Below are positions 1 to 64,000 of a DNA stretch of 64,000 nucleotides, one piece after another. The notes below the pieces were generated by a model. The model was given only the letters and a program-made list of their open reading frames with translations. It searched no databases and was not told the origin of the DNA. Made by a program: the position numbers and the translations under genes. Each line of letters opens with the position of its first letter. The first letter of the stretch is position 1. This stretch comes from a candidate division WOR-3 bacterium (GTDB lineage Bacteria > Hydrothermota > Hydrothermia > UBA1063 > CAJXJZ01), in NCBI GenBank assembly GCA_027038175.1, contig JALVYB010000098.1, forward strand, positions 7,606 through 71,605. The letters run 5' to 3'.

Positions 1-396
1 GACGTTGAGAAAGTCCTTGTGATGGCTGTTTTGCATGAACTTGGGGAGGTTATGATTGGTGACTTGCACAGAATGACAAGAAAATACGTGGGCAACGAAT
101 ACGTGGAAAAGGGAGAGGTGAAGGCTGCTAAGGACCTTTTGTCTCTTCTGCCGGATAAGATAAAAGAAGAACTTGAGGGAGCCTATACTGAATTTATGGA
201 AAGAAGGAGTAAGGAGGCAGAGATAGTACTTTCTGCTGACAAACTGGAACTTTTGCTCTATGTGTATCTTCTTGAAAAATGGGGGCACGGAAATCTTGAT
301 GCCTTTTTCACTCACCCGGGTAACAGAGAACTTATTAAGAATGAACCTGCACGTAAGTTGTTAGAGATTATAATGGAAAGGAGGCAAAAAAAGTGA
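1..396 (+). CDS. HD-domain phosphohydrolase (YfbR-like 5'-deoxynucleotidase family), 5'-partial
   Basis: Reading frame is open from base 1 (D-V-E-K-V-L-V-M...), so the gene starts upstream of the window. Contains an HD-type motif (HELGEVMIGD). It lies immediately upstream of rpe. Confidence 0.55.
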   Translation, partial: DVEKVLVMAVLHELGEVMIGDLHRMTRKYVGNEYVEKGEVKAAKDLLSLLPDKIKEELEGAYTEFMERRSKEAEIVLSADKLELLLYVYLLEKWGHGNLDAFFTHPGNRELIKNEPARKLLEIIMERRQKK

Positions 397-1034
397 AAGT
401 GTCACCTTCAATAATCGCAGCATCCTTTCTGGATATCAGAAAAGTCGTAACTGAACTTGAAAAAAGTGAGGCAGATTTCATACATCTTGATGTAATGGAT
501 GGTGTATTTGTGGATAATTTAACCTTTGGGCCGGATATAGCAGGGGAGATTTTATCTGTTACCGGTCTTAAGGGGGACACACATCTTATGATAAAGAACC
601 CGGAGAAATACATAGATAGGTTCCTTGACACAGGAACTGAAATACTAACATTTCATATAGAGTCAGAAGGGAACAAAAGAAGCATGATACGAAAAATAAA
701 GGAAAGGGGGAAAAAGGCTGGCATTACCTTAAATCCTTCAACTCCGCTTATTGAAATTGAACCGTATCTTCCAGAGGTTGATCTTGTACTTGTAATGACA
801 GTGCACCCTGGTTTCTATGGGCAAAAGTTTAAGTCTGAGATGGTGGAGAGGCTCAAAGACCTTAATAGAATGAGAGAGGAAAGGCACCTTAATTTTTTAA
901 TAGAAGTCGATGGGGGAATAAACAGGAATACAGCCCCTCAGGTGGCTCCGTATGTAGATATTATAGTTTCAGGTTCTTTTATTTTCAAAGGCGGTAACGT
1001 TGAGGACAACATTGCGTTCTTGAAGAGACTTTGA
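393..1034 (+). CDS. rpe: ribulose-phosphate 3-epimerase
   Basis: 213 aa. The N-terminus (SPSIIAASFLDI...IHLDVMDGVFVDNLTFGP) and the C-terminal EVDGGIN motif are typical of Rpe. GTG start preceded by GGAAAGGAGG. Confidence 0.9.
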   Translation: MKVSPSIIAASFLDIRKVVTELEKSEADFIHLDVMDGVFVDNLTFGPDIAGEILSVTGLKGDTHLMIKNPEKYIDRFLDTGTEILTFHIESEGNKRSMIRKIKERGKKAGITLNPSTPLIEIEPYLPEVDLVLVMTVHPGFYGQKFKSEMVERLKDLNRMREERHLNFLIEVDGGINRNTAPQVAPYVDIIVSGSFIFKGGNVEDNIAFLKRL

Positions 1035-1048
1035 ACATGGTTTATAAT
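1020..1048 (+). promoter_or_regulatory. sigma-70-like promoter (TTGAAG-17-TATAAT) inside the rpe 3' end, upstream of rpsP
   Basis: TTGAAG at 1020-1025, a 17-nt spacer, TATAAT at 1043-1048. An RBS (AGAGGAGG) and the rpsP GTG start follow at 1082. Confidence 0.4.
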
Positions 1049-1081
1049 TTTATCACTATCAGAAGAGGAGGTTAAGGTTAA

Positions 1082-1333
1082 GTGGTTAAAATTAGATTGC
1101 AGCGAGTTGGAAAGAGAAATAGACCGCACTACAGATTGGTGGTAATTGATTCAAGAGAAGCAGTGGGCGGTAAAATTTTGGCTAATGTGGGTTCATATGA
1201 TCCATTGAAAGAGGTGATACAGATAAATATGCCAGAGGTAGAAAGATGGATATCTCTCGGAGCCCAGCTTACTCCGAGAGCCAAGGCACTCATAAAACTA
1301 TACACCAAATCCACTGAAGTGGTAAAATCCTAA
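1082..1333 (+). CDS. rpsP: 30S ribosomal protein S16
   Basis: 83 aa, [21 protein letters not shown]... matches canonical S16. GTG start with a strong SD. Confidence 0.9.
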
Positions 1334-1347
1334 AAGGAGGTAGTAAC

Positions 1348-1587
1348 ATGGGAGAGATTAAAGATCTCATAGAGTACATCGCAAAGGAACTCGTAGACCA
1401 TCCTGATCTTGTGTCTGTAAAGGAAATACCTGGCGAAAAGACAGTCATATATGAACTCAAGGTTGGTGAAGGTGACCTCGGAAAGGTAATCGGAAAAGAG
1501 GGAAGAACAGCAAAGGCCATCAGAGCCATCATTGCAGCCGCTGCAATGAAGAAAGGCAAGAGGGCCGTCCTGGAGATACTTGAATAG
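1348..1587 (+). CDS. KH-domain RNA-binding protein (UPF0109/YlqC-like)
   Basis: 79 aa with a [17 protein letters not shown] motif. Sits in the conserved position between rpsP and rimM. Confidence 0.8.
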
Positions 1588-2086
1588 TGAAGTATCTCTT
1601 GTTGCAGTCGCCAGAATAATAAAACCTTTTGGGCTGAGAGGTGAGGTTAAGCTTCACCTCTTAGCCGATTTAAATGACTTCCTGACTTATCCCGAATTTT
1701 TTATACGAGAGAAATTTTTCTACAAAAGGCTTGTCCTCGTTAACCTCCGTTCACGTGGCACGGTAGCACTTTTTGAAGGATATGCCTCAAGAGACGATGC
1801 AGAGTCTCTGAGGGGCAGAACTCTTTACGTGAAAGAGGAACACCTTGTTGAAAAAAACAGAGTGGATGAGTTCTACCCTTTTGAACTTGAGGGATTGGAG
1901 GTGGTTTTCAAAGAAAATATTCTGGGTATTGTGAGTAGAATGCTTGATTTTAATGGCAGATGGTACATAGAGGTTTCCGGGGAAAAGGATATACTTATAC
2001 CCTTTGTAAAACCTCTTGTAAACAGAGTTGACTGGGAAAACAAAAAAATATTTGTAGATTTACCAGAGGGCTATCTTGAATTATGA
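1580..2086 (+). CDS. rimM: 16S rRNA processing protein RimM
   Basis: 168 aa with an N-terminal [18 protein letters not shown] motif and a PRC barrel. The TTG start overlaps the stop of the KH gene. Matches the conserved rpsP-KH-rimM-trmD order. Confidence 0.85.
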
Positions 2087-2808
2087 AAATTACTGTTATC
2101 ACCCTGTTCCCGGAGATGTTTCGGGGCGTTTTTGAATTTGGGCCTGTAAAAATAGCGAGAGAGAAAGGGCTTGTTGATATAAATTTTTTAAATCTCAAGG
2201 ACTTTGCGGAAACTCCAAAGGACGTAGACGATTATCCCTATGGCGGTGGGGCAGGAATGGTTATTAAGCCAGAGCCTATAAAAAAATCTCTTGTGGCTGC
2301 CGGGGAGGGTGTTAGAGTACTTACAACTCCGAAAGGCCGGCCGTTTACTCAGGAGATAGCCAACACCTTATCTAAAGAAGATCATCTCATCATATTCTGT
2401 GGCAGGTATAAGGGTATTGACGAGAGAGTGAGAGATATGTTCGATTATGAGATTTCAATAGGCGATTATGTGCTATCTGGAGGGGAAATTCCAGCGATGG
2501 TTATTGTTGATTCTGTTGTAAGGCTCCTTCCCGGAGCGACTTCTGATGTAACCTCTGTGTTGACTGACTCTTATCAAAGCGGAATACTATCAGAACCTCA
2601 ATATACACGACCTCGTGTATTTGAGGGAAAAGAGGTTCCTGAGGTTTTATTATCCGGGAATCATAAGGCAATAGAGCGTTTTAGAAGAAAAGAGGCGCTT
2701 AGAACGACACTGTTAAAGCGACCGGACCTTTTGTTTAAAGTCAAACTTAGTAATGAAGATTTGCGTCTAATTGTTGAAATTTTGAAAGAGGGCGGTAAAG
2801 ATAGATAA
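2083..2808 (+). CDS. trmD: tRNA (guanine37-N1)-methyltransferase
   Basis: 241 aa. [13 protein letters not shown]..., a GGGAGMV motif and an SPOUT fold. 4-bp overlap with rimM. Confidence 0.9.
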   Translation: MKITVITLFPEMFRGVFEFGPVKIAREKGLVDINFLNLKDFAETPKDVDDYPYGGGAGMVIKPEPIKKSLVAAGEGVRVLTTPKGRPFTQEIANTLSKEDHLIIFCGRYKGIDERVRDMFDYEISIGDYVLSGGEIPAMVIVDSVVRLLPGATSDVTSVLTDSYQSGILSEPQYTRPRVFEGKEVPEVLLSGNHKAIERFRRKEALRTTLLKRPDLLFKVKLSNEDLRLIVEILKEGGKDR

Positions 2809-2841
2809 GAAGAATAGAAAAGTTACAATGGGGGATTTATA

Positions 2842-3581
2842 ATGATAGATTTGTTTTCAAGTGTTAATAATATGGTGGTAGTAGATAAAGAGAAAATTGA
2901 GAAATACGAAGTTAACGAAATTATAAACAAAGTGATTTTAGGCGATGCACTTCGAGTGCTAAAGAAGTTACCATCTAGTGTGGTAGATATGGTCTTTATG
3001 GTTCCACCCTATTTTCTACAACTTCCAAGTAAAAAACTGAGACGTTGGAAAGTCAAAACAGAAGTTGATGCCGTAAATGATGATTGGGATAAATTTGGTT
3101 CATTTGAAGAATATGACAATTTCATTAAAAATATCCTAACAGAGATTAAAAGAGTAATGAAACCCAATGCTACTATTTGGGTGATTGCGACATATCACAG
3201 TATTTTTAGGATTGGTAAAATTATGCAGGATTTAGGGTTTTGGATACTCAATGATGTTCATTGGGTAAAAACAAATCCAATGCTAAATTGGTTGGGAGTT
3301 AGATTTACAAATGCAACAGAGACTTTAATCTGGGCAGTAAAAGACAAAAAAGCGAAAAAATATACCTTCAATAAAGAATGGGCAAAGAAATTTGGTATAG
3401 GAAAAGTCGGAGCAAATTTTGGGTTCTGCCAATATGCAATGGTAAAGAGCGATTAAAAGATGAAAAAGGTAAAAAATTACACTCCACTCAGAAACCAATT
3501 GAGCTTTTGAAAAGAGTTATATTAACTTCTACAAAAGAGGAAGATGTTGTTTTGGATTTCGTAGCTGGCACTGGAGGTTAA
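2842..3581 (+). pseudogene. CcrM/HinfI-family beta-class N6-adenine DNA methyltransferase, disrupted by a frameshift and premature stop, with degenerate catalytic motifs
   Basis: Two overlapping ORFs (2842..3456 and 3378..3581) together align collinearly with CcrM-type MTases (DDWDKFGSFEEYDNF, KPNATIWVIATYHSIFRIG, DLGFWILNDVHWVKTNP, FTNATETLIWA, YTFN, then FWVLPICNGKERLKDEKGKKLHSTQKPIELL). A -1 shift maps to about 3414-3423 (AAATTTTGGG). Motif IV reads VPPY rather than DPPY. Motif I reads FVAGTGG rather than FxGSGTT, and TAA follows immediately, so motifs II and III are missing. Confidence 0.7.
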
Positions 3582-3584
3582 ACT

Positions 3585-4313
3585 ATGGTTACCAAGGTTG
3601 AAGCGATAAGAAAGGTGCTTGAAGAATTTGGTGGGAAGGCAACTTGGCAACAAATTTATGATAATATTGAGAAGTATTATCCTGCTGCTAAAGCAAGTAA
3701 AGCGTGGAAGGAGGGAATAAGAGGAGTATTATATAGAGAAATAAGAAAAGGAAAAAATTTTAAAAAAATTGGGATAGGAATTTTCGCATTAAAAGAATAC
3801 GAAGAAGAACCTATGCCTAAAAAAGAAGATAAGATTAGGATGCACCCATTTATGGAGGGTATTTGTATAGAATTAGGTAACCTGCACAATTTCTTAACAT
3901 ATACTCCTGATAAAACAAATATATTTAAAGAAGGAATACCACTAAATCAAATATCCACTCTAAATGAAATACCACCTTTCACATATCCTGAAATTATTAA
4001 AGATGTTAAAAGAATTGATGTTATTTGGTTTAACAAAGGAAAATTAATTTTTCCACAAAGAGTTTTTGAAGTTGTTCATAGTTTAAATACTTTGTCAGAG
4101 GCACTTAATAGGTGTTTGCAACTTCTTCCATTTAATGTAAAGTTTTATATAATAGCTCCAAAAGAATATTCAAAAAAGTATTATTCAAAAATAGAGAAAA
4201 AACCGTATGCAGAATTTAAAAATAGATTTTTCTTTATGGATTACGATAGGATAATTGCTTTTTATGAGTATGCGGTAAAGTATGATAAACTTAAAAGAGA
4301 GGTATTAGGATGA
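3585..4313 (+). CDS. hypothetical protein with HARE-HTH/Mrr_N-like winged-helix N-terminus; candidate restriction-endonuclease-like partner
   Basis: 242 aa. The N-terminal 70 aa (VEAIRKVLEEFGGKATWQQIYDNIEKYY...KKIGIGIFALKEY) resemble the wHTH domains found on restriction enzymes. The C-terminal region carries a possible degenerate nuclease core (RIDVIWF...FEVVHS). Start follows a GGAGG RBS. The 3' end overlaps the next ORF by ATGA. Confidence 0.4.
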   Translation: MVTKVEAIRKVLEEFGGKATWQQIYDNIEKYYPAAKASKAWKEGIRGVLYREIRKGKNFKKIGIGIFALKEYEEEPMPKKEDKIRMHPFMEGICIELGNLHNFLTYTPDKTNIFKEGIPLNQISTLNEIPPFTYPEIIKDVKRIDVIWFNKGKLIFPQRVFEVVHSLNTLSEALNRCLQLLPFNVKFYIIAPKEYSKKYYSKIEKKPYAEFKNRFFFMDYDRIIAFYEYAVKYDKLKREVLG

Positions 4314-5194
4314 TAGAATATAACAAAATTAAGGAAATTCTGAATAGGCATCATTGGAATATAAAATCTGATTTACTAAGAAAGATTTCAGAAATTGATT
4401 TCAAAGTTCCATATCGCTTTAGCACCCTATCTCAAAAAGAGGTCAAGTTATATAATAAAAATCAAATCCTCCAACATCTATTACAATCTCACGAGATAAG
4501 GTTTGGAGATGCAATGGAAGAACTAATCACAGAAATTATTGAAGATTTAGGATATAGGAATCTTCCTAAAAATATCAGAAATAGTGAGGGAGAAACACTT
4601 TCTATTGACCAGTATTTTACTAATGAAAACACATATTATTTCATTGAGCAAAAAGTAAGGGATGATCATGACTCTACAAAGAAAAGAGGTCAAATAAACA
4701 ATTTTGAGAAAAAATTAGAAGTCTTAAATAACTCCCATGGCGGGAATTTGATTGGTATTATGTATTTTATAGACCCAGATTTAAGGAAGAATCAGAATTT
4801 CTATGTTGAGAAACTTAGAGAATTTTCTGATTTTTATGGTGTGGAACTTCATCTATTTTATGGTCGTGAGTTGTTTGAGTATTTCGATAGCCCTCAAGTA
4901 TGGGACGATTTAATACAGTGGCTCAAAAGATGGAAAGATGAACTGCCGGAATTACCAGAAATAAATTTTGACGAAAATCCAGAAGAAAGCTTTGAAGAAA
5001 TTAAAGAATTAGAAATCAGATACTGGAGGAAAATCCTGCAAAACGAGAAGTTATGGGACGGAAATATAATGGAAATCTTGTTTAAAGAAGGTACTACTCT
5101 AACTTTAATGTTAGACTATTTCAGACAAAAAGAAGATAAACCACATGTTAATTTAGCAAGACTACTTGAGGATAAATTGAAGGAGTATTATTAG
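4310..5194 (+). CDS. PD-(D/E)xK nuclease, type II restriction-endonuclease-like
   Basis: 294 aa with a clear E...D-x13-E-Q-K arrangement (MEELITE ... SIDQYFTNENTYYFIEQK). Translationally coupled to the upstream ORF and adjacent to the dead MTase. Confidence 0.5.
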   Translation: MIEYNKIKEILNRHHWNIKSDLLRKISEIDFKVPYRFSTLSQKEVKLYNKNQILQHLLQSHEIRFGDAMEELITEIIEDLGYRNLPKNIRNSEGETLSIDQYFTNENTYYFIEQKVRDDHDSTKKRGQINNFEKKLEVLNNSHGGNLIGIMYFIDPDLRKNQNFYVEKLREFSDFYGVELHLFYGRELFEYFDSPQVWDDLIQWLKRWKDELPELPEINFDENPEESFEEIKELEIRYWRKILQNEKLWDGNIMEILFKEGTTLTLMLDYFRQKEDKPHVNLARLLEDKLKEYY

Positions 5195-5258
5195 TCTGGT
5201 GTGTAACTTTGCAGTACATCTATGATGGTATAAAATTTAAAACTAAAGGAGGCACAAA

Positions 5259-5633
5259 ATGAGCAACGTAATGAAGGAGATTGAAAAACAGTTTATGAGG
5301 GATGATATTCCGGATTTCGGGCCTGGTGATACCATAAAGGTGTGGCTCAGAATAAAGGAGCTGAAAGAAGATCCGAAAACGAGAAAAATAGTTGAGAAGG
5401 TGAGATTGCAGCCCTTCGAGGGTGTTGTCATAAGACGCAGGGGTGGAGGTTTAAACGAAACGTTTACGGTGAGAAAGGTGACACAGGGAATAGGTATTGA
5501 GAAGATTATCCCTATACATTCACAGGTTTATGAGAAGATTGACGTAATAAGAAGAGGTAAAGTCAGAAGAGCAAGGATATACTACCTCAGAGAGAGAAGG
5601 GGTAAGGCTGCAAGGATTAAAGAAAAAAGGTAA
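5259..5633 (+). CDS. rplS: 50S ribosomal protein L19
   Basis: 124 aa. The GDTIKVWLRIKE...RLQPFEGVVI...RKVTQGIGIEKIIPIHS sequence is canonical L19. An AAAGGAGG RBS precedes the start. Confidence 0.9.
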   Translation: MSNVMKEIEKQFMRDDIPDFGPGDTIKVWLRIKELKEDPKTRKIVEKVRLQPFEGVVIRRRGGGLNETFTVRKVTQGIGIEKIIPIHSQVYEKIDVIRRGKVRRARIYYLRERRGKAARIKEKR

Positions 5634-5658
5634 GCATATTCAGAAAAGATTTTTAAAA

Positions 5659-5686
5659 AAGCCCTGCATTTGCAGGGCTTTTTTAG
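5659..5686. terminator. bidirectional rho-independent terminator
   Basis: Stem GCCCTGC / GCAGGGC (5661-5678) with an ATTT loop, flanked by an A-run and a T6 run. Sits between convergent rplS (+) and the 5718..7241 (-) gene. Confidence 0.7.
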
Positions 5687-5717
5687 TTTTATAAGACCCC
5701 ACTTAGGGGCCTTGATT

Positions 5718-7241
5718 TTATCTTAGTTTTAAAAACTTACCCTTTAATGTTCCTTTTGCAGTATGTACCAGGGCAAAATAGAGTCCATTCTTTAAACCAT
5801 GTAGTTCTGTTCTCGCTTCCCCATTGTTAAATCTAACGACTTTGTGCATGATTTTTCTGCCGGATATATCCATAATATCAAGGTTGGCATATCCATTAAT
5901 AGTGCTGGAGACCATTCTCAAGATACCATGGTTCAAAGATAATGAAAGCGATGGTGTTATTTCTTCTGCTTTTTTGTTTTCTTTAACCTGTGTGTTGTAC
6001 ATATGATCTATGAAGAATTGAGTACTGTCATATATAAAGTATATGGTGACAAGATGGCTGAAATCGTTGTGCCACAGAACATATGGAATGGCATAGTCCT
6101 GCCAGTTTCTTATTTTGGGGTGGTAATAAGGGGACGTATTGAAAATGTATGTATAGGCACCGGAGTCAGAGACCTGGACAGGTGTGTTGTTACAGTAAAT
6201 ACTGTCTCCATCCGCAATCATCTCCTGATAGTATACGTTAACATATCCACCAACACTGGCTGTATATGCAATATTAAGTCCACCGTTTGAAATATAAGTA
6301 AACCATGGAACCATATCAACGTCGTAGATACCGTCGTAATCACCGTTATATGGGTAGTCTATGTGCTTTATTGTAACCCAGTTGTCTGAAGAATAATCAA
6401 TATACAGTCTGCCGCTGTCTATATATGCAATTGCCTCAAGGCCGTACAAACTGGCCGTCCTTACCTGTGCTTTCATACTTGTATTAATTGCCTGCAGTGA
6501 TACTGTCTCCACCAGGGTATCTCCCATTGTGTCTGTGAGAACGTTATAGTAGATTTTATTAACACCTGTAGATGTATCCTGATAGGTATATGCAAAGAGG
6601 AGTCTTACAGAATCTCCATAGTCATAGGAAGAGAGACTTTGAAGTTCCCTTATTTTAGGAGAGTTTGGTGAAAGAAGCCTTGAGTAGACTATTTTCCACG
6701 TGGAGCCAAAATCTGTAGAACGCAATACACTGTATCTCGCATCAGCACCATTTTTCCATCCAAGAGCAACCAGATAAAAATACGGTACATGGTTCCCATC
6801 TTTAGCAACTGTCATATAAGCGCATTGGACTGAATCAAGGTCATTAAAGGCATCTCCTCTATCTCCAACGCTATTAAATGGGTCATTAAGTGGTTTAACA
6901 ACGAATGAAAAATAATGACTACTTGTCCCAAGAGGGGTAAAGTAGTAGAGAGTATCAGCATAGTAAATGATGTTGATTGGTTGTGGATGGGAATTAAGAT
7001 TTGTGTCAAAAGTATTATCCAGATAATTCCAGGTTGTGCCATAGTCATTGGTATAAACCACACTTTTGTAGGCTACGTTATTATCATCGTAGTATTGCAT
7101 GACAACGTACATTTCTGAGTCGGATGGTACCACGAAGTCGTATGCTATTGGCAGTGAGTCGGGTCTGGTTATTACGTGTATGTCCCTGTTCCATGCCCAC
7201 AGCATCATGGGCAGGAGTACTCCCACGATCAGCCTCTTCAT
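5718..7241 (-). CDS. secreted protein with T9SS-type C-terminal sorting domain
   Basis: 507 aa with an N-terminal signal-like hydrophobic segment. The C-terminal ~75 aa (LDIMDISGRKI...LKNGLYFALVHTAKG...KFLKLR) match the Por-secretion-tail pattern shared with two other proteins in the window. Confidence 0.55.
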   Translation of the reverse strand: MKRLIVGVLLPMMLWAWNRDIHVITRPDSLPIAYDFVVPSDSEMYVVMQYYDDNNVAYKSVVYTNDYGTTWNYLDNTFDTNLNSHPQPINIIYYADTLYYFTPLGTSSHYFSFVVKPLNDPFNSVGDRGDAFNDLDSVQCAYMTVAKDGNHVPYFYLVALGWKNGADARYSVLRSTDFGSTWKIVYSRLLSPNSPKIRELQSLSSYDYGDSVRLLFAYTYQDTSTGVNKIYYNVLTDTMGDTLVETVSLQAINTSMKAQVRTASLYGLEAIAYIDSGRLYIDYSSDNWVTIKHIDYPYNGDYDGIYDVDMVPWFTYISNGGLNIAYTASVGGYVNVYYQEMIADGDSIYCNNTPVQVSDSGAYTYIFNTSPYYHPKIRNWQDYAIPYVLWHNDFSHLVTIYFIYDSTQFFIDHMYNTQVKENKKAEEITPSLSLSLNHGILRMVSSTINGYANLDIMDISGRKIMHKVVRFNNGEARTELHGLKNGLYFALVHTAKGTLKGKFLKLR

Positions 7242-7318
7242 AAAATACCTCCTTTGGTTTTATTTGTTTATGTAAATTATAATGCTTTTGCACAATAAGT
7301 CAAAAACAAAGTGATATT

Positions 7319-7347
7319 TTGCTGAAGCGGTTATGTAACTTTATAAT
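7319..7347 (+). promoter_or_regulatory. sigma-70-like promoter TTGCTG-17-TATAAT
   Basis: TTGCTG at 7319-7324, a 17-nt spacer, TATAAT at 7342-7347. About 24 nt upstream of the 7371 ATG, with a GGGGGA RBS between them. Confidence 0.4.
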
Positions 7348-7370
7348 AACAAAAAGTACAGGGGGAAAAT

Positions 7371-8549
7371 ATGAGAGCATGGGTCTTACCTGAGTATGGT
7401 TCACGGTCTATAGTAGAAATTCCGCATTTTATAACAGAATATTTTGGTGCGGAAAGACATCCGCTTTTGAAGAACCACTCTGATTCTAAAACCCTCGATT
7501 TTCTCGGGATCAAACCTGAAAAGGAATATCTCGTGCTTTTTATCATAGATGGTCTTGGTTACCAGCTCTATAAAAAACTTAAAGATGACAATGTTATTCC
7601 GTTCCTCGCATCTCTTAAGGATGCATATCTCACAAGCACCTTTCCTTCTACCACAGCAACGGCTCTTGTAAGTTTATCTACGGGACTTGTTCCTGCAAAA
7701 CACGGTATTCTGGGATTTAAGATGTTCCTTGAAAGGCCTTATACCACAATGAATACCATATTTTATACCATCCACGGTCTTGAGACTACAAAAGTGCCAC
7801 AAGAACCTCAGGAATTTATGGCTGATTATTATATATATGAGGCTCTTGCAAGGAGTGGTGTAAGAGTGTATTCTATTTTAAAGAAGGAATTTATTGGCTC
7901 ACCATTTTCTAAGATAGTTCATGGGTATATTGAAAATTCTCCACACGTTCATGAAATCGATCTTTTAACACAGGTACCCCGGATTTTACAAAAAGCCGCT
8001 ATGAGAACTTTCATTTCTCTTTATACATCCACCCTTGATTCCCTTTCACATACGTATGGTCCTTATTCAGAGGAGGTTTTTGAATTTATGCGTGTTCTGG
8101 ATGGTCTCCTTGAAAGACTTATAGGTCCTATTCTGGACAGAATTCAAATACTTGTTACTGCAGATCATGGCCATATTGATACCTCCGGGGGAAATGCTAT
8201 AAATATATGCAATTCTGCTTCTATTTACAGAAAAATAATAGGTTTCCCCGCAGGAGAGCCGAGGGCAGTTTATCTAAGAGTGAAACACAAAAAGGAATTT
8301 TTAAGGGAAATAAAAGAAGAGTATGGAGACCTTGTGAGTGTTATGGAGGTGGAAGATGCAGAGAAAGAGGGGCTGTGGGGAGGGAAACTTGAAAACGATT
8401 ATAGAGATAGGGTTGGAGACATTGTGCTAATTCCAAAAGAAGATGCGTATATACTCTGTAAGGATGAAGCACAAGAAGTTTTAAAGATGAAGGGTAGGCA
8501 TGGGGGACTTAGCATTGAAGAAATGCTTGTCCCCCTGATTTTTAATTAA
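7371..8549 (+). CDS. alkaline-phosphatase-superfamily protein (type I phosphodiesterase/nucleotide pyrophosphatase family)
   Basis: 392 aa. IIDGLGY, FPSTTATALVSLSTG...HGI and ILVTADHGH are metal-ligand motifs typical of the NPP/AlkP core. Confidence 0.65.
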   Translation: MRAWVLPEYGSRSIVEIPHFITEYFGAERHPLLKNHSDSKTLDFLGIKPEKEYLVLFIIDGLGYQLYKKLKDDNVIPFLASLKDAYLTSTFPSTTATALVSLSTGLVPAKHGILGFKMFLERPYTTMNTIFYTIHGLETTKVPQEPQEFMADYYIYEALARSGVRVYSILKKEFIGSPFSKIVHGYIENSPHVHEIDLLTQVPRILQKAAMRTFISLYTSTLDSLSHTYGPYSEEVFEFMRVLDGLLERLIGPILDRIQILVTADHGHIDTSGGNAINICNSASIYRKIIGFPAGEPRAVYLRVKHKKEFLREIKEEYGDLVSVMEVEDAEKEGLWGGKLENDYRDRVGDIVLIPKEDAYILCKDEAQEVLKMKGRHGGLSIEEMLVPLIFN

Positions 8550-10215
8550 ACTTACCTGCAAGTTCAAGTTCCTTTTTGAGTCTGAGTTTTATATCAGGGC
8601 TTTCTCCTATGTGAGAAAACACAATTCTTGCCTTTTTATCTAAAACAAAGTATGCAGGCACTCCTGAAACAGGGAAGTATTTTCTCAGTTTATTGCAGCT
8701 ATACGCATGAGTGAAGGAAAAAGGATTTGTTTTTAAAAATTTTTCCACCTCTTCCCTGGAGTTTGTGGAACATGCCAGAAGCCCTATATCATCCCTATTT
8801 TTAAGTTCCTCTGCCAGTTGATTTTCAAATGGTATTTCTTTTCTGCAATGTGGGCAATAGACTGACCAGAATTTGATAACCCATGTCTTGCCTTTGAGGT
8901 CCTCTACCTTCATTTTTCTACCATCAAGCATGGTAAACATAACCCTGTTATCTACAGGCGTGGGTTTTATAAGTTTAATGATAGAGTCCTCTATCTGATT
9001 TTCTTTAAGACCTGAAAGTACGTTGTACCCCACGGTATCGGATGGATTCAGCGTAAGGAGATGGAATGCCGTCCTTTTTGCTTCCTTTGAATTGTATTTG
9101 CCTTCTTTTTTGTATATATCTATAATCTGCCTGTCTTTTTCCTCTCTCAGGTAGTGTGGAAGTCCGTAGTTATCACACATGTTAAATTCATTTATGGCTT
9201 CATCGTATTTTTTCTGGTCTTTTAAAAAATACCCTCTGGCGAAGTGGTATGTAATAAGTTCGGATTTTGTCCACAGGTTTATAAGGTACGGGGGAGATGT
9301 GAAATCCTCCTCCAGATTCCTCCAGAAGATATTTATGGTGTCTTCTGGATCGATATATTTAAATAGTGTTGGAAAATAAAAGGACAATTGGAGTGTAAGA
9401 GAAGTTACAGGGAGAGCCCCCGCTTTTTCCAGAAATTTTTTAAAGTATGCTCTTTTTCTATTTCCTTTTATAGTGGTATCGGCTAATACAGGAATAAGTC
9501 TCTCAGCAAATGGGTCGTCTTTGTATTTTGAGATGAGGTCAACCAATTTTGCTGGTATGGTATCTTTCTTTATTTTGCCAGATGATATAAGGAAATAGTA
9601 TATTCTTGGGGCGTTTTTACCTTCTGGATAGGTTTTTAAGTACAGTATCAGTGATGAATCAAGCAAAGATGGATTTATAAGATTTCGGGAATTTAGCTCG
9701 TATAGTATCTTTACCATAAAGTATGCCTCATCATCAGTCATATTTTTGAAGTTTGAAATGTTTTTCATAGCGAAGTCGTAAAGCGAATCTGGAGGTAAGG
9801 AATCTAATTGATAGATAATATACCGGGCAATTGGTGAGTTACTGCTCTGAATTTTGCTTTTAAGATAATCGTCAAGAGTATAGAAATTTCTGTAATACTG
9901 TAAAGCTACCTGCAGGTATGCTTCTGGATTGGTCGTATCGACACCATAAAATTTCTCTACCATGCTCTCACCATTCCAGAGATAGCCTATGAAGCCATCA
10001 GCCTTTTCGGGCAGAGTAATCTTTTCTTCGGAGAGTATTGCAGGATGAGTGCTGTCTTCAAAAACTTCTTCTACAAATGCTGTATCACCGTTGAGATTTA
10101 TGGTAATGGTTTTGTCTTTCCCGAATAGGTATTTTTCTATCTTCTCTGTGTGACCATTTTTGCTGCATCCAGAGAAGAGTATTATTACACCCGTTATTAC
10201 AAGTAATTTTTTCAT
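8542..10215 (-). CDS. lipoprotein with C-terminal TlpA/ResA-like thioredoxin domain (CPHC active site)
   Basis: Start placed at 10215 (MKKLLVITGVIILFSGC lipobox), where an ATGA overlaps the cinA stop. The C-terminal ~130 aa (WVIKFWSVYCPHCRKE...GVPAYFVLD) form a thioredoxin-like fold. The N-terminal ~400 aa have no recognisable function. Confidence 0.65.
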   Translation of the reverse strand: MKKLLVITGVIILFSGCSKNGHTEKIEKYLFGKDKTITINLNGDTAFVEEVFEDSTHPAILSEEKITLPEKADGFIGYLWNGESMVEKFYGVDTTNPEAYLQVALQYYRNFYTLDDYLKSKIQSSNSPIARYIIYQLDSLPPDSLYDFAMKNISNFKNMTDDEAYFMVKILYELNSRNLINPSLLDSSLILYLKTYPEGKNAPRIYYFLISSGKIKKDTIPAKLVDLISKYKDDPFAERLIPVLADTTIKGNRKRAYFKKFLEKAGALPVTSLTLQLSFYFPTLFKYIDPEDTINIFWRNLEEDFTSPPYLINLWTKSELITYHFARGYFLKDQKKYDEAINEFNMCDNYGLPHYLREEKDRQIIDIYKKEGKYNSKEAKRTAFHLLTLNPSDTVGYNVLSGLKENQIEDSIIKLIKPTPVDNRVMFTMLDGRKMKVEDLKGKTWVIKFWSVYCPHCRKEIPFENQLAEELKNRDDIGLLACSTNSREEVEKFLKTNPFSFTHAYSCNKLRKYFPVSGVPAYFVLDKKARIVFSHIGESPDIKLRLKKELELAGKFN

Positions 10216-11414
10216 GTCAACATCCTCCTTGCAAGGTCTATAACCCATAATGCTGCCTGTTTTTTTATTTCCTCGCGCTTACCTTTAAAAATTTTTTTAA
10301 TAACCTTTTGCCTTTTACCATCGCTATAACCCATGTATACAAGGCCTACAGGTTTTTGAGGGGTGCCACCAGTAGGTCCAGCAATTCCCGTAGTTGAGAT
10401 ACCTATATCTGTTTTGATGTTTTTTCTTACTCCTTCTGCCATCTGGATGGCTATCTCACTTGATACTGCTCCAAATTTTTCAAGGTCTTCTCGATTACAG
10501 TCAAGCAGTCTAACTTTTACTTCGTTGGAATATGCGATTATACCTCCCATAAAATAAGCACTTGAGCCTGAGACACTTGTAATGAGATCCCCTACAAGTC
10601 CTCCTGTGCAAGATTCTGCTACAGAAATTGTGAGATTTTTTGATTTTAAAATCCTTCCCAGAACAGCAGGAAGTTCCTCATTATTGAGAGAGTATAAATC
10701 CGGGCCAATTTTTTGTAAAATAAGAGGCTCAATTTTCTCCTTAATCTCGTTATCAGGGTATCTTATTTTGAGTTTTACGCCATAGATAGATGGATAGTAT
10801 CCCACCTCTATATTATGAGAGTGTTCAATCTCTTCTACTATTTTCTGTAGGTCCACCTCTCTTGTACCAAAAGTCCTGTATATCTTCACTATACCTCTAC
10901 TTATTTTTTGTAGACCAATGAGAGAAAGACCATTCTGCAGAGTCGGCTCGAGTTCCCTTGGTGGGCCTGGCAAAAGCAGAATAAACTTCCCTTCCTCCTT
11001 GCAGAGAATACCCGGTGCAAGTCCTGTTGGATTTTCGACCGGTTTACAACCTTCCGGTATATATCCATATTTTTTATGAAGAGGATTATCAGGTATTTGC
11101 CAATCCTTCAATTTATTTTTTACGGTCTGTAGGAGTTCCTCTTTAAAGAGCAAATCTTTACCCAGAAAGGAGGATACAGCCTCTCTGGTGACATCATCCT
11201 GCGTGGGTCCAAGCCCTCCGGATACAAAAACAATGTCATAAAGTATGGCCTCTTTCAGTGCGTTTTTTATTTCATCTATATCATCCTTAACAGTTATCTC
11301 TTTCTGGATGTCTATGCCGTATTCTTTTGTAATGCTGGCAATAATTGCAAGGTCTTTATTTATTATGTCTCCACATAAAATCTCATTTCCAACGGTAATT
11401 ACAATGCCTTTCAT
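10212..11414 (-). CDS. cinA: competence/damage-inducible protein CinA (molybdopterin-binding domain + PncC nicotinamide-nucleotide amidase domain)
   Basis: 400 aa. N-terminal MKGIVITVGNEIL...VSGGLGPTQDDVT; C-terminal CinA/PncC domain (ESCTGGLVG). Confidence 0.85.
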   Translation of the reverse strand: MKGIVITVGNEILCGDIINKDLAIIASITKEYGIDIQKEITVKDDIDEIKNALKEAILYDIVFVSGGLGPTQDDVTREAVSSFLGKDLLFKEELLQTVKNKLKDWQIPDNPLHKKYGYIPEGCKPVENPTGLAPGILCKEEGKFILLLPGPPRELEPTLQNGLSLIGLQKISRGIVKIYRTFGTREVDLQKIVEEIEHSHNIEVGYYPSIYGVKLKIRYPDNEIKEKIEPLILQKIGPDLYSLNNEELPAVLGRILKSKNLTISVAESCTGGLVGDLITSVSGSSAYFMGGIIAYSNEVKVRLLDCNREDLEKFGAVSSEIAIQMAEGVRKNIKTDIGISTTGIAGPTGGTPQKPVGLVYMGYSDGKRQKVIKKIFKGKREEIKKQAALWVIDLARRMLT

Positions 11415-11459
11415 AGTATTTCAATTATACACCAACAATACGGGTTTTTAAAGCAGGAC

Positions 11460-11488
11460 TTGACATTACGGCATCGTAAATATACATT
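11460..11488 (+). promoter_or_regulatory. upstream promoter P1 (TTGACA-17-TACATT)
   Basis: TTGACA at 11460-11465, a 17-nt spacer, TACATT at 11483-11488. Confidence 0.3.
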
Positions 11489-11503
11489 TAACTAAAATAG
11501 TAC

Positions 11504-11540
11504 TTGACAATTCAGAGAAGGAGTATTATAATTATTACAA
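11504..11540 (+). promoter_or_regulatory. consensus sigma-70 promoter P2 (TTGACA-17-TATAAT) overlapped by a PerR/Fur-type 7-1-7 inverted repeat
   Basis: TTGACA at 11504-11509, an exactly 17-nt spacer, TATAAT at 11527-11532. TTATAATtATTAcAA at 11526-11540 matches the PerR box TTATAATnATTATAA at 14 of 15 positions. It lies upstream of the peroxiredoxin and the oxidative-stress genes. Confidence 0.5.
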
Positions 11541-11569
11541 ATCAAAAATTTTTAAAAAGGAGGTTGAAA

Positions 11570-12226
11570 ATGGAAGAAAGGATACCGGTGCTGGGAGAGA
11601 AATTCCCTGAGATGGAAGTAAATACCACCCATGGTAAGATGAAACTGCCTGATGCCTTTAAAGGCAAATGGTTTGTGCTCTTCAGCCATCCAGCAGATTT
11701 CACACCTGTTTGTACCACAGAGTTCTATGCTATGCAGATAAGGTTAAATAAGTTCAAAGAACTTGGAGCGGAAGTTATAGGGCTCAGTGTTGACCAGGTG
11801 TTCTCTCATCTCAAATGGATGGAGTGGATTAAAGACAATCTCAATGTTGAGATAGAATTCCCAATTATTGCAGATGACACGGGAGCTGTGGCAAAGAGAC
11901 TTGGTATGATACCAGAAGGTGCCACAGCCACGGCAAGGGCAGTATTTATTGTTGACCCAAAAGGAAAAATAAGGGCTATTATCTACTACCCGCCTGAGGT
12001 TGGAAGAGACTGGGATGAGGTCTTGAGGGCTCTAAAAGCGCTCCAGACTTCTGACAAGCATAAGGTTGCACTTCCACACAAATGGCCTGATAATGAACTT
12101 ATTAAGGATAGAGTGATTGTTCCACCAGCGGGAACAGTTGAAGCAATTAAGGAAAGAGAAGAAGCCAAGAAGAAGGGTGAAATTGAGTGCTACGATTGGT
12201 GGTTGTGCCATAAGGAACTTAAGTAA
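11570..12226 (+). CDS. peroxiredoxin (Prx6-like 2-Cys type with C-terminal Cys pair)
   Basis: Start re-placed at [15 protein letters not shown] after an AAAGGAGG RBS. Carries the peroxidatic FTPVCTTEF motif and a C-terminal ...ECYDWWLCH Cys pair, as in archaeal/thermophile-type Prx. Confidence 0.85.
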
Positions 12227-12230
12227 TATA

Positions 12231-12259
12231 AAAGGCGGGCAGTGTCCCGCCTTTTTATT
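12231..12259 (+). terminator. rho-independent terminator after the peroxiredoxin gene
   Basis: Stem GGCGGG / CCCGCC with a CAGTGT loop, followed by TTTTTATTT. Confidence 0.65.
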
Positions 12260-12288
12260 TGTGTAAATTTAAAAAAGGAGGTTGAACA

Positions 12289-12657
12289 ATGTTGAAGGAT
12301 ACAATACAGACTGGAGACTGGAAGGGAGAAAAACACGTGCCTGTAATAGATGCACCTGATAAAGTGAAGGAAGGTGAGGTTGTCAAAATAGAGGTAAGTG
12401 TAGGCAAAGAAATTCCCCATCCAAATACGATGGAACACCATATTTCCTGGATAGAGCTTTACTTCCAGCCGGAAGGTGGAAAATTCCCGATTATGATAGG
12501 GCGTTACGGATTTATGTCACATGGTGAGTCTGAGACCTTCTCAGAACCCCATGTGGTCTCGTTTATCAAATTCTCAACATCAGGTACTCTCCATGCTCTC
12601 TCCTATTGTAATATTCACGGACTCTGGAGCTCTGAAAAGAAAATAGAGGTTGAATAG
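12289..12657 (+). CDS. sor: superoxide reductase (neelaredoxin/1Fe-SOR type)
   Basis: 122 aa containing GEKHVPVI, HPNTMEHHISWIEL and a C-terminal ...YCNIHGLW with Cys/His Fe ligands. No N-terminal desulforedoxin domain. Confidence 0.8.
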   Translation: MLKDTIQTGDWKGEKHVPVIDAPDKVKEGEVVKIEVSVGKEIPHPNTMEHHISWIELYFQPEGGKFPIMIGRYGFMSHGESETFSEPHVVSFIKFSTSGTLHALSYCNIHGLWSSEKKIEVE

Positions 12658-12667
12658 TAAATATTTT

Positions 12668-12690
12668 GGGGGCTTTTGCCCCCTGTTTTA
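12668..12690 (+). terminator. putative terminator after sor
   Basis: GGGGGC TTTT GCCCCC hairpin followed by TGTTTTATT. Confidence 0.5.
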
Positions 12691-12709
12691 TTAAGAGGAG
12701 GTATTTATT

Positions 12710-13198
12710 ATGGACCTTTCAGAATTTACCCTGAAAGATTTACTCAGAATTGCCATGAGTTCTGAGGTAGAGAGCAGGAAGGTGTACCTTTCTCTCAAGG
12801 AAAGAGTGGATAACCTGCTTTTGAAAGATAGATTCCAGTTTCTTGCTGATGAGGAAGAGAAGCATAGAAAATATATTGAAAGGATTTTTAATAAGAAATT
12901 CCCGAAAGAGGAGCCAGAACTCTCTCCTGGAATTACCACACCATTACCTGAGATTAAAGCAGATGATAATATGCCTATAAGCGAGATCCTTCAGAGTGCA
13001 ATGGATGCAGAAATGGCAGCAAGAGAGTTTTATCTACAGCTCTCAGAGAAATTTGAGGATGAAGAAATAAACAAGATGCTGAAAATATTTGCGGATATGG
13101 AACTCGGTCATTACAGGCTGCTCGAAGTTGAAAAGAACCTCGCGGAAAAGTTTGAGGATTACGAGTCCATGTGGCCTGAGTTTCATGTGGGACCATAA
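12710..13198 (+). CDS. rubrerythrin-like ferritin-fold diiron protein (no rubredoxin domain, no Cys)
   Basis: 162 aa with two E...ExxH half-sites (EVESRK...EEEKH and DAEMAARE...ELGH) typical of a four-helix diiron carboxylate bundle. Lacks the C-terminal CxxC...CxxC of true rubrerythrin. Confidence 0.65.
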   Translation: MDLSEFTLKDLLRIAMSSEVESRKVYLSLKERVDNLLLKDRFQFLADEEEKHRKYIERIFNKKFPKEEPELSPGITTPLPEIKADDNMPISEILQSAMDAEMAAREFYLQLSEKFEDEEINKMLKIFADMELGHYRLLEVEKNLAEKFEDYESMWPEFHVGP

Positions 13199-13210
13199 AG
13201 GGAGGGGATT

Positions 13211-13900
13211 ATGAATAAGAAGGCTCTCCATAAAATAAGTTATGGGCTTTACATAGTATCTTCAGAAAAGGATAGAAAATATAACGGTCAGATAGCAAAC
13301 ACAGTCTTTCAAATAACATCAGACCCTGTTATGATTGCAGTCTCTTTAAATAAACAGAATTTAACACATGAATACGTAACGCATTCTGGCAAATTCTCTG
13401 TTTCGGTTCTTGCACAGAATACACCGCTCAAGTTTATCGGGAAATTTGGTTTCAAATCCGGGCGGGATATAGATAAGTTTGATGGTGTGAATTACAGAAA
13501 TGGTGTGACCGGAGTTCCTATTGTACTGGATTACGCTGTAGCCTATCTTGAAGCAGAGGTTGTTTCATCCATAGATGTGGAAACCCACACAGTTTTCATA
13601 GGTAAGGTTGTAGATGCAGATATACTTCTTGAGGAACCTCCCATGACGTATGATTATTATCACAAGGTTAAGAGAGGGACGGCTCCAAAGACAGCGCCTA
13701 CCTATATTGAAGAAGTAAAGAAAGATGAGAAAAAGACATATAAAAAATACAGATGTAAAATCTGTGGTTATGTCTATGACCCTGAACTGGGGGACGCTTC
13801 ACAGAATATTAAGGCTGGAACACCATTTGAAAAGCTTCCCGATGACTGGACCTGTCCTGTCTGTGGGGCATCTAAAGACGATTTTATAGAGATAGATTAA
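13211..13900 (+). CDS. flavin-reductase-like domain fused to rubredoxin (high-molecular-weight rubredoxin type)
   Basis: 229 aa. The N-terminal ~160 aa form a flavin reductase (FMN-binding split barrel). The C-terminal end carries CKICGY...CPVCG, a rubredoxin CxxCG/CPxCG pair. Confidence 0.8.
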
Positions 13901-13916
13901 AAACTGGAGGATTGAA

Positions 13917-14078
13917 ATGAAGAAGTATAGATGTACTGTGTGCGGGTATATATACGACCCTGAGGAAGGGGATCAGGAAAACGGAATTGAACCTGGCACA
14001 CCATTTGAGAAACTCCCTGATGACTGGACCTGTCCTCTCTGTGGAGCGGATAAATCCCAGTTTGAGGAAATAGATTAG
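13917..14078 (+). CDS. rub: rubredoxin (53 aa; not in the supplied ORF track)
   Basis: Hand-translated as [53 protein letters not shown]. Classic CxxCG...CPxCG. A GGAGG RBS lies 8 nt upstream. Confidence 0.85.
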
Positions 14079-14084
14079 AACAGA

Positions 14085-14112
14085 AAGGGGCGTATATCAC
14101 GCCCCTTTTATA
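14085..14112. terminator. bidirectional terminator between rubredoxin (+) and the EPS operon end (-)
   Basis: GGGGCGT-ATATC-ACGCCCC hairpin with AAA and TTTT flanks on both sides. Confidence 0.6.
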
Positions 14113-15293
14113 ATTTCAACGTATTTTTTCTGATACTCTGACCATGTGAACTTTTTTATACTCATTTGCACCGTCTCTGACATATGCTTTAAAAGTTTCC
14201 TGTCTCTTCGCAGTATTTCAATATAATGTATGGTATTGTCCACATCTTCGGGGCTGATTATAAAACCTGTTTTTCCATGTTTAATTATGTCGGGAGCAAT
14301 GGAATTAACGCTCGCAATTGGCACAAGACCATAATTCATTGCTTCCAGCAATGCAAGTCCGGAGGCATCATAGAGAGTGGGGAAGTAAAAAATATCCATT
14401 GTTGAGTAGTATTCAGAAAGGGTTTTATGGGAGACAAAACCATGGAAAAACACGTTGCCTGGTAGGTTTTTGAGAATCTTTCTGCTCACAGGATGACCAA
14501 ATACATGAAAATCCGCTATTTTCTCGGTGAGTTTTGCAACATGCTTTAATATATGAAATCCTTTTGAAGGAGACACGAGTCCTGTAAACGCAATCTGGAG
14601 TTTTGCTCTATCAAAGTTAAGTTTTCTGTCAGTTTTTTTGAGCGGATTAAATCCATAAAAGTTCATTATGATTTTCTTCTCGTCAACTCCATGTTTTGTG
14701 AGAGTTTTTTTAACAAAGGTGGAAGGTGCTATAATAATATCTGCGAATTTAAATTCATCTGAGTATTTTTTTATCATGGTATTCGTGTAATTAAGAGGCA
14801 TCTCATTTATGTATAGGGGATATTTTTCATAGAGTTCATTTATCCACCCTGGATGAGGCTGAGCAGCCTCAAGGATAAGTTTTATGTTAAGGTCTGTTTT
14901 TTCTTTAACCCATTCGTATAAAAAAAACGCATTTGTGTGAAAGGTTATTATATGGGATATCCCCGGGGTTATATGGTTAAGCAAACTTTTCTGAAATTTA
15001 AGTTGTTTTTTAAAGAGTAGTCTGTTTCTTTCTCTATAAAAAAGTCCCCATCTGCCCCATAGTGAGAATAAGAATTCTTCAAAGCGGTTAAGGCAAGTAA
15101 CTCTTTTTGAAGATACTTTGCTACTAAAACGGGATTTTCTAAGATAGTTTTTGAAAAAATTAAAGAGGATATGCTGATTATTGCATTTAAAATACATGCC
15201 TGTGTAAAATCTGTATGGGATTCGGTATTCCTCCAGTCCCTCTAACACTTTATATATGTGTTGCCTTGATGGGTGATATACAAGCACATTCAT
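14097..15293 (-). CDS. glycosyltransferase family 4
   Basis: 398 aa. The C-terminal GT4 signature (SPSKGFHIL...EASGLALLEAMNYGLVPIAS...GKTGFI) is present. Confidence 0.75.
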   Translation of the reverse strand: MNVLVYHPSRQHIYKVLEGLEEYRIPYRFYTGMYFKCNNQHILFNFFKNYLRKSRFSSKVSSKRVTCLNRFEEFLFSLWGRWGLFYRERNRLLFKKQLKFQKSLLNHITPGISHIITFHTNAFFLYEWVKEKTDLNIKLILEAAQPHPGWINELYEKYPLYINEMPLNYTNTMIKKYSDEFKFADIIIAPSTFVKKTLTKHGVDEKKIIMNFYGFNPLKKTDRKLNFDRAKLQIAFTGLVSPSKGFHILKHVAKLTEKIADFHVFGHPVSRKILKNLPGNVFFHGFVSHKTLSEYYSTMDIFYFPTLYDASGLALLEAMNYGLVPIASVNSIAPDIIKHGKTGFIISPEDVDNTIHYIEILRRDRKLLKHMSETVQMSIKKFTWSEYQKKYVEIIKGA

Positions 15294-16381
15294 GATTGCA
15301 TAATACTATAAAGGTTCTCTGCGTTCTTTTCCCACGTGAATTTTTTTATTCGTTCTCTGCCTTTCTGTATAAGACGGTTCCTGAGCGCATCATCATGCAA
15401 AACAAGAAGTAGTTTCTCTGCTATGTCCTCTGGATTTAAAGGGTCGATGTATAATGCTGCATCATGACAGATCTCAGGTAGAGAACTTGCCCTTGAAGAT
15501 ACCACCGGTGTTCCAAAATACATGGCCTCAAAAGGAGTGAGGGGAAAGGCTTCAAGCAAAGTTGTGGTAACGTATAATTCAGAGTTTTTATACAGTTTTG
15601 GCAATTTTTTATGCTCTACACCTCCAAGAAAATAAATGTTTTTCCATACCTCTTTATCCCTGTACGGAGCGGTTATTTCATCAAAATATTGCTCATCCAT
15701 TATTTTGCCCGCAATCACAAGATTGACATCAGGTCGTTTTTTGTACACTATCTCAAAAGCCTCTAAAAGAGCAGGGTAGTTTTTGTGATAGGTAATGTTA
15801 GATACGGCAAGAATGTAAGGTTTATACCTTGCAACCTCTATATCTTCCTCTTTTTCCTCAATGTTAACACCACTATAAAGCACATACACATTTTTCCTGC
15901 CGCCTTTCATGGCTCTTTGTTTTAAGTCTTTTGATATGAAAACCACTTTGTCTGCTCTCAACATGGACATACGAGCAATAAACCTCTGGAAAAAACGCTT
16001 TATAGCATAGGGAATACTTTTTCTTCCTCTGACCTTAAAGAAAAGGTTTGGATTTTGAAATACAAGGACCTGTTTCTTTAAAGTTAAGAAACAGGCCACA
16101 TTACCCGGCATGTATACAACATCAGCCCTGTAGTAGGAAGATAAGAGAGGACACAGTATCTGTTCCGCTATAAATCTGAGGTAATATGGTAAATAGGGAG
16201 TTTTGATGTATTTGATTCTTTTATTCCCGAGAAAGTCTTTGAAATCTTTGTGATTTTTTGGGTTTGTCCAGAGGATTATTTTCACGTCCTTTTTAGTCTC
16301 TTCAAGAGCCTTCAACTGATTTTTCAGGTACTCAAGACCACCGCCAAAATATGCACTTTGAGCATTCACAAAAACAATCAT
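15290..16381 (-). CDS. glycosyltransferase family 4
   Basis: 363 aa containing EAFPLTPFEAMYFGTPVVSS...ALYIDP. 4-bp overlaps with both neighbours. Confidence 0.8.
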   Translation of the reverse strand: MIVFVNAQSAYFGGGLEYLKNQLKALEETKKDVKIILWTNPKNHKDFKDFLGNKRIKYIKTPYLPYYLRFIAEQILCPLLSSYYRADVVYMPGNVACFLTLKKQVLVFQNPNLFFKVRGRKSIPYAIKRFFQRFIARMSMLRADKVVFISKDLKQRAMKGGRKNVYVLYSGVNIEEKEEDIEVARYKPYILAVSNITYHKNYPALLEAFEIVYKKRPDVNLVIAGKIMDEQYFDEITAPYRDKEVWKNIYFLGGVEHKKLPKLYKNSELYVTTTLLEAFPLTPFEAMYFGTPVVSSRASSLPEICHDAALYIDPLNPEDIAEKLLLVLHDDALRNRLIQKGRERIKKFTWEKNAENLYSIMQS

Positions 16382-17664
16382 GCTCTACTCCCATTGAGAT
16401 AAAGTTTATCTGATACGTAAAGGCTCATAATAGGTAGTACAAGATATAAAAACTGAACGAAAACCTGTGGAAAATAACCGCGTGAGATTATCTGAAAAAT
16501 AAAGAAATAGAATATGGAATAACTCATGAGTACGAGGATATTTTTGTCATTTTTTCTGTAAATATTGTAGATAACAGCAAAGAAAAGACCGAGTAAAAAC
16601 ATAAACACAACAACCCCGGGTATTCCGAAGTTTGCATAATACTCTCCTATATTTGGAACAGCGTATCCGAAGTACCTGCCACCAGTGATTTTCCAGAGAA
16701 CCTTAAGATATTGAGGATAGGGTTTTTGGTGCCACAAAAGTCTTGGAATGGGAAGAATAAAGACATACCAGAAACTTTCTCCTAAAAAGTAGGGATGAAA
16801 CCTGGGTATGTAGTATACGAAGGAGGCAGTAGGCTCGAACAGGGACACTGACGATACCAAGAAGGCAAGAATAAAGTCACTGTTAAAAGAAATATTTTTC
16901 AGGGAAGGCGCTCCTCTTAGATAGGCTATTAAAGCGAACAATATGAGGAAAGTAAGTAGTGATAGAAAAATGTAAGTCTTCTTAACTTTGATGTTTCTCC
17001 GTTTAATATAGTAAAATAGCAAACTGCCTCCTGCAATAAGAACTATATATCGTACTCCCCTTGTAAGGAAAAGTATAAAATTAACGAAAACAAGGAACAT
17101 AGCAGTTGTACGATATACTTTGCGTATTGCAAGTTCAGTTAACATTAAAGTGGCTGGGACTAAAAAGAGAATGCTAAGCGCAAGATACCCCGAAGCCTTT
17201 TTTGATGTTTCACCCAGTTTAAGATAATAGTTGCTGAGTTTTAGAGGATTTATCACAAACAAAGATACACCAAGTTGTCTTGTCCAGATAAAGTAGCCAA
17301 AAACTCCAATAAATTCCCATAAAAATGCGTTTATTAATAGTACTTTTAGGTGTGGTGCATTGGAGATTTTGTTTGACAACCCTTCTTTTCTCATGGTAAG
17401 CGTGTAACCTGTAATAAGGGAAACGACTCCGAGCAAGAATATAAACTCTGTCGTGAAATAGTAATTGTAAATATTGTGCACTGGAATCTGATGGATTTTC
17501 CATATTATATTTAGAGCAGGGCTTATTATAAAATACGTGAAGTATAGAAGGAAAGTAAAAACAATTGGTGATTCAATGCGTGGTCTTTTCTTTAAAATAT
17601 AGAATAACATTAAAATAGATGAAAATGCTGCTATAATCCAGAATAATCCGATGTTTTGGTACAT
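16378..17664 (-). CDS. polytopic membrane protein, O-antigen/EPS polymerase (Wzy-like)
   Basis: 428 aa with about 10-12 predicted TM helices. Sits between a GT4 gene and a Wzx gene in a polysaccharide operon. Confidence 0.5.
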   Translation of the reverse strand: MYQNIGLFWIIAAFSSILMLFYILKKRPRIESPIVFTFLLYFTYFIISPALNIIWKIHQIPVHNIYNYYFTTEFIFLLGVVSLITGYTLTMRKEGLSNKISNAPHLKVLLINAFLWEFIGVFGYFIWTRQLGVSLFVINPLKLSNYYLKLGETSKKASGYLALSILFLVPATLMLTELAIRKVYRTTAMFLVFVNFILFLTRGVRYIVLIAGGSLLFYYIKRRNIKVKKTYIFLSLLTFLILFALIAYLRGAPSLKNISFNSDFILAFLVSSVSLFEPTASFVYYIPRFHPYFLGESFWYVFILPIPRLLWHQKPYPQYLKVLWKITGGRYFGYAVPNIGEYYANFGIPGVVVFMFLLGLFFAVIYNIYRKNDKNILVLMSYSIFYFFIFQIISRGYFPQVFVQFLYLVLPIMSLYVSDKLYLNGSRA

Positions 17665-18849
17665 TTATGTTTCCTCTCTGTTCCTAAAAACATAAAGGTA
17701 ATAAAGTGCTCCAAGAAGGTAACTTGTAATTATAGCAAGTGCTATTCCCTTCAGGTTTAAAACGTTATAGCCTATTGGTGCAAAGATTAAAATGCCTGCC
17801 AATATTATGAACTGTGCTTTGGTTGTTACGAGAGGTTTCCCTTTCGCTTTAAAGTGCGCCACGGCAACATTTATAAGGGATATGGGAAATGCCGCAAGAA
17901 ACAGGATGAGGGATAGTCCTGCAGAGGGTGCAAAAGGTTTTCCGAAAAGTAGAAGGACGAGTGGTTTTATAGTAACAATCAGGGCCCCAAAGAGTGTTGC
18001 GTTCAGTAAAGAAAGGTATAAAAAGTATTTTTTCCAGCCTGTTACTTTACCTTTTGAAAAAAGTGGATAAAGCACTATTTGAGCAGCGTTTGGTGCGAGA
18101 AAACCTATTTTACCAATTGATGCCGCAACCGAGTATATTCCAAGCGCAGAGGAAGGTGCTATTACCGAAAGTATTGCCTGATCCACCTGTTGAGAAAAAG
18201 AACTCATGATATTTGTTAATTGGGTTTTTATACCAAAGTTGAGGATTTTTCTTATGATAGAACGTTTCACATTGAAGAATGATATGTTCTGGAAGGTGTT
18301 ATACGAGAGCAAAAGGAGCGCAGCATTGCTGAGTATTAGATAAAAGAAGCATCTTTGTGGAGTAAGATGCCTTAAATCGGAGAGGAGGAGAACAAGGTAT
18401 ATCGCAGGTAGGGACAGGCGCAGTAAATTGTATTTAATAAAGTTAAGTTCTTCCTGCATTATTGAAAGAGCAGTTTGAACGAGGTTGGCAACAGGTAAAT
18501 ATAGCATTGACAAAAGTGGGATTAACATAGTGTATGCATATTTACCGTGTGCCACTAAATAAATTACTATAAGCGTTACAAAGCCAAATATAAAAGACGA
18601 TGTAATCACAGTAAAGAAAACTGAACTTTCAAGCTCTTTTCTTGGAATATCGGTGTTCTTAAGATAAATGTATGCTTCATTTGCGCCTAAAATTGCAATT
18701 TGAGAGAATAAAGTTGGCCAGACTATGAGGGTGCGAAGTATGCCCTTACCTTCGGGTCCAAGTACCCTTGCTGTAATTATGCCAGTGCCTAAGTTTAGAA
18801 TCAGCATGAATACACTTGTAAATGTGGTGATAAGGAAAGAGCGTTTCAT
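17665..18849 (-). CDS. oligosaccharide flippase (Wzx/MOP-superfamily)
   Basis: 394 aa with about 12 TM helices. The N-terminal region (ITARVLGPEGKGIL...) is typical of polysaccharide-biosynthesis Wzx proteins. Confidence 0.65.
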   Translation of the reverse strand: MKRSFLITTFTSVFMLILNLGTGIITARVLGPEGKGILRTLIVWPTLFSQIAILGANEAYIYLKNTDIPRKELESSVFFTVITSSFIFGFVTLIVIYLVAHGKYAYTMLIPLLSMLYLPVANLVQTALSIMQEELNFIKYNLLRLSLPAIYLVLLLSDLRHLTPQRCFFYLILSNAALLLLSYNTFQNISFFNVKRSIIRKILNFGIKTQLTNIMSSFSQQVDQAILSVIAPSSALGIYSVAASIGKIGFLAPNAAQIVLYPLFSKGKVTGWKKYFLYLSLLNATLFGALIVTIKPLVLLLFGKPFAPSAGLSLILFLAAFPISLINVAVAHFKAKGKPLVTTKAQFIILAGILIFAPIGYNVLNLKGIALAIITSYLLGALYYLYVFRNREET

Positions 18850-19475
18850 TCAATTTTGACACCCTTTAGTAGTTCTTTTACAGATAAAACAGAGATTACA
18901 ATAGCAAGGTATAGAAATAGGCCAAGTATGAGATTGTAGGAAAGATGAGGTCTATACTTGTGTTGTGGAACATTGGGATAATCAATGATCTTTACAACGG
19001 GTTTTCTTGATGTGAGTTTTAGTTCTGTGTTAAGGGAATCAAGTTGAGTTAGCATGTACTCCACAATGTCTTTCGATAAAAAGGGTTTTGTAGAAATAAA
19101 TCCTACAACAATTGTGCCTCTATCAGGATCGTAGTCTACCATAAGGTTTTTAAAATATTTTTTAAGAACCTGCGCGTTGTTATTAGCCCTGTATAACTTC
19201 AAGAGATTAAATTTTTTTATAACCCTGTTTGCAAGCCTTCTACTCTGAAGAAGTGCAAGGATAGCCTGTGACGATATTGCCGCTTTGGAGAGTTCAGGAT
19301 TTTGAAGTTCCCCGTAGGGTGTATTCAATACTACCCCTGGGCTTTCTGATTCAGGAGCAAGTAGTGTGGAGGTTGAAAGGTATTCCTTTGGTAGAGAAAC
19401 AGTATAAATGGTGACTATAATTTCAAAAAGTATAAAACCCAGTACGATTATAGCAAGCGTTTTCTTCTTTATCAT
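18846..19475 (-). CDS. chain-length-determinant (Wzz/PCP-like) protein
   Basis: 209 aa with an N-terminal and a C-terminal TM helix flanking a periplasmic coiled region. Follows the Wza-like gene. Confidence 0.5.
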   Translation of the reverse strand: MIKKKTLAIIVLGFILFEIIVTIYTVSLPKEYLSTSTLLAPESESPGVVLNTPYGELQNPELSKAAISSQAILALLQSRRLANRVIKKFNLLKLYRANNNAQVLKKYFKNLMVDYDPDRGTIVVGFISTKPFLSKDIVEYMLTQLDSLNTELKLTSRKPVVKIIDYPNVPQHKYRPHLSYNLILGLFLYLAIVISVLSVKELLKGVKIE

Positions 19476-21571
19476 TTCTTAATCTGATATATAATAAACA
19501 GCGTCGTTACAATCTGGTATACAATACCTGATATGTAAGACAGATTTTTGAGAGTTGGGGTAGGTTTCTCAGTCTTAAACGGTATATAAACTATGTCTCC
19601 CGGGTAAAGCCTGCCTTTATGGATTTTCCCGTTTACTCCTATGGCAAATGCATGTTTTTTATCTGCCATGCGGAGAAGAGGTTCTCTATGTAGGATATCG
19701 ATTAGTTTTAATCCGTGAGTGTATGGGACGTAATGAGGTTGTACTGTAGCGCCTGCGACATACACAAAAGAGGTGTTTTGGGGGATGAAAATAGAATCAC
19801 CATTTTGAAGTTGTGTATTGTAGGTGGCAGGTAAAACGTGCAAAATTCGTTGCTTGAGCAGTGAGAAAAGACTATCCGGCATGTATCTCGCGGATGAATC
19901 GAGTATGTACAGGTTAAACTCGGAAAGTCTTTCGTACGTAGTTTGTCTGTCTGTTTTTCTCTTTATGTACATACCATCAGTATAAGCGTTTTGAGTGGCA
20001 CCTCCAGATAAATTCAGGATATAATTTACAGAGCTTCCTTTGGGTATGGTGTACATGCCTGGGAATCTCACCTCACCACCAACATATACGCGGATATACG
20101 AGGTTTTAAAGGTGTCTGGAGGAACGAAAACAATATCTCCAGGTTCTAAAAATATAGAATCAAGGAGATCTTCCCTTATCACTTTTGATTTTTTCTCACG
20201 TTTCTTGAAAACAATTACATGATTCAAAGAGGCATCTGGTCTGGGTTTCGCAAGAAGAATAAGGCTTTTTAAAGAGAGTTTATCATGCCATTTGAAGATA
20301 CCGGGATGTTCAACGTAGCCATTTATACTTACCGGCTCTTTCTGTGTAAGAATGTCTTCTCTAAATAGAAAAATGGAATCACGGTCCTGCAACCTGAAAG
20401 TATCCATGTCCTTCAAGGTAACCTCAATGCTGGTTGTATGGAGCGCTTTTTGTCGAACTATCAAAATCTCATTGTAAGGAGAATATAAGAATCCTCCTGC
20501 TCTTTGAATGGCCTCTTTTAAAATGAGCCCCGGTTTGAATGTATAATATCCAGGTTTTTTTATGTTCCCCTCTACATAAATGTAGCCACTTTTAATATAG
20601 CGTGATATGGGAATGGTTATGTAATCACCGTTTTTTAGTTTAAAAGAATGCCATCTGTCACGTGGCACATCAAATATGTGGATGCTGTCACCTTCCAACC
20701 TTTTTATAATTGCCCTTTTCTGATTGAAGGGCATTATGCCAGACCATTTCGTAAGTTCTCTAAGTGTCGTTGTGGGTTTTATTTCATATATTCCGGGCTT
20801 GTAAAGGCTTCCCTCTATTGCGATTACATTTTTTATTGGAGGAATGACCACCACATCGCCATCCATCAATTCTGCGTTTTCTGGTGTACCCCCGAAAATA
20901 AAAGGGTATAGATCAATGAGGACTTTGCTGCCGTTTTGGTGTATAATTTCAATATTGCGTAAGGTTCCGGTTTTCAAAACTCCTCTTGCAAGGAAAAGCA
21001 AATCCAGTACAGTGCTTTTTGATTTGAGAATATAAGCCCCGGGGTTGGGTGTTTCCCCTGTTAGGAATACCTTTATACCACGAATTCTTCCCGGAGATAT
21101 AAATATTTTTACGTTGCTCCACTTTTCACTTGCAACTTTGTTTAGAAACTTCTCCGCTTTATCAATGCTCATCCCGGAGATTTTTACAGGACCCAAACCA
21201 GGAATAAATATTGTTCCACGTTTGTCGATTACAGAGGTAAATGTATTTTCAATACTCCCTGAAATGTAAACGGTTATTTCATCACCAGGTCCCAGTGTGT
21301 AGGCAGGGGAGAGATTCTGCGAGTTTATATATCTCCCTCCATAGACTCTAAAATGCCTGTAGCCAACCTGTTTTAATTCCTTTTTGCCTGTTATTTTCAT
21401 AAAGAGTGATTCTATTGGGGAAAGGAGTGTGTCGTAATAGTTTACTTGTGGAACAGGCTGAATGGATGGAGTATTCTGCACAGGCGATTGAGTGTCTTTA
21501 AGTGCGCCTTTAGGTAGTATCAGGTTCTGTGCTGATAGGTATGCAACAAAGAGAAGCGTAAACTTAAACAT
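19472..21571 (-). CDS. polysaccharide export protein (Poly_export + multiple SLBB domains; Wza-like)
   Basis: 699 aa with a signal peptide. Contains YTLGPGDEITVYISGS...IFIPGLGPVKISGMSIDKAEK (Poly_export) and repeated SLBB-like units (GDVVVIPP..., GDYITIP..., GDIVFVPP..., GDSIFIPQ..., GDIVYIP). Confidence 0.7.
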   Translation of the reverse strand: MFKFTLLFVAYLSAQNLILPKGALKDTQSPVQNTPSIQPVPQVNYYDTLLSPIESLFMKITGKKELKQVGYRHFRVYGGRYINSQNLSPAYTLGPGDEITVYISGSIENTFTSVIDKRGTIFIPGLGPVKISGMSIDKAEKFLNKVASEKWSNVKIFISPGRIRGIKVFLTGETPNPGAYILKSKSTVLDLLFLARGVLKTGTLRNIEIIHQNGSKVLIDLYPFIFGGTPENAELMDGDVVVIPPIKNVIAIEGSLYKPGIYEIKPTTTLRELTKWSGIMPFNQKRAIIKRLEGDSIHIFDVPRDRWHSFKLKNGDYITIPISRYIKSGYIYVEGNIKKPGYYTFKPGLILKEAIQRAGGFLYSPYNEILIVRQKALHTTSIEVTLKDMDTFRLQDRDSIFLFREDILTQKEPVSINGYVEHPGIFKWHDKLSLKSLILLAKPRPDASLNHVIVFKKREKKSKVIREDLLDSIFLEPGDIVFVPPDTFKTSYIRVYVGGEVRFPGMYTIPKGSSVNYILNLSGGATQNAYTDGMYIKRKTDRQTTYERLSEFNLYILDSSARYMPDSLFSLLKQRILHVLPATYNTQLQNGDSIFIPQNTSFVYVAGATVQPHYVPYTHGLKLIDILHREPLLRMADKKHAFAIGVNGKIHKGRLYPGDIVYIPFKTEKPTPTLKNLSYISGIVYQIVTTLFIIYQIKK

Positions 21572-22878
21572 TACAGGGTTACAATTTTGTGCTGATTATC
21601 CTGTATTCCACTATTTCTGAAGGCGTTTCTGGTATCGAAGATGTACGGTGCTTTTTCATAAATTTCCCTATAATCAAATGAAGAGTGATCCGTGCCAAGA
21701 ACAACCAAGTTGTAGTCCTCGTACTTTGGGTCTTTAATTGATTCCATGAGTTTCCCGCTAATCTCAACCCATGGCACGTGTGGGTCGTAATACTCTACAT
21801 TGGCACCTTTTTGTTCAAGAAGGTCTATTATATCAAGAATAGGCGATTCTCTCACGTCATCTATATCCCTCTTGTATGCAATGCCAAGAACAAGTATACG
21901 GGAACCTTTTATACTGCGCTCTTTTTCGTTGAGGGCATCCTGTATTCTGCCAACCACGTATCTTGGCATGTTTGAATTTATATCTGTTGCGGTTTCTATA
22001 AATCTTGCTGTGTAGTTAAATGTTTTAAGTTTCCATGAAAGGTAAATGGGGTCTATAGGTATGCAGTGGCCACCTATACCGGGTCCGGGATAGAATTTCA
22101 TAAAACCAAATGGCTTGGTGCCTGCTGCCTCTATCACTTCCCAAACGTCTATACCCAGTATATTACACATTATAGCCATCTCATTGGCAAGACCTATATT
22201 GATGCTTCTGAATGTATTCTCAAGTAGTTTGGCTGCTTCAGCCACACGTGATGATGAAACAGGAACCACATTTAAAAGTGCAAGAGAATAGAGTGCAGAT
22301 ACAACCTCTGTGGAGTTAGGCTCCACTCCACCAACGAGTTTAGGTGTATTTTTAACAGTGTATTTTGTATTCCCGGGGTCTATTCTTTCAGGAGAGAAAG
22401 CGAGGAAAAAGTCCTTTCCCACAACGAGACCTGTTTCTTCGAGAAGGGGCAAAATAATTTCGTCAGTTGTCCCCGGGTATGTTGTGCTCTCAAAGGATAT
22501 TATGTGTCCCTTCTTAAGGTTCTTCTTTACGTCGTGGGCGGCCTTTATAACGTAACTTAAATCAGGATCCTTCGTTTTTGATAGGGGAGTGGGAACGGCT
22601 ATAATTATTCCATCAACTTCTGATAATACGGAGCTCTCAGATGTTGCAGTGATAAGGCCCTTTTCAACAAGAGGTGCAAGTTCCTCTGAACTTACGTCTT
22701 TAACATAAGATATACCTTTATTTATCTTTTCGGTTTTCTTCTCATCAACATCATATCCATGTACCTTAACGCCAGCTTTTGCAAATTCTATGGCAAGTGG
22801 AAGTCCAACGTATCCAAGGCCAACTACCGCAATTTTAATATCTCTTTTCTCGATTTTTTTAAGAATCTCTTCTTTCAT
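21571..22878 (-). CDS. nucleotide-sugar dehydrogenase (UDP-N-acetyl-D-mannosamine/UDP-GlcNAc 6-dehydrogenase family)
   Basis: 435 aa with an N-terminal Rossmann motif ([14 protein letters not shown]) and a catalytic [11 protein letters not shown] region typical of the UDP-glucose/GDP-mannose dehydrogenase family. Confidence 0.8.
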
Positions 22879-24352
22879 TTTTATCCTCTATCTCTTCATA
22901 CTTTACTTTTAGATTTTTCACAGCATACACATCGTCAAGCCTTTTTACCGGAGTGTTGTGAGGGGCAGTTTTAACTATTTCGGGGGTATGTTCTGCCTCC
23001 TTGAGGATTTTTTTCATAACCTCTGCGAAGTATTCAAGGGTTTCCACTGATTCTGTTTCCGTGGGCTCTATCATAAGTGCCTCTGATACTATAAGCGGGA
23101 AGTAAACAGTTGGGGCATGGACTCCATAGTCAAGTAGCCTTTTTGCTATATCCAGAGTCCTTATACCATATTTCTTCTTAATTGGTGCACCTGTTGCAAC
23201 AAATTCGTGCATTGGAATTGAATCATAGGGGATTTCATATCCTGCCACTTTGAGCAGTTGTTTGAGATAGTTTGCATTTAAAACGGCATTTTCTGATATT
23301 GACTTCAGGTGCTCTTTCCCTATCATTCTAATATAGGTATAAGCCCGCACCATGACCGCAAAATGGCCGAAGAAAGCAAGAAGTTTTCCTATAGATTTGT
23401 CACCCGTTTCTTTACGTTGATACCCGGAGTCGTTCTTTATAACCTGCACTCCAGGCAGGAAATCTTTTAAAAAGGCTTTCACTCCCACAGGTCCACTGCC
23501 TGGGCCTCCTCCACCGTGGGGTGTTGAAAATGTTTTGTGAAGGTTGAAATGTATAACGTCAAACCCTATATCACCCGGGCGGATATATCCGAGGAGGGCG
23601 TTGAGATTGGCTCCGTCCATGTACATAAGTCCACCTGCTTTATGCACGAGTTCTGCAATTTCCTTTATCTCTCTTTCGAATATTCCCAGTGTGTTGGGAT
23701 TGGTCACCATGAGCCCTGCTACCTCATCGTTCAGGTTTTTTCTGAGTTCTTCAATGTCAATCATTCCGAGTTTGTTGGATTTTATAGTTTTTGCCGTATA
23801 GCCAGCAAGTGTTGTTGAGGCAGGATTGGTGCCATGGGCAGAGTCAGGTACAAGAATGTACTTCCTCTTTTCTCCTTTTGACTCAAGGTATTTTTTTATT
23901 ATCTTTATTCCAGTTAATTCTCCATGTGCTCCTGCCGCAGGTTCAAGGGTTATAGCATCCATTCCGCTTATCTCAGCAAGGTATTCTGAGAGTTCATACA
24001 TTATTCTAAGTGCGCCCTGAACTGTATAGTCAGGTTGAAGAGGGTGAATATTACGGAAACCCGAAAATGCGGATACGGTTTCATTTATTTTGGGATTATA
24101 TTTCATGGTGCATGATCCCAGCGGGTAGAAACCGAGGTCTACATTGTAGTTCATGTTTGATAGTCTGATAAAATGTCGTATGATATCAACCTCAGAGAGT
24201 TCTGGTAGGTTAGGGAAGTCTTCGGATGTATATTCCCTTATATCGTCTTTATATTTTTCAAACAGCGTTTTGATGTCGTCCTTTTGTGGAAGGTTAAATG
24301 CTTTTTTACCCTTTTTTGAGCGTTTGAAAATAATATCTTCCTTAATTACCAT
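22859..24352 (-). CDS. gcvPB: glycine dehydrogenase (decarboxylating) subunit 2
   Basis: 497 aa with the PLP-lysine region [24 protein letters not shown]. No gcvPA, gcvT or gcvH is adjacent. Confidence 0.85.
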
Positions 24353-24366
24353 AAATGCCTCCTTAA

Positions 24367-25194
24367 TCAGCCTTTAAGACCACTTTTTGCATAACTTGCG
24401 ACGATTTGTTTTTGAGCCAGGAAGAAGAGAATTACAAGAGGCAGTATCGCTATAAACGATGCTGCCATTAGTGCTGGATAATTTGTACTTTCTCCCTGGG
24501 AGAAGTAGGCAAGTCCTACCTGTATTGGACGCATATTATTGCTGTTTACAACCATTAATGGCCACATAAATGCGTTCCATGATCCTATTATGTTAAAAAT
24601 GGATATGGTAACTACTGCAGGTTTGATAAGTGGCAGGATAATGCGGAACAAAAAGCACAATCTGCCACATCCATCAATAACCGCGGCCTCATATAGGTCT
24701 TTAGGTATTCCGCGCATGTGTTGACGCAGGAGGAAGATAGCAAAAATGTTTACTGACCATGGGATGATAAGTGCGTAATAGGTGTCAATCCATCCAAGAT
24801 ACTGAACGAGAATAAAAAGCGGAATAACATAAACAGGAACAGGTACCATCATGAGGGCAAGTAGTGACATAAAAATGGTTTCACGCCCTTTAAATTTAAA
24901 CCATGAAAAGGCATACGCTGCAAGGAGTGCTGTAAGGACAACACCTATCAGAGTAAATGTTGCAACAATAAAGGACACGTATATGTAACGCGGGAATGCA
25001 ATTTTTGTCCAGACCATTTTGTACGCATCAAGTGTAAATACCTTTGGTATCCATGTGGGAGGAATCTGAATTGCTTCTCTTTGAGTCTTGAATGAGGTGG
25101 ATATCATCCAGAGGAATGGAAGAAGTGAGAAAAGAGCGCCTGCAGTGACAATGGTATATATAACGATTTTCCCTATTATTTTCTTAAACCTCAT
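24367..25194 (-). CDS. carbohydrate ABC transporter permease (MalG-like)
   Basis: Start re-placed at MRFKKIIG. 6 TM helices with an EAA-like loop ([20 protein letters not shown]). Confidence 0.75.
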
Positions 25195-26125
25195 AATACA
25201 CCCTCTTTTCAAGAACGGTTTTCTGGAAAATTGTAATAGCAAGTACAAACAGGAAGAACGCAAATGCTATTGCTGTTCCATATCCCACCTGATACTCTTC
25301 ATAACCTTTTTGATAAAGATAGTATATGACCACCGATGTTCTGCCGAGTGGACCGCCCGGGGGAGGACCTGTCATAAGCCATATGGGAGCAAATATCTGT
25401 AGTGATGCAATGGTAGTCATGATAGCCACGTAAAAAGTAGTGGGGGATAGAAGTGGAAGAGTCACGTTTTTTATGGTTTGCCATGGTCCTGCACCGTCGA
25501 TTTTGGCTGCCTCATAATACACATCTGGAATATTTTTCAGACCCGCAAGAAAGATTACTATGTTGTAACCCATTGATTTCCAAACACTCATAAAGGCTAT
25601 TGAAACCAGTGCAAGGGAAGGACCTTTTAAAAGATAAGGAAGTTCTTTCCCCACCATGAGTTCAATAATGCCCCTTGGTTCTTCGAGCCATTTTAAAGGT
25701 GAAAGCCCCAATGTGGTCAAAAAGTAATTAAAAACACCACGTTGAGGGTCATATAACCATTTCCACACGATAGAGACAGCCACCATTGATGTGATAACAG
25801 GTAAAAAGTATATGGTTCTATAAAGTCCAAGCGCTTTGAGACCTTTATTCAGCAGGGCGGCTATGAACAGTGAAACGATGAGACTAAGAGGTACCGCAAT
25901 AATCGCATAGTTGATTGTGTTCCAGAAAGATTGCCAGAAGAAGGGGTCCTGAAGAAGCCATTTGTAATTGGATAGTCCTATAAAGCCCTTTGAACCACCT
26001 ATTCCCCAGTCCTGAAAACTCAGTAAAAACGCATAGGCTATGGGGAAGAATCTGAATACAAGGAGAAGAACAAGGGCTGGACTCAGAAGAGCCAGAGGCC
26101 ACAAATAATTCTTTATTCCTTTCAT
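25184..26125 (-). CDS. carbohydrate ABC transporter permease (MalF-like)
   Basis: 313 aa with an EAA loop (YEAAKIDGAGPWQTIKNVTLP). Confidence 0.75.
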   Translation of the reverse strand: MKGIKNYLWPLALLSPALVLLLVFRFFPIAYAFLLSFQDWGIGGSKGFIGLSNYKWLLQDPFFWQSFWNTINYAIIAVPLSLIVSLFIAALLNKGLKALGLYRTIYFLPVITSMVAVSIVWKWLYDPQRGVFNYFLTTLGLSPLKWLEEPRGIIELMVGKELPYLLKGPSLALVSIAFMSVWKSMGYNIVIFLAGLKNIPDVYYEAAKIDGAGPWQTIKNVTLPLLSPTTFYVAIMTTIASLQIFAPIWLMTGPPPGGPLGRTSVVIYYLYQKGYEEYQVGYGTAIAFAFFLFVLAITIFQKTVLEKRVYYEV

Positions 26126-26167
26126 GTCCTTTATTTTAATTTAAACTTGTAGGTTGGTAAAGTAACC

Positions 26168-28792
26168 TCACCTGATTTTAATCATTTTTCTTTCAGCCAA
26201 CTTATTCCCATTTTTGTCCTTTACGATTATGAAGTATACGCCCTTTCTCAGTTTGGATACCGATATATGCATGTTGTCTTTCCTATCGGTATTATATTCA
26301 TTTAAGAGTTCTCTTCCGGATATATCAAATATCTGTATTTCTCCAACATTTCGGGTACCTCTCACCATGAGGACGTTTCCAGAAAGCAATGTGGGAAGAT
26401 TCAGGGTTTGGAAGGAATTTTTTGCGTGTTCTTTTATCCGGGTGATGTCAAAGTTTATACCTGTAACTGTTGAACTACCCACAGAGACCATCTGAGCATT
26501 TGAGGGTATGTTATATGGAACCCTCTCAACGTCTATTGGTGAGTAAACCTGGTTGTACCATAGTCCATATGGCCAGAGGTATAGATAATAGTTCCCGGGC
26601 AATAATCCGCCTACATGGTAGTTTGATGTATCCGATGTGTAAAATACTGACACGGGATAACCCTCAGTGTTTACAACAATTACCTCGTAATATGAGTTCG
26701 TTACAGGGAGTGTATCATTCATTACACTTCCCTCAATAGCACCCCCAACTTTAGTGGTATTGAAGTCCTTTATTACCACTGTGTCTGCTATTATTGTAAC
26801 AGAACTTGCATTCTGGTGGGATGAAGCGTTTTCATAGAATTCAAAATGGTATGGATTATATACAAGTGGAGGAATAGAGGTGGTATCGTAATAAGATACA
26901 GTAAGAAGCATCATTCTATAATCTCCGGGTGTTAAATTATAGGAAGAGTATGTGCCGAAATCGGTTATATCCATATCTTCCAGTTTCCCGGTGCTTACAT
27001 CTTCAAGAAGGATGGCAAATGGATAAGCGTTTGTTGAAATATTATTCCCGCTTATAGAATCTTTTATGCTACCCGCAACTTTTCCACCCTTTGAGAGTGT
27101 GACAGTTAAGAAAATACTGTCATCCTGTTGTAGAGTTATTACTGTAGCATTGTCCCATGAACTCTGATGGTTATACCATTCTGGCATATAGAAGAAATAG
27201 AGAGAATCTCCTCCTTCAGGCTGTATATATAATTTATAATCGCCTGCTGGCAGGTTATGTATGCAAAATATTCCTGTATCAGCATAGGCAGATGTGACGT
27301 ATTCGTTGGTATATGCATAGTAGAGGTCAACAGATCCCGCTCTTGGATTGCCACTATCATCCTGTATTACTCCAGATATAATCCCCGTCCATCCATAGAA
27401 GTCGAAGTTTATGCCGTATGTTGTATCAGGTGCTGTAACATCTATTGTGTCTGCATTGTCGTAGTTTGTGGCATCTTTATACCACTGACCTGTGCCTATA
27501 TCAGTAGGATAGAGATAGGCTTTGTAAGCACCTGTAGGGAGGTCCGTCCCTGTTGAGAATTTTCCATCATACAATGTACTTCCGAACATACTGTACACGA
27601 GGTCACCTGTATTACAATCGTAAACATCAAGATAGAAGGCGCCACCGTACCCATAGCCGTCCAGCCCTGTAATTGTGCCTGCAATAGCACCACCCCTGTG
27701 GAAATTAAAGTCAATATTGAAAGTGGTATCAGGTGATGTAACAGACACAGGGTCTGCGCTGGCAAAGTCGGTTTTGTCGTTGTAGTATTGGGGCATGTAA
27801 TTATCAGGGTCAATGAGTATCTTGTAAGTACCTGTTGGCAGGTTCGAGAAAGTATAAACGCCCGTGGTGGTATCGTATTCAAATGTTGAGAAAAGATATG
27901 CTCCTGTGTTGGCATCCATTATGGTGGCATATGGATAAGGGTCTTTTATCGTATCCCCTGTATCACTGAGCAGCATACCGGTTATAACTCCAGTTCCACT
28001 CTGAGGACCAGATGAAGTAGGTGGTAAGTTGACGTCCATACCAGTGATGGTATCGCTCCATCCAGTTAGTGTGACCACCTGTGCATAAAACCAGTTGTAT
28101 GTATCTCCGTAGTAAGTCTGTCTGTAATTACTCAGATAGTATCTTATTTTAAATACCCCTGAATTTACGCCCTCTATGGTATAGTTTCCGGCAGAGTCAG
28201 TTGATAGGGGTTTCCATATTGCTGTTTTTAGAACAGTATCAATTAATGTGACTGAACCATAAGCGTTGGAAATAGGCGATGCTGTGGAATCATTGTAAAG
28301 CCTTCCCTTTATAACATTACCAGGAGGTGTTATTATATTTATACTGTCTGTGTCTGAAGTTAGCCATACGATATCAGCACTATCTATTCTACCTGTCCCC
28401 CCCAGCGAATTGTAATACATTGTAGGATACATGTCTCCTTTTGCCTGTATAATATAGGCACCCATGGGAAGAGTGTCCATATACTCACCGTTTATGTCAG
28501 GATAAATATAGTTCACCAGATCACCTGTGTAGGCATTAAATATATAGACATAGTATCCTGCTATTATTGGATTGTGGCCCTGATCGTAGACTTTGCCCTC
28601 GATGGTATAATAAGGAATGTTTTTAGTGTCTATATGCTTTATCAGGCTATTTATTTTATCCGTTTCCCTGTTTATCCTATATTGGTCTATTTTCGATGAA
28701 ATTGTCTGTATTTTGTATTTTACTTTTTCAGTTAGCCTGAATTTATAACTATTTGGTGACAGCATTACCAGCAACATAATAATATTTAGCAT
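26168..28792 (-). CDS. large secreted repeat protein (carboxypeptidase-regulatory-like beta-sandwich repeats) with T9SS-type C-terminal sorting domain
   Basis: 874 aa. At least six degenerate ~80-aa units built on GxY(K/R)...D.Y...YYN. C-terminus: IQIFDISGREL...LRKGVYFIIVKDKNG...KMIKIR. Confidence 0.55.
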   Translation of the reverse strand: MLNIIMLLVMLSPNSYKFRLTEKVKYKIQTISSKIDQYRINRETDKINSLIKHIDTKNIPYYTIEGKVYDQGHNPIIAGYYVYIFNAYTGDLVNYIYPDINGEYMDTLPMGAYIIQAKGDMYPTMYYNSLGGTGRIDSADIVWLTSDTDSINIITPPGNVIKGRLYNDSTASPISNAYGSVTLIDTVLKTAIWKPLSTDSAGNYTIEGVNSGVFKIRYYLSNYRQTYYGDTYNWFYAQVVTLTGWSDTITGMDVNLPPTSSGPQSGTGVITGMLLSDTGDTIKDPYPYATIMDANTGAYLFSTFEYDTTTGVYTFSNLPTGTYKILIDPDNYMPQYYNDKTDFASADPVSVTSPDTTFNIDFNFHRGGAIAGTITGLDGYGYGGAFYLDVYDCNTGDLVYSMFGSTLYDGKFSTGTDLPTGAYKAYLYPTDIGTGQWYKDATNYDNADTIDVTAPDTTYGINFDFYGWTGIISGVIQDDSGNPRAGSVDLYYAYTNEYVTSAYADTGIFCIHNLPAGDYKLYIQPEGGDSLYFFYMPEWYNHQSSWDNATVITLQQDDSIFLTVTLSKGGKVAGSIKDSISGNNISTNAYPFAILLEDVSTGKLEDMDITDFGTYSSYNLTPGDYRMMLLTVSYYDTTSIPPLVYNPYHFEFYENASSHQNASSVTIIADTVVIKDFNTTKVGGAIEGSVMNDTLPVTNSYYEVIVVNTEGYPVSVFYTSDTSNYHVGGLLPGNYYLYLWPYGLWYNQVYSPIDVERVPYNIPSNAQMVSVGSSTVTGINFDITRIKEHAKNSFQTLNLPTLLSGNVLMVRGTRNVGEIQIFDISGRELLNEYNTDRKDNMHISVSKLRKGVYFIIVKDKNGNKLAERKMIKIR

Positions 28793-28795
28793 AAT

Positions 28796-30517
28796 TCACC
28801 TCCTGTTTCCCAGTACTTTTAAAAGTTTTTTAAGTCCCAATGTGTTTAAAACGTTGTCTTTTTCAAGCCATCCCCTTCTTGCCACATAGACGCCCAGTTC
28901 AATCATCCACATCTGGCCTATTTGATGGGCGTCAGTGCCTATTGTTAAAGGCACTCCAATTTCTTTTGCTCTCTTACTCCATGTATCGTTAAGGTCAAGC
29001 CGTTCATAATTTGCATTTATCTCAAGGTATTTACCTTCCTCCTTTGCAACGTATAAGACCTTTTCAAGATTAACATTATAGGGTTCTCTTTTCCCTATTA
29101 ACCTGCCTGTGGGATGGGCAATAGAGTGTACGTATGGATTTTTAAGTGCTTTAATAATTCTTTCTGTAACATCCTCGTATTTGGACCATACATGTACAGC
29201 AGCAACAACGAAATCAAGTTCTTTTAATATTTCATTCGGGTAATCAAGGGTTCCATCCTGAAGTATGTCAACCTCTGCACCTTTCAAAAGAATCTGTTTG
29301 CCATATTTTTCATTAATTCTCTCTATTTCTCTGTTTTTCTCCCTGAGTTTTTCTATACTCAGTCCTCCGGCGTATTTTGCACTCTGTGAATGGTCACATA
29401 CTGCAACATATTCGTAACCCATTTCAATTGCCTTCTCTGCTATTTCCTCTAAAGAGGCTGTTCCATCGGAATATTTTGAATGTACATGCAGGTCTCCTTT
29501 TATATCTTTCATCTCTATAAGTACGGGCAATTTATGCTCCATTGCTGCTTCAATTTCTCCTCTATCTTCCCTGAGTTCAGGTGGGATGAAATCAAGTCCT
29601 AAAATTCCATAAATCTCTTCCTCTTTTTCACCTGCCACCTTTACATTGTCTTTAAATACCCCATATTCCGATATTTTGAACCCTTTTTGTTTTGCAAAGG
29701 TTCTGAGGTGAACATTGTGTTGTTTTGACCCTGTGAAATACTGGAGCGCTGCGCCAAATGACTCACTTGGTACCACCCTAAGGTCAACCTGTATTCTGTC
29801 ATTGAAAATACATGAACCTTTTGTGTCTCCATGGGCGAGTACTCTTGTGACGTCCGGATGATTGACAAATCTATCAATGATTTTTCTGCCATGAGTGCTT
29901 ATACAGAGAATATCAATATCTCCCACTGTTTCTTTCCTTCGTCTGTAGGAGCCACAAACCTCAATATCCTCAACATATTCTGATTCAGACAGCCATTTTT
30001 TCAGGTTCTCTACAAAGGGGTAAATCTCCCCCAGGGGTATCCTGTCCTGCATTTTGAAGTACAATTCAATTGATTTTTTTATGTTTTCAACTTTTTTAGG
30101 CCCCATTCCTCGAAGTTTGGCGAGTTCTCCATTTTCAATAACCTTCTTCAGGTCTTCAAGGTTTTTCACGCCTAATTCATCGTACGCGTGTTTTATAGTT
30201 TTTGGGCCAATACCCGGAATCTGGAGTAACTCAAGTATACCATCAGGTACCTGCGATTTTACCTCTTCGTACTTCTTAAATGTACCTGTTTTAAGGTACT
30301 CTTCTATTTTTACTGCTATTTTTTCTCCAACACCTGGAAGTGATTTTAGCCCGTCAACTCCGTGTTCTTTATAAAATTCCTGTATGTCTTCCGGGAAGTT
30401 TTCAAGAAAGCGTGCGACTTTTCTATACGCTCGAATCTTAAAAGCATTTTCTCCAAGAAATTCCAGGGCATCTGCAAGCGTATCAAACATACGTGCAAGC
30501 TTTTTGTTGTGGTTCAT
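28796..30517 (-). CDS. polX: DNA polymerase X family protein with PHP phosphoesterase domain
   Basis: 573 aa. N-terminal Pol-beta-like HhH/palm region (LPGVGEKIA...GSYRRRKETVGDIDIL) plus a C-terminal PHP domain (DLHVHSKYSDG...). Confidence 0.85.
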   Translation of the reverse strand: MNHNKKLARMFDTLADALEFLGENAFKIRAYRKVARFLENFPEDIQEFYKEHGVDGLKSLPGVGEKIAVKIEEYLKTGTFKKYEEVKSQVPDGILELLQIPGIGPKTIKHAYDELGVKNLEDLKKVIENGELAKLRGMGPKKVENIKKSIELYFKMQDRIPLGEIYPFVENLKKWLSESEYVEDIEVCGSYRRRKETVGDIDILCISTHGRKIIDRFVNHPDVTRVLAHGDTKGSCIFNDRIQVDLRVVPSESFGAALQYFTGSKQHNVHLRTFAKQKGFKISEYGVFKDNVKVAGEKEEEIYGILGLDFIPPELREDRGEIEAAMEHKLPVLIEMKDIKGDLHVHSKYSDGTASLEEIAEKAIEMGYEYVAVCDHSQSAKYAGGLSIEKLREKNREIERINEKYGKQILLKGAEVDILQDGTLDYPNEILKELDFVVAAVHVWSKYEDVTERIIKALKNPYVHSIAHPTGRLIGKREPYNVNLEKVLYVAKEEGKYLEINANYERLDLNDTWSKRAKEIGVPLTIGTDAHQIGQMWMIELGVYVARRGWLEKDNVLNTLGLKKLLKVLGNRR

Positions 30518-30569
30518 TGTAATTATATGTTATTTCAACTTTTATGTATGGTCAAACTGCTCTGTATCT

Positions 30570-31325
30570 TTATATATCGAGTTTTTTAGAAATCAATTTA
30601 CATGTTTCCACTATATCTTCCTCTATTTTAAGTGTAGCGTAATTATCTAAAGCTGTTTTTCCCTTTGTTATTATAACAAGTGGAGTGCCCCTTGTTACTC
30701 CATACATTGGTATATAACCTGCTGGAAACACGGCGAGTGTTGAGCCAATAACAATGATAAGGTCAGCTTCCTTTGCTGCCTTTTGTGCCCTTAAAAGAGC
30801 ATCCTCTGGTAAGGGTTCTTTAAAGAATACGAAATCCGGTCTCAATACTCCTCCACATTCACATTTTGCTATTTCTTTTTTCTTAATGAATTCCATTGCA
30901 TACTCAAGTGGATATTTTTTATTACACCTTATACATGTAAATGTTTTCATGGAACCATGAAGGTTGGCTACTCTGGTAGAACCTGCTTTTTCATGGAGCA
31001 TGTCGATGTTTTGTGTGGCAATAAGATTGATTTTACCCATGTCTTCAAGTTTCTTTAAACAGAGATGAGCATCGTTGGGCTTTGCGTTTACGAGGATAGG
31101 AGCGAGTTCAAACATCAAATTGTAAAGAATGGAGGGGTCTTTGTAGAATACGTCTATATCAAACACTATTTCCGGATATTTTGAGTATATTCCAGTTCCA
31201 CTTCTGAAATCAGGTATACCACTTTTGGTGCTTATGCCAGCACCTGTGAGTACGAATATTTTTCTGGATTTTTTTATGAGGTCTACAAGTTGTGCTATTT
31301 TTAGTTCGAACTGGGAATTATTCAT
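30570..31325 (-). CDS. cobB: NAD-dependent protein deacylase (Sir2 family)
   Basis: 251 aa containing GAGISTKSGIPDFRS, a Zn ribbon (CIRC...CECGG) and a GSTLAVFPA motif. Confidence 0.85.
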   Translation of the reverse strand: MNNSQFELKIAQLVDLIKKSRKIFVLTGAGISTKSGIPDFRSGTGIYSKYPEIVFDIDVFYKDPSILYNLMFELAPILVNAKPNDAHLCLKKLEDMGKINLIATQNIDMLHEKAGSTRVANLHGSMKTFTCIRCNKKYPLEYAMEFIKKKEIAKCECGGVLRPDFVFFKEPLPEDALLRAQKAAKEADLIIVIGSTLAVFPAGYIPMYGVTRGTPLVIITKGKTALDNYATLKIEEDIVETCKLISKKLDI

Positions 31326-31340
31326 GCTTAATATTATATT

Positions 31341-31373
31341 ACTGGTTTATAAAACCAGCAAATTGTGTTATAA
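31341..31373 (+). promoter_or_regulatory. inverted repeat (CTGGTTT-ATAA-AACCAG) plus extended -10 (TGtTATAAT) in the cobB/LKR divergent intergenic region
   Basis: The palindrome spans 31341-31357. The TGTTATAAT element spans 31365-31373 and ends 8 nt before the LKR ATG, with no SD sequence in between, so the transcript may be leaderless. Confidence 0.3.
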
Positions 31374-31380
31374 TAATAGA

Positions 31381-32679
31381 ATGAGGCTTTTAGGTATAAG
31401 GAGGGAGACAAAAAATAAATGGGAGAGGCGAGTACCACTTGTGCCTCATGATGTGCATGAATTACGTAAGAGGCACAGAATAATGACTCTTATCGAGCCG
31501 TCAGAACTGAGAATTTTCCCGGAGGAAGAGTATGTAAAAAACGGAGCCAATGTGGTGGACAATCTGAGGGAGGCTCATTACATCTTTGGAGTGAAAGAAA
31601 TACCGCCGTCTTATTTCGAAGAAGGGAAAGTATACATGTTTTTCTCTCATACGATTAAGGGCCAGAAATACAATATGCCTATGCTCAAGAGAATGCTGGA
31701 ATTAAAAGATACTCTGATTGACTATGAACTTATCAAGGATGAAAATGGAAAGAGGCTTATTTTCTTCGGTTATCACGCAGGTCTTGCTGGTGCCATAGAT
31801 ACTCTCTGGGCATTTGGTCAGAGGCTTTTGAAGGAGGGGATAAAAACACCTTTTGCCCGTATTAAAAGGGCTTATGAGTATGGTAGAATGGATAAGGTAG
31901 AGATGCATCTTAAAGATATAGGGGAGCAGATAGAGGAAGAGGGCCTCCCTCCAGAGATATCTCCCCTTATAGTTGGCATTACCGGAAGGGGTAATGTTTC
32001 TCATGGCGTTCAAGATATAATAAAATTTTTCCCATATGAAGAGGTTGGTGCAAGGTGTATACCTGAGGTGCTAAAAGAAAAGAAGAACGATAGAATTTTT
32101 ATGGTGGTTTTTAAGCCCGAGGAGAGGGTCAAACACAGGTTTGGGGAAATATTTTCGAGAGAGGATTATTATGCCCATCCAGAGCAATATGTTTCAAGAA
32201 TGCCTGAGTATCTGCCACATCTAAACATACTGTTTAATGCCATTTACTGGGAGGAGCGTTTCCCCAAACTGGTAACTAAAGACCATATAAAGGAGCTCTT
32301 TGAAAAAGACAAGAATCCAAGGTTAAAGGTAATAGGGGATATAACCTGTGATATTGGAGGCTCAATAGAAATTACGGTGAAAGCAACAGACCCCGGAAAT
32401 CCATGTTTCGTATATAATCCTTACACAGACTCGATTGTTGATGGTGTTGAGGGTAATGGTGTTGTGGTTATGGCTGTGGATAATCTCCCGGCAGAATTAG
32501 CATACGATGCCTCAATATTTTTCAGTCATCAATTAAAGCCTTTTGTGCCATATATAGTAAGGGCAAACTATGATGTAAAGTTTAAAAGGCTCAACTTGCC
32601 CGATGAAATTAAAAATGCGGTGATAGTTTACAATGGCGAACTTACGCCGAATTATAAATATCTTGAAAAATACTTGTGA
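31381..32679 (+). CDS. lysine-ketoglutarate reductase-like / saccharopine dehydrogenase (L-lysine-forming), AlaDH-PNT fold
   Basis: Start re-placed at MRLLGIRRETKNKWERRVPLVPHDV, matching the conserved LKR N-terminus (human AASS begins ...VLAVRREDVNAWERRAPL). The supplied ORF began 52 codons upstream, inside the divergent region. Confidence 0.6.
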   Translation: MRLLGIRRETKNKWERRVPLVPHDVHELRKRHRIMTLIEPSELRIFPEEEYVKNGANVVDNLREAHYIFGVKEIPPSYFEEGKVYMFFSHTIKGQKYNMPMLKRMLELKDTLIDYELIKDENGKRLIFFGYHAGLAGAIDTLWAFGQRLLKEGIKTPFARIKRAYEYGRMDKVEMHLKDIGEQIEEEGLPPEISPLIVGITGRGNVSHGVQDIIKFFPYEEVGARCIPEVLKEKKNDRIFMVVFKPEERVKHRFGEIFSREDYYAHPEQYVSRMPEYLPHLNILFNAIYWEERFPKLVTKDHIKELFEKDKNPRLKVIGDITCDIGGSIEITVKATDPGNPCFVYNPYTDSIVDGVEGNGVVVMAVDNLPAELAYDASIFFSHQLKPFVPYIVRANYDVKFKRLNLPDEIKNAVIVYNGELTPNYKYLEKYL

Positions 32680-32697
32680 AAATAGGAGGCATTAAAA

Positions 32698-34002
32698 ATG
32701 GCTAAAAAAGTCCTGGTGCTCGGCGCCGGGATGGTAACAAAGCCCATGATAAGGTATTTTGCGGAGAAGACCGACTACTCCGTAATAGTGGCATCCAGAA
32801 CTCGCAAACATATAGATGAACTGATAAGTGGCTATGATAGAATAAAGGGTATAACATGGGAAGCACACAACTTAGATGGGCTCCGTGATCTCGTTAAAGA
32901 GGCTGATATAGTTCTGAGTTTCCTGCCGTATATATATCATATGGAGGTTGCCAGGCTGTGTGTGGAATATTCAAAACCCCTTGTTACAACCTCCTATGTA
33001 AAAGAGGAGATGGCAGCCCTTGATGAAGAGGCAAAAAAGAAAGGTATATTGCTTCTTAATGAGACAGGCCTTGATCCTGGCATAGACCATATGACTGCTC
33101 AGATGGTAATAGATACGGCTCACGAAAAAGGTGCAGAAGTTACGGAGTTCTATTCCTATTGCGGCGCTCTTCCTGCACCACAGTATGCCAACAATCCGCT
33201 TCATTATAAATTCTCCTGGAGCCCGGAGGGGGTGTTGAGAGCGGGGAATAATAGTGCAAAATATTTAAAAGAAGGAAAAATAGTTGAAGTTCCAAGTAAT
33301 GAACTCTTTTCCCACCGCTGGAGTGAGTATGTGGAGGGAGTGGGAGAACTTGAAGTGTATCCTAACAGGAACTCTCTTGTGTATATAGAGAAATATGGGA
33401 TAAGTGAGGTGCATACCATAATAAGGGGAACCTTTAGATATCCAGGGTGGTGTGAAACGCAGATTTATCTTAAGAAGTTACATCTTACAGAAGAGGGCAT
33501 AAAAGTACCTTCTGGGGTAAGAACGTGGAAAGAACTGATGGATGTTAAACTGAAAGAGGTGAATGAAGAGATTCCTTCTCACATTATAGACAAATTGAGG
33601 TGGCTTGGGCTTTTTGAGGGTAGAGAACTTCCATGTGTGGAGTGTACAATATTTGAAAATTTTGTTACCTTGCTTAAAGAGAAACTCTCTTATAGGGAAG
33701 GTGAAAAAGACCTTATCATTCTCAAGCACAGAATAGTGATTGAAGAAAAAGGAAAAAGAAAAGTACATACTGTAAAATTGGTGTCAGAAGGAGTGATTGG
33801 CAAAGAAACGGCTGTGGCCAAAACAGTTTCTCTTCCTGCAGCCATTGCAGCAGATTTAATTCTGAAAGGGGAAATAACCCTGAGCGGCGTATGGATTCCA
33901 ACTCATCCTGATATTTATACAAAGGTTTTGAGGGAACTTGAAAACGAAGGAATTAAGCCTGAATTGAAGGAGGAGGTACTTGAGAAGATAGGGGAGAAAT
34001 AA
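32698..34002 (+). CDS. saccharopine dehydrogenase (NADP+, L-glutamate-forming) family
   Basis: 434 aa with an N-terminal Rossmann motif (VLVLGAGMVTKPMIRYFA) and the Sacchrp_dh architecture. Immediately follows the LKR-like gene. Confidence 0.7.
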   Translation: MAKKVLVLGAGMVTKPMIRYFAEKTDYSVIVASRTRKHIDELISGYDRIKGITWEAHNLDGLRDLVKEADIVLSFLPYIYHMEVARLCVEYSKPLVTTSYVKEEMAALDEEAKKKGILLLNETGLDPGIDHMTAQMVIDTAHEKGAEVTEFYSYCGALPAPQYANNPLHYKFSWSPEGVLRAGNNSAKYLKEGKIVEVPSNELFSHRWSEYVEGVGELEVYPNRNSLVYIEKYGISEVHTIIRGTFRYPGWCETQIYLKKLHLTEEGIKVPSGVRTWKELMDVKLKEVNEEIPSHIIDKLRWLGLFEGRELPCVECTIFENFVTLLKEKLSYREGEKDLIILKHRIVIEEKGKRKVHTVKLVSEGVIGKETAVAKTVSLPAAIAADLILKGEITLSGVWIPTHPDIYTKVLRELENEGIKPELKEEVLEKIGEK

Positions 34003-34011
34003 GGAGATTTT

Positions 34012-36072
34012 ATGGAGTTTAGAATAATTAAGCATCCCATACTTAAGGTAGAGGAGAGGAAGGATATTGCATTTTATTTTAATGGTAAGAAACTCTATGG
34101 TAAAGAGGGCGATACTATCGCAGCAGCACTCTTTGCAAACGGTATAAAGATATTTGGACATCATCCAAAAGATAACTCTCCTCAGGGGATTTTCTGTGCT
34201 AACGGACAGTGTGACCAGTGCCGGGTAATAGCCAACGGCAAGGTGGTAAAGTCATGTATGGTGCTTCTTGAAGATGGGATGGATATAAGAAGTCTCGATG
34301 GTTTGCCAGAGTTGCCGGAAACCGGTAAAATTGGAGAGTTCGAGCCTATAAAAGAGTACAAGTATACTGTCCTGATTGCAGGTGGTGGGCCAGCAGGACT
34401 TGCAGCGGCTAAAGAATTGGGAAAACGTGGGGTTAGAACGTTAATAGTGGACGATAAACATAAACTCGGTGGAAAGCTTGTATTGCAAACTCACAAATTC
34501 TTTGGTTCGGTTGAAGCATGTTATGCTGGTACAAGGGGTACAGAGATTGCAGAGATTATGGAGAAGGACATTAGGGAACTTGATAGTGTCGATGTCTGGC
34601 TTGGTTCCACTGTTATATGGCCTTTTTCGGATGGGAAAGTAGGGATTTTAAAAGACGGGAAGGAATACGTCCTTGTAGAACCGGATATTTTGCTTGTAGC
34701 AACAGGTGCGAGAGAGCGTTTCCTTGCTTTTCCAGGAAATACACTTCCAGGTGTGTATGGAGCAGGTGCACTTCAAACTCTTATAAATAGAGATCTTGTT
34801 CGGCCTTCAGAGAAAATTTTTATTATAGGTGGTGGAAATGTAGGACTTATTGCGGCCTATCACGCACTTCAGGCCGGGATTCAGGTTGTTGGGCTCTGCG
34901 AAATAATGCCTGAGGTCGGTGGATATGTAGTACATAAAGAAAAACTGCTGAAATTAGGTGTACCTGTGTATACCTCTCATACAGTACTCAAGGCAGAAGG
35001 CAAGGAGCATGTGGAGAGAGTCGTCATTGCACGGGTCGATGAGAATTTTAAACCCATAAAGGGTACAGAAAAGACCATTGAGTGTGACACAGTACTTGTG
35101 GCTGTGGGACTTGAGCCAATCAATGAATTTGCAGAAAGGGCAAAGGCCTTTGGGTATAAAGTTTTTGTTGCAGGTGACGCGGAAGAGATTGCAGAGGCAT
35201 CAAGTGCTATTTTCTCCGGACGTATTAGAGGTCTTGAGATACTAAAAGAACTTGGGCTTTATGAAGGTGAAATCCCCGAGGAGTTTTACAAAACTCAGGA
35301 AATTTTAAAATCAAGACCAGGTAAAAAATTCTATGAGGTTAAACTTCCTGAGAAGAAAGAGGGTGTTTACCCAGTTATTAACTGTGTTCAGGAAATTCCA
35401 TGTAATCCCTGTGAAGTTGTCTGTCCAAAAGATGCCATTAAAATAGGTGAGCCAATTACCAATGTTCCAGAGTATGTTGGTGGCTGCATAGGGTGTGAAA
35501 TCTGTGTTGCGAAATGTCCCGGCCTTGCCATCACTCTTGTTGACTGGAGAAAAGAAGACCCTATTGTCACTGTTCCCTTCGAGTTTGAGCCTGATGAGTA
35601 CTTCAAGGTAGGGGATATGGTGGAGGTTACAGATAGATTTGGTAACCTCCTTGGAAAGGCAGAGGTTATAAGGATAAGAAGAAGAACGGTTTCAAAGGGA
35701 ACACATATAGTAAAACTGAAAGCAAGCAGGGGTATAGCAGAAAAGATAGCGGGGATAAGGATTCAAACTCCACCGGAACCCATTGAGCTGCAATTTGATG
35801 AGAGTGAATATATTCCAGATGATGCAATTATATGCAGGTGTGAAAGAGTGAAGGCAGGAGAGATAAGAAAACTTATAAGAGAGGGTGTGAGGGACATGAA
35901 CGAAATCAAAGCCCTAACCCGTGCCGGTATGGGTGCCTGTGGTGGGAAAACCTGCACATCGTTAATAAAACGAATATTCCGTGAAGAGGGAGTTACTGAT
36001 TTTGAATCCTTTACTAAAAGACCTCTATTTATAGAAGTCCCTGTAAAAGACCTTTCCGGACTGAAGGAGTAA
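34012..36072 (+). CDS. opine/sarcosine-oxidase alpha-like (OoxA/HcnB/PDH-alpha-like) FAD/NAD(P)-binding oxidoreductase with 2Fe-2S, ferredoxin-like and BFD-like Cys motifs
   Basis: 686 aa. N-terminal 2Fe-2S-like domain (CANGQCDQCRV...KSC). FAD/NAD Rossmann motifs (VLIAGGGPAGLAAA; IIGGGNVGLIAA). Two 4Fe-4S-like CxxCxxCP motifs (CNPCEVVCP; CIGCEICVAKCPG). C-terminal BFD-like CRCERV...GACGGKTC. Confidence 0.6.
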   Translation: MEFRIIKHPILKVEERKDIAFYFNGKKLYGKEGDTIAAALFANGIKIFGHHPKDNSPQGIFCANGQCDQCRVIANGKVVKSCMVLLEDGMDIRSLDGLPELPETGKIGEFEPIKEYKYTVLIAGGGPAGLAAAKELGKRGVRTLIVDDKHKLGGKLVLQTHKFFGSVEACYAGTRGTEIAEIMEKDIRELDSVDVWLGSTVIWPFSDGKVGILKDGKEYVLVEPDILLVATGARERFLAFPGNTLPGVYGAGALQTLINRDLVRPSEKIFIIGGGNVGLIAAYHALQAGIQVVGLCEIMPEVGGYVVHKEKLLKLGVPVYTSHTVLKAEGKEHVERVVIARVDENFKPIKGTEKTIECDTVLVAVGLEPINEFAERAKAFGYKVFVAGDAEEIAEASSAIFSGRIRGLEILKELGLYEGEIPEEFYKTQEILKSRPGKKFYEVKLPEKKEGVYPVINCVQEIPCNPCEVVCPKDAIKIGEPITNVPEYVGGCIGCEICVAKCPGLAITLVDWRKEDPIVTVPFEFEPDEYFKVGDMVEVTDRFGNLLGKAEVIRIRRRTVSKGTHIVKLKASRGIAEKIAGIRIQTPPEPIELQFDESEYIPDDAIICRCERVKAGEIRKLIREGVRDMNEIKALTRAGMGACGGKTCTSLIKRIFREEGVTDFESFTKRPLFIEVPVKDLSGLKE

Positions 36073-36075
36073 AGG

Positions 36076-37221
36076 ATGAAGAAGTATGATTTTATAATTA
36101 TTGGAGCAGGGAGCGTAGGAGTGCCTCTCTCCTACTACCTTTCAAAGAGCGGTGCAAAGGTACTTGTGCTTGAAAGAAAAAAGAGTGTTGGTCAGGGGTC
36201 AAATAAGGCTGCAATCGGAGGAATAAGGGCTACCCACTCCAATCCTGCGAAAATAATTGTGGGTAAAAAGAGCCTTGAGATTTTTGAAAAATGGCAAAAA
36301 GAGCATGAGATAGAATGGTATAAGGGAGGGTACTCCTTTGTTGCCTATGATGAAGAGATTCACAAAAGCCTTAAAAACCTCGTGAGTTTTCAAAAGAGTC
36401 TCGGTCTTGATATAGAGTATCTTGAAAGGGATGCACTTGTGGAAAAAATACCTTCTATAAATCCTGAGGGTCTTCTGGGAGGCACCTATTCTCCCGGGGA
36501 TGGTTCTGCCTCTCCTCTTCTGACAGTTAACTCTTTTTACAGAGAAGCCGTTAAACTTGGTGCAGAGTTTGTCTTTGATAGCGAAGTTGAAGGATTTGAT
36601 ATATTTGATGGGAGTATAAAAGAGGTCAAAACTGCAGAAAATACGTATAGAGGGGATATAGTGGTTAATGCAGCAGGTGGATGGGCAAACAACTTGCAGA
36701 ATCTCGCAGGAGAAAGTATCCCTGTAAAACCAGATGTGCATGAGGCTGGTATCACAGAACCTGTGAAACATTTTATAAACCCCATGATAGTGGATATAAG
36801 GAAAACTTCAGATTCTGCCAATTTCTATTTTTATCAACACAAGACAGGTCAGGTAATTTTCTGTCTTACTCCAAAGGAACCAAGATGGGGATTTAACATA
36901 AATGAAACGTCAACATTTCTGCCAATAGCAACCAGAAGAATGATTGAACTTGTTCCAAGACTTAAGAACATCAGGGTAAGGAGAACGTGGGCTGGTATCT
37001 ATCCGATGACGCCGGATGGTAACCCTGTGGTGGGATTCAGTAAAAAAGTAAAAAATCTTTTTATACTTGGTGGTATGTGTGGACAGGGCTTTATGCTGGG
37101 ACCGGGCCTTGGATATTACCTCTCCTCTTATTTTGGAGGTGAAAAGAGCGAGGAGATAGATGTTATATTGAAAGAGTTTAATCCCTATCGTTCCTTTGAA
37201 AGCACGGAAGTACTCAAATAA
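36076..37221 (+). CDS. FAD-dependent oxidoreductase (DAO family; sarcosine-oxidase beta/OoxB/PDH-beta-like)
   Basis: 381 aa with an N-terminal DFIIIGAGSVG dinucleotide fold. DAO-family length and motifs. Confidence 0.7.
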   Translation: MKKYDFIIIGAGSVGVPLSYYLSKSGAKVLVLERKKSVGQGSNKAAIGGIRATHSNPAKIIVGKKSLEIFEKWQKEHEIEWYKGGYSFVAYDEEIHKSLKNLVSFQKSLGLDIEYLERDALVEKIPSINPEGLLGGTYSPGDGSASPLLTVNSFYREAVKLGAEFVFDSEVEGFDIFDGSIKEVKTAENTYRGDIVVNAAGGWANNLQNLAGESIPVKPDVHEAGITEPVKHFINPMIVDIRKTSDSANFYFYQHKTGQVIFCLTPKEPRWGFNINETSTFLPIATRRMIELVPRLKNIRVRRTWAGIYPMTPDGNPVVGFSKKVKNLFILGGMCGQGFMLGPGLGYYLSSYFGGEKSEEIDVILKEFNPYRSFESTEVLK

Positions 37222-38384
37222 TGAAGGTTCTTGTTGCTACTACCTCCTATCCCCGAAAGAAAGGGGATACAGCAGGAATATTTGTACACAAACTCGCTAA
37301 ATCCATTAAAGACAGAGGAGCCGAAGTTTTCGTTATGGCCCCCTCATGCGGAATGGATGATGAAGAAAGAGAGATTGAAGGCATAAAGGTCCACAGGTTC
37401 AGGTATTTTTTTATAAAAAAATGGGAAATACTGTTTTGCAGAGGTGGTGGAGCCGTTCCAGCACTCACAAAAAAACCATATTTACATTTGCTGCTCCCTT
37501 TCGCACTTTTGTCTTATACCATTTCTATTTTAAAAAGAGCAAAAGATGCAGATGTTATACAGGCTGAGTGGTCTATATCGGGATTTGCATCGATACCTTC
37601 AAAAATTTTACTCAGAAAAAAGGTTGTGGTGTCACTTCTTGGTAGTGATATGATGAAGGCGAAAGGTTCACCTGTTTATAGATGGATTACCAGAATTACT
37701 TTTAAATTCGCTGATGCTATAACTTCTGTAAGTAAAAGAATGGTTGATGAGGCAATTTCAATAGGCGCAGACCCTGAAAGGGTGAGGTTTATCCCCTATG
37801 GAACAGATGAAAAGTTTCTCAATATCACTCCAGCGGAGTTCAAAAAGCCTTACAACCTTTTGTATGTGGGTAATCTCATTCCTCTTAAAAGAGTTCATGT
37901 CGCAATTAAGGCTCTTTCAGAACTCCCTGAAGATTTCAGGTTATACATAGTGGGAGATGGACCACAGAGAAAAGAACTAAAAGTACTTGCAAACACTCTT
38001 GGGGTTGGGCACAGGGTTTATTTTGAGGGAAGGGTTCCTCATGAAGAAATTCCGTCATATCTTTCGAGGTCTCATGCTTTACTCCTTCTAAGTGAATCTG
38101 AAGGAAGACCCAATGTGGTGCTTGAGGCGCTTGCAGCAGGTGTTCCAGTTGTTGCCTCGGATATCCCGGGCAATAGAGAACTCGTTGTCAATTCAGAAAA
38201 TGGTATCCTTGTGCCTGTAGATGACCATAAGAGTGTCGTAGGGGCCATAATCTCTCTTTTTCAAGATGAAGAAAAATGGAAGGCAATGAGTAAGAGGGCC
38301 AAGGAATTCGTAAGAAGAGAGAGGCTTTTATGGAAATTTACAGCAGAGGACCACATAAACCTATATTCTGAACTTTTACGTTAA
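37221..38384 (+). CDS. glycosyltransferase family 4
   Basis: 387 aa. C-terminal GT4 signature (SESEGRPNVVLEALAAGVPVVASDIPGNRELV). Confidence 0.75.
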   Translation: MKVLVATTSYPRKKGDTAGIFVHKLAKSIKDRGAEVFVMAPSCGMDDEEREIEGIKVHRFRYFFIKKWEILFCRGGGAVPALTKKPYLHLLLPFALLSYTISILKRAKDADVIQAEWSISGFASIPSKILLRKKVVVSLLGSDMMKAKGSPVYRWITRITFKFADAITSVSKRMVDEAISIGADPERVRFIPYGTDEKFLNITPAEFKKPYNLLYVGNLIPLKRVHVAIKALSELPEDFRLYIVGDGPQRKELKVLANTLGVGHRVYFEGRVPHEEIPSYLSRSHALLLLSESEGRPNVVLEALAAGVPVVASDIPGNRELVVNSENGILVPVDDHKSVVGAIISLFQDEEKWKAMSKRAKEFVRRERLLWKFTAEDHINLYSELLR

Positions 38385-39373
38385 AAATCGTTTCCGTTTT
38401 CAGGAAGTTGCAATTCTTCCAGAACTTCTTCTTCCTCTTTTGATGGAAATAGATACCATTTTGAGCCCAAAATAAAGCCCACGAGACTGCCAAATATGTA
38501 TCTTAAGGCATGGGTTATAAAAGCATAGGTAAGTCCAAGTTCTTTTGGCAGTCCGTATGCGTAAAATGCAAGGAGTGTCGCATATTCAAATACGCCAAAA
38601 TACCCAGGACCAGAGGGTATGGAGACACCTATATTCACGGCTACCATTACAAATAAAGCAAGCGACATGGGGCCTCTATATCCTATCGCTTTAAGGAAAT
38701 AAAAATAACTGTAAAATTCTACTGTCCAGGATAAAATAGAGAGTCCAACAATGTAGACTGTGTTCTTAGCATCTCCAAGGAAATGGAGTGCGGAGATGAT
38801 TTTTCTAACCTGTTTTGCTATTTTTGAGTTACAGTTCTTGTATCTGTGCTCATGTACTATATAAATTACAAAAAATATAAGCACTGCTAAAAGAATTCCA
38901 CCTGTCAGGTACAGGATGGCTTCTTTCATGGACTCTGGAACTTCTTTAAATAACCATCTCCCGAGAAACGCCCCGAGTAGTATAACAAGACCATCAAGTA
39001 TTCTTTCTATAATAAGAGAACTAAGGGCTGTTGTTACAGGTACATTTTCTCTGTGCTTCATCGCCACAGAGCGCCAGAGGTCACCAAGCCTTGCAGGGAG
39101 AATATTGTTGCCAAGAATATCTACGAATAAAGCAGCAATGCATGACATCACGGATACTTTTTTCACAGGTTTTAGCATTAATTTCCATCTAAAACCTCTT
39201 ATAGCGTTGGCTACGAGAAATAAAAGCACACCCCAGAAGGTAAAGTATAGATTGAAGTTTTTTAAAGTGGCCCAGACGTCCTTAAAGTCAATTTCCTTAA
39301 AGGTGAAGTATAAAAACACGCCGCTTATCAGAAAACCACCTATCTTTATAATATTTTTCTTTTTTACCTTCAT
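38381..39373 (-). CDS. UPF0104 / lysylphosphatidylglycerol-synthase-TM-like flippase-family membrane protein
   Basis: 330 aa with about 8 TM helices. The N-terminal GFLISGVFLYFTFKEIDFKDV...RGFRWKLML pattern is typical of the family. Confidence 0.55.
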   Translation of the reverse strand: MKVKKKNIIKIGGFLISGVFLYFTFKEIDFKDVWATLKNFNLYFTFWGVLLFLVANAIRGFRWKLMLKPVKKVSVMSCIAALFVDILGNNILPARLGDLWRSVAMKHRENVPVTTALSSLIIERILDGLVILLGAFLGRWLFKEVPESMKEAILYLTGGILLAVLIFFVIYIVHEHRYKNCNSKIAKQVRKIISALHFLGDAKNTVYIVGLSILSWTVEFYSYFYFLKAIGYRGPMSLALFVMVAVNIGVSIPSGPGYFGVFEYATLLAFYAYGLPKELGLTYAFITHALRYIFGSLVGFILGSKWYLFPSKEEEEVLEELQLPENGNDF

Positions 39374-40251
39374 TATGCCCTCGGGTGAGTGTTTTTGTAT
39401 TTTTCTATTATGCTTTTGAATGATGTGTTGACGTATATGCTTGTGGTGCTTATGGATGAATGTCCCAGAAGTTCCTGAATGATACGAATGTCAGCACCGT
39501 TATTCAAAAGGTGTGTAGCGAAGGAATGTCTCAGCGTGTGAGGGTGTACTCCGTATTTCATGGCGATTTTTTCAAAGGTGGAGTTTATTATATACCATAC
39601 CTCTCTTCTTGAGAGTTTCCTCTTTCGGTTGGAAATAAAGAGGTATTTTAATGTGTCTTTTCTCGTTGAGAGGTAATCTTTTAGCGTTTTCTCAGTTTTT
39701 TCTCCAAAGATAACTATTCTTGTCTTTTTCCCTTTTCCCACTACTCTGATTGTTCGTTCACCGAAATCTATGTCCTCAAGGGTTATATTGGACAGTTCAG
39801 ATGCTCTGAGTCCTGTTGAATAGAAAAGGTCAATTATGGCTTTATTTCTTATCTCAAGTGGTTTTACCGGATGCCACTCATCGAGTATCTTTGCTAACTG
39901 GCGCTCTGAGAGAACGTCAGGAAGTCTTTCAGGAAGTTTTGGATTTTTAATGCCTTCTGGTGGGAATTCGTTTATCTTACCGCTATTTATACAGTATCTA
40001 TAAAAACTCCGTATGGCTGACAGTTTCCTTGATATTGAACGGGGATGCATTGAACCCCTAATAAGAAACTCAATAAAGTTACGTATATCGTTGCGTTTTA
40101 CTTTTAGTAGGTTACTTTTTCCAAATGTGTATTTTATAAATTCTTTAAATTGAATGAGGTCCTTTTTATAGGAGTTTATCGTATTTTCAGAATAGCCACG
40201 TTCACTTCTCAAGTGATTAAGAAAGTCATCTAAAGCATCGTCTCTTTCCAC
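39373..40251 (-). CDS. xerC: tyrosine recombinase XerC/XerD (CodV-like)
   Basis: 292 aa with an N-terminal SAM-like domain and the R...HxxR...Y catalytic set (LRHSFATHLL...LGHSSISTTSIY). Immediately downstream of trmFO, the order seen as gid-codV in Firmicutes. Confidence 0.85.
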   Translation of the reverse strand: MERDDALDDFLNHLRSERGYSENTINSYKKDLIQFKEFIKYTFGKSNLLKVKRNDIRNFIEFLIRGSMHPRSISRKLSAIRSFYRYCINSGKINEFPPEGIKNPKLPERLPDVLSERQLAKILDEWHPVKPLEIRNKAIIDLFYSTGLRASELSNITLEDIDFGERTIRVVGKGKKTRIVIFGEKTEKTLKDYLSTRKDTLKYLFISNRKRKLSRREVWYIINSTFEKIAMKYGVHPHTLRHSFATHLLNNGADIRIIQELLGHSSISTTSIYVNTSFKSIIEKYKNTHPRA

Positions 40252-41543
40252 CTGAGTATCTCCTTTATCGCCCGTTCTTTTTTAAATTCTCTTCTTCTCA
40301 TCCCTTTTAATCTTGAAGGGACACCTCCTAAAAGTCCCATATTTGCGTTCATGGGTTGAAATACTCCACCGCTGCCCTCTGAAATGTACTTAAGGAGTGC
40401 CCCGCTCATGGTGTGTTCTGGCAAAGGTATTTGCTTTTTGTCCTTTATCATGTTGTATACGAAAATTGAAGATATAAGTCCTCCCATAATGGCTTCAACA
40501 TATCCTTCTGTCCCGGAAAGTTGACCTGCGATAAATATATGAGGATACTTTTTTAAATTGAGGGTTCTTGATATAACGCCTGGAGCATTTATGAAGGTGT
40601 TCCTGTGTATTTGTCCATACCGTAAGACCTTCGCATTTTCAAGACCTGGTATGAGGTGTATAAGTTTCACTTGCTCGCTTCTTTTGAGCCTTGTCTGAAA
40701 TCCAACAAGAGAGTACATGGTTTTCTCTTTATTTTCTGCCCGAAGTTGGACTACAGCAAAAGGGGTTTTGCCTGTTTTAGGGTCTTTTAGACCCTTTGGA
40801 GAAAGTGGACCGTATACAAGAGTGAGCCTTCCTCGTTTTGCCATCTCCTCTATAGGAAGACACCCCTCGAAATAGGGTATCTCTTTATCAAAATCATGAA
40901 CTTTGAATGACTCTGCATTCACAATAAAGTTATAAAACCTATCGTACTCTTCCTCTGTCATAGGAGCGTTTAAATATGCATCATTATCAATACCGTGCCT
41001 ATCCTTAAAATACAGTTTTTCCATATTAAGCGATTCTGCATCCACTATTGGAGAGATAGCATCGTAGAAGTTCAAGAATTCTTCCCCAATGAGTTTTTTA
41101 AGATTTTCTGCGAATAAGCCATCGGTAAGCGGACCCGTTGCAATGATAACAGGAGTCAGGTTATCTTCAGGTATTTCCTCGACTCTCTCCCTTCTTACTT
41201 CTATGTAAGGGTGAGATTCTATTTCTCTGGTTACGGATTCTGCGAATTTTTCCCTGTCAACTACCAGGGCTTTCCCACCTGAAATTCTGCTTTTTTTTGC
41301 CATGTCGAGAAGGATTGAACCCAGTATTTCAATCTCTTTTTTCAAAAGCCCATGGGCATTGGTCTCTTCCTGTGATTTTAAAGAGTTGCTGCACACAAGT
41401 TCAGCCAATTTGTCGGTTGTATGAGCAGGGGTTGTATGTGCTGGCCTTTGTTCGTACAGAATGACCTTTATTTTCCTCTCTGCAAGTTGAAGAGCAGCCT
41501 CACTGCCAGCAAGTCCACCACCTACAATAATAACCTGTTCCAT
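40230..41543 (-). CDS. trmFO: methylenetetrahydrofolate--tRNA-(uracil54-C5)-methyltransferase
   Basis: 437 aa containing IIVGGGLAGSEAA...LVCSNS; TrmFO/Gid family. Confidence 0.9.
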   Translation of the reverse strand: MEQVIIVGGGLAGSEAALQLAERKIKVILYEQRPAHTTPAHTTDKLAELVCSNSLKSQEETNAHGLLKKEIEILGSILLDMAKKSRISGGKALVVDREKFAESVTREIESHPYIEVRRERVEEIPEDNLTPVIIATGPLTDGLFAENLKKLIGEEFLNFYDAISPIVDAESLNMEKLYFKDRHGIDNDAYLNAPMTEEEYDRFYNFIVNAESFKVHDFDKEIPYFEGCLPIEEMAKRGRLTLVYGPLSPKGLKDPKTGKTPFAVVQLRAENKEKTMYSLVGFQTRLKRSEQVKLIHLIPGLENAKVLRYGQIHRNTFINAPGVISRTLNLKKYPHIFIAGQLSGTEGYVEAIMGGLISSIFVYNMIKDKKQIPLPEHTMSGALLKYISEGSGGVFQPMNANMGLLGGVPSRLKGMRRREFKKERAIKEILRWKETML

Positions 41544-41595
41544 AGGAATTTAATTATACTCTAAAACTCCCGTCCCGCAATGGTGAATGTGTGAT

Positions 41596-41624
41596 GAAAA
41601 TGCGGGGCAATGCCCCGCATTTTG
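41596..41624. terminator. perfect hairpin (ATGCGGGG-caatg-CCCCGCAT) flanked by A4/T3
   Basis: Lies directly after the stop of the 41626..43875 (-) gene and upstream of trmFO. The U-tract is weak on the minus-strand transcript. Confidence 0.35.
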
Positions 41625-41625
41625 T

Positions 41626-43875
41626 TTATTTTACGACTATAATCTTTTGGATACTACGTGTATTCTCTTTGTTAACTACAAAGTATATCCCTCTTCTTAC
41701 TGTACTTTGCTCTGATAGTTTTTTGCCGGATATATCAAACACTGTGTACTCTTTATTGTCTCTCAAATAAATGTTGTGAAAGTCTTTTGCCCGCATTATC
41801 TTACCTCTATACGTTTTCTCTGAGTTTTCCTGAGTATGCTCTGTAATGATGGTAACCACATATACAGAGTTTGTATCTCCAGGCGTTCCATAATCAGGTA
41901 CCTTTCCTCCTGAACCTGATGCAGCCCAGTTTGTAGGGTCATTATTGTCAATATTTGGGTCTTTTAATTCCAATGATGGGCCTCCTCCGTCAGGAGTTGT
42001 GGGCCATGGTGATGCATCGTCGTACAACACACTGTCCACGGTATTTCCTGCCGCATCAACCAGTTTTACCCACTCACCACTGTTTGAAAGTTGAACACTG
42101 TCTGCAATGTTTATGAGTATCTCATCTCCGTCAGTAAGATATGGCTGATAATCCGGTTTTGAAAGAAGGGAGTTAGTATCGCGTGCGAAGACAACAAAAT
42201 AGTAAGGTGGTACTTTCGTTCCATTTGGCATGTGCGCTTCTCCTTCTCCATCGGTCAGATACCACCCGCTCATATCTACAGTATCAGGGGTCGCATTCCA
42301 TACTTCCGTATATTCGTATAAACTATCATCACCCCATGTGGTCGAGGGATTATACATTATTTCATTTATGATAACACCGGCGTTGAGTTGGTATTGAGAA
42401 CTTTTGACAGTGTATGAAATGGTATCTGACACACTCCTTGCTCCCGAATCGTCTATTGCTACAACAAAATATGAAATATTTGTGCCTGCAGAATAGGTAC
42501 CAATGTCGTAGTGAAAAGTGTCAGTAGAGATTGCAAAATGAAATGATGCCGTATACGTTCCACCATTAACTGATACATAAATAGAGTCGGTGACAAGTTC
42601 GTGGTCATCAGTAATTATGGCATGTGCTATTACAGAGTCTGTATCTGTAGGGAATGAAGGTTCATGCCAGACATTTGAAATTAAAGGTGGCTGGTTAGCG
42701 GTATGGTTGTATACTATATACGAGAAGGTATCTGATACGGTTCTTGCCCCCGAATCATCAATTGCTATTATATAGTAGTAAACTGTATCATCATAATTCT
42801 GTGGCATAATTTCAAAGTACGATGTGTCGTTACTCCTTGTGAGATGAAATATTGCTGTAAATGTTCCACTATTTATGGCATAGTAAAGAGAGTCTGTGGT
42901 TACTATATTGTCATCAGTTATTAAAGCAGATACTTTCACTGTATCTGTATCTGTTACCATAGTTGGGGTTTGTATTATGGTATCTATTAAAGGAGGAGTA
43001 TTGGTTACTTGCTTTTGGATAAGCCATAAACATATATTTAATGTAACGGTGGAGTCTTTGTACGTATACCACCCGTCATATAAATTATCGCCTGGATCCC
43101 CAGTACCGTCATCTACAGGGGAAGAATCACCAAATCCTGCTATTTTCCCGTTGCCATATGTTCCTGTAAAAACTATAACATTAGAATTGCTTCCTTGAGT
43201 TTCAGCGTTTTCCCATATATGTCCACGGAGAGATGGATTTGTGTTAGTATTTAAAGTAATTACTGTGCCTCCCCAATAACCGAAAGTATCCACTATTCCT
43301 GCTGGTCCATTAATGATTGAATCATTGGGATCGGTATTTACGTTGGTTATTGTCTCGCTTATGTAATTATTAGCATCTCCTGTCGTGTCAAAGTGTACTC
43401 CGAATATATCTTCAAATGCTGCGTTAAAAACGCGTGGAGAATCCCAGCCGTCATTGTCTCTGTCTGAAGCGTTGTGGTCAGAAATCATAAAAAATCCGCC
43501 CCCATTTTGTACAAAATCTGTGATTGCCTGAATTTCAGATGCGCTGAGTGGATTCTGTGGCTCTACCATCACAAATACATCAAAATTTGAAAGGTCCATG
43601 GGGCTGGATGTTCCATAGGTAATTGCACTATCCGGTGGAAGGGTTACAACCTCATGTCCTAACTTATACAAAGCGTAACCCCACGATGAAATCGCTCTGT
43701 CCCAGTCGGTTGCTGAGGTTGGATTTTGCGGTTGTGGATAAGGATAATCACTATCTATAATCCAGTCAGCATTTCCGGCTGTTTCATTTTTTGTATAATC
43801 AAACAAAAAACGTGCAGCCATAAGGCTTTGTGCTATTAGAGTGATTAGTATTATCTTGAATACATATTGCCTCAT
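41626..43875 (-). CDS. secreted multidomain protein: N-terminal hydrolase-like domain, two tandem ~97-aa repeats, lamin-tail domain (LTD), T9SS-type C-terminal sorting domain
   Basis: 749 aa with a signal peptide. The repeats (aa ~293-389 and ~395-491) are about 60% identical. The LTD-like segment reads GVIINEIMYNP...YEYTEVWNAT...VDMSGWYLTDGEG. C-terminus: VFDISGKKL...RGIYFVVNK...KIIVVK. Confidence 0.55.
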   Translation of the reverse strand: MRQYVFKIILITLIAQSLMAARFLFDYTKNETAGNADWIIDSDYPYPQPQNPTSATDWDRAISSWGYALYKLGHEVVTLPPDSAITYGTSSPMDLSNFDVFVMVEPQNPLSASEIQAITDFVQNGGGFFMISDHNASDRDNDGWDSPRVFNAAFEDIFGVHFDTTGDANNYISETITNVNTDPNDSIINGPAGIVDTFGYWGGTVITLNTNTNPSLRGHIWENAETQGSNSNVIVFTGTYGNGKIAGFGDSSPVDDGTGDPGDNLYDGWYTYKDSTVTLNICLWLIQKQVTNTPPLIDTIIQTPTMVTDTDTVKVSALITDDNIVTTDSLYYAINSGTFTAIFHLTRSNDTSYFEIMPQNYDDTVYYYIIAIDDSGARTVSDTFSYIVYNHTANQPPLISNVWHEPSFPTDTDSVIAHAIITDDHELVTDSIYVSVNGGTYTASFHFAISTDTFHYDIGTYSAGTNISYFVVAIDDSGARSVSDTISYTVKSSQYQLNAGVIINEIMYNPSTTWGDDSLYEYTEVWNATPDTVDMSGWYLTDGEGEAHMPNGTKVPPYYFVVFARDTNSLLSKPDYQPYLTDGDEILINIADSVQLSNSGEWVKLVDAAGNTVDSVLYDDASPWPTTPDGGGPSLELKDPNIDNNDPTNWAASGSGGKVPDYGTPGDTNSVYVVTIITEHTQENSEKTYRGKIMRAKDFHNIYLRDNKEYTVFDISGKKLSEQSTVRRGIYFVVNKENTRSIQKIIVVK
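42403..42999 (-). repeat. tandem intragenic duplication (2 x ~290 bp, ~16-bp spacer)
   Basis: The DNA is visibly similar between copies (for example GGTATCTGATACGGTTCTTGCCCCCGAATCATCAATTGCTAT versus GGTATCTGACACACTCCTTGCTCCCGAATCGTCTATTGCTAC). The protein repeats both end ...AIDDSGAR(T/S)VSDT(F/I)SY. Confidence 0.7.
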
Positions 43876-44086
43876 AATACCTCCTATTTTGTCAAAGCCT
43901 TTAATTATACTGTTTAGGATTGTCCTGTGTCAATAGTATTTTATAACTCCACTTTTCATGGGATTTTTGTAAAAGTATGTTCTCCAGATTGTGATAAAAT
44001 GTGACGGATTTTCGACACACTTTTGCAGGTTTATGCTGTTTTTATACTTTGATGTATAATCTCTTTATTCAAAGGAGGTTCCATAA

Positions 44087-44818
44087 ATGGAAAATACAGC
44101 AATAGTAACCGGTGCATCGAGAGGAATAGGGCTTAAAATAGCAGAATACCTTGCAAGAGATGGTTATAACGTATTACTTGTTGCAAGAAATGAGGAAAAG
44201 TTGAAAGAAAACGCTGATAAAATCGCATCCAGGTATGATGTGGAAACCATGTACTTTGCCATGGATCTTTCTCTAAAAGAGGATTTTGATAATCTCTCTC
44301 AGTTTATCAGGGAGAATATAAAGTCCATCAGTGTTCTTGTTAACAATGCAGGAATTACTAAAGATACCCTCTTTATGAGGATGAAAGAAAAAGACTACAG
44401 AAGTGTCATAGAGGTGAATCTTCTTGGTGTTTTTAATATGACTTCCATTGTTCTACCCTATATGCTTAAAGAAAGAAAGGGGGTTATCGTTAATATATCA
44501 TCTGTTGTGGGTATTACGGGAAATGCTGGACAAACAAACTATGCGGCTTCCAAAGCAGGTATTATTGGATTTACGAAATCTCTTGCGAAGGAGGTCGGAG
44601 CAAGGGGTATTAGAGTTGTTGCAGTAGCCCCGGGTTTTATTGAAACCGATATGACATCGTCTTTAAGTGACAGGATAAAAGAGGAGTATCTCTCGCGGAT
44701 TCCTTTAAGAAGGTTCGGCAAGCCAGAGGATGTGGCAGAAGTCGTGTCTTTTTTATGCAGAGATGCTGCCTCTTACATTACAGGACAGGTTATAGTCGTT
44801 GATGGCGGGATGATTTAA
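44087..44818 (+). CDS. fabG: 3-oxoacyl-[ACP] reductase
   Basis: 243 aa SDR containing [12 protein letters not shown] and YAASKAG, ending [10 protein letters not shown]. Confidence 0.85.
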
Positions 44819-47250
44819 AATTTCACTGTTGCTGTAAGTTGCCATCTTGCCGGTTGTTTTCGCAAAAATACCCCATTTAATGTGATGATGTTAAGAAGGG
44901 TGTTAACTTTGAACTTATATGAGATGCCTACATTGAGATAGGTGGAGAAGGGTATCTTTGTACTGCTTGTATATGAGGTGGTTACGTTCGCAGTGTATTT
45001 ACTTATGGATAGGTTGAAGCGATTTTTAAAGGTATAAAAGTTTTTTTCAAATGGCTGGAAACTCCCATACTGAATTTCTGTTGCGTTGTGCACTTTTTTT
45101 CTCTTAAGCAAAAGAGATATCCCGTATACTTTCTTTTCAAAACCTAATAGGTCATCTTTCTGATGTTCGTAACTTGCTCCTGGACTCATGATTTTGTCAG
45201 TGAATGTAAATAAGTGGAGTTGTACATGCCAGAGGCCAACTTTATTCATATCAGTTAATATATTCTGTGATGTGAAAGAGGAACCGAAACGAGTCCCATA
45301 TATAAATGGAGATGAAAAGGATGTACTCATGTTTAATCTCTTTTCGTTTTCTGTATTCTCGATTTTAAGATTTGCGGTGATGGAGTACCTTGCGTGAGTG
45401 AAATAAAATTCAGTTGATGTAATGTTTTTATAGGTTAAATCTCCTGAGATTGCCGGGATTATTATCCTTGTAAACTCACCAAATTCAGAAGGCAGCATTC
45501 TGCCAGATGCAGAGTCATACATAAAGGCCCCGGAGGGTGTTTTGATATAACGTTCTATATATAAGTTGTCCATATCAAGCATGCGCCCAAGTTGGAAATT
45601 TAAATGTCCCGCATTAAATCTCAGAGTGTTTAACATATTATAGGTAAAAAATGAAGGGGTTTTCATTATTTCAAAGTGGAAGTCACTTAATTTGCTATGA
45701 ACATTGTGCTTTATAAATATTCCATAGTTTATTTTCACAGAATCTTTGCCTGCGAAAGCGTATATATAAGGAAAATTGAACGAGTTTACCTCAAGGCCAA
45801 TAGTTTTTTCGTGAAACCTGTTATAATAAAGCGAAAGGGAAAGGTAAGCGTGTTTGTACAAAAGAATGGTCTCTTTAAGTTTTTTCTCCCCCGTTAATCT
45901 CAGTTTTATAGAGTTAAAACTTATGGTAGTATTCCAGTGAGGTAGACTGTCCATGGTGCTGTGCAAAGTAAGGTATTTTCTGTCGCTTCCTATGGTAAGG
46001 TCTGCGAACTTTTCATTCTCCAGTTTCTCTCTGTACGATTGTAGAGACTGATTATAGGTGGGGTAGGGTAGATACACGGTTCCATCTGTTTTTCTCATGC
46101 CAGCCTCAACTTGAAAGAGTTTTTTTCGTATTCCTGCAGAAATTTCTATCCCTTTTCCCCTTTCTGTTATCTCTGAATTGCCTTTTTCAGATTGAGTATA
46201 GGTTGTTTTCAGAAATATGTCCTTTCCCCCTTTTATCGAAATTTTATTGAAATTAATTGAAGGTGAAACATTTTCTCTCTCAGGTGTATAGTGTCCACTG
46301 CCTTTTCCTACAAAAACATAGTAATCACCCTCCTTTACATATTCATAGGCCCCATTTATTGTATCCAGTTGGAAATACACCATGTAATGCCCTTTCCCCT
46401 TTCCCACATACACAAAAATACTGTCCTGTTTCTCGTAATCTCCCCCGCCTTGCGGATAAAATACGCCTCCCAGTGAATCGGGTATCATCTGTTTTACTCT
46501 GTTTTCCCTGTAAACCATTGCATTTGCCTTTAAAAATTTCTTTGAGAGACCTCCCTCTAAATTATAAACCATTAAAGGGGAAAAAGGGGTGTGATACTGG
46601 TAGGTAACAAGGAGTCTGTGCTCTATTCCTGAATCTTTTATGTAAAGGAATAGTATACCACGAGTATAATCGAGCCTGTACTGGGTTTTGTCAAGGATTT
46701 TCCCGTCTATGAATACATTCTCGCTCCCTTCGATGATTGGGATCTCTTTCCGGGTTATTTTTATGGGAATAGAGTAAGGAGGTTTTACAATAGTATCAAA
46801 CGTTTCCATGACGCCATTTTTCTCACCAACTCCACCTCTTATTGTGAATGTGCTGTGTGTGAAACCGAAATACCCTCCATCGAGTTTATTACCATAAAGT
46901 GAATATCTTCCAAGTAAAAAGGAATCCCTTTTCCTTTTAATGGTCAAATAGGCTGTATTTGCGTCTTTTAAACTTATGGTGTAAACATCATTTAAAGGTG
47001 AGAATTTGTTATCGTAGAGAAAGCCGCTTATTACCCATCCTCCTTGAGTCCTGCCACTTATATGAATGTTTGTTGACTGAAATATATCACCGTTTTTGCC
47101 TGTTCCCTGTGCATAAAATGCTTTTTCTCCCTCTACCAGAATATCCGTGTTAAAATGTGCAGTGTCTGCTCTGAGCGTTTTCGAAGAATCTGGAGAATTT
47201 ACTATTCTCGGGTTCTCAAACCATATTCCAAAAAGCAACCATAAAATCAT
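44815..47250 (-). CDS. hypothetical large outer-membrane beta-barrel-like protein (C-terminal ...TATVKF)
   Basis: 811 aa, rich in alternating aromatic/hydrophilic beta-strand-like segments, with a terminal Phe. No recognisable catalytic motif. Confidence 0.3.
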
Positions 47251-48158
47251 TTTCTACGGAATCTAATAAGCAACATGGCTCCTAAAACACTTACCAGAAA
47301 TATAGAGACGAAGTATAAAAGTGAGGTTGCCATTGCTGCTTCTTTCCCAATGTACTTACTGAACAGGAATACGAATCCTCCTTCTCGCATTCCAAATCCA
47401 GATACTGTCACAGGAATCATGCTCAAAAAGTTAATGAAAGGTACAAATAGTATGGTCCTTATAAGTCCCGCATGTTCTCTTATGGAGATAGTTATGAAAT
47501 AAACATCCAGAGAGTATAAAAGCTGTATCAAAAAAGAATAAAACAGTGCCATGGTTATAATTTTCTTACTTCTGAATGAGTGTAGAAACTCATAGATATG
47601 GTAGAGATGTTCTCCCATTGGCAGTTTTTGCAGAATAGAAAAGACAAAGGCGGTTCTTTTTGAAAAGAGCATGAAAAAAAATAGTATTTGAAGTAAAAGT
47701 GCAACAATCACTATCTTTGCGTATTTTCCTGTATCCTGAAGGCTGTACAGGAGTCCTAAAAACACATAAATATTTATTGCAAGGAAACCAAACACCCTGT
47801 CCATAAAGGTGGATGAAAGTTTCTCTTTTATTTTGTCTTTCCCTAAGAACATAAGTCTTGCCACGTCAAGCCCACCAGAAGGGAGAAAATTCGCAAGAAA
47901 CAGGGATTTTAGGTAGTGTGAAAACAGAGTTAAAAGCGGTACATTAATACCAAGATTTGATAAAAATAGTCTCCATCTCATACTTGATAAGAATATACCT
48001 GCAAGATACATAAAAGATGCAAGAGCAAAATACCAGAGATTTACGCGAGAAAAGATAGTTATAAGTCCTTTAACATTGACTTTTTTAAACAGAATATAGA
48101 GTAGGATGATAGTAACGACAATTTTGCCAGTTTCAAGTAATATCTTTTTGGTCTTCAT
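47247..48158 (-). CDS. UPF0104 / LPG-synthase-TM-like flippase-family membrane protein (paralogue of 38381..39373)
   Basis: 303 aa. Same N-terminal pattern as its paralogue (...LLYILFKKVNVKGL...MRWRLFL) and about 8 TM helices. Confidence 0.5.
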   Translation of the reverse strand: MKTKKILLETGKIVVTIILLYILFKKVNVKGLITIFSRVNLWYFALASFMYLAGIFLSSMRWRLFLSNLGINVPLLTLFSHYLKSLFLANFLPSGGLDVARLMFLGKDKIKEKLSSTFMDRVFGFLAINIYVFLGLLYSLQDTGKYAKIVIVALLLQILFFFMLFSKRTAFVFSILQKLPMGEHLYHIYEFLHSFRSKKIITMALFYSFLIQLLYSLDVYFITISIREHAGLIRTILFVPFINFLSMIPVTVSGFGMREGGFVFLFSKYIGKEAAMATSLLYFVSIFLVSVLGAMLLIRFRRK

Positions 48159-48846
48159 ATAAATGCTCCTTTGTAAGTGAAGTAATAATGTCCACTGTCT
48201 TTTTGCCTATTTTGAATGTTGCTATACTCTCAAAATCTCTGACAGTAAGAAAGAAAAGTTCTTTTATTACTCCACTCTCAACTTTTATACTATCTGAATA
48301 CAGAGGGGCACATTTGTCACACAGAGGACCTCCAGCCTCCGGGCTTATATATTTTACTGTTTTACTTCCGCATTTTACACAGGTGGTAATTCTCGGTAAA
48401 ACTCCTTCAAGGTGAAGGATTTTAAGCAGCGCTCCATAGTAAAGTTCTCTATTACACTGTTCTTTTTTATGAGATACTCTCAATAGTCCCTCATATAGAG
48501 CAAATATTGATTTTGCAGTGTCAAGGGTTGCCATTTTAAATATGATTTTTCCCAATTCAGCACACCTTCTTACACTTTCGTAGTCTTTTATAAAACCCGA
48601 GTAACTCGCTATGAGCCGTGCATCCCTTATTGTATGTACCTCCCTTGTGTCTTTAAGAAAGAACTGAACAAGAGAAACGGAAAAAATATCTATTTCCCCG
48701 CGTATTTTCGATTTGGGTCTTTTATATCCTTTGGCAAGAAGAGAGACCGCTCCTATATCCTCTGATATACCTTGAAAGATAATGGAGGAGTCCATAAAGG
48801 GAATGGATTTTGTTGGAATAAAACGTGTCTTTATAAGTCCTCTCAA
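48133..48846 (-). CDS. recO: DNA repair protein RecO
   Basis: 237 aa with an OB-fold N-terminus and a Zn-finger (CVKCGSK...CDKC). The true start may be the internal MDSSIIFQG. Confidence 0.7.
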   Translation of the reverse strand: MRGLIKTRFIPTKSIPFMDSSIIFQGISEDIGAVSLLAKGYKRPKSKIRGEIDIFSVSLVQFFLKDTREVHTIRDARLIASYSGFIKDYESVRRCAELGKIIFKMATLDTAKSIFALYEGLLRVSHKKEQCNRELYYGALLKILHLEGVLPRITTCVKCGSKTVKYISPEAGGPLCDKCAPLYSDSIKVESGVIKELFFLTVRDFESIATFKIGKKTVDIITSLTKEHLYEDQKDIT

Positions 48847-50135
48847 TAAGATAACCTCCCCTGGATTCTAAGGCGGAGAAGATTCTGGTCAGCGTTTTTT
48901 ATGTAGTATGTAGCAATTCTAAAGCCTTTATAGGAAAATCTATATCCTATTTTTAATCGGTTTTTAATTGATCCAAGAAAATATCCGTCTTTTACATCGT
49001 CAAGGAAAATATACTCCTCATCTCCCTGGGAAATAATGTAACTTATGGATAAACCATAGATTCCCATAGAATATCTGAGAAGGTAAGAAGGAGACCCTAT
49101 TGTTTTTACAATAGAAAAATAGGTGTAGTTTCTGCCGTATTTACCTGTACTCAGATATATTCTGGTCTTGTCATAGTAAGTTTTTTTGAGACCTATATTG
49201 AAGAAAGCATGTTTCTGTAAGAGGTGAAAATGGAGCGTTGTTGAAAGACGCATGAATCCCCTGTAAGTGTGTTTGTATGAAGCGTATGTTTTGATGGATG
49301 TATATTTACTGATTGTGTATCTTGAGTATATATGCCCCCCATAGATTCTGTAATCAGTGTATTTTGAGTAAATATCGAAGAAGGTGGTGTTTCTGCCCCT
49401 GTTTTCACCGGTTGAAAAGTAGAATACAGGGTTATTGTTAAATTGACCTGCCTCAATGTATAATCCTTTATGGACTAAAGAGAAGGTATATGCACTTTTT
49501 ATTGATGATGTTCCATTTATGAACATGAGAGCAAACGGACCATAGTAAATTTTAAACAGGTTTTTATGAGGGGTGTGGAAAAGGAGAATGTGTTTTGCAG
49601 TAAGGCCAAAATTATAGGTCGTATCCCTTTTTAGGCCGTCCTTTCTACGTATCACTCCATAATATTCAGTAAGTCCACCCCTGAAGACAGGGAATATATA
49701 TCCCTGGTAGATAGAGAAGTAACGGGTATGGACCGCATTCATGAAAAGGGTTTTATTTTCGTACTTCCATATAGAAGCCACAGGCATGTCTTTTAAAAAC
49801 ACGCTTACTCTGTAAGACACTGATGTATCCATGGTTAGCGATGCGTATAGAGTATGCGTGTGGTTAAAGTAAAAAACGTTGCCTAAATAGGCAGTCTCAA
49901 AGGGGAGAAGGCCTATTCTGTTTGACAGATCCTCTATAGATTTAAAGGGCTTTTTTTTACGTTCTATCATGATTAAACCAATTTCCCTGTCTGAAAGGAA
50001 TGGTATCTGGGAAAGAGCCTCATAGGATGCCGTGTTGGGATTTAAAATTCGAATAAAATCAAAGGAGATATCAAGAGAGTCTGTTATGTAGCCTGAGTGA
50101 GAAAAAATAGAATAAGCCAATAATAGTCTTAGCAT
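48843..50135 (-). CDS. hypothetical outer-membrane beta-barrel-like protein (C-terminal ...GRLSY)
   Basis: 430 aa, Tyr/Thr/Ser-rich alternating pattern with a terminal aromatic residue. Overlaps the Nudix gene by 65 nt, so the true start may be internal. Confidence 0.3.
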   Translation of the reverse strand: MLRLLLAYSIFSHSGYITDSLDISFDFIRILNPNTASYEALSQIPFLSDREIGLIMIERKKKPFKSIEDLSNRIGLLPFETAYLGNVFYFNHTHTLYASLTMDTSVSYRVSVFLKDMPVASIWKYENKTLFMNAVHTRYFSIYQGYIFPVFRGGLTEYYGVIRRKDGLKRDTTYNFGLTAKHILLFHTPHKNLFKIYYGPFALMFINGTSSIKSAYTFSLVHKGLYIEAGQFNNNPVFYFSTGENRGRNTTFFDIYSKYTDYRIYGGHIYSRYTISKYTSIKTYASYKHTYRGFMRLSTTLHFHLLQKHAFFNIGLKKTYYDKTRIYLSTGKYGRNYTYFSIVKTIGSPSYLLRYSMGIYGLSISYIISQGDEEYIFLDDVKDGYFLGSIKNRLKIGYRFSYKGFRIATYYIKNADQNLLRLRIQGRLSY

Positions 50136-50601
50136 CTTCTATGTTCCCCTCTTTGAGCATCTTATATGCATCATCCACTGTAAGTTTAACCACCTTTAAA
50201 AATTCGTCTTTATCCTCCGGTAATTTTGATCGTCGCAGGTTCTCGGCAATGTAAAGGTACATGTATTCGGTGGAGTAACCCGGCACTGTGTAAAATCTTG
50301 CCACAGGAATTAGCGTTTCTGGGAAAAAGCCCACCTCCTCCTGGAGTTCTCTTCTTGCGCATTCTGCAGGGTCTTCATTTTTCTCAAGTTTCCCTGCTGG
50401 CAATTCAAGTAACTCTTTACCGGCAGGATGTCTGTACTGTTCTACAAAATATATGTGTTCACCATCAAATGGAAGTATAGTCACAGCCCCGGGATAAGAG
50501 ACATACTCTCTTACGAAATTGTGGCTGTTATGCTGTAGAGTATCTTTTATTAGATCAAATATTTTGCCTTTATAAAGTATTTCGCTTTTTATAATTTTCA
50601 T
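50071..50601 (-). CDS. NUDIX hydrolase (ADP-ribose pyrophosphatase-like)
   Basis: 176 aa with the Nudix box GKLEKNEDPAECARRELQEEVG. Confidence 0.8.
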   Translation of the reverse strand: MKIIKSEILYKGKIFDLIKDTLQHNSHNFVREYVSYPGAVTILPFDGEHIYFVEQYRHPAGKELLELPAGKLEKNEDPAECARRELQEEVGFFPETLIPVARFYTVPGYSTEYMYLYIAENLRRSKLPEDKDEFLKVVKLTVDDAYKMLKEGNIEDAKTIIGLFYFFSLRLHNRLS

Positions 50602-51521
50602 GGAAGCTCAAAGTTCTCTATATCCTGGAGGGTGTCAACGTTCACGACAGTTACATCACGGTTAATCCTTTTTATAAGGCCTGATAGAACCCTTTTAGGA
50701 CCTATCTCCACAAATGTGTCAATTTTGAGTTTCTCTATGGCGTACTGTATGGAGTCTACCCACCTTACGGGACCTGTAAGTTGCTTTACAAGGTCCTCTT
50801 TTAATTTATCACCAAACAGAACACTTCTTGCCTCAATGTTGGGTATTACAGGAACAGTGGGATCGTGAAAGGTAAAGTTATCAAGATAGGCTTTAAATTC
50901 CTGCTGTGCCTCAAACATGAATTTGGAATGAAACGCACCAGAGACATTTAATCTTATAACCTTTCTTGCACCGAGTTCCTTGAAATGTTTCTCAGCCTTT
51001 TCGAGGGCCCATAGGCTTCCTGATACCACTATCTGTTTGGGTTCATTGTAATTAGCAATGGTCAATTCACCCATATAATTTTTAATTACTTCATCTATTT
51101 TTTCTTTTTCAAGCCCAATTACGGCTGTCATACCACCGTTTTTAGCCTGGGACATTAAATCTGCCCTTTTGTTTACAATGCTTATTCCATCTCTGAATGA
51201 GTAAACGTCTGCTGCTGCAAGGGCAGTAAGTTCGCCAAGGCTGTGCCCTGCCACAGCATGATATTTGAGATGATTGTGCTCATTAAGCAGTTTAAAAACC
51301 ACGTATGAGTGAACAAATATTGCAGGCTGTGTAAAGGTTGTATCATTGAGTTTCTCTTCTGGTCCATTTTCCATTACGTATCTTAAGGGTTTGCCTGTTA
51401 TTTCCTCTGCCTCTTTGACAAGTTCTATTGCCTCATAGCTTTCCTTTAGAATATCTTTCATCATTCCTACATATTGTGACCCCTGCCCGGGGAAGACCAG
51501 CATTATTTTTTTCATAGCCAT
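50598..51521 (-). CDS. fabD: malonyl-CoA:ACP transacylase
   Basis: 307 aa containing FPGQGSQYVGM and the active-site motif GHSLGE. Confidence 0.9.
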   Translation of the reverse strand: MAMKKIMLVFPGQGSQYVGMMKDILKESYEAIELVKEAEEITGKPLRYVMENGPEEKLNDTTFTQPAIFVHSYVVFKLLNEHNHLKYHAVAGHSLGELTALAAADVYSFRDGISIVNKRADLMSQAKNGGMTAVIGLEKEKIDEVIKNYMGELTIANYNEPKQIVVSGSLWALEKAEKHFKELGARKVIRLNVSGAFHSKFMFEAQQEFKAYLDNFTFHDPTVPVIPNIEARSVLFGDKLKEDLVKQLTGPVRWVDSIQYAIEKLKIDTFVEIGPKRVLSGLIKRINRDVTVVNVDTLQDIENFELP

Positions 51522-52684
51522 TCCTCCATCAAAAAACCGTTTAAATATCTACTCTCCGGAAAGGAGAGGATTTCAGGATGGTCATAATCCTGGGTAAACT
51601 CTTTAAGCAGTCTAAACTGTCTGGCATTTAAATCAAAAACGCTTTTTAGCACTTCCAAAAGGTCGTCCCTTTTTATATACGAAGAGCAGGAAAAAATTGC
51701 AATTTTTCCACCAGTTTTGAGGTATTTAAGAGCCATATCAACGAGGTTATAGTATGCTTTAAGGCCTTTTTCTCTGGTTTTTCTTGAACGAGCAAAGGAC
51801 GGTGGGTCTAAAATAATCAGGTCAAACTTTATCTGGGATGAGGCGAACTCGTCAAGGAATTTAAAAGCATCTTCTTCAAACGGCACAACCCGTTTCTCCT
51901 TAAATCCATTCAATTTGAGATTTTCAAAAAGTATGCTAAGGGCATTTTTCTGTGAGTCCACCACATAAACTCTTTTTGCCCTTCCTCTCAAAAGGTGCAT
52001 GGTAAACCCACCCTGATAGGAGAAAAGTTCAAGTACATCTTTCTCCTTTGCAAATGGTTCCATGAGGAGCCAGTTTTGTTTCTGGTCAAGGAAGAGTCCG
52101 GTTTTCTGCCCTCCCTCAACGTCAACCATGAAAGAAAGCCCATTTATATTGACAACAAGATTCTCCGGGAGTTCTCCTAATAGTATACCTTTTTCCTCAG
52201 GTATTCCCTCTTCTCTTGCTGAGTGTTTTGTATTCTTCTCATATATGAATTCTGGGTCAAACAGGTCATAAAGAGCATCTGTGACGAGTTTTTTTCTTTT
52301 ATACATACCAAAGGAGGAAAACTGAATCACAAATCCCTTGGCGTATTTGTCCACGATAAGACCCGGCAACATATCACTTTCTCCAAAAACGAGCCTGTAT
52401 GCGTCTTCTTCAAATCCTTTTGTTTTTATTCTCTTTTCATGTGCTTTAAATATTCTTTCTTTTATTTCGGCATAACCGAGTGGTTCTTTTTTACGGGAGT
52501 AGAAACGAAGCACAATGTCCGAATCAGGATTGTAAAGAGCAGAACCTAAAAACTTTCCTCTTCTATTGTAAACAAGGACATTATCACCCTTTTCCGCATC
52601 AGATGTATCCAGTATATTGCCAGAAAATATCCATGGGTGATTACCATATCTTGAAACAGGTCCCTTTACCTTTACCCTTTTCAT
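51512..52684 (-). CDS. 23S rRNA m5C methyltransferase RlmI-like (PUA + class I SAM MTase)
   Basis: 390 aa with an N-terminal PUA-like region and the LIILDPPSFARS (DPPxF) motif. Confidence 0.7.
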   Translation of the reverse strand: MKRVKVKGPVSRYGNHPWIFSGNILDTSDAEKGDNVLVYNRRGKFLGSALYNPDSDIVLRFYSRKKEPLGYAEIKERIFKAHEKRIKTKGFEEDAYRLVFGESDMLPGLIVDKYAKGFVIQFSSFGMYKRKKLVTDALYDLFDPEFIYEKNTKHSAREEGIPEEKGILLGELPENLVVNINGLSFMVDVEGGQKTGLFLDQKQNWLLMEPFAKEKDVLELFSYQGGFTMHLLRGRAKRVYVVDSQKNALSILFENLKLNGFKEKRVVPFEEDAFKFLDEFASSQIKFDLIILDPPSFARSRKTREKGLKAYYNLVDMALKYLKTGGKIAIFSCSSYIKRDDLLEVLKSVFDLNARQFRLLKEFTQDYDHPEILSFPESRYLNGFLMEEWL

Positions 52685-52704
52685 ATTAAAATTTTACTCC
52701 AATC

Positions 52705-53799
52705 TCATAAGACCTGCAAGCAATGTTCCATACATTGAGGCTCGTATGAACAGTTGGTGATACAATTAATTATAGAGCGAATTCTGGAGTGATCTATCCC
52801 CTGGGTATTTACTATCTTTTTGAGTCTTGCAACATACCTCAGTTTTAAATTGTCTTTTATTATTGACAGTGCAAGTATCTCTTTTTCCTGAAATTCTTTA
52901 AGTATTCTCTGATAGAGCGCGGAGTCCTCTCTTTTCTCAAGGGCAATGGAAAGAATTTTTTTCTCTTTTCTTGTGAGTGGCCAGGTTACAAGGCGGTCTT
53001 TCATAAGAGGGATGAAGAAGAAAATCCATATGTCTTTATTGTGAGGGAGGATACCATCAAGGTTGCTAAAAGCTGTGTAGTGTCTGTTTGTGAGAGATAT
53101 ATCCAGGATAGAAAACCTTGCCATTTCCTTTATTATTTCTGTTCGAGTATATTCCTCCGCTATTTTTTTGAGTTCATTAATTATCCTCTGTTTTGAGAGT
53201 AATTCCACAAACTTAAGGCTTTTTTCGATTTCTTTTAACGTAAGGGCATCATAGTTTAACCCCATTCTGGCTTTGTATCTTATACCTCTGAATATACGCG
53301 TGGGGTCATCCCTAAAACTTCCTTTATAGTTTACTCTCAAAACCCTGTTTTTTAAATCCCAGAGGCCATTTTTGGGGTCAATAATTTGTAGTGTTTTGGG
53401 GTCAAGGTAGAGGCTGTTTATTGTAAAGTCTCTTCTATGAATGTCTTCCTCTATTGAGAAGGCAGGGCTGACATGTGGAAGTGTGGCAGGTTCAGGATAA
53501 CGTTCTCTTCTGAAATGGGCAAGGTTTATGACAAAACCGGTTTCCGTGACATAATTGATTGTAAAAAAGCGCGTTGTCTGGAAGTTTTTTATACTGTATG
53601 TGTTTTCAATGAGTCTCTGGACAGAGTGAATAGGTCCACAGAATGCTATATCAGCGTCTTTTGGATGTTCACCCAGAATTATATCTCTGGGTATTCCTCC
53701 CACAAAAAACGTGTTTTCAGGAAGGTCTTTAAGTCCATAAAATAGAGGGTGAATGTAGGATGGCAGGCTCAAATAGAGCCTGCCAGAGGAGATTCTCAC
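52705..53799 (-). CDS. CCA-adding enzyme / poly(A) polymerase family nucleotidyltransferase
   Basis: 364 aa with the head-domain motif FFVGGIPRDIILGEHPKDADIAF. Confidence 0.6.
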   Translation of the reverse strand: MRISSGRLYLSLPSYIHPLFYGLKDLPENTFFVGGIPRDIILGEHPKDADIAFCGPIHSVQRLIENTYSIKNFQTTRFFTINYVTETGFVINLAHFRRERYPEPATLPHVSPAFSIEEDIHRRDFTINSLYLDPKTLQIIDPKNGLWDLKNRVLRVNYKGSFRDDPTRIFRGIRYKARMGLNYDALTLKEIEKSLKFVELLSKQRIINELKKIAEEYTRTEIIKEMARFSILDISLTNRHYTAFSNLDGILPHNKDIWIFFFIPLMKDRLVTWPLTRKEKKILSIALEKREDSALYQRILKEFQEKEILALSIIKDNLKLRYVARLKKIVNTQGIDHSRIRSIINCITNCSYEPQCMEHCLQVL

Positions 53800-53801
53800 A
53801 T

Positions 53802-54272
53802 TCAGGATTCTGTATCAATTAAAAATAAAACCTGATTGTATTCAACTGGCTGTGCATTCTCCACGAGTATGTCAACCACCTTACCATCCACATCTGACTC
53901 AATTTCATTCATAACTTTCATGGCTTCAACAATGCAAAGCACCTGCCCTTTCTTTACATGGTCACCTTTCTCAACAAAGGGTGGGGCTCCAGGTGAGGGG
54001 GCTCTATAGAATGTGCCAACTATGGGAGAACGGATTTCATGATATTTTTTTCCACTTTGCTGTGTTTTCTTCTCAGTTGTATCTTTTTGGGTTTCCTCAA
54101 CTTTTGAAGGCCCCGTAACCGGTTCACGGGTAACATATTCATACTGTCCAAGGGGAATAGGTGCATGTTTGAATACTATTCTTATCCGGGAAAACAGGGA
54201 GCGGTATTCTATTTCATCTACCCCGTTTTCCTTTCCTATTTTCACAAGTTCTTTTATCTTTTTGAGATTCAT
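53802..54272 (-). CDS. accB: biotin carboxyl carrier protein of acetyl-CoA carboxylase
   Basis: 156 aa with the C-terminal biotinyl domain ...[15 protein letters not shown]. Confidence 0.85.
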
Positions 54273-54274
54273 AA

Positions 54275-54826
54275 CTATTTAACCCTTTCTATATATTTGT
54301 CTGACCGGGTGTCTATTTTGATCTTGTCCCCAACCTGAATAAAAAGAGGTACCTGTATTACTTTGCCCGTTTCCAGTTTGGCCGGTTTTGAACCTCCTGA
54401 GGCAGTATCCCCTTTAAGACCCGGGTCTGTTTCCACTACCTCAAGTTCCACAAATGTTGGAGGTTCAACATTGATTGGCATACCTTCTGCGTAAAGAATC
54501 ATAACTTCCATACCTTCTTTGATATAGCCTAAGATATGGTCGATCTGGTTTTTCTTAAAGAGTATATCCTCATAGGTCTCTGAATCGAGAAAATGGTAGT
54601 TGTCCCCCTCTATGTAAGAAAATGTTGCTGGTCTTCTTTCAATATGCACCTCTTCTATCTCTGAGTCGTCTTTAAAACTTACGTCTTTAGTCAGTCCAGT
54701 AGTTGCATTTTTGAGTTTAAGTCTGAGAGTGGCTCCACCACGACCCATATGTGTATGGGAAAAATCAACGATAAAGTAGATTTCACCATTGTAGCGTATG
54801 GCCATTCCTTTTCTTACATCAGGCAT
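54275..54826 (-). CDS. efp: elongation factor P
   Basis: 183 aa. The sequence ...[27 protein letters not shown]... is canonical EF-P. Confidence 0.9.
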
Positions 54827-54843
54827 ACATACCTCCTTGTTTG

Positions 54844-55911
54844 TTAAAGTTCAATAAGTTCTTTAGGACTATTTGTAATAATTTCGTATCCATCTTTCTT
54901 TACGAGGACCATGTCCTCTATTCTAACTCCAAATCTGTCTTTTAGATATATACCCGGTTCAATGGTTATCACCATTCCTTCTTTGAGGATTATTTCTGAT
55001 TTTGAGTTAACAGGAGGTGATTCATGAACATCAATGCCCACACCATGTCCAAGTCCATGTGTGAAGAACTCACCATATCCTGCCTCTTTAATAATATCCC
55101 TTGCTATTTTGTCAATATCCTTTGCTTTTTCCCCCTCTTTAACATTTTCTTCCGCTTTTTTCTGGGCATTGAGCACAGTGGTATATACCTTTTTAAATTC
55201 ATCGTCTGCCTTTCCAATAAAAATTGTTCTCGTCATATCTGAGGCATATCCGTTGTAATATACGCCAAAATCCATAAGGAGATTTGAATTGTTTCTGATT
55301 AAAACATTTCTTGGCCTGGCGTGTGGAATGGCTGAATTCTCCCTTGTGGCAACGATAGTTTTAAAAGAATAGCCCTCAGCACCCATCTTTTTCATCTGAT
55401 ACTCCATTTCCGCAGCAAGGTCCAGTTCTGTTAGTCTATCAGGTTTCAGATTGTCCAGAACATACTGGAATATGTCATCAGTGATTTTCTGTGCTTTCTT
55501 AATGAAATCGAGCTCAGACTCATCCTTTTGTGCTCTCAGTCTCTCTACAAGATTGGTTATCTGCCGTATTCTGGAGTTGTTCTTACAATAAAGCAGGTTA
55601 AACATGTGTAGGGATATGCTCTCTTCTATGCCCATGCTTTTTGAATTTTTTAAATCTTGTGCGACTAAGGAAGCAAGGTCTTTCCCTTCAAGTATTTTTA
55701 CCTCGACGCTCTTATGGATTTGAGTTTCTGCTTCTATTTTAAAGAGTGGGTATGTATAAAGGAAAGCATTACTCTCTGTAATGAGTAAATATGCTGAATC
55801 TCCTCTATAGCCTGTGAGATAGTAAATGTTGGAGGGGTTCAATGTGAAATACGCATCAAGCCTCTCCTCTTTCATTATGTCCCTGAATTTATTTAATCTA
55901 ATCTCATACAT
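54844..55911 (-). CDS. pepP: Xaa-Pro aminopeptidase (M24B)
   Basis: 355 aa with a creatinase N-terminal domain and the M24 metal ligands (HGLGHGVGIDVHE...). Confidence 0.85.
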   Translation of the reverse strand: MYEIRLNKFRDIMKEERLDAYFTLNPSNIYYLTGYRGDSAYLLITESNAFLYTYPLFKIEAETQIHKSVEVKILEGKDLASLVAQDLKNSKSMGIEESISLHMFNLLYCKNNSRIRQITNLVERLRAQKDESELDFIKKAQKITDDIFQYVLDNLKPDRLTELDLAAEMEYQMKKMGAEGYSFKTIVATRENSAIPHARPRNVLIRNNSNLLMDFGVYYNGYASDMTRTIFIGKADDEFKKVYTTVLNAQKKAEENVKEGEKAKDIDKIARDIIKEAGYGEFFTHGLGHGVGIDVHESPPVNSKSEIILKEGMVITIEPGIYLKDRFGVRIEDMVLVKKDGYEIITNSPKELIEL

Positions 55912-55914
55912 GTT

Positions 55915-56184
55915 TTAAAGTCCCTCCATTTCCTTTGAAAGTTTAGAAAGGTTCTGCTTTCGTGGTTTATCTTTAAAAATCTCTCTTTTGAGTTTCATGT
56001 ATTCTTCCCATAATTCAGGTTTTAAAGGAAAAAGAAGAAGGGCCGCTCTTCTTAAGTAGGGAAGTGCTGCTTTCTTATTACGGGATAAAAATTCCTTATA
56101 TCGCGCCTCAAATATCGGTCCAATGAAATCGCTGTTTATTTCATTATCTTTACCTTTCTTCCACATATTTTTTCCTGAGTGCAT
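55915..56184 (-). CDS. small basic hypothetical protein
   Basis: 89 aa ORF wedged between pepP and pth, overlapping the pth start by 35 nt. No recognisable domain. Confidence 0.3.
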   Translation of the reverse strand: MHSGKNMWKKGKDNEINSDFIGPIFEARYKEFLSRNKKAALPYLRRAALLLFPLKPELWEEYMKLKREIFKDKPRKQNLSKLSKEMEGL

Positions 56185-56743
56185 TAATTTCGCCCTGTAT
56201 TATATGAAAATCTTTAACTTCTATATTCTGAAGGATATTGCTCATATCTTCAAATAATTGTAGGTATACTTTGAGTTCATCTTCAGGGATATGGGAAAGC
56301 ACATAGTCTCGTGGAGTCATATTTTGAGGTTTCCCTATCCCTATTTTCAATCTCCAGAACTCCTCACTCTCTATGTTATAGATAATTGATTCTATTCCTC
56401 TGTGTCCTCCACTTGAGCCTCCAAATTTCATTTTTACGGAAAATTTGGGCATATCAAGGTCATCATGAACCACAATAAGATTTTCGTAGGGTACCTCTAA
56501 GTATTTCTCGTAAAACTCCTTTATGGCTATTCCTGAGAGATTCATAAATGTGGTTGGTTTTAAAAAATAGATTTCGTTATATGAAGCGATATAGAATTTA
56601 CCCCTTCCTGGTAAAAAGTTGACCCCAAGTCTTCTGGTATGAAAATCTAAAAATAAAAAGCCGAGATTGTGAAATGTATGGGAATAAGCGGGACCCGGAT
56701 TCCCGAGTCCCACAATGAGAAAATTATTCTGTTTCTTTTTCAC
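56150..56743 (-). CDS. pth: peptidyl-tRNA hydrolase
   Basis: 197 aa containing FLIVGLGNPGPAYSHTFHNLGF, the canonical Pth motif. Confidence 0.85.
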   Translation of the reverse strand: MKKKQNNFLIVGLGNPGPAYSHTFHNLGFLFLDFHTRRLGVNFLPGRGKFYIASYNEIYFLKPTTFMNLSGIAIKEFYEKYLEVPYENLIVVHDDLDMPKFSVKMKFGGSSGGHRGIESIIYNIESEEFWRLKIGIGKPQNMTPRDYVLSHIPEDELKVYLQLFEDMSNILQNIEVKDFHIIQGEINALRKKYVEER

Positions 56744-57347
56744 CCTCTTCCTGTTCAGGGGCTTCTTCTGTACCTTCCTCTGGTGTTACCTCTTCTTTCC
56801 TGCCGTGGTGAATTACACAGATAATTTCTTCAGGGTCTTCAAGGACTTCAACATCTTCTATCTTAATGTCTTCGACCTTTATCATATCTCCTATACCAAG
56901 GGACTCAATGTTAAATTCAATATGTGGCGGTAATTTGGAGGGAACTGCTCTCACCTGAACCTCTTTCAGATTTTGCTCAAGTACTCCACCTTCTTTCACG
57001 CCCTTTGGTGTTCCAATAAGAACAAGCGGAACGCTTGCAACGATTTTTTCACCTTCGTGTACTATCTGGAAGTCTATGTGCTCAAGTTTTCCGTAAACAG
57101 GGTCTCTTTGTACATCCTTTACGATAACTTTTTTATCTTTGTTCCCCTCTATTTTCAGAGTTAATATGACATTTTCGCCGTGTGATTTTCTGAAAAACGT
57201 TTCAAATGCATGTGCCTCTACCATGAGCATGGTGTTTGCCTCTCCCTTCCCATACATAATTGCCGGGACCCAGCCGTCTCTTCTTAATTTTTTTGCATAC
57301 TCCTTTCCCTTTTTCTCACGCGGTTTTGCAGTTAAAATGTATTCCAT
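56724..57347 (-). CDS. rplY: 50S ribosomal protein L25 / general stress protein Ctc
   Basis: 207 aa with a ribosomal L25 beta-barrel N-terminus and an acidic C-terminal tail. Confidence 0.85.
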   Translation of the reverse strand: MEYILTAKPREKKGKEYAKKLRRDGWVPAIMYGKGEANTMLMVEAHAFETFFRKSHGENVILTLKIEGNKDKKVIVKDVQRDPVYGKLEHIDFQIVHEGEKIVASVPLVLIGTPKGVKEGGVLEQNLKEVQVRAVPSKLPPHIEFNIESLGIGDMIKVEDIKIEDVEVLEDPEEIICVIHHGRKEEVTPEEGTEEAPEQEEGEKETE

Positions 57348-57480
57348 GAGAATATACCTCCTCTCTCAAATCTTTAAGTTGTAATATTTTAAGTGCTTTA
57401 TTTCAGTCGGTCAAACTATTTCCTCCAAAATGCGTGCTCTTTTTGAATATCGTTACCTCTCCAGTATAATAGATAAGGCT

Positions 57481-58740
57481 ATGAATAGAGGATATGTAGA
57501 TATTGTGCTTGGACTTCAGTGGGGAGATGAGGGGAAGGGGCGAGTTGTTCACTATCTTTCCAGAGACTACGAACTTGTGGTTAGATTTCAGGGTGGAGCG
57601 AATGCAGGACATACGGTCTATATAAACGGAGAAAAATATGTTCTTCACCTTGTTCCAACGGGAATATTGCATAATGGCGTAAAGGTAGCAATAGGACCTG
57701 GAGTTGTTCTTGACCCGGAGGTTTTGAGCGAAGAGATACAGTTTTTAAGGGGAGCAGGGATTGATGTGGATGGCAGGCTATTTATTGACCCCAGGACCCC
57801 TATTGTGTTTCCCTTTCACAAAAGGGAAGATGCACTTTTTGAGGAAAAAGGTGGCATAGGAAGTACAAAGAGGGGCATAGCACCTGCTTACAGGGACCTT
57901 TATCAGAGATTTGCTGTTCGGGTGGGTGATATTCTGGACGAAAGTCAACTTGATAAGATGGTTAGAAAGCAACTGGAATTCAATAATATAATTCTGAGGC
58001 ACTTTGGCGAGAGGGAATTGAATGTAAGCGATGTAAAAGATTGGGTTTTAAGTTATAAAAATATCATTGAGCCCGCTATTTTGGATGTCTCGTTGCTAAT
58101 AAGGGAGCATGTGCTTCAGGGTAAAAGGGTCCTTCTTGAAGGAGCACAGGGAACACTGCTTGATATATTTTTTGGTAACTACCCATATGTCACATCTTCT
58201 CATACAATAGCCGGCGGGGCGCTTGTAGGAGCAGGTTTCGGAAAAGATGTTATAAGAAGAGTGTATGGAGTGTTTAAGGCCTATGTTACCAGAGTCGGCA
58301 AGGGACCTTTCCCAACTGAATTAAAAGATGATACAGGAGAGGAAATAGCAAGTAAAGGAGAGGAGTTTGGCGCAACCACGGGAAGAAAGAGGAGGGTAGG
58401 CTGGCTTGATATACCATTATTGAAATACGCTATCTGGATTTCAGGAGTAACCCATCCTGTTATGACCAAACTGGATGTACTTGAAGGCTTTAGAGAAGTC
58501 AAACTTGCGGTCTCTTACAGACTGGATGGTGAGTTTTATGACATGATTACTCCTGCCAGCTTGAGTCTTGAACGGGTAGAGCCGGTTTATGAGAGTTATG
58601 GGCCTTTTGAGGGTATTAAGAATGCAGAAAGTCGTGATGCTTTTGGAGAAGGGGTAAAGGAGTATATCAAAAGGATAGAAAATTTAATTGAGATGCCTAT
58701 AAGCAGCATATCAAAGGGGAAAGAAAACGATTTAATTTAA
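57481..58740 (+). CDS. purA: adenylosuccinate synthetase
   Basis: Start re-placed at MNRGYVDIVLGLQWGDEGKGR. Contains the GDEGKGK and GGANAGHTV motifs. Confidence 0.9.
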   Translation: MNRGYVDIVLGLQWGDEGKGRVVHYLSRDYELVVRFQGGANAGHTVYINGEKYVLHLVPTGILHNGVKVAIGPGVVLDPEVLSEEIQFLRGAGIDVDGRLFIDPRTPIVFPFHKREDALFEEKGGIGSTKRGIAPAYRDLYQRFAVRVGDILDESQLDKMVRKQLEFNNIILRHFGERELNVSDVKDWVLSYKNIIEPAILDVSLLIREHVLQGKRVLLEGAQGTLLDIFFGNYPYVTSSHTIAGGALVGAGFGKDVIRRVYGVFKAYVTRVGKGPFPTELKDDTGEEIASKGEEFGATTGRKRRVGWLDIPLLKYAIWISGVTHPVMTKLDVLEGFREVKLAVSYRLDGEFYDMITPASLSLERVEPVYESYGPFEGIKNAESRDAFGEGVKEYIKRIENLIEMPISSISKGKENDLI

Positions 58741-58741
58741 A

Positions 58742-59734
58742 ATGCCTGCCAATTTAACACCACAATATCTCGCCGCTGAAGAGGAGTATAGAAAAGCACG
58801 GACAATAGAAGAAAAAATTGCTGCCCTGCGGAAGATGTGGGCATATTTGCCCAAACATAAGGGGACTGACAAACTTCAGGCAGATATAAAGGCAAAACTA
58901 TCAAGGCTAAAAAAGGAACTTGAGCAGGAGAAGAAGTCCGGCAAAAAGCGAACAGGCTTTTATGTTAGAAAAGAGGGAGCAGGCCAGGTTGTACTTGTAG
59001 GACCACCTAATACAGGCAAATCATCTCTTTTAAAATCCCTCACAGGTAAGGAAGTTCAAATTGCAGAATATCCATTTACCACGCAGATGCCGGATGTTGC
59101 CATGATGCCCTATGAGGATATTCAGATACAGATTGTAGACCTACCACCTATTACAAAAGAGAGGTTTGTTTACTGGCAGATTGATATAATAAGAGGTGCA
59201 GACCTTGTCCTTATTGTTCTTGCACTGGATGATGGGGATTCTGTTTTTGTATTTGATGACCTTTTAGAACTTCTTAGAGAAAAAAACATAATTCCTATTG
59301 GTGAGGGAGAGGGAGGAATGGAGTTGTTCGGCCCTGTCAAAAAGAGAACGCTTGTTGTGGCCAACAAAAGTGACCTTCCGGAGTCTGATGAAATACTTAA
59401 GTTTCTTAAAGAAGATGTGGTGAAAGGGAGATACCCGGTATATGCTGTGAGTTCTGCTAAAGGAAAAGGGATTGAGAATATAAAAAACGTTATATTCGAT
59501 TCGCTTGACATTATAAGAGTGTATACAAAGGAACCAGGGAAACCACCTTCCATGGAAGACCCGCTTATTTTAAAGAAGGGTAGTAATGTTAAAGATGCCG
59601 CAGCCAGAATACACAAGGATTTCGCCAGGAATCTTAAGTACGCAAAGGTGTGGGGTTCCTCAAAGTTTCCGGGTCAAAGAGTAGAGCAGGACTACGTATT
59701 GAAGGATAAAGATATTGTTGAGTTCCACATATGA
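58742..59734 (+). CDS. DRG/Rbg-type GTPase with C-terminal TGS domain (Obg-HflX superfamily)
   Basis: 330 aa with G1 (GPPNTGKSSLL) and G2-region (YPFTT) motifs, and a C-terminal TGS-like ...IRVYTKEPGKP...VGSSKFPGQRV. Confidence 0.7.
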   Translation: MPANLTPQYLAAEEEYRKARTIEEKIAALRKMWAYLPKHKGTDKLQADIKAKLSRLKKELEQEKKSGKKRTGFYVRKEGAGQVVLVGPPNTGKSSLLKSLTGKEVQIAEYPFTTQMPDVAMMPYEDIQIQIVDLPPITKERFVYWQIDIIRGADLVLIVLALDDGDSVFVFDDLLELLREKNIIPIGEGEGGMELFGPVKKRTLVVANKSDLPESDEILKFLKEDVVKGRYPVYAVSSAKGKGIENIKNVIFDSLDIIRVYTKEPGKPPSMEDPLILKKGSNVKDAAARIHKDFARNLKYAKVWGSSKFPGQRVEQDYVLKDKDIVEFHI

Positions 59735-59803
59735 GGTTTGCATTATGATTAAAAGGCTTTATAATAAGAACAAAATGCAATTAAAAACGAATGGAGGGAT
59801 AAA

Positions 59804-60769
59804 GTGATAAGTTTTTTGTTAGTAATGCTAACAGTTGTCCCGGTGTTAGATATAAATTATGGAGATACGCTTACCCAGGGCGAAGTTGACACTATCTACA
59901 TAAGAGCAACTGACTCCCAGGGAATTGCTCTTCAAAATGTTGAGGTTACCTTTCATATGTCGCAGGCAGGAATTGTCACACTTGCAGATTCTGTCGTTTT
60001 TACGGATACCAGTGGTAGTGCAGAAAATGTTATGCAGGCACGTTCTCCCGGAAATGTTGATATATATGTGAGAGGCGTTCATGAGGTGGACACCACGTAT
60101 GATACCCTTACGGTCTTTGTGCTCGATAGTTCACTTCATTTTTACATTTCTGTGTATCCGGGTAAGGACAGAATTTATTCCAATGAGCAGGATACGGTAT
60201 ATGCACATCTTTCATCCCCGGATTCTCTTGTTGCAGGTAGAACCATATATTTTGATGTGATAAAGGGGAGTGGAAGTGTGTTCCCACAGTCCACAAATAC
60301 GGATATAAATGGTTATGCCCAGACGGTTTTTTCTCCGTACGTCGGAGATACCGTATTTGTTGAAGGTTATTTCCTGGATTACAATAACCGCAAAATAGCG
60401 GATACCACGAGGATTATTGTGCTTCCGAGTGAGGTGGATACACAGCGTGCATTCAGTGATAGTTTGTTTTTCTATCCTTCTCCCATTGGACATGGCACTG
60501 ACCATGCCAGTATAGAGTATCTTGTTCCGAACAATATTTCCATGGTTGAGGTAAGAATCCTTGACCCCTTTGGCAACACCGTGTATTTAAAAAAGATAAA
60601 TTCGGGGGAGAGTGGCGCTATTGCGGGTTCGTGGAATAGAATAGAGTGGGATGGTAAAAACAACCACGGGAAAAAGGTTGCATCAGGGATGTACATACTG
60701 GTTGTGAGGATTTATAGAAATACTGCTTTGTTACATGAGTTAATTAAAAGGGTAGGTGTGGAATGGTAG
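59804..60769 (+). CDS. surface protein with Big_1-like Ig domains and C-terminal FlgD-like Ig domain
   Basis: 321 aa from a GTG start. Two ...TDSQG/TDTSG...NV... invasin-type Ig repeats. C-terminus: VEVRILDPFGNTVY...WDGKNNHGKKVASGMYILVVR. Confidence 0.5.
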   Translation: MISFLLVMLTVVPVLDINYGDTLTQGEVDTIYIRATDSQGIALQNVEVTFHMSQAGIVTLADSVVFTDTSGSAENVMQARSPGNVDIYVRGVHEVDTTYDTLTVFVLDSSLHFYISVYPGKDRIYSNEQDTVYAHLSSPDSLVAGRTIYFDVIKGSGSVFPQSTNTDINGYAQTVFSPYVGDTVFVEGYFLDYNNRKIADTTRIIVLPSEVDTQRAFSDSLFFYPSPIGHGTDHASIEYLVPNNISMVEVRILDPFGNTVYLKKINSGESGAIAGSWNRIEWDGKNNHGKKVASGMYILVVRIYRNTALLHELIKRVGVEW

Positions 60770-61950
60770 GCACAATATTATATATGTTCATATCTTTTGT
60801 CGGTGGATATACAGGGTATGTGCTTGATTATGGATATGGAGCCAGAGCCTTTGCTATGGGTTCCTCTTATTATGGTATGAGCGGTGATGTTATTTCCGGT
60901 GCGTATAATCCTGCGTCACTTGGATTCCTTATGGAAAATGGACTGAGCGTAACTTATGCACCCCTTGAGTTTGATGAAACTTTTACCTCTCTTGTGTTTT
61001 CCAAGGTTGTAAGTGGCAATTTGAACTATGCTGTGTTTATGGCCGGGCTTAATACCCCTGGATTTGAAGGCAGAGACCTGAACAACTATCATACGGGAAC
61101 ATACTGGTTTGTTCAGTATGGTGGTGGTGTATCTGTGGGAAGAAGGTTGAGTGACCCCATAGCTCTTGGCATAAAAATAAAGTTTCTATACTCCAGGATA
61201 AGGACCGATGTGGGAGCCGGTTTTGGAGCAGATGCAGGCATGTACTACGTTTTCAATGATTACTTAAGGGGCGGGCTTGTGTTAAAAAATATTATTCCTA
61301 TGAGTGTTTCCTATCTTGGAGAAAGAGAGAGGGCCCCAATTGGGTTAATAAGTGGATGGGATATAAGACCAACCTCTTTCCTGCATTTTACAGTGGATTT
61401 TGCTTATTCACCATTTTACGGTTTTCAAACCTCATTTGGTGGTGAAGGGAATTTTCTTGATATATTCAGTGTGAGGGGAGGTATTAATTCACGGGAAATA
61501 ACAGGAGGGATAGGAGTATCCAGGGATTATAAGAATTATACAGTGAAACTGGATTATTCCTATGCCATGCCGCGGGGGATTACGGTTTTTCATGATATGC
61601 ATAGACTCTCTTTAACATTTAATTTCGGAGGTTATCGTGTTTATGCCGTTTCAGAACCCTCAGTTTTGAGCATAACCGATGAAAACGCAGTGGCGAAAAT
61701 AAGGTTGCATATCAATCTTCCCTACAGAGTAAACCAGTGGTCTTTGACTATAAAGACTCGTGGCGGGGAGTTTGTCAGGAAGTTTGAAGGAAAGAATACT
61801 CCTCCGCTTGTTCTTATGTGGGACGCAAGGGATATAAACGGTATGATAGTGCCCGACGGAACCTATATGTACGAACTCAGGGTTGTAGATGAGTACGGTA
61901 ACGAGTATGTAAAAACGGGAAAACTTGTTAAAGTAAGGCTTGCGTTATGA
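60763..61950 (+). CDS. predicted outer-membrane beta-barrel (FadL/PorV-like N-terminal signature) with C-terminal FlgD-like Ig domain
   Basis: 395 aa. GARAFAMGSSYYGMSGDVISGAYNPASLGF resembles FadL/PorV-family N-termini. C-terminus: ...LMWDARDINGMIVPDGTYMYELRV. Confidence 0.4.
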   Translation: MVGTILYMFISFVGGYTGYVLDYGYGARAFAMGSSYYGMSGDVISGAYNPASLGFLMENGLSVTYAPLEFDETFTSLVFSKVVSGNLNYAVFMAGLNTPGFEGRDLNNYHTGTYWFVQYGGGVSVGRRLSDPIALGIKIKFLYSRIRTDVGAGFGADAGMYYVFNDYLRGGLVLKNIIPMSVSYLGERERAPIGLISGWDIRPTSFLHFTVDFAYSPFYGFQTSFGGEGNFLDIFSVRGGINSREITGGIGVSRDYKNYTVKLDYSYAMPRGITVFHDMHRLSLTFNFGGYRVYAVSEPSVLSITDENAVAKIRLHINLPYRVNQWSLTIKTRGGEFVRKFEGKNTPPLVLMWDARDINGMIVPDGTYMYELRVVDEYGNEYVKTGKLVKVRLAL

Positions 61951-64000
61951 TTGCTTTTTTACTTGGACTTTTTCTGGTTGGACGTGGTGCTGTATCGCAT
62001 GATACCACCTCCTTAAGGGAGCGGTATCTGTATATAGAACATCTGCTGGATGCCGGAAAATACGAAGAGGCACTCTCTGTATTTAAGAAGAGTTTTCATG
62101 TATTTAGCGGCTCTCCGTACGAAACAGAGGCTGCTTTTCTGTATTCAGAGCTGTATTACAATGCGGGGTATAAAGATGAATTCCTCAAACTCGCCAGGAA
62201 AATGGAGAAGAAGGTTAAAGGTACTTATCTTGAGCCAGAACTCTATTACAATCTTGCTGTGTATTATCTTGTTAACGGTTTTACCGATAGGGCTTTTGAA
62301 TACATAAGCAAACTTGAAGGTTTTGCAGACTACAAAAACTCAAGCAGAGACTACTTTTTGAGAGGGCTTTTGCAGTATATAAAAGGAAACTACCTGGAAT
62401 CTATAAAGTTCTTTGAGAAAACCAATGTTCCATGGGGTAAACTCTTTGAGGGCAGGGCGTACGCATTTACCGGAAATCCGAAAGAGGCCATATACCTTTA
62501 TAGAGCCATGTTGGATAGTTTTCAGAACACAAAACTTGAGGGGGCTATAAAATATGGAATAGTGGAGGCGCTGTTTATTTACAGTGACTATCAGGGTGTT
62601 GTGTTAAAAGGAGAGGAGTTTCTAAAAGATTTCCCGGACCATGCCCTTTTCGATTACGTTAAATATCTTGTGGGAGTGTCTTATTACAAACTTGGTAAAT
62701 ACGAGGAGTCTATAAAACAACTTTTACCGCTTGCCCAGAAAGTTTCATTTGAGTATGCTCCCCTCTCAGCGTATTTTGTGGGAAACGCAAAGATGAGAGA
62801 GGGTAAATATGAAGATGCTATTAAATACTTCCAGAGAGCGAGGTCTCAGGTTTTGAATAGTGACCTTCAGGTTCTATCCTTTTTCAGAATAGCCCAGTGT
62901 TACTATCTTGCTGGAGATACCTCGAATCTGAAACTGGCGGTTATTCAACTTAAAACCCTTCTTCCCGGTGGAATTTTAGGTGGAATGGGCCCGTATTTCG
63001 CAGGAGCTGTTGACTTTGAAAAGGGGTTATATGCGCTTTCAGAGTCAGAATTTAAAGACCTTGTGGAAAACAACTTTGTCACTGCTCTCCGTTATCCTGC
63101 TATAACTTACTATTTTGCGTCTTTACTTCGTGAAAAGAGGGCCGATAAACTTGCCACCATAAGTGCTGTGTTTGCTGAAGAACTCAATAAGAGTAATGAC
63201 CTCTGGGCGGGTTGGGCAAATCTCCTGCGGGCTGAAGCTCTTTATAGAACGTCCAGATATGAAGAGGCTGAAAAGGTGTATCTTTCCATTATATCAAAAT
63301 ATAGGGCGAGGAATCTTGTGGGAAATGCCAAGGTATCCCTTGGATGGACATATATTGCTGAGGGTCGTTACAACAATGCAGAAGAAGTACTCAATGAGGT
63401 TGCGGAAATATATACGGATACTCTTTTTGTGATTCAGGCGCATATGGGACTTGGAGTTGTATATTTTAACAATGGGGATTATAAGGATGCCTACAAAGAG
63501 TTTGCAGCAATAAGCAACACGTTCACGGATATGGACTGGATAACACCGTATGCTCTGTATTATAAGGGATTTGCACTTTATGCGATGAAGGCTTATGGGG
63601 ATGCAGTGAGTGTGTGGGAGAATCTCATAAAGAGATTCGGTTCATCTCCTATATGCGAGGAGGCTGCTTACAGACTTGCAGATACCTATAGCAAGGCAGG
63701 GGAGTATACGAAATCCAACATTTATATAGACTGGTTACTCAAGAGTTTCCCTGATGGGAAAAGGGCTCCACGCGCCCAGCTCCTGAAGGCACAGAATTAC
63801 TTCAATATGAAGAACTTTGAAAAAGCAATAGAAGAATATCAGAAGTTCCTCAAATTATATCCAGATGATGAACTAAGAAGTGCAGCACAAACAGGTATGT
63901 CGCAGGCCTTTTACTACCAGAGTCAGAATGATCCGGATGCTCTTAAAAAGTTTACTAAAAAGTTCCCGACAAGTGAATATGCTGCACAGGCTATTTATGA
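61947..64000 (+). CDS. TPR-repeat protein, 3'-partial (not in the supplied ORF track)
   Basis: Hand-translated frame with no stop from the ATG at 61947 (overlapping the previous stop, ATGA) to the window end, over 684 codons. Contains many 34-aa TPR-like units (...EEALSVFKK..., ...YEESIKQL..., ...YEEAEKVY..., ...FEKAIEEYQKFLKLYP...). Confidence 0.6.
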   Translation, partial: MIAFLLGLFLVGRGAVSHDTTSLRERYLYIEHLLDAGKYEEALSVFKKSFHVFSGSPYETEAAFLYSELYYNAGYKDEFLKLARKMEKKVKGTYLEPELYYNLAVYYLVNGFTDRAFEYISKLEGFADYKNSSRDYFLRGLLQYIKGNYLESIKFFEKTNVPWGKLFEGRAYAFTGNPKEAIYLYRAMLDSFQNTKLEGAIKYGIVEALFIYSDYQGVVLKGEEFLKDFPDHALFDYVKYLVGVSYYKLGKYEESIKQLLPLAQKVSFEYAPLSAYFVGNAKMREGKYEDAIKYFQRARSQVLNSDLQVLSFFRIAQCYYLAGDTSNLKLAVIQLKTLLPGGILGGMGPYFAGAVDFEKGLYALSESEFKDLVENNFVTALRYPAITYYFASLLREKRADKLATISAVFAEELNKSNDLWAGWANLLRAEALYRTSRYEEAEKVYLSIISKYRARNLVGNAKVSLGWTYIAEGRYNNAEEVLNEVAEIYTDTLFVIQAHMGLGVVYFNNGDYKDAYKEFAAISNTFTDMDWITPYALYYKGFALYAMKAYGDAVSVWENLIKRFGSSPICEEAAYRLADTYSKAGEYTKSNIYIDWLLKSFPDGKRAPRAQLLKAQNYFNMKNFEKAIEEYQKFLKLYPDDELRSAAQTGMSQAFYYQSQNDPDALKKFTKKFPTSEYAAQAIY

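What the first reader, a model, noticed from the sequence alone, without database searches (positions are those of the whole stretch)
31381..37221. Saccharopine-pathway enzymes (LKR + SDH) in one operon with a heteromeric opine/sarcosine-oxidase-like flavoenzyme
Bacterial lysine catabolism through saccharopine is uncommon. Here LKR-like and SDH-like genes are followed, with gaps of 9 and 3 nt, by a multi-cofactor alpha subunit and a DAO-family beta subunit. This pairing resembles the Thermococcales L-proline/opine dehydrogenase complexes and Agrobacterium OoxAB. It suggests a saccharopine- or opine-type secondary-amine oxidation route, such as lysine to saccharopine to oxidative cleavage, which would be unusual for an anaerobe. 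A GT4 gene is co-transcribed.
Basis: partly seen in the sequence, partly recalled or inferred. Interest (0 to 1): 0.55.

Follow-up and report, generated by a model that had tools for sequence, protein, structure and literature searches.

The report
Lysine-saccharopine genes beside proline-dehydrogenase-like flavoenzyme
Two ordinary and separately widespread enzyme gene pairs, one that breaks lysine down via saccharopine and one that resembles an archaeal proline dehydrogenase, happen to sit in one gene string in a single lineage of hot-vent bacteria, and nothing so far shows that they work together.

Summary
Five co-directional genes lie at 31381-38384 with gaps of 18, 9, 3 and -1 nt. They encode a true LKR (not an alanine dehydrogenase), an SDH, a 686-aa Fe-S/flavin alpha subunit, a DAO-family beta subunit and a GT4.

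- Beta's nearest solved relative by a wide margin is the beta subunit of Pyrococcus horikoshii L-proline dehydrogenase.
- Alpha-beta is a self-contained two-gene module in 80 genomes from many anaerobic phyla. None of them has an LKR within 10 kb.
- LKR-SDH is a separate two-gene module in 80 metagenome loci. None of them has alpha or beta nearby. Its recurrent partners there are lysine 6-transaminase and lysine 2,3-aminomutase.
- The five-gene string occurs only in the window's own WOR-3-related clade, where every flanking gene is syntenic too. The nearest outgroups lack it.
- Gaps of 20 nt or less between unrelated genes are the norm in this genome.

A chemical link stays open. SDH yields aminoadipate semialdehyde/P6C, which is also the expected product of pipecolate oxidation, and archaeal alpha4beta4 proline dehydrogenase is reported to oxidise L-pipecolate. 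Interest is modest.

The parts
31346..31374 (+). Promoter-like site (TTTATA, 17 nt, TG-TATAAT) ending 7 nt before the LKR start. No Shine-Dalgarno sequence follows, so the transcript may be leaderless.
   Evidence: consensus match only, and the scan's hit rate was about chance
31381..32679 (+). Monofunctional lysine-ketoglutarate reductase (LKR; saccharopine dehydrogenase, L-lysine-forming type), 432 aa
   Evidence: AlaDh_PNT_N and AlaDh_PNT_C domains. Human AASS LKR domain E 1.4e-73, residues 3-429 aligned. K72/H90 match yeast K77/H96, and R17/R125 match yeast R18/R131; all four are invariant in A2. The alaDH model scores 25.9 against a cut-off of 391.85.
32698..34002 (+). Monofunctional saccharopine dehydrogenase (L-glutamate-forming) / saccharopine reductase type, 434 aa
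   Evidence: Sacchrp_dh_NADP and Sacchrp_dh_C domains. AASS SDH domain E 1.1e-75; Magnaporthe saccharopine reductase E 4.9e-73; both full length. A homologue lies directly downstream of LKR in 63 of 80 metagenome loci.
34012..36072 (+). Alpha subunit, 686 aa: SoxA/PH1363-like FAD/NAD(H) core fused to three Fe-S modules
34060..34293 (+). Alpha residues 17-94: Fer2_4 [2Fe-2S] domain with C62-X4-C67-X2-C70-X11-C82
   Evidence: Pfam hit 5.7e-23. The motif is present and the cysteines are invariant in A1. The motif is as defined in PMC4575208.
34366..35142 (+). Alpha residues 119-377: two dinucleotide-binding folds (GGGPAG at 124, GGGNVG at 273). The second is followed by invariant E297, which suggests NAD(H) rather than NADP(H); this is inference.
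   Evidence: Pyr_redox_2 3.2e-24; motifs; invariant columns
35383..35520 (+). Alpha residues 458-503: 2x[4Fe-4S] ferredoxin-type insert (CX5CX2CX3CP and CX2CX2CX3CP)
   Evidence: Fer4_7 28.6 bits against a cut-off of 27. All eight cysteines are invariant.
35827..35985 (+). Alpha residues 606-658: BFD-like [2Fe-2S] domain (C608-X-C610-X32-C643-X4-C648)
   Evidence: Fer2_BFD 3.4e-12 and 7.8e-13; cysteines invariant
36076..37221 (+). Beta subunit, 381 aa: DAO-family catalytic flavoprotein with an N-terminal GAGSVG FAD motif and the R-T-W (Arg-X-Trp) FMN motif at 303-305
   Evidence: DAO 9.8e-60. PH1364 (1y56_B) E 2.1e-56 over residues 3-372, 31.7% identity in the MAFFT alignment. Motifs are as defined in PMC4575208.
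37221..38384 (+). GT4 glycosyltransferase. Its start overlaps the beta stop by 1 nt, so it is probably co-transcribed. It does not accompany alpha-beta outside the window clade.

Best explanation
The string joins two independent, self-contained enzyme modules plus an unrelated glycosyltransferase.

Module 1 is LKR plus SDH. It is the prokaryotic, unfused form of the saccharopine pathway. LKR condenses L-lysine with 2-oxoglutarate to saccharopine, probably with NADPH. SDH cleaves saccharopine to glutamate and 2-aminoadipate 6-semialdehyde, which cyclises to delta1-piperideine-6-carboxylate (P6C).

Module 2 is alpha plus beta. It is the local copy of a two-gene flavo-iron-sulfur amine dehydrogenase that is widespread in anaerobic bacteria, and its closest characterised relative is the Thermococcales L-proline dehydrogenase. 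Beta (FAD) most likely oxidises a cyclic secondary amine such as L-proline to the imine. Electrons would then pass through an interface FMN and the Fe-S clusters of alpha to alpha's FAD, and on to NAD+ and/or ferredoxin.

Shown: the family assignments, the motifs, the distribution, and the lack of conserved linkage. Inferred: the substrates, the cofactor preference, the electron path, and the direction of flux.

The juxtaposition arose once, in the window's WOR-3-related hydrothermal clade. It reflects the dense gene packing of this genome rather than a demonstrated pathway.
For: Module identities.

Alpha-beta is a stand-alone unit.
- About 70 of 80 genome loci from Chloroflexota, Acidobacteriota, Aminicenantes, WOR-3/Hydrothermia, Cloacimonadota, Bipolaricaulota and others have beta directly after alpha.
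- None has an LKR. Three have only distant (23-28% identity) Sacchrp_dh paralogues on the opposite strand.
- No other neighbour is conserved.

LKR-SDH is a stand-alone unit.
- SDH lies directly downstream of LKR in 63 of 80 metagenome loci. By my count, only three of the loci that have room downstream lack it.
- Alpha or beta is present in 0 of 80.
- The recurrent partners are L-lysine 6-transaminase (TIGR03251, 648 bits against a cut-off of 520.8) and lysine 2,3-aminomutase.

The five-gene string is seen only in close relatives, with alpha at 78-92% identity or LKR at 80-90%.
- Three of these were read, and all their flanking genes are syntenic too.
- Outgroups at 70-71% (L084, L174) and 67% (L002-L004) have alpha-beta without LKR/SDH.
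- Another WOR-3 contig has LKR-SDH after uvrA, without alpha-beta.
- One 126.7-kb contig carries both an alpha and an LKR homologue, about 53 kb apart.

Gene packing: 29 of 36 other co-directional gaps in the window are 20 nt or less, with a median near 0. Clearly unrelated pairs are included (T9SS protein/PolX 3 nt, GcvP2/UDP-glucose dehydrogenase -20, FabD/NUDIX -4).

The window's beta keeps 107 of the 112 columns that are at least 95% conserved in unlinked beta subunits, and alpha keeps 219 of 231.
Against: The two modules converge on one metabolite class. SDH makes AASA/P6C, and archaeal alpha4beta4 L-proline dehydrogenase is reported to oxidise L-pipecolate as well (PMC4141209, citing Monaghan et al. 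2007). By analogy with proline to P5C, the product would be P6C.

The window-clade beta carries clade-specific changes at positions that are otherwise nearly invariant: RTWRG to RTWAG, a two-residue deletion, and P268E. These changes coincide exactly with the LKR-SDH linkage.

Agrobacterium pTiBo542 places an NAD(P)-dependent opine dehydrogenase gene directly upstream of the gamma-alpha-beta genes of a flavin opine dehydrogenase. That is an architectural precedent for coupling.

The string has translational-coupling-like junctions.

No enzyme here or in the bacterial alpha-beta family has been assayed, so 'proline-type' rests on about 32% identity to PH1364.
Confidence: 0.58

Rival explanations
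1. The modules are functionally coupled through P6C and pipecolate. LKR and SDH turn lysine into AASA/P6C. The alpha-beta complex then either reduces P6C to L-pipecolate with NADH and/or reduced ferredoxin, or feeds external L-pipecolate into the same AASA pool by oxidising it. In the window clade the generic imino-acid dehydrogenase would have been recruited to the six-membered-ring homologue.
For: The product of SDH is the expected product of pipecolate oxidation. Archaeal alpha4beta4 L-ProDH is reported to be active on L-pipecolate (PMC4141209). Proline enzymes (P5CR) convert P6C to pipecolate in the saccharopine pathway (PMC7253579). Clade-specific substitutions in beta coincide with the linkage, and three of them restore the PH1364 state. 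The junctions are tight and Shine-Dalgarno-linked.
Against: The arrangement arose once, in one clade, so the correlation rests on a single event. The number of deviations at conserved columns (4-8) is matched by other divergent lineages that lack the linkage (9 in Cloacimonadota). No linkage appears in 160 other loci. No AASA dehydrogenase, P5CR or other lysine or pipecolate gene lies in the 64-kb window. Tight spacing is the norm in this genome.
Confidence: 0.22
2. Alpha-beta would be a flavin-dependent saccharopine (opine-type) dehydrogenase that cleaves the secondary amine made by LKR, in parallel to or in place of the NAD-dependent SDH.
For: Saccharopine is chemically an opine. Beta and alpha belong to the same superfamily as OdhAB/OoxAB (PMC4575208). 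pTiBo542 and P. putida place NAD(P)-dependent opine dehydrogenase genes next to flavin opine dehydrogenase genes (PMC4575208).
Against: Beta is much closer to proline dehydrogenase beta (195 bits) than to the pTiBo542 opine dehydrogenase beta (113 bits, 28.7% identity). The reaction would duplicate that of the SDH encoded immediately upstream. Orthologues at 55-67% identity across phyla lack any LKR or SDH neighbour. LKR-SDH modules elsewhere never carry alpha-beta.
Confidence: 0.07
3. LKR and SDH run in the biosynthetic direction, as fungal Lys9 and Lys1 do (AASA to saccharopine to lysine), and alpha-beta is unrelated.
For: SDH is about as similar to fungal saccharopine reductase (E 4.9e-73) as to the catabolic AASS SDH domain. 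Both reactions are reversible (established enzymology).
Against: LKR is far closer to the catabolic AASS LKR domain (251 bits, full length) than to yeast Lys1 (56 bits, N-lobe only). At the position of human S266/R267 the protein has an invariant Lys rather than the yeast Asp, which fits NADP(H) use like the catabolic enzyme (inference and PMC9490328). The partner genes in other loci are lysine-consuming enzymes (LAT, AblA). No aminoadipate reductase lies in the window.
Confidence: 0.08

Closest known systems
Human/animal/plant AASS (bifunctional LKR/SDH) and monofunctional bacterial LKR and SDH (Serrano et al. 2012, as cited in PMC9490328)
   Same: Both halves align over their full length (E 1e-73 and 1e-75). 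The catalytic Lys/His pair and the substrate-binding arginines of the LKR half are conserved. The gene order, LKR then SDH, mirrors the domain order of the fusion.
   Different: Here they are two separate genes 18 nt apart. There is no interdomain region (Pfam Saccharop_dh_N). The host is a strictly anaerobic, thermophile-like bacterium related to WOR-3. No AASA dehydrogenase lies nearby.
Pyrococcus horikoshii L-proline dehydrogenase PDH1 (PH1363 alpha / PH1364 beta, PDB 1Y56) and the related Thermococcales complexes
   Same: Beta is the best solved match by a wide margin (195 bits, full length). It has the R-X-W FMN motif and the N-terminal FAD motif. Alpha shares the N-terminal 2Fe-2S-type module and the FAD/nucleotide core. 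The alpha and beta genes are adjacent.
   Different: Alpha is 686 aa, against 493 aa for PH1363. It carries an extra 2x[4Fe-4S] ferredoxin insert and a C-terminal BFD-type [2Fe-2S] domain, so one polypeptide holds modules that are separate small subunits in related complexes. Identity to PH1364 is only about 32%. The substrate is untested.
Flavin-containing opine dehydrogenases OdhABC / OoxAB / NoxAB (PMC4575208; pTiBo542 locus L172)
   Same: The superfamily, cofactor logic (FAD, FMN, [2Fe-2S]) and motifs are the same. In both, an NAD(P)-dependent secondary-amine dehydrogenase gene sits next to the flavoenzyme genes.
   Different: Beta is more distant (28.7% identity, 113 bits). The gamma subunit is a separate gene there and is fused here. 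The neighbouring NAD(P) enzyme belongs to a different fold family (octopine/nopaline dehydrogenase rather than AlaDh_PNT and Sacchrp_dh). That system is aerobic and soil- or plant-associated.
Heterotetrameric sarcosine oxidase SoxABGD
   Same: The N-terminal half of alpha aligns with SoxA residues 20-387 (E 1.5e-22; fold search E about 1e-23). Beta aligns with SoxB (E about 4e-24).
   Different: Alpha lacks the C-terminal folate-binding (GcvT-like) half of SoxA. There are no gamma or delta genes. Real Fe-S clusters are predicted. Scores are far below the TIGR01372 and TIGR01373 cut-offs (153 against 1164, and 114 against 529).

Membership tests
Lysine-ketoglutarate reductase / saccharopine dehydrogenase (L-lysine-forming), AlaDh_PNT fold | AlaDh_PNT N- and C-domains, with full-length similarity to a characterised LKR | tested here: met
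   Pfam 3.1e-23 and 1.6e-09. AASS LKR domain: 251 bits, query 3-429 against chain 25-463.
Lysine-ketoglutarate reductase / saccharopine dehydrogenase (L-lysine-forming), AlaDh_PNT fold | Catalytic acid-base pair (yeast Lys1 K77 and H96) and the arginines equivalent to yeast R18 and R131 | tested here: met
   K72, H90, R17 and R125 align to them and are invariant in 12 homologues. The K77/H96 role comes from Kumar et al. 2012, as cited in PMC9490328. The role of the arginines is from my own knowledge.
Lysine-ketoglutarate reductase / saccharopine dehydrogenase (L-lysine-forming), AlaDh_PNT fold | Is not an alanine dehydrogenase | tested here: met
   TIGR00518 alaDH scores 25.9 bits against a cut-off of 391.85, and matches the N-terminal 120 residues only.
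Lysine-ketoglutarate reductase / saccharopine dehydrogenase (L-lysine-forming), AlaDh_PNT fold | Catalyses lysine + 2-oxoglutarate + NAD(P)H to saccharopine | not testable with these tools
   Needs an enzyme assay. Indirect support: homologous LKR-SDH pairs sit next to lysine 6-transaminase and lysine 2,3-aminomutase.
Saccharopine dehydrogenase (L-glutamate-forming) / saccharopine reductase | Sacchrp_dh_NADP and Sacchrp_dh_C domains, with full-length similarity to characterised enzymes | tested here: met
   Pfam 5.2e-22 and 9.3e-76. 5l78 1.1e-75, 1e5l 4.9e-73, 2axq 1e-71.
Heterooligomeric flavin-containing amine dehydrogenases (archaeal L-ProDH, OpnDH, D-HypDH, HCN synthase; PMC4575208) | DAO-family beta with an N-terminal ADP-binding motif and the Arg-X-Trp FMN motif | tested here: met
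   GAGSVG at residue 10; R303-T-W305; DAO 9.8e-60.
Heterooligomeric flavin-containing amine dehydrogenases (archaeal L-ProDH, OpnDH, D-HypDH, HCN synthase; PMC4575208) | Alpha with ADP-binding motifs, and the [2Fe-2S] motif C-X4-C-X2-C-X11-12-C (a separate gamma subunit, or the N-terminus of alpha as in L-ProDH) | tested here: met
   GGGPAG at 124 and GGGNVG at 273; C62-X4-C67-X2-C70-X11-C82; invariant in A1.
Heterooligomeric flavin-containing amine dehydrogenases (archaeal L-ProDH, OpnDH, D-HypDH, HCN synthase; PMC4575208) | Second cluster motif C-X-C-X15-20-C-X4-C in alpha | tested here: inconclusive
   C608-X-C610-X32-C643-X4-C648 is present within a Pfam Fer2_BFD domain. The spacer is 32 residues rather than 15-20.
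Heterooligomeric flavin-containing amine dehydrogenases (archaeal L-ProDH, OpnDH, D-HypDH, HCN synthase; PMC4575208) | The subunit genes lie in tandem | tested here: met
   The alpha-beta gap is 3 nt here. Beta lies directly downstream of alpha in about 70 of 80 related genome loci.
Archaeal L-proline dehydrogenase subfamily (substrate L-proline) | Closest characterised relative among family members; activity on L-proline | tested here: inconclusive
   PH1364 is the top solved hit (195 bits against at most 89.5 for the others). Identity is only 31.7%, and other characterised beta subunits (HcnC, LhpB, PDH2 beta) could not be compared. Activity is not testable here.
Opine oxidase / opine dehydrogenase type 1 (OoxAB, NoxAB, OdhABC) | Beta groups with OoxB/NoxB/OdhB rather than with other subfamilies | tested here: not met
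   The best Agrobacterium Ti-plasmid match is 28.7% identical, 113 bits, E 1e-24. That is weaker than PH1364.
Heterotetrameric sarcosine oxidase | SoxA with a C-terminal folate-binding half; gamma and delta subunits; scores above the TIGR01372 and TIGR01373 cut-offs | tested here: not met
   Alpha matches only SoxA 20-387. TIGR01372: 153 bits against 1164. TIGR01373: 114 bits against 529. There are no small-subunit genes in the string.
   0 of 80 alpha loci have an LKR. 0 of 80 LKR loci have alpha or beta. The nearest outgroups are unlinked. No Rosetta-stone fusion of LKR with a DAO or Pyr_redox domain appears among the 10 longer homologues examined.

The most novel reading that the evidence does not exclude
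In the window's clade the generic alpha-beta flavo-iron-sulfur dehydrogenase has been recruited to the lysine branch. It would act as an NADH- and/or ferredoxin-linked P6C/L-pipecolate oxidoreductase, or less likely as a saccharopine dehydrogenase. A strict anaerobe would then have a lysine to saccharopine to P6C to pipecolate route, or the reverse entry from pipecolate. Alpha's extra 2x[4Fe-4S] module might allow ferredoxin coupling, possibly of the flavin-based bifurcation or confurcation kind. The clade-specific RTWRG-to-RTWAG change and the two-residue deletion in beta would be the specificity switch.
Probability: 0.2. Interest if true: 0.6.

Novelty: new variant of a known kind. Interest (0 to 1): 0.33.

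Why it matters
If the modules are independent, as I think most likely, the finding is mainly a caution. In densely packed genomes, gaps of 3-9 nt do not indicate a pathway.

Two by-products deserve attention.
- A highly conserved alpha-beta flavo-Fe-S amine dehydrogenase (55-67% identity across phyla) is present in hundreds of anaerobic genomes and has never been assayed. How strict anaerobes dispose of the fairly high-potential electrons from proline-type oxidations is unresolved. Alpha's domain set (2Fe-2S, FAD/NAD, 2x[4Fe-4S], BFD) suggests NAD/ferredoxin coupling.
- Unfused LKR-SDH pairs, often in one operon with lysine 6-transaminase or lysine 2,3-aminomutase, are common in anoxic sediments. 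The saccharopine route may therefore be a regular part of anaerobic lysine metabolism.

If the coupled reading is true, it would define a new anaerobic lysine/pipecolate route.

Tried and rejected
- **Alanine dehydrogenase for gene 1.** Rejected.
- **Sarcosine oxidase or HdrA/GltD-type roles for alpha.** Only sub-threshold partial hits.
- **Conserved neighbours of alpha-beta.** I clustered all ORFs within 7-8 kb of alpha in the 80 related genome loci plus the window's own locus. Beyond beta, only spurious antisense ORFs and Anaerolineae-specific synteny came up.
- **Neofunctionalisation test.** The window-clade beta deviates at 4-8 near-invariant columns, against a median of 1. Other divergent lineages reach 9, so the result is inconclusive.
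- **Rosetta-stone fusions.** The longer LKR homologues are LKR-SDH fusions or oddities (O-methyltransferase, DUF5698/DUF2179). None is fused to a DAO or Pyr_redox domain.
- **AlphaFold model of alpha.** From a 12-sequence alignment it reached only pLDDT 65 and pTM 0.52. The fold search still ranked SoxA and PH1363 first (E about 1e-23), followed by NfnABC/StnABC subunits at low TM-scores. I use it as weak support only. Residue 306 of beta could not be mapped on a structure, because no coordinates are available, and a beta alignment built from fetched loci did not appear eligible for structure prediction under the tool's stated input limits (not attempted).
- **Rfam.** No RNA families in the window.
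- **Papers.** Neshich et al. 2013 and Monaghan et al. 2007 are not held. Their content is cited only through PMC7253579 and PMC4141209.
- **Literature on the bacterial module.** Searches found no paper that characterises a bacterial fused alpha-beta or links WOR-3 to saccharopine.

Full report
**1. Observation**

Five co-directional ORFs occupy 31381-38384 on the + strand.
- LKR-like: 31381-32679. The ATG at 31381 is the start that matches all homologues; the mechanical ORF begins at an upstream TTG.
- SDH-like: 32698-34002.
- Alpha: 34012-36072.
- Beta: 36076-37221.
- GT4: 37221-38384.

The gaps are 18, 9, 3 and -1 nt. Shine-Dalgarno-like sequences precede SDH, alpha and beta. A TTTATA-17-TATAAT site ends 7 nt before the LKR ATG, and no convincing terminator lies inside the string. 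That scan's hit rate was near chance.

**2. Source**

The sequence matches a 92.5-kb hydrothermal-metagenome scaffold (ENA ERZ23491667). The nearest named relatives of alpha are 'Candidatus Hydrothermia' and candidate division WOR-3 MAGs, at 67% identity. The window also encodes rubredoxin, rubrerythrin, desulfoferrodoxin and peroxiredoxins, which are hallmarks of a strict anaerobe. It holds no other lysine, proline or pipecolate gene.

**3. LKR and SDH**

Gene 1 is a true LKR.
- It aligns over residues 3-429 with the human AASS LKR domain (E 1.4e-73).
- It aligns only through the N-lobe with yeast Lys1 (E 3e-14).
- The yeast catalytic pair K77/H96 (Kumar et al. 2012, cited in PMC9490328) corresponds to K72/H90. 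Yeast R18/R131 correspond to R17/R125. All four are invariant in an alignment of 12 homologues.
- The alanine dehydrogenase model scores 25.9 bits against a cut-off of 391.85.
- At the position of human S266/R267, which explains NADPH use (PMC9490328), the protein has an invariant Lys245. This fits NADP(H) use, but it is an inference.

Gene 2 aligns over its full length with the AASS SDH domain (1.1e-75) and with fungal saccharopine reductases (4.9e-73 and 1e-71).

**4. Alpha and beta**

Beta is a DAO-family flavoprotein.
- Its best solved relative by far is PH1364, the beta subunit of P. horikoshii L-proline dehydrogenase (E 2.1e-56, 195 bits, full length).
- The next hits are glycine oxidase and SoxB, at 89 bits or less.
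- It carries the N-terminal FAD motif and the Arg-X-Trp FMN motif that define the heterooligomeric flavin amine dehydrogenases (PMC4575208).

Alpha combines several modules in one polypeptide.
- A Fer2_4 [2Fe-2S] module (C-X4-C-X2-C-X11-C).
- Two dinucleotide-binding folds.
- A 2x[4Fe-4S] insert (Fer4_7 above its cut-off).
- A BFD-type [2Fe-2S] domain.
- All 16 cluster cysteines are invariant.

Alpha matches SoxA only in SoxA's N-terminal half, and it also matches PH1363. A low-confidence model (pLDDT 65) still retrieves SoxA and PH1363 first. The Ti-plasmid flavin opine dehydrogenase beta subunit is more distant (28.7% identity, 113 bits).

**5. Is the linkage conserved?**

I fetched 80 genome loci around alpha homologues (55-67% identity; Chloroflexota, Acidobacteriota, Aminicenantes, WOR-3, Cloacimonadota, Bipolaricaulota, Thermodesulfobacteriota and others).
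- Beta directly follows alpha in about 70 of them.
- LKR is present in none.
- Only three have distant (23-28%) Sacchrp_dh paralogues, on the other strand.
- No other neighbour is conserved.

I fetched 80 metagenome loci around LKR homologues (48-56% identity).
- SDH directly follows LKR in 63. By my count, only three of the loci that have room downstream lack it.
- Alpha or beta is present in none.
- The recurrent partners of LKR-SDH are L-lysine 6-transaminase (an equivalog-level hit) and lysine 2,3-aminomutase. This supports the lysine assignment independently.

The five-gene string is found only in close relatives (alpha at 78-92% identity or LKR at 80-90%). In the three that were read, every flanking gene is syntenic as well, so the conservation says nothing about function.
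- The next relatives (alpha 70-71%) have alpha-beta in other contexts. One lies next to an rnf cluster; the other is preceded by a non-coding stretch.
- Another WOR-3 contig has LKR-SDH after uvrA.
- One 126.7-kb contig carries both an alpha and an LKR homologue about 53 kb apart.

**6. Weight of the tight spacing**

From the gene calls covering the window, 29 of 36 other co-directional pairs have gaps of 20 nt or less, and the median is about 0. These include plainly unrelated pairs: T9SS protein/PolX (3 nt), GcvP2/UDP-glucose dehydrogenase (-20), FabD/NUDIX (-4) and RecO/LPG-synthase-like (-26). Gaps of 9 and 3 nt are therefore uninformative in this genome.

**7. What keeps a functional link alive**

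- SDH produces AASA/P6C. The archaeal alpha4beta4 proline dehydrogenase is reported to oxidise L-pipecolate too (PMC4141209). P5C reductase is known to make pipecolate from P6C in the saccharopine pathway (PMC7253579). The two modules therefore meet at one metabolite.
- The linked clade's beta subunits differ from all 69 unlinked ones at four near-invariant sites: RTWRG to RTWAG, a two-residue deletion, an E169 shift and P268E. Three of these match PH1364. This is a single evolutionary event, and other divergent lineages deviate as much. It is a hint, not evidence.
- pTiBo542 places an NAD(P) opine dehydrogenase gene directly upstream of the flavin opine dehydrogenase genes, which is a precedent for such pairings.

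**8. Verdict**

- Best explanation (0.58): two independent modules were juxtaposed once in a compact genome. LKR-SDH runs lysine to saccharopine to AASA/P6C plus glutamate. Alpha-beta is a proline-type imino-acid dehydrogenase that wires electrons through FMN and Fe-S clusters to NAD+ and/or ferredoxin.
- Coupling through P6C and pipecolate: 0.22.
- Biosynthetic direction for LKR-SDH: 0.08.
- Saccharopine oxidation by alpha-beta: 0.07.

**9. How common are the modules?**

Neither module is rare in anoxic metagenomes.
- Nearly all of the 8,000 scored candidates matched alpha at E of 1e-20 or better.
- 7,256 matched LKR at E of 1e-30 or better.
- At 50% clustering, the LKR family has only 645 clusters at E of 1e-30 or better. 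These include the eukaryotic fusions.

**10. Novelty**

The gene products are new members of known families. Alpha's fused architecture, and the string itself, are variants of known kinds. Interest is modest.

Noticed in passing
L096, L102, L123, L128, L142, L149 (LAT about 100 nt after SDH); L114, L133 (further away); L116, L135, L141, L144, L158 (AblA): In metagenomic loci, unfused LKR-SDH pairs are often followed on the same strand by an L-lysine 6-transaminase (TIGR03251, 648 bits), or flanked by lysine 2,3-aminomutase. LKR+SDH and LAT give the same net reaction, so it is unexplained why both sit in one operon. On paper the three enzymes close a transhydrogenase-like cycle.
   Followed up: partly
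window 36076-37221 (beta residues 76-77, 169, 268, 306); L082, L086, L173 compared with L084, L174 and L002-L004: Only the beta subunits linked to LKR-SDH read RTWAG rather than RTWRG (69 of 69 unlinked ones). They also lack two residues and carry P268E. P. horikoshii PH1364 shares the Ala and the gap. This may be a specificity change or plain lineage drift.
   Followed up: partly
L172 (pTiBo542, NC_010929.1 16175-25179): An NAD/NADP octopine/nopaline-dehydrogenase-family gene lies directly upstream of the (2Fe-2S) gamma, alpha and beta genes of a flavin opine dehydrogenase, next to an ABC transporter.
   Followed up: no
L084 5955-15104: In the nearest unlinked relative (alpha 71% identical), alpha-beta lies beside a complete rnfCDGEAB-type cluster on the opposite strand. 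This is of possible interest for ferredoxin/NAD coupling of the complex.
   Followed up: no
L005; L175-L177 (contig Ga0209276_100166 and relatives): Some Anaerolineae-type contigs have an alpha homologue with no adjacent beta gene, next to an oligopeptide (Opp/Dpp-type) ABC transporter.
   Followed up: no
window 11570-14078 (+): A cluster of peroxiredoxin, desulfoferrodoxin, rubrerythrin, flavin-reductase-rubredoxin fusion and rubredoxin genes: an anaerobe-type oxidative-stress set.
   Followed up: no
window 31346-31381: The LKR start codon has a TG-extended TATAAT ending 7 nt upstream and no Shine-Dalgarno sequence, so the first gene of the string may be translated from a leaderless mRNA.
   Followed up: no
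window 30570-31325 (-): A SIR2-family NAD-dependent protein-lysine deacylase gene is transcribed divergently from LKR, only 55 nt away, and is syntenic across the clade. This is probably coincidental.
   Followed up: no
window 37221-39373: The GT4 glycosyltransferase converges on, and overlaps by 4 nt, a gene of the LPG_synthase_TM family. A second LPG_synthase_TM gene lies at 47247-48158. These are probably membrane glycolipid functions unrelated to the amine enzymes.
   Followed up: no
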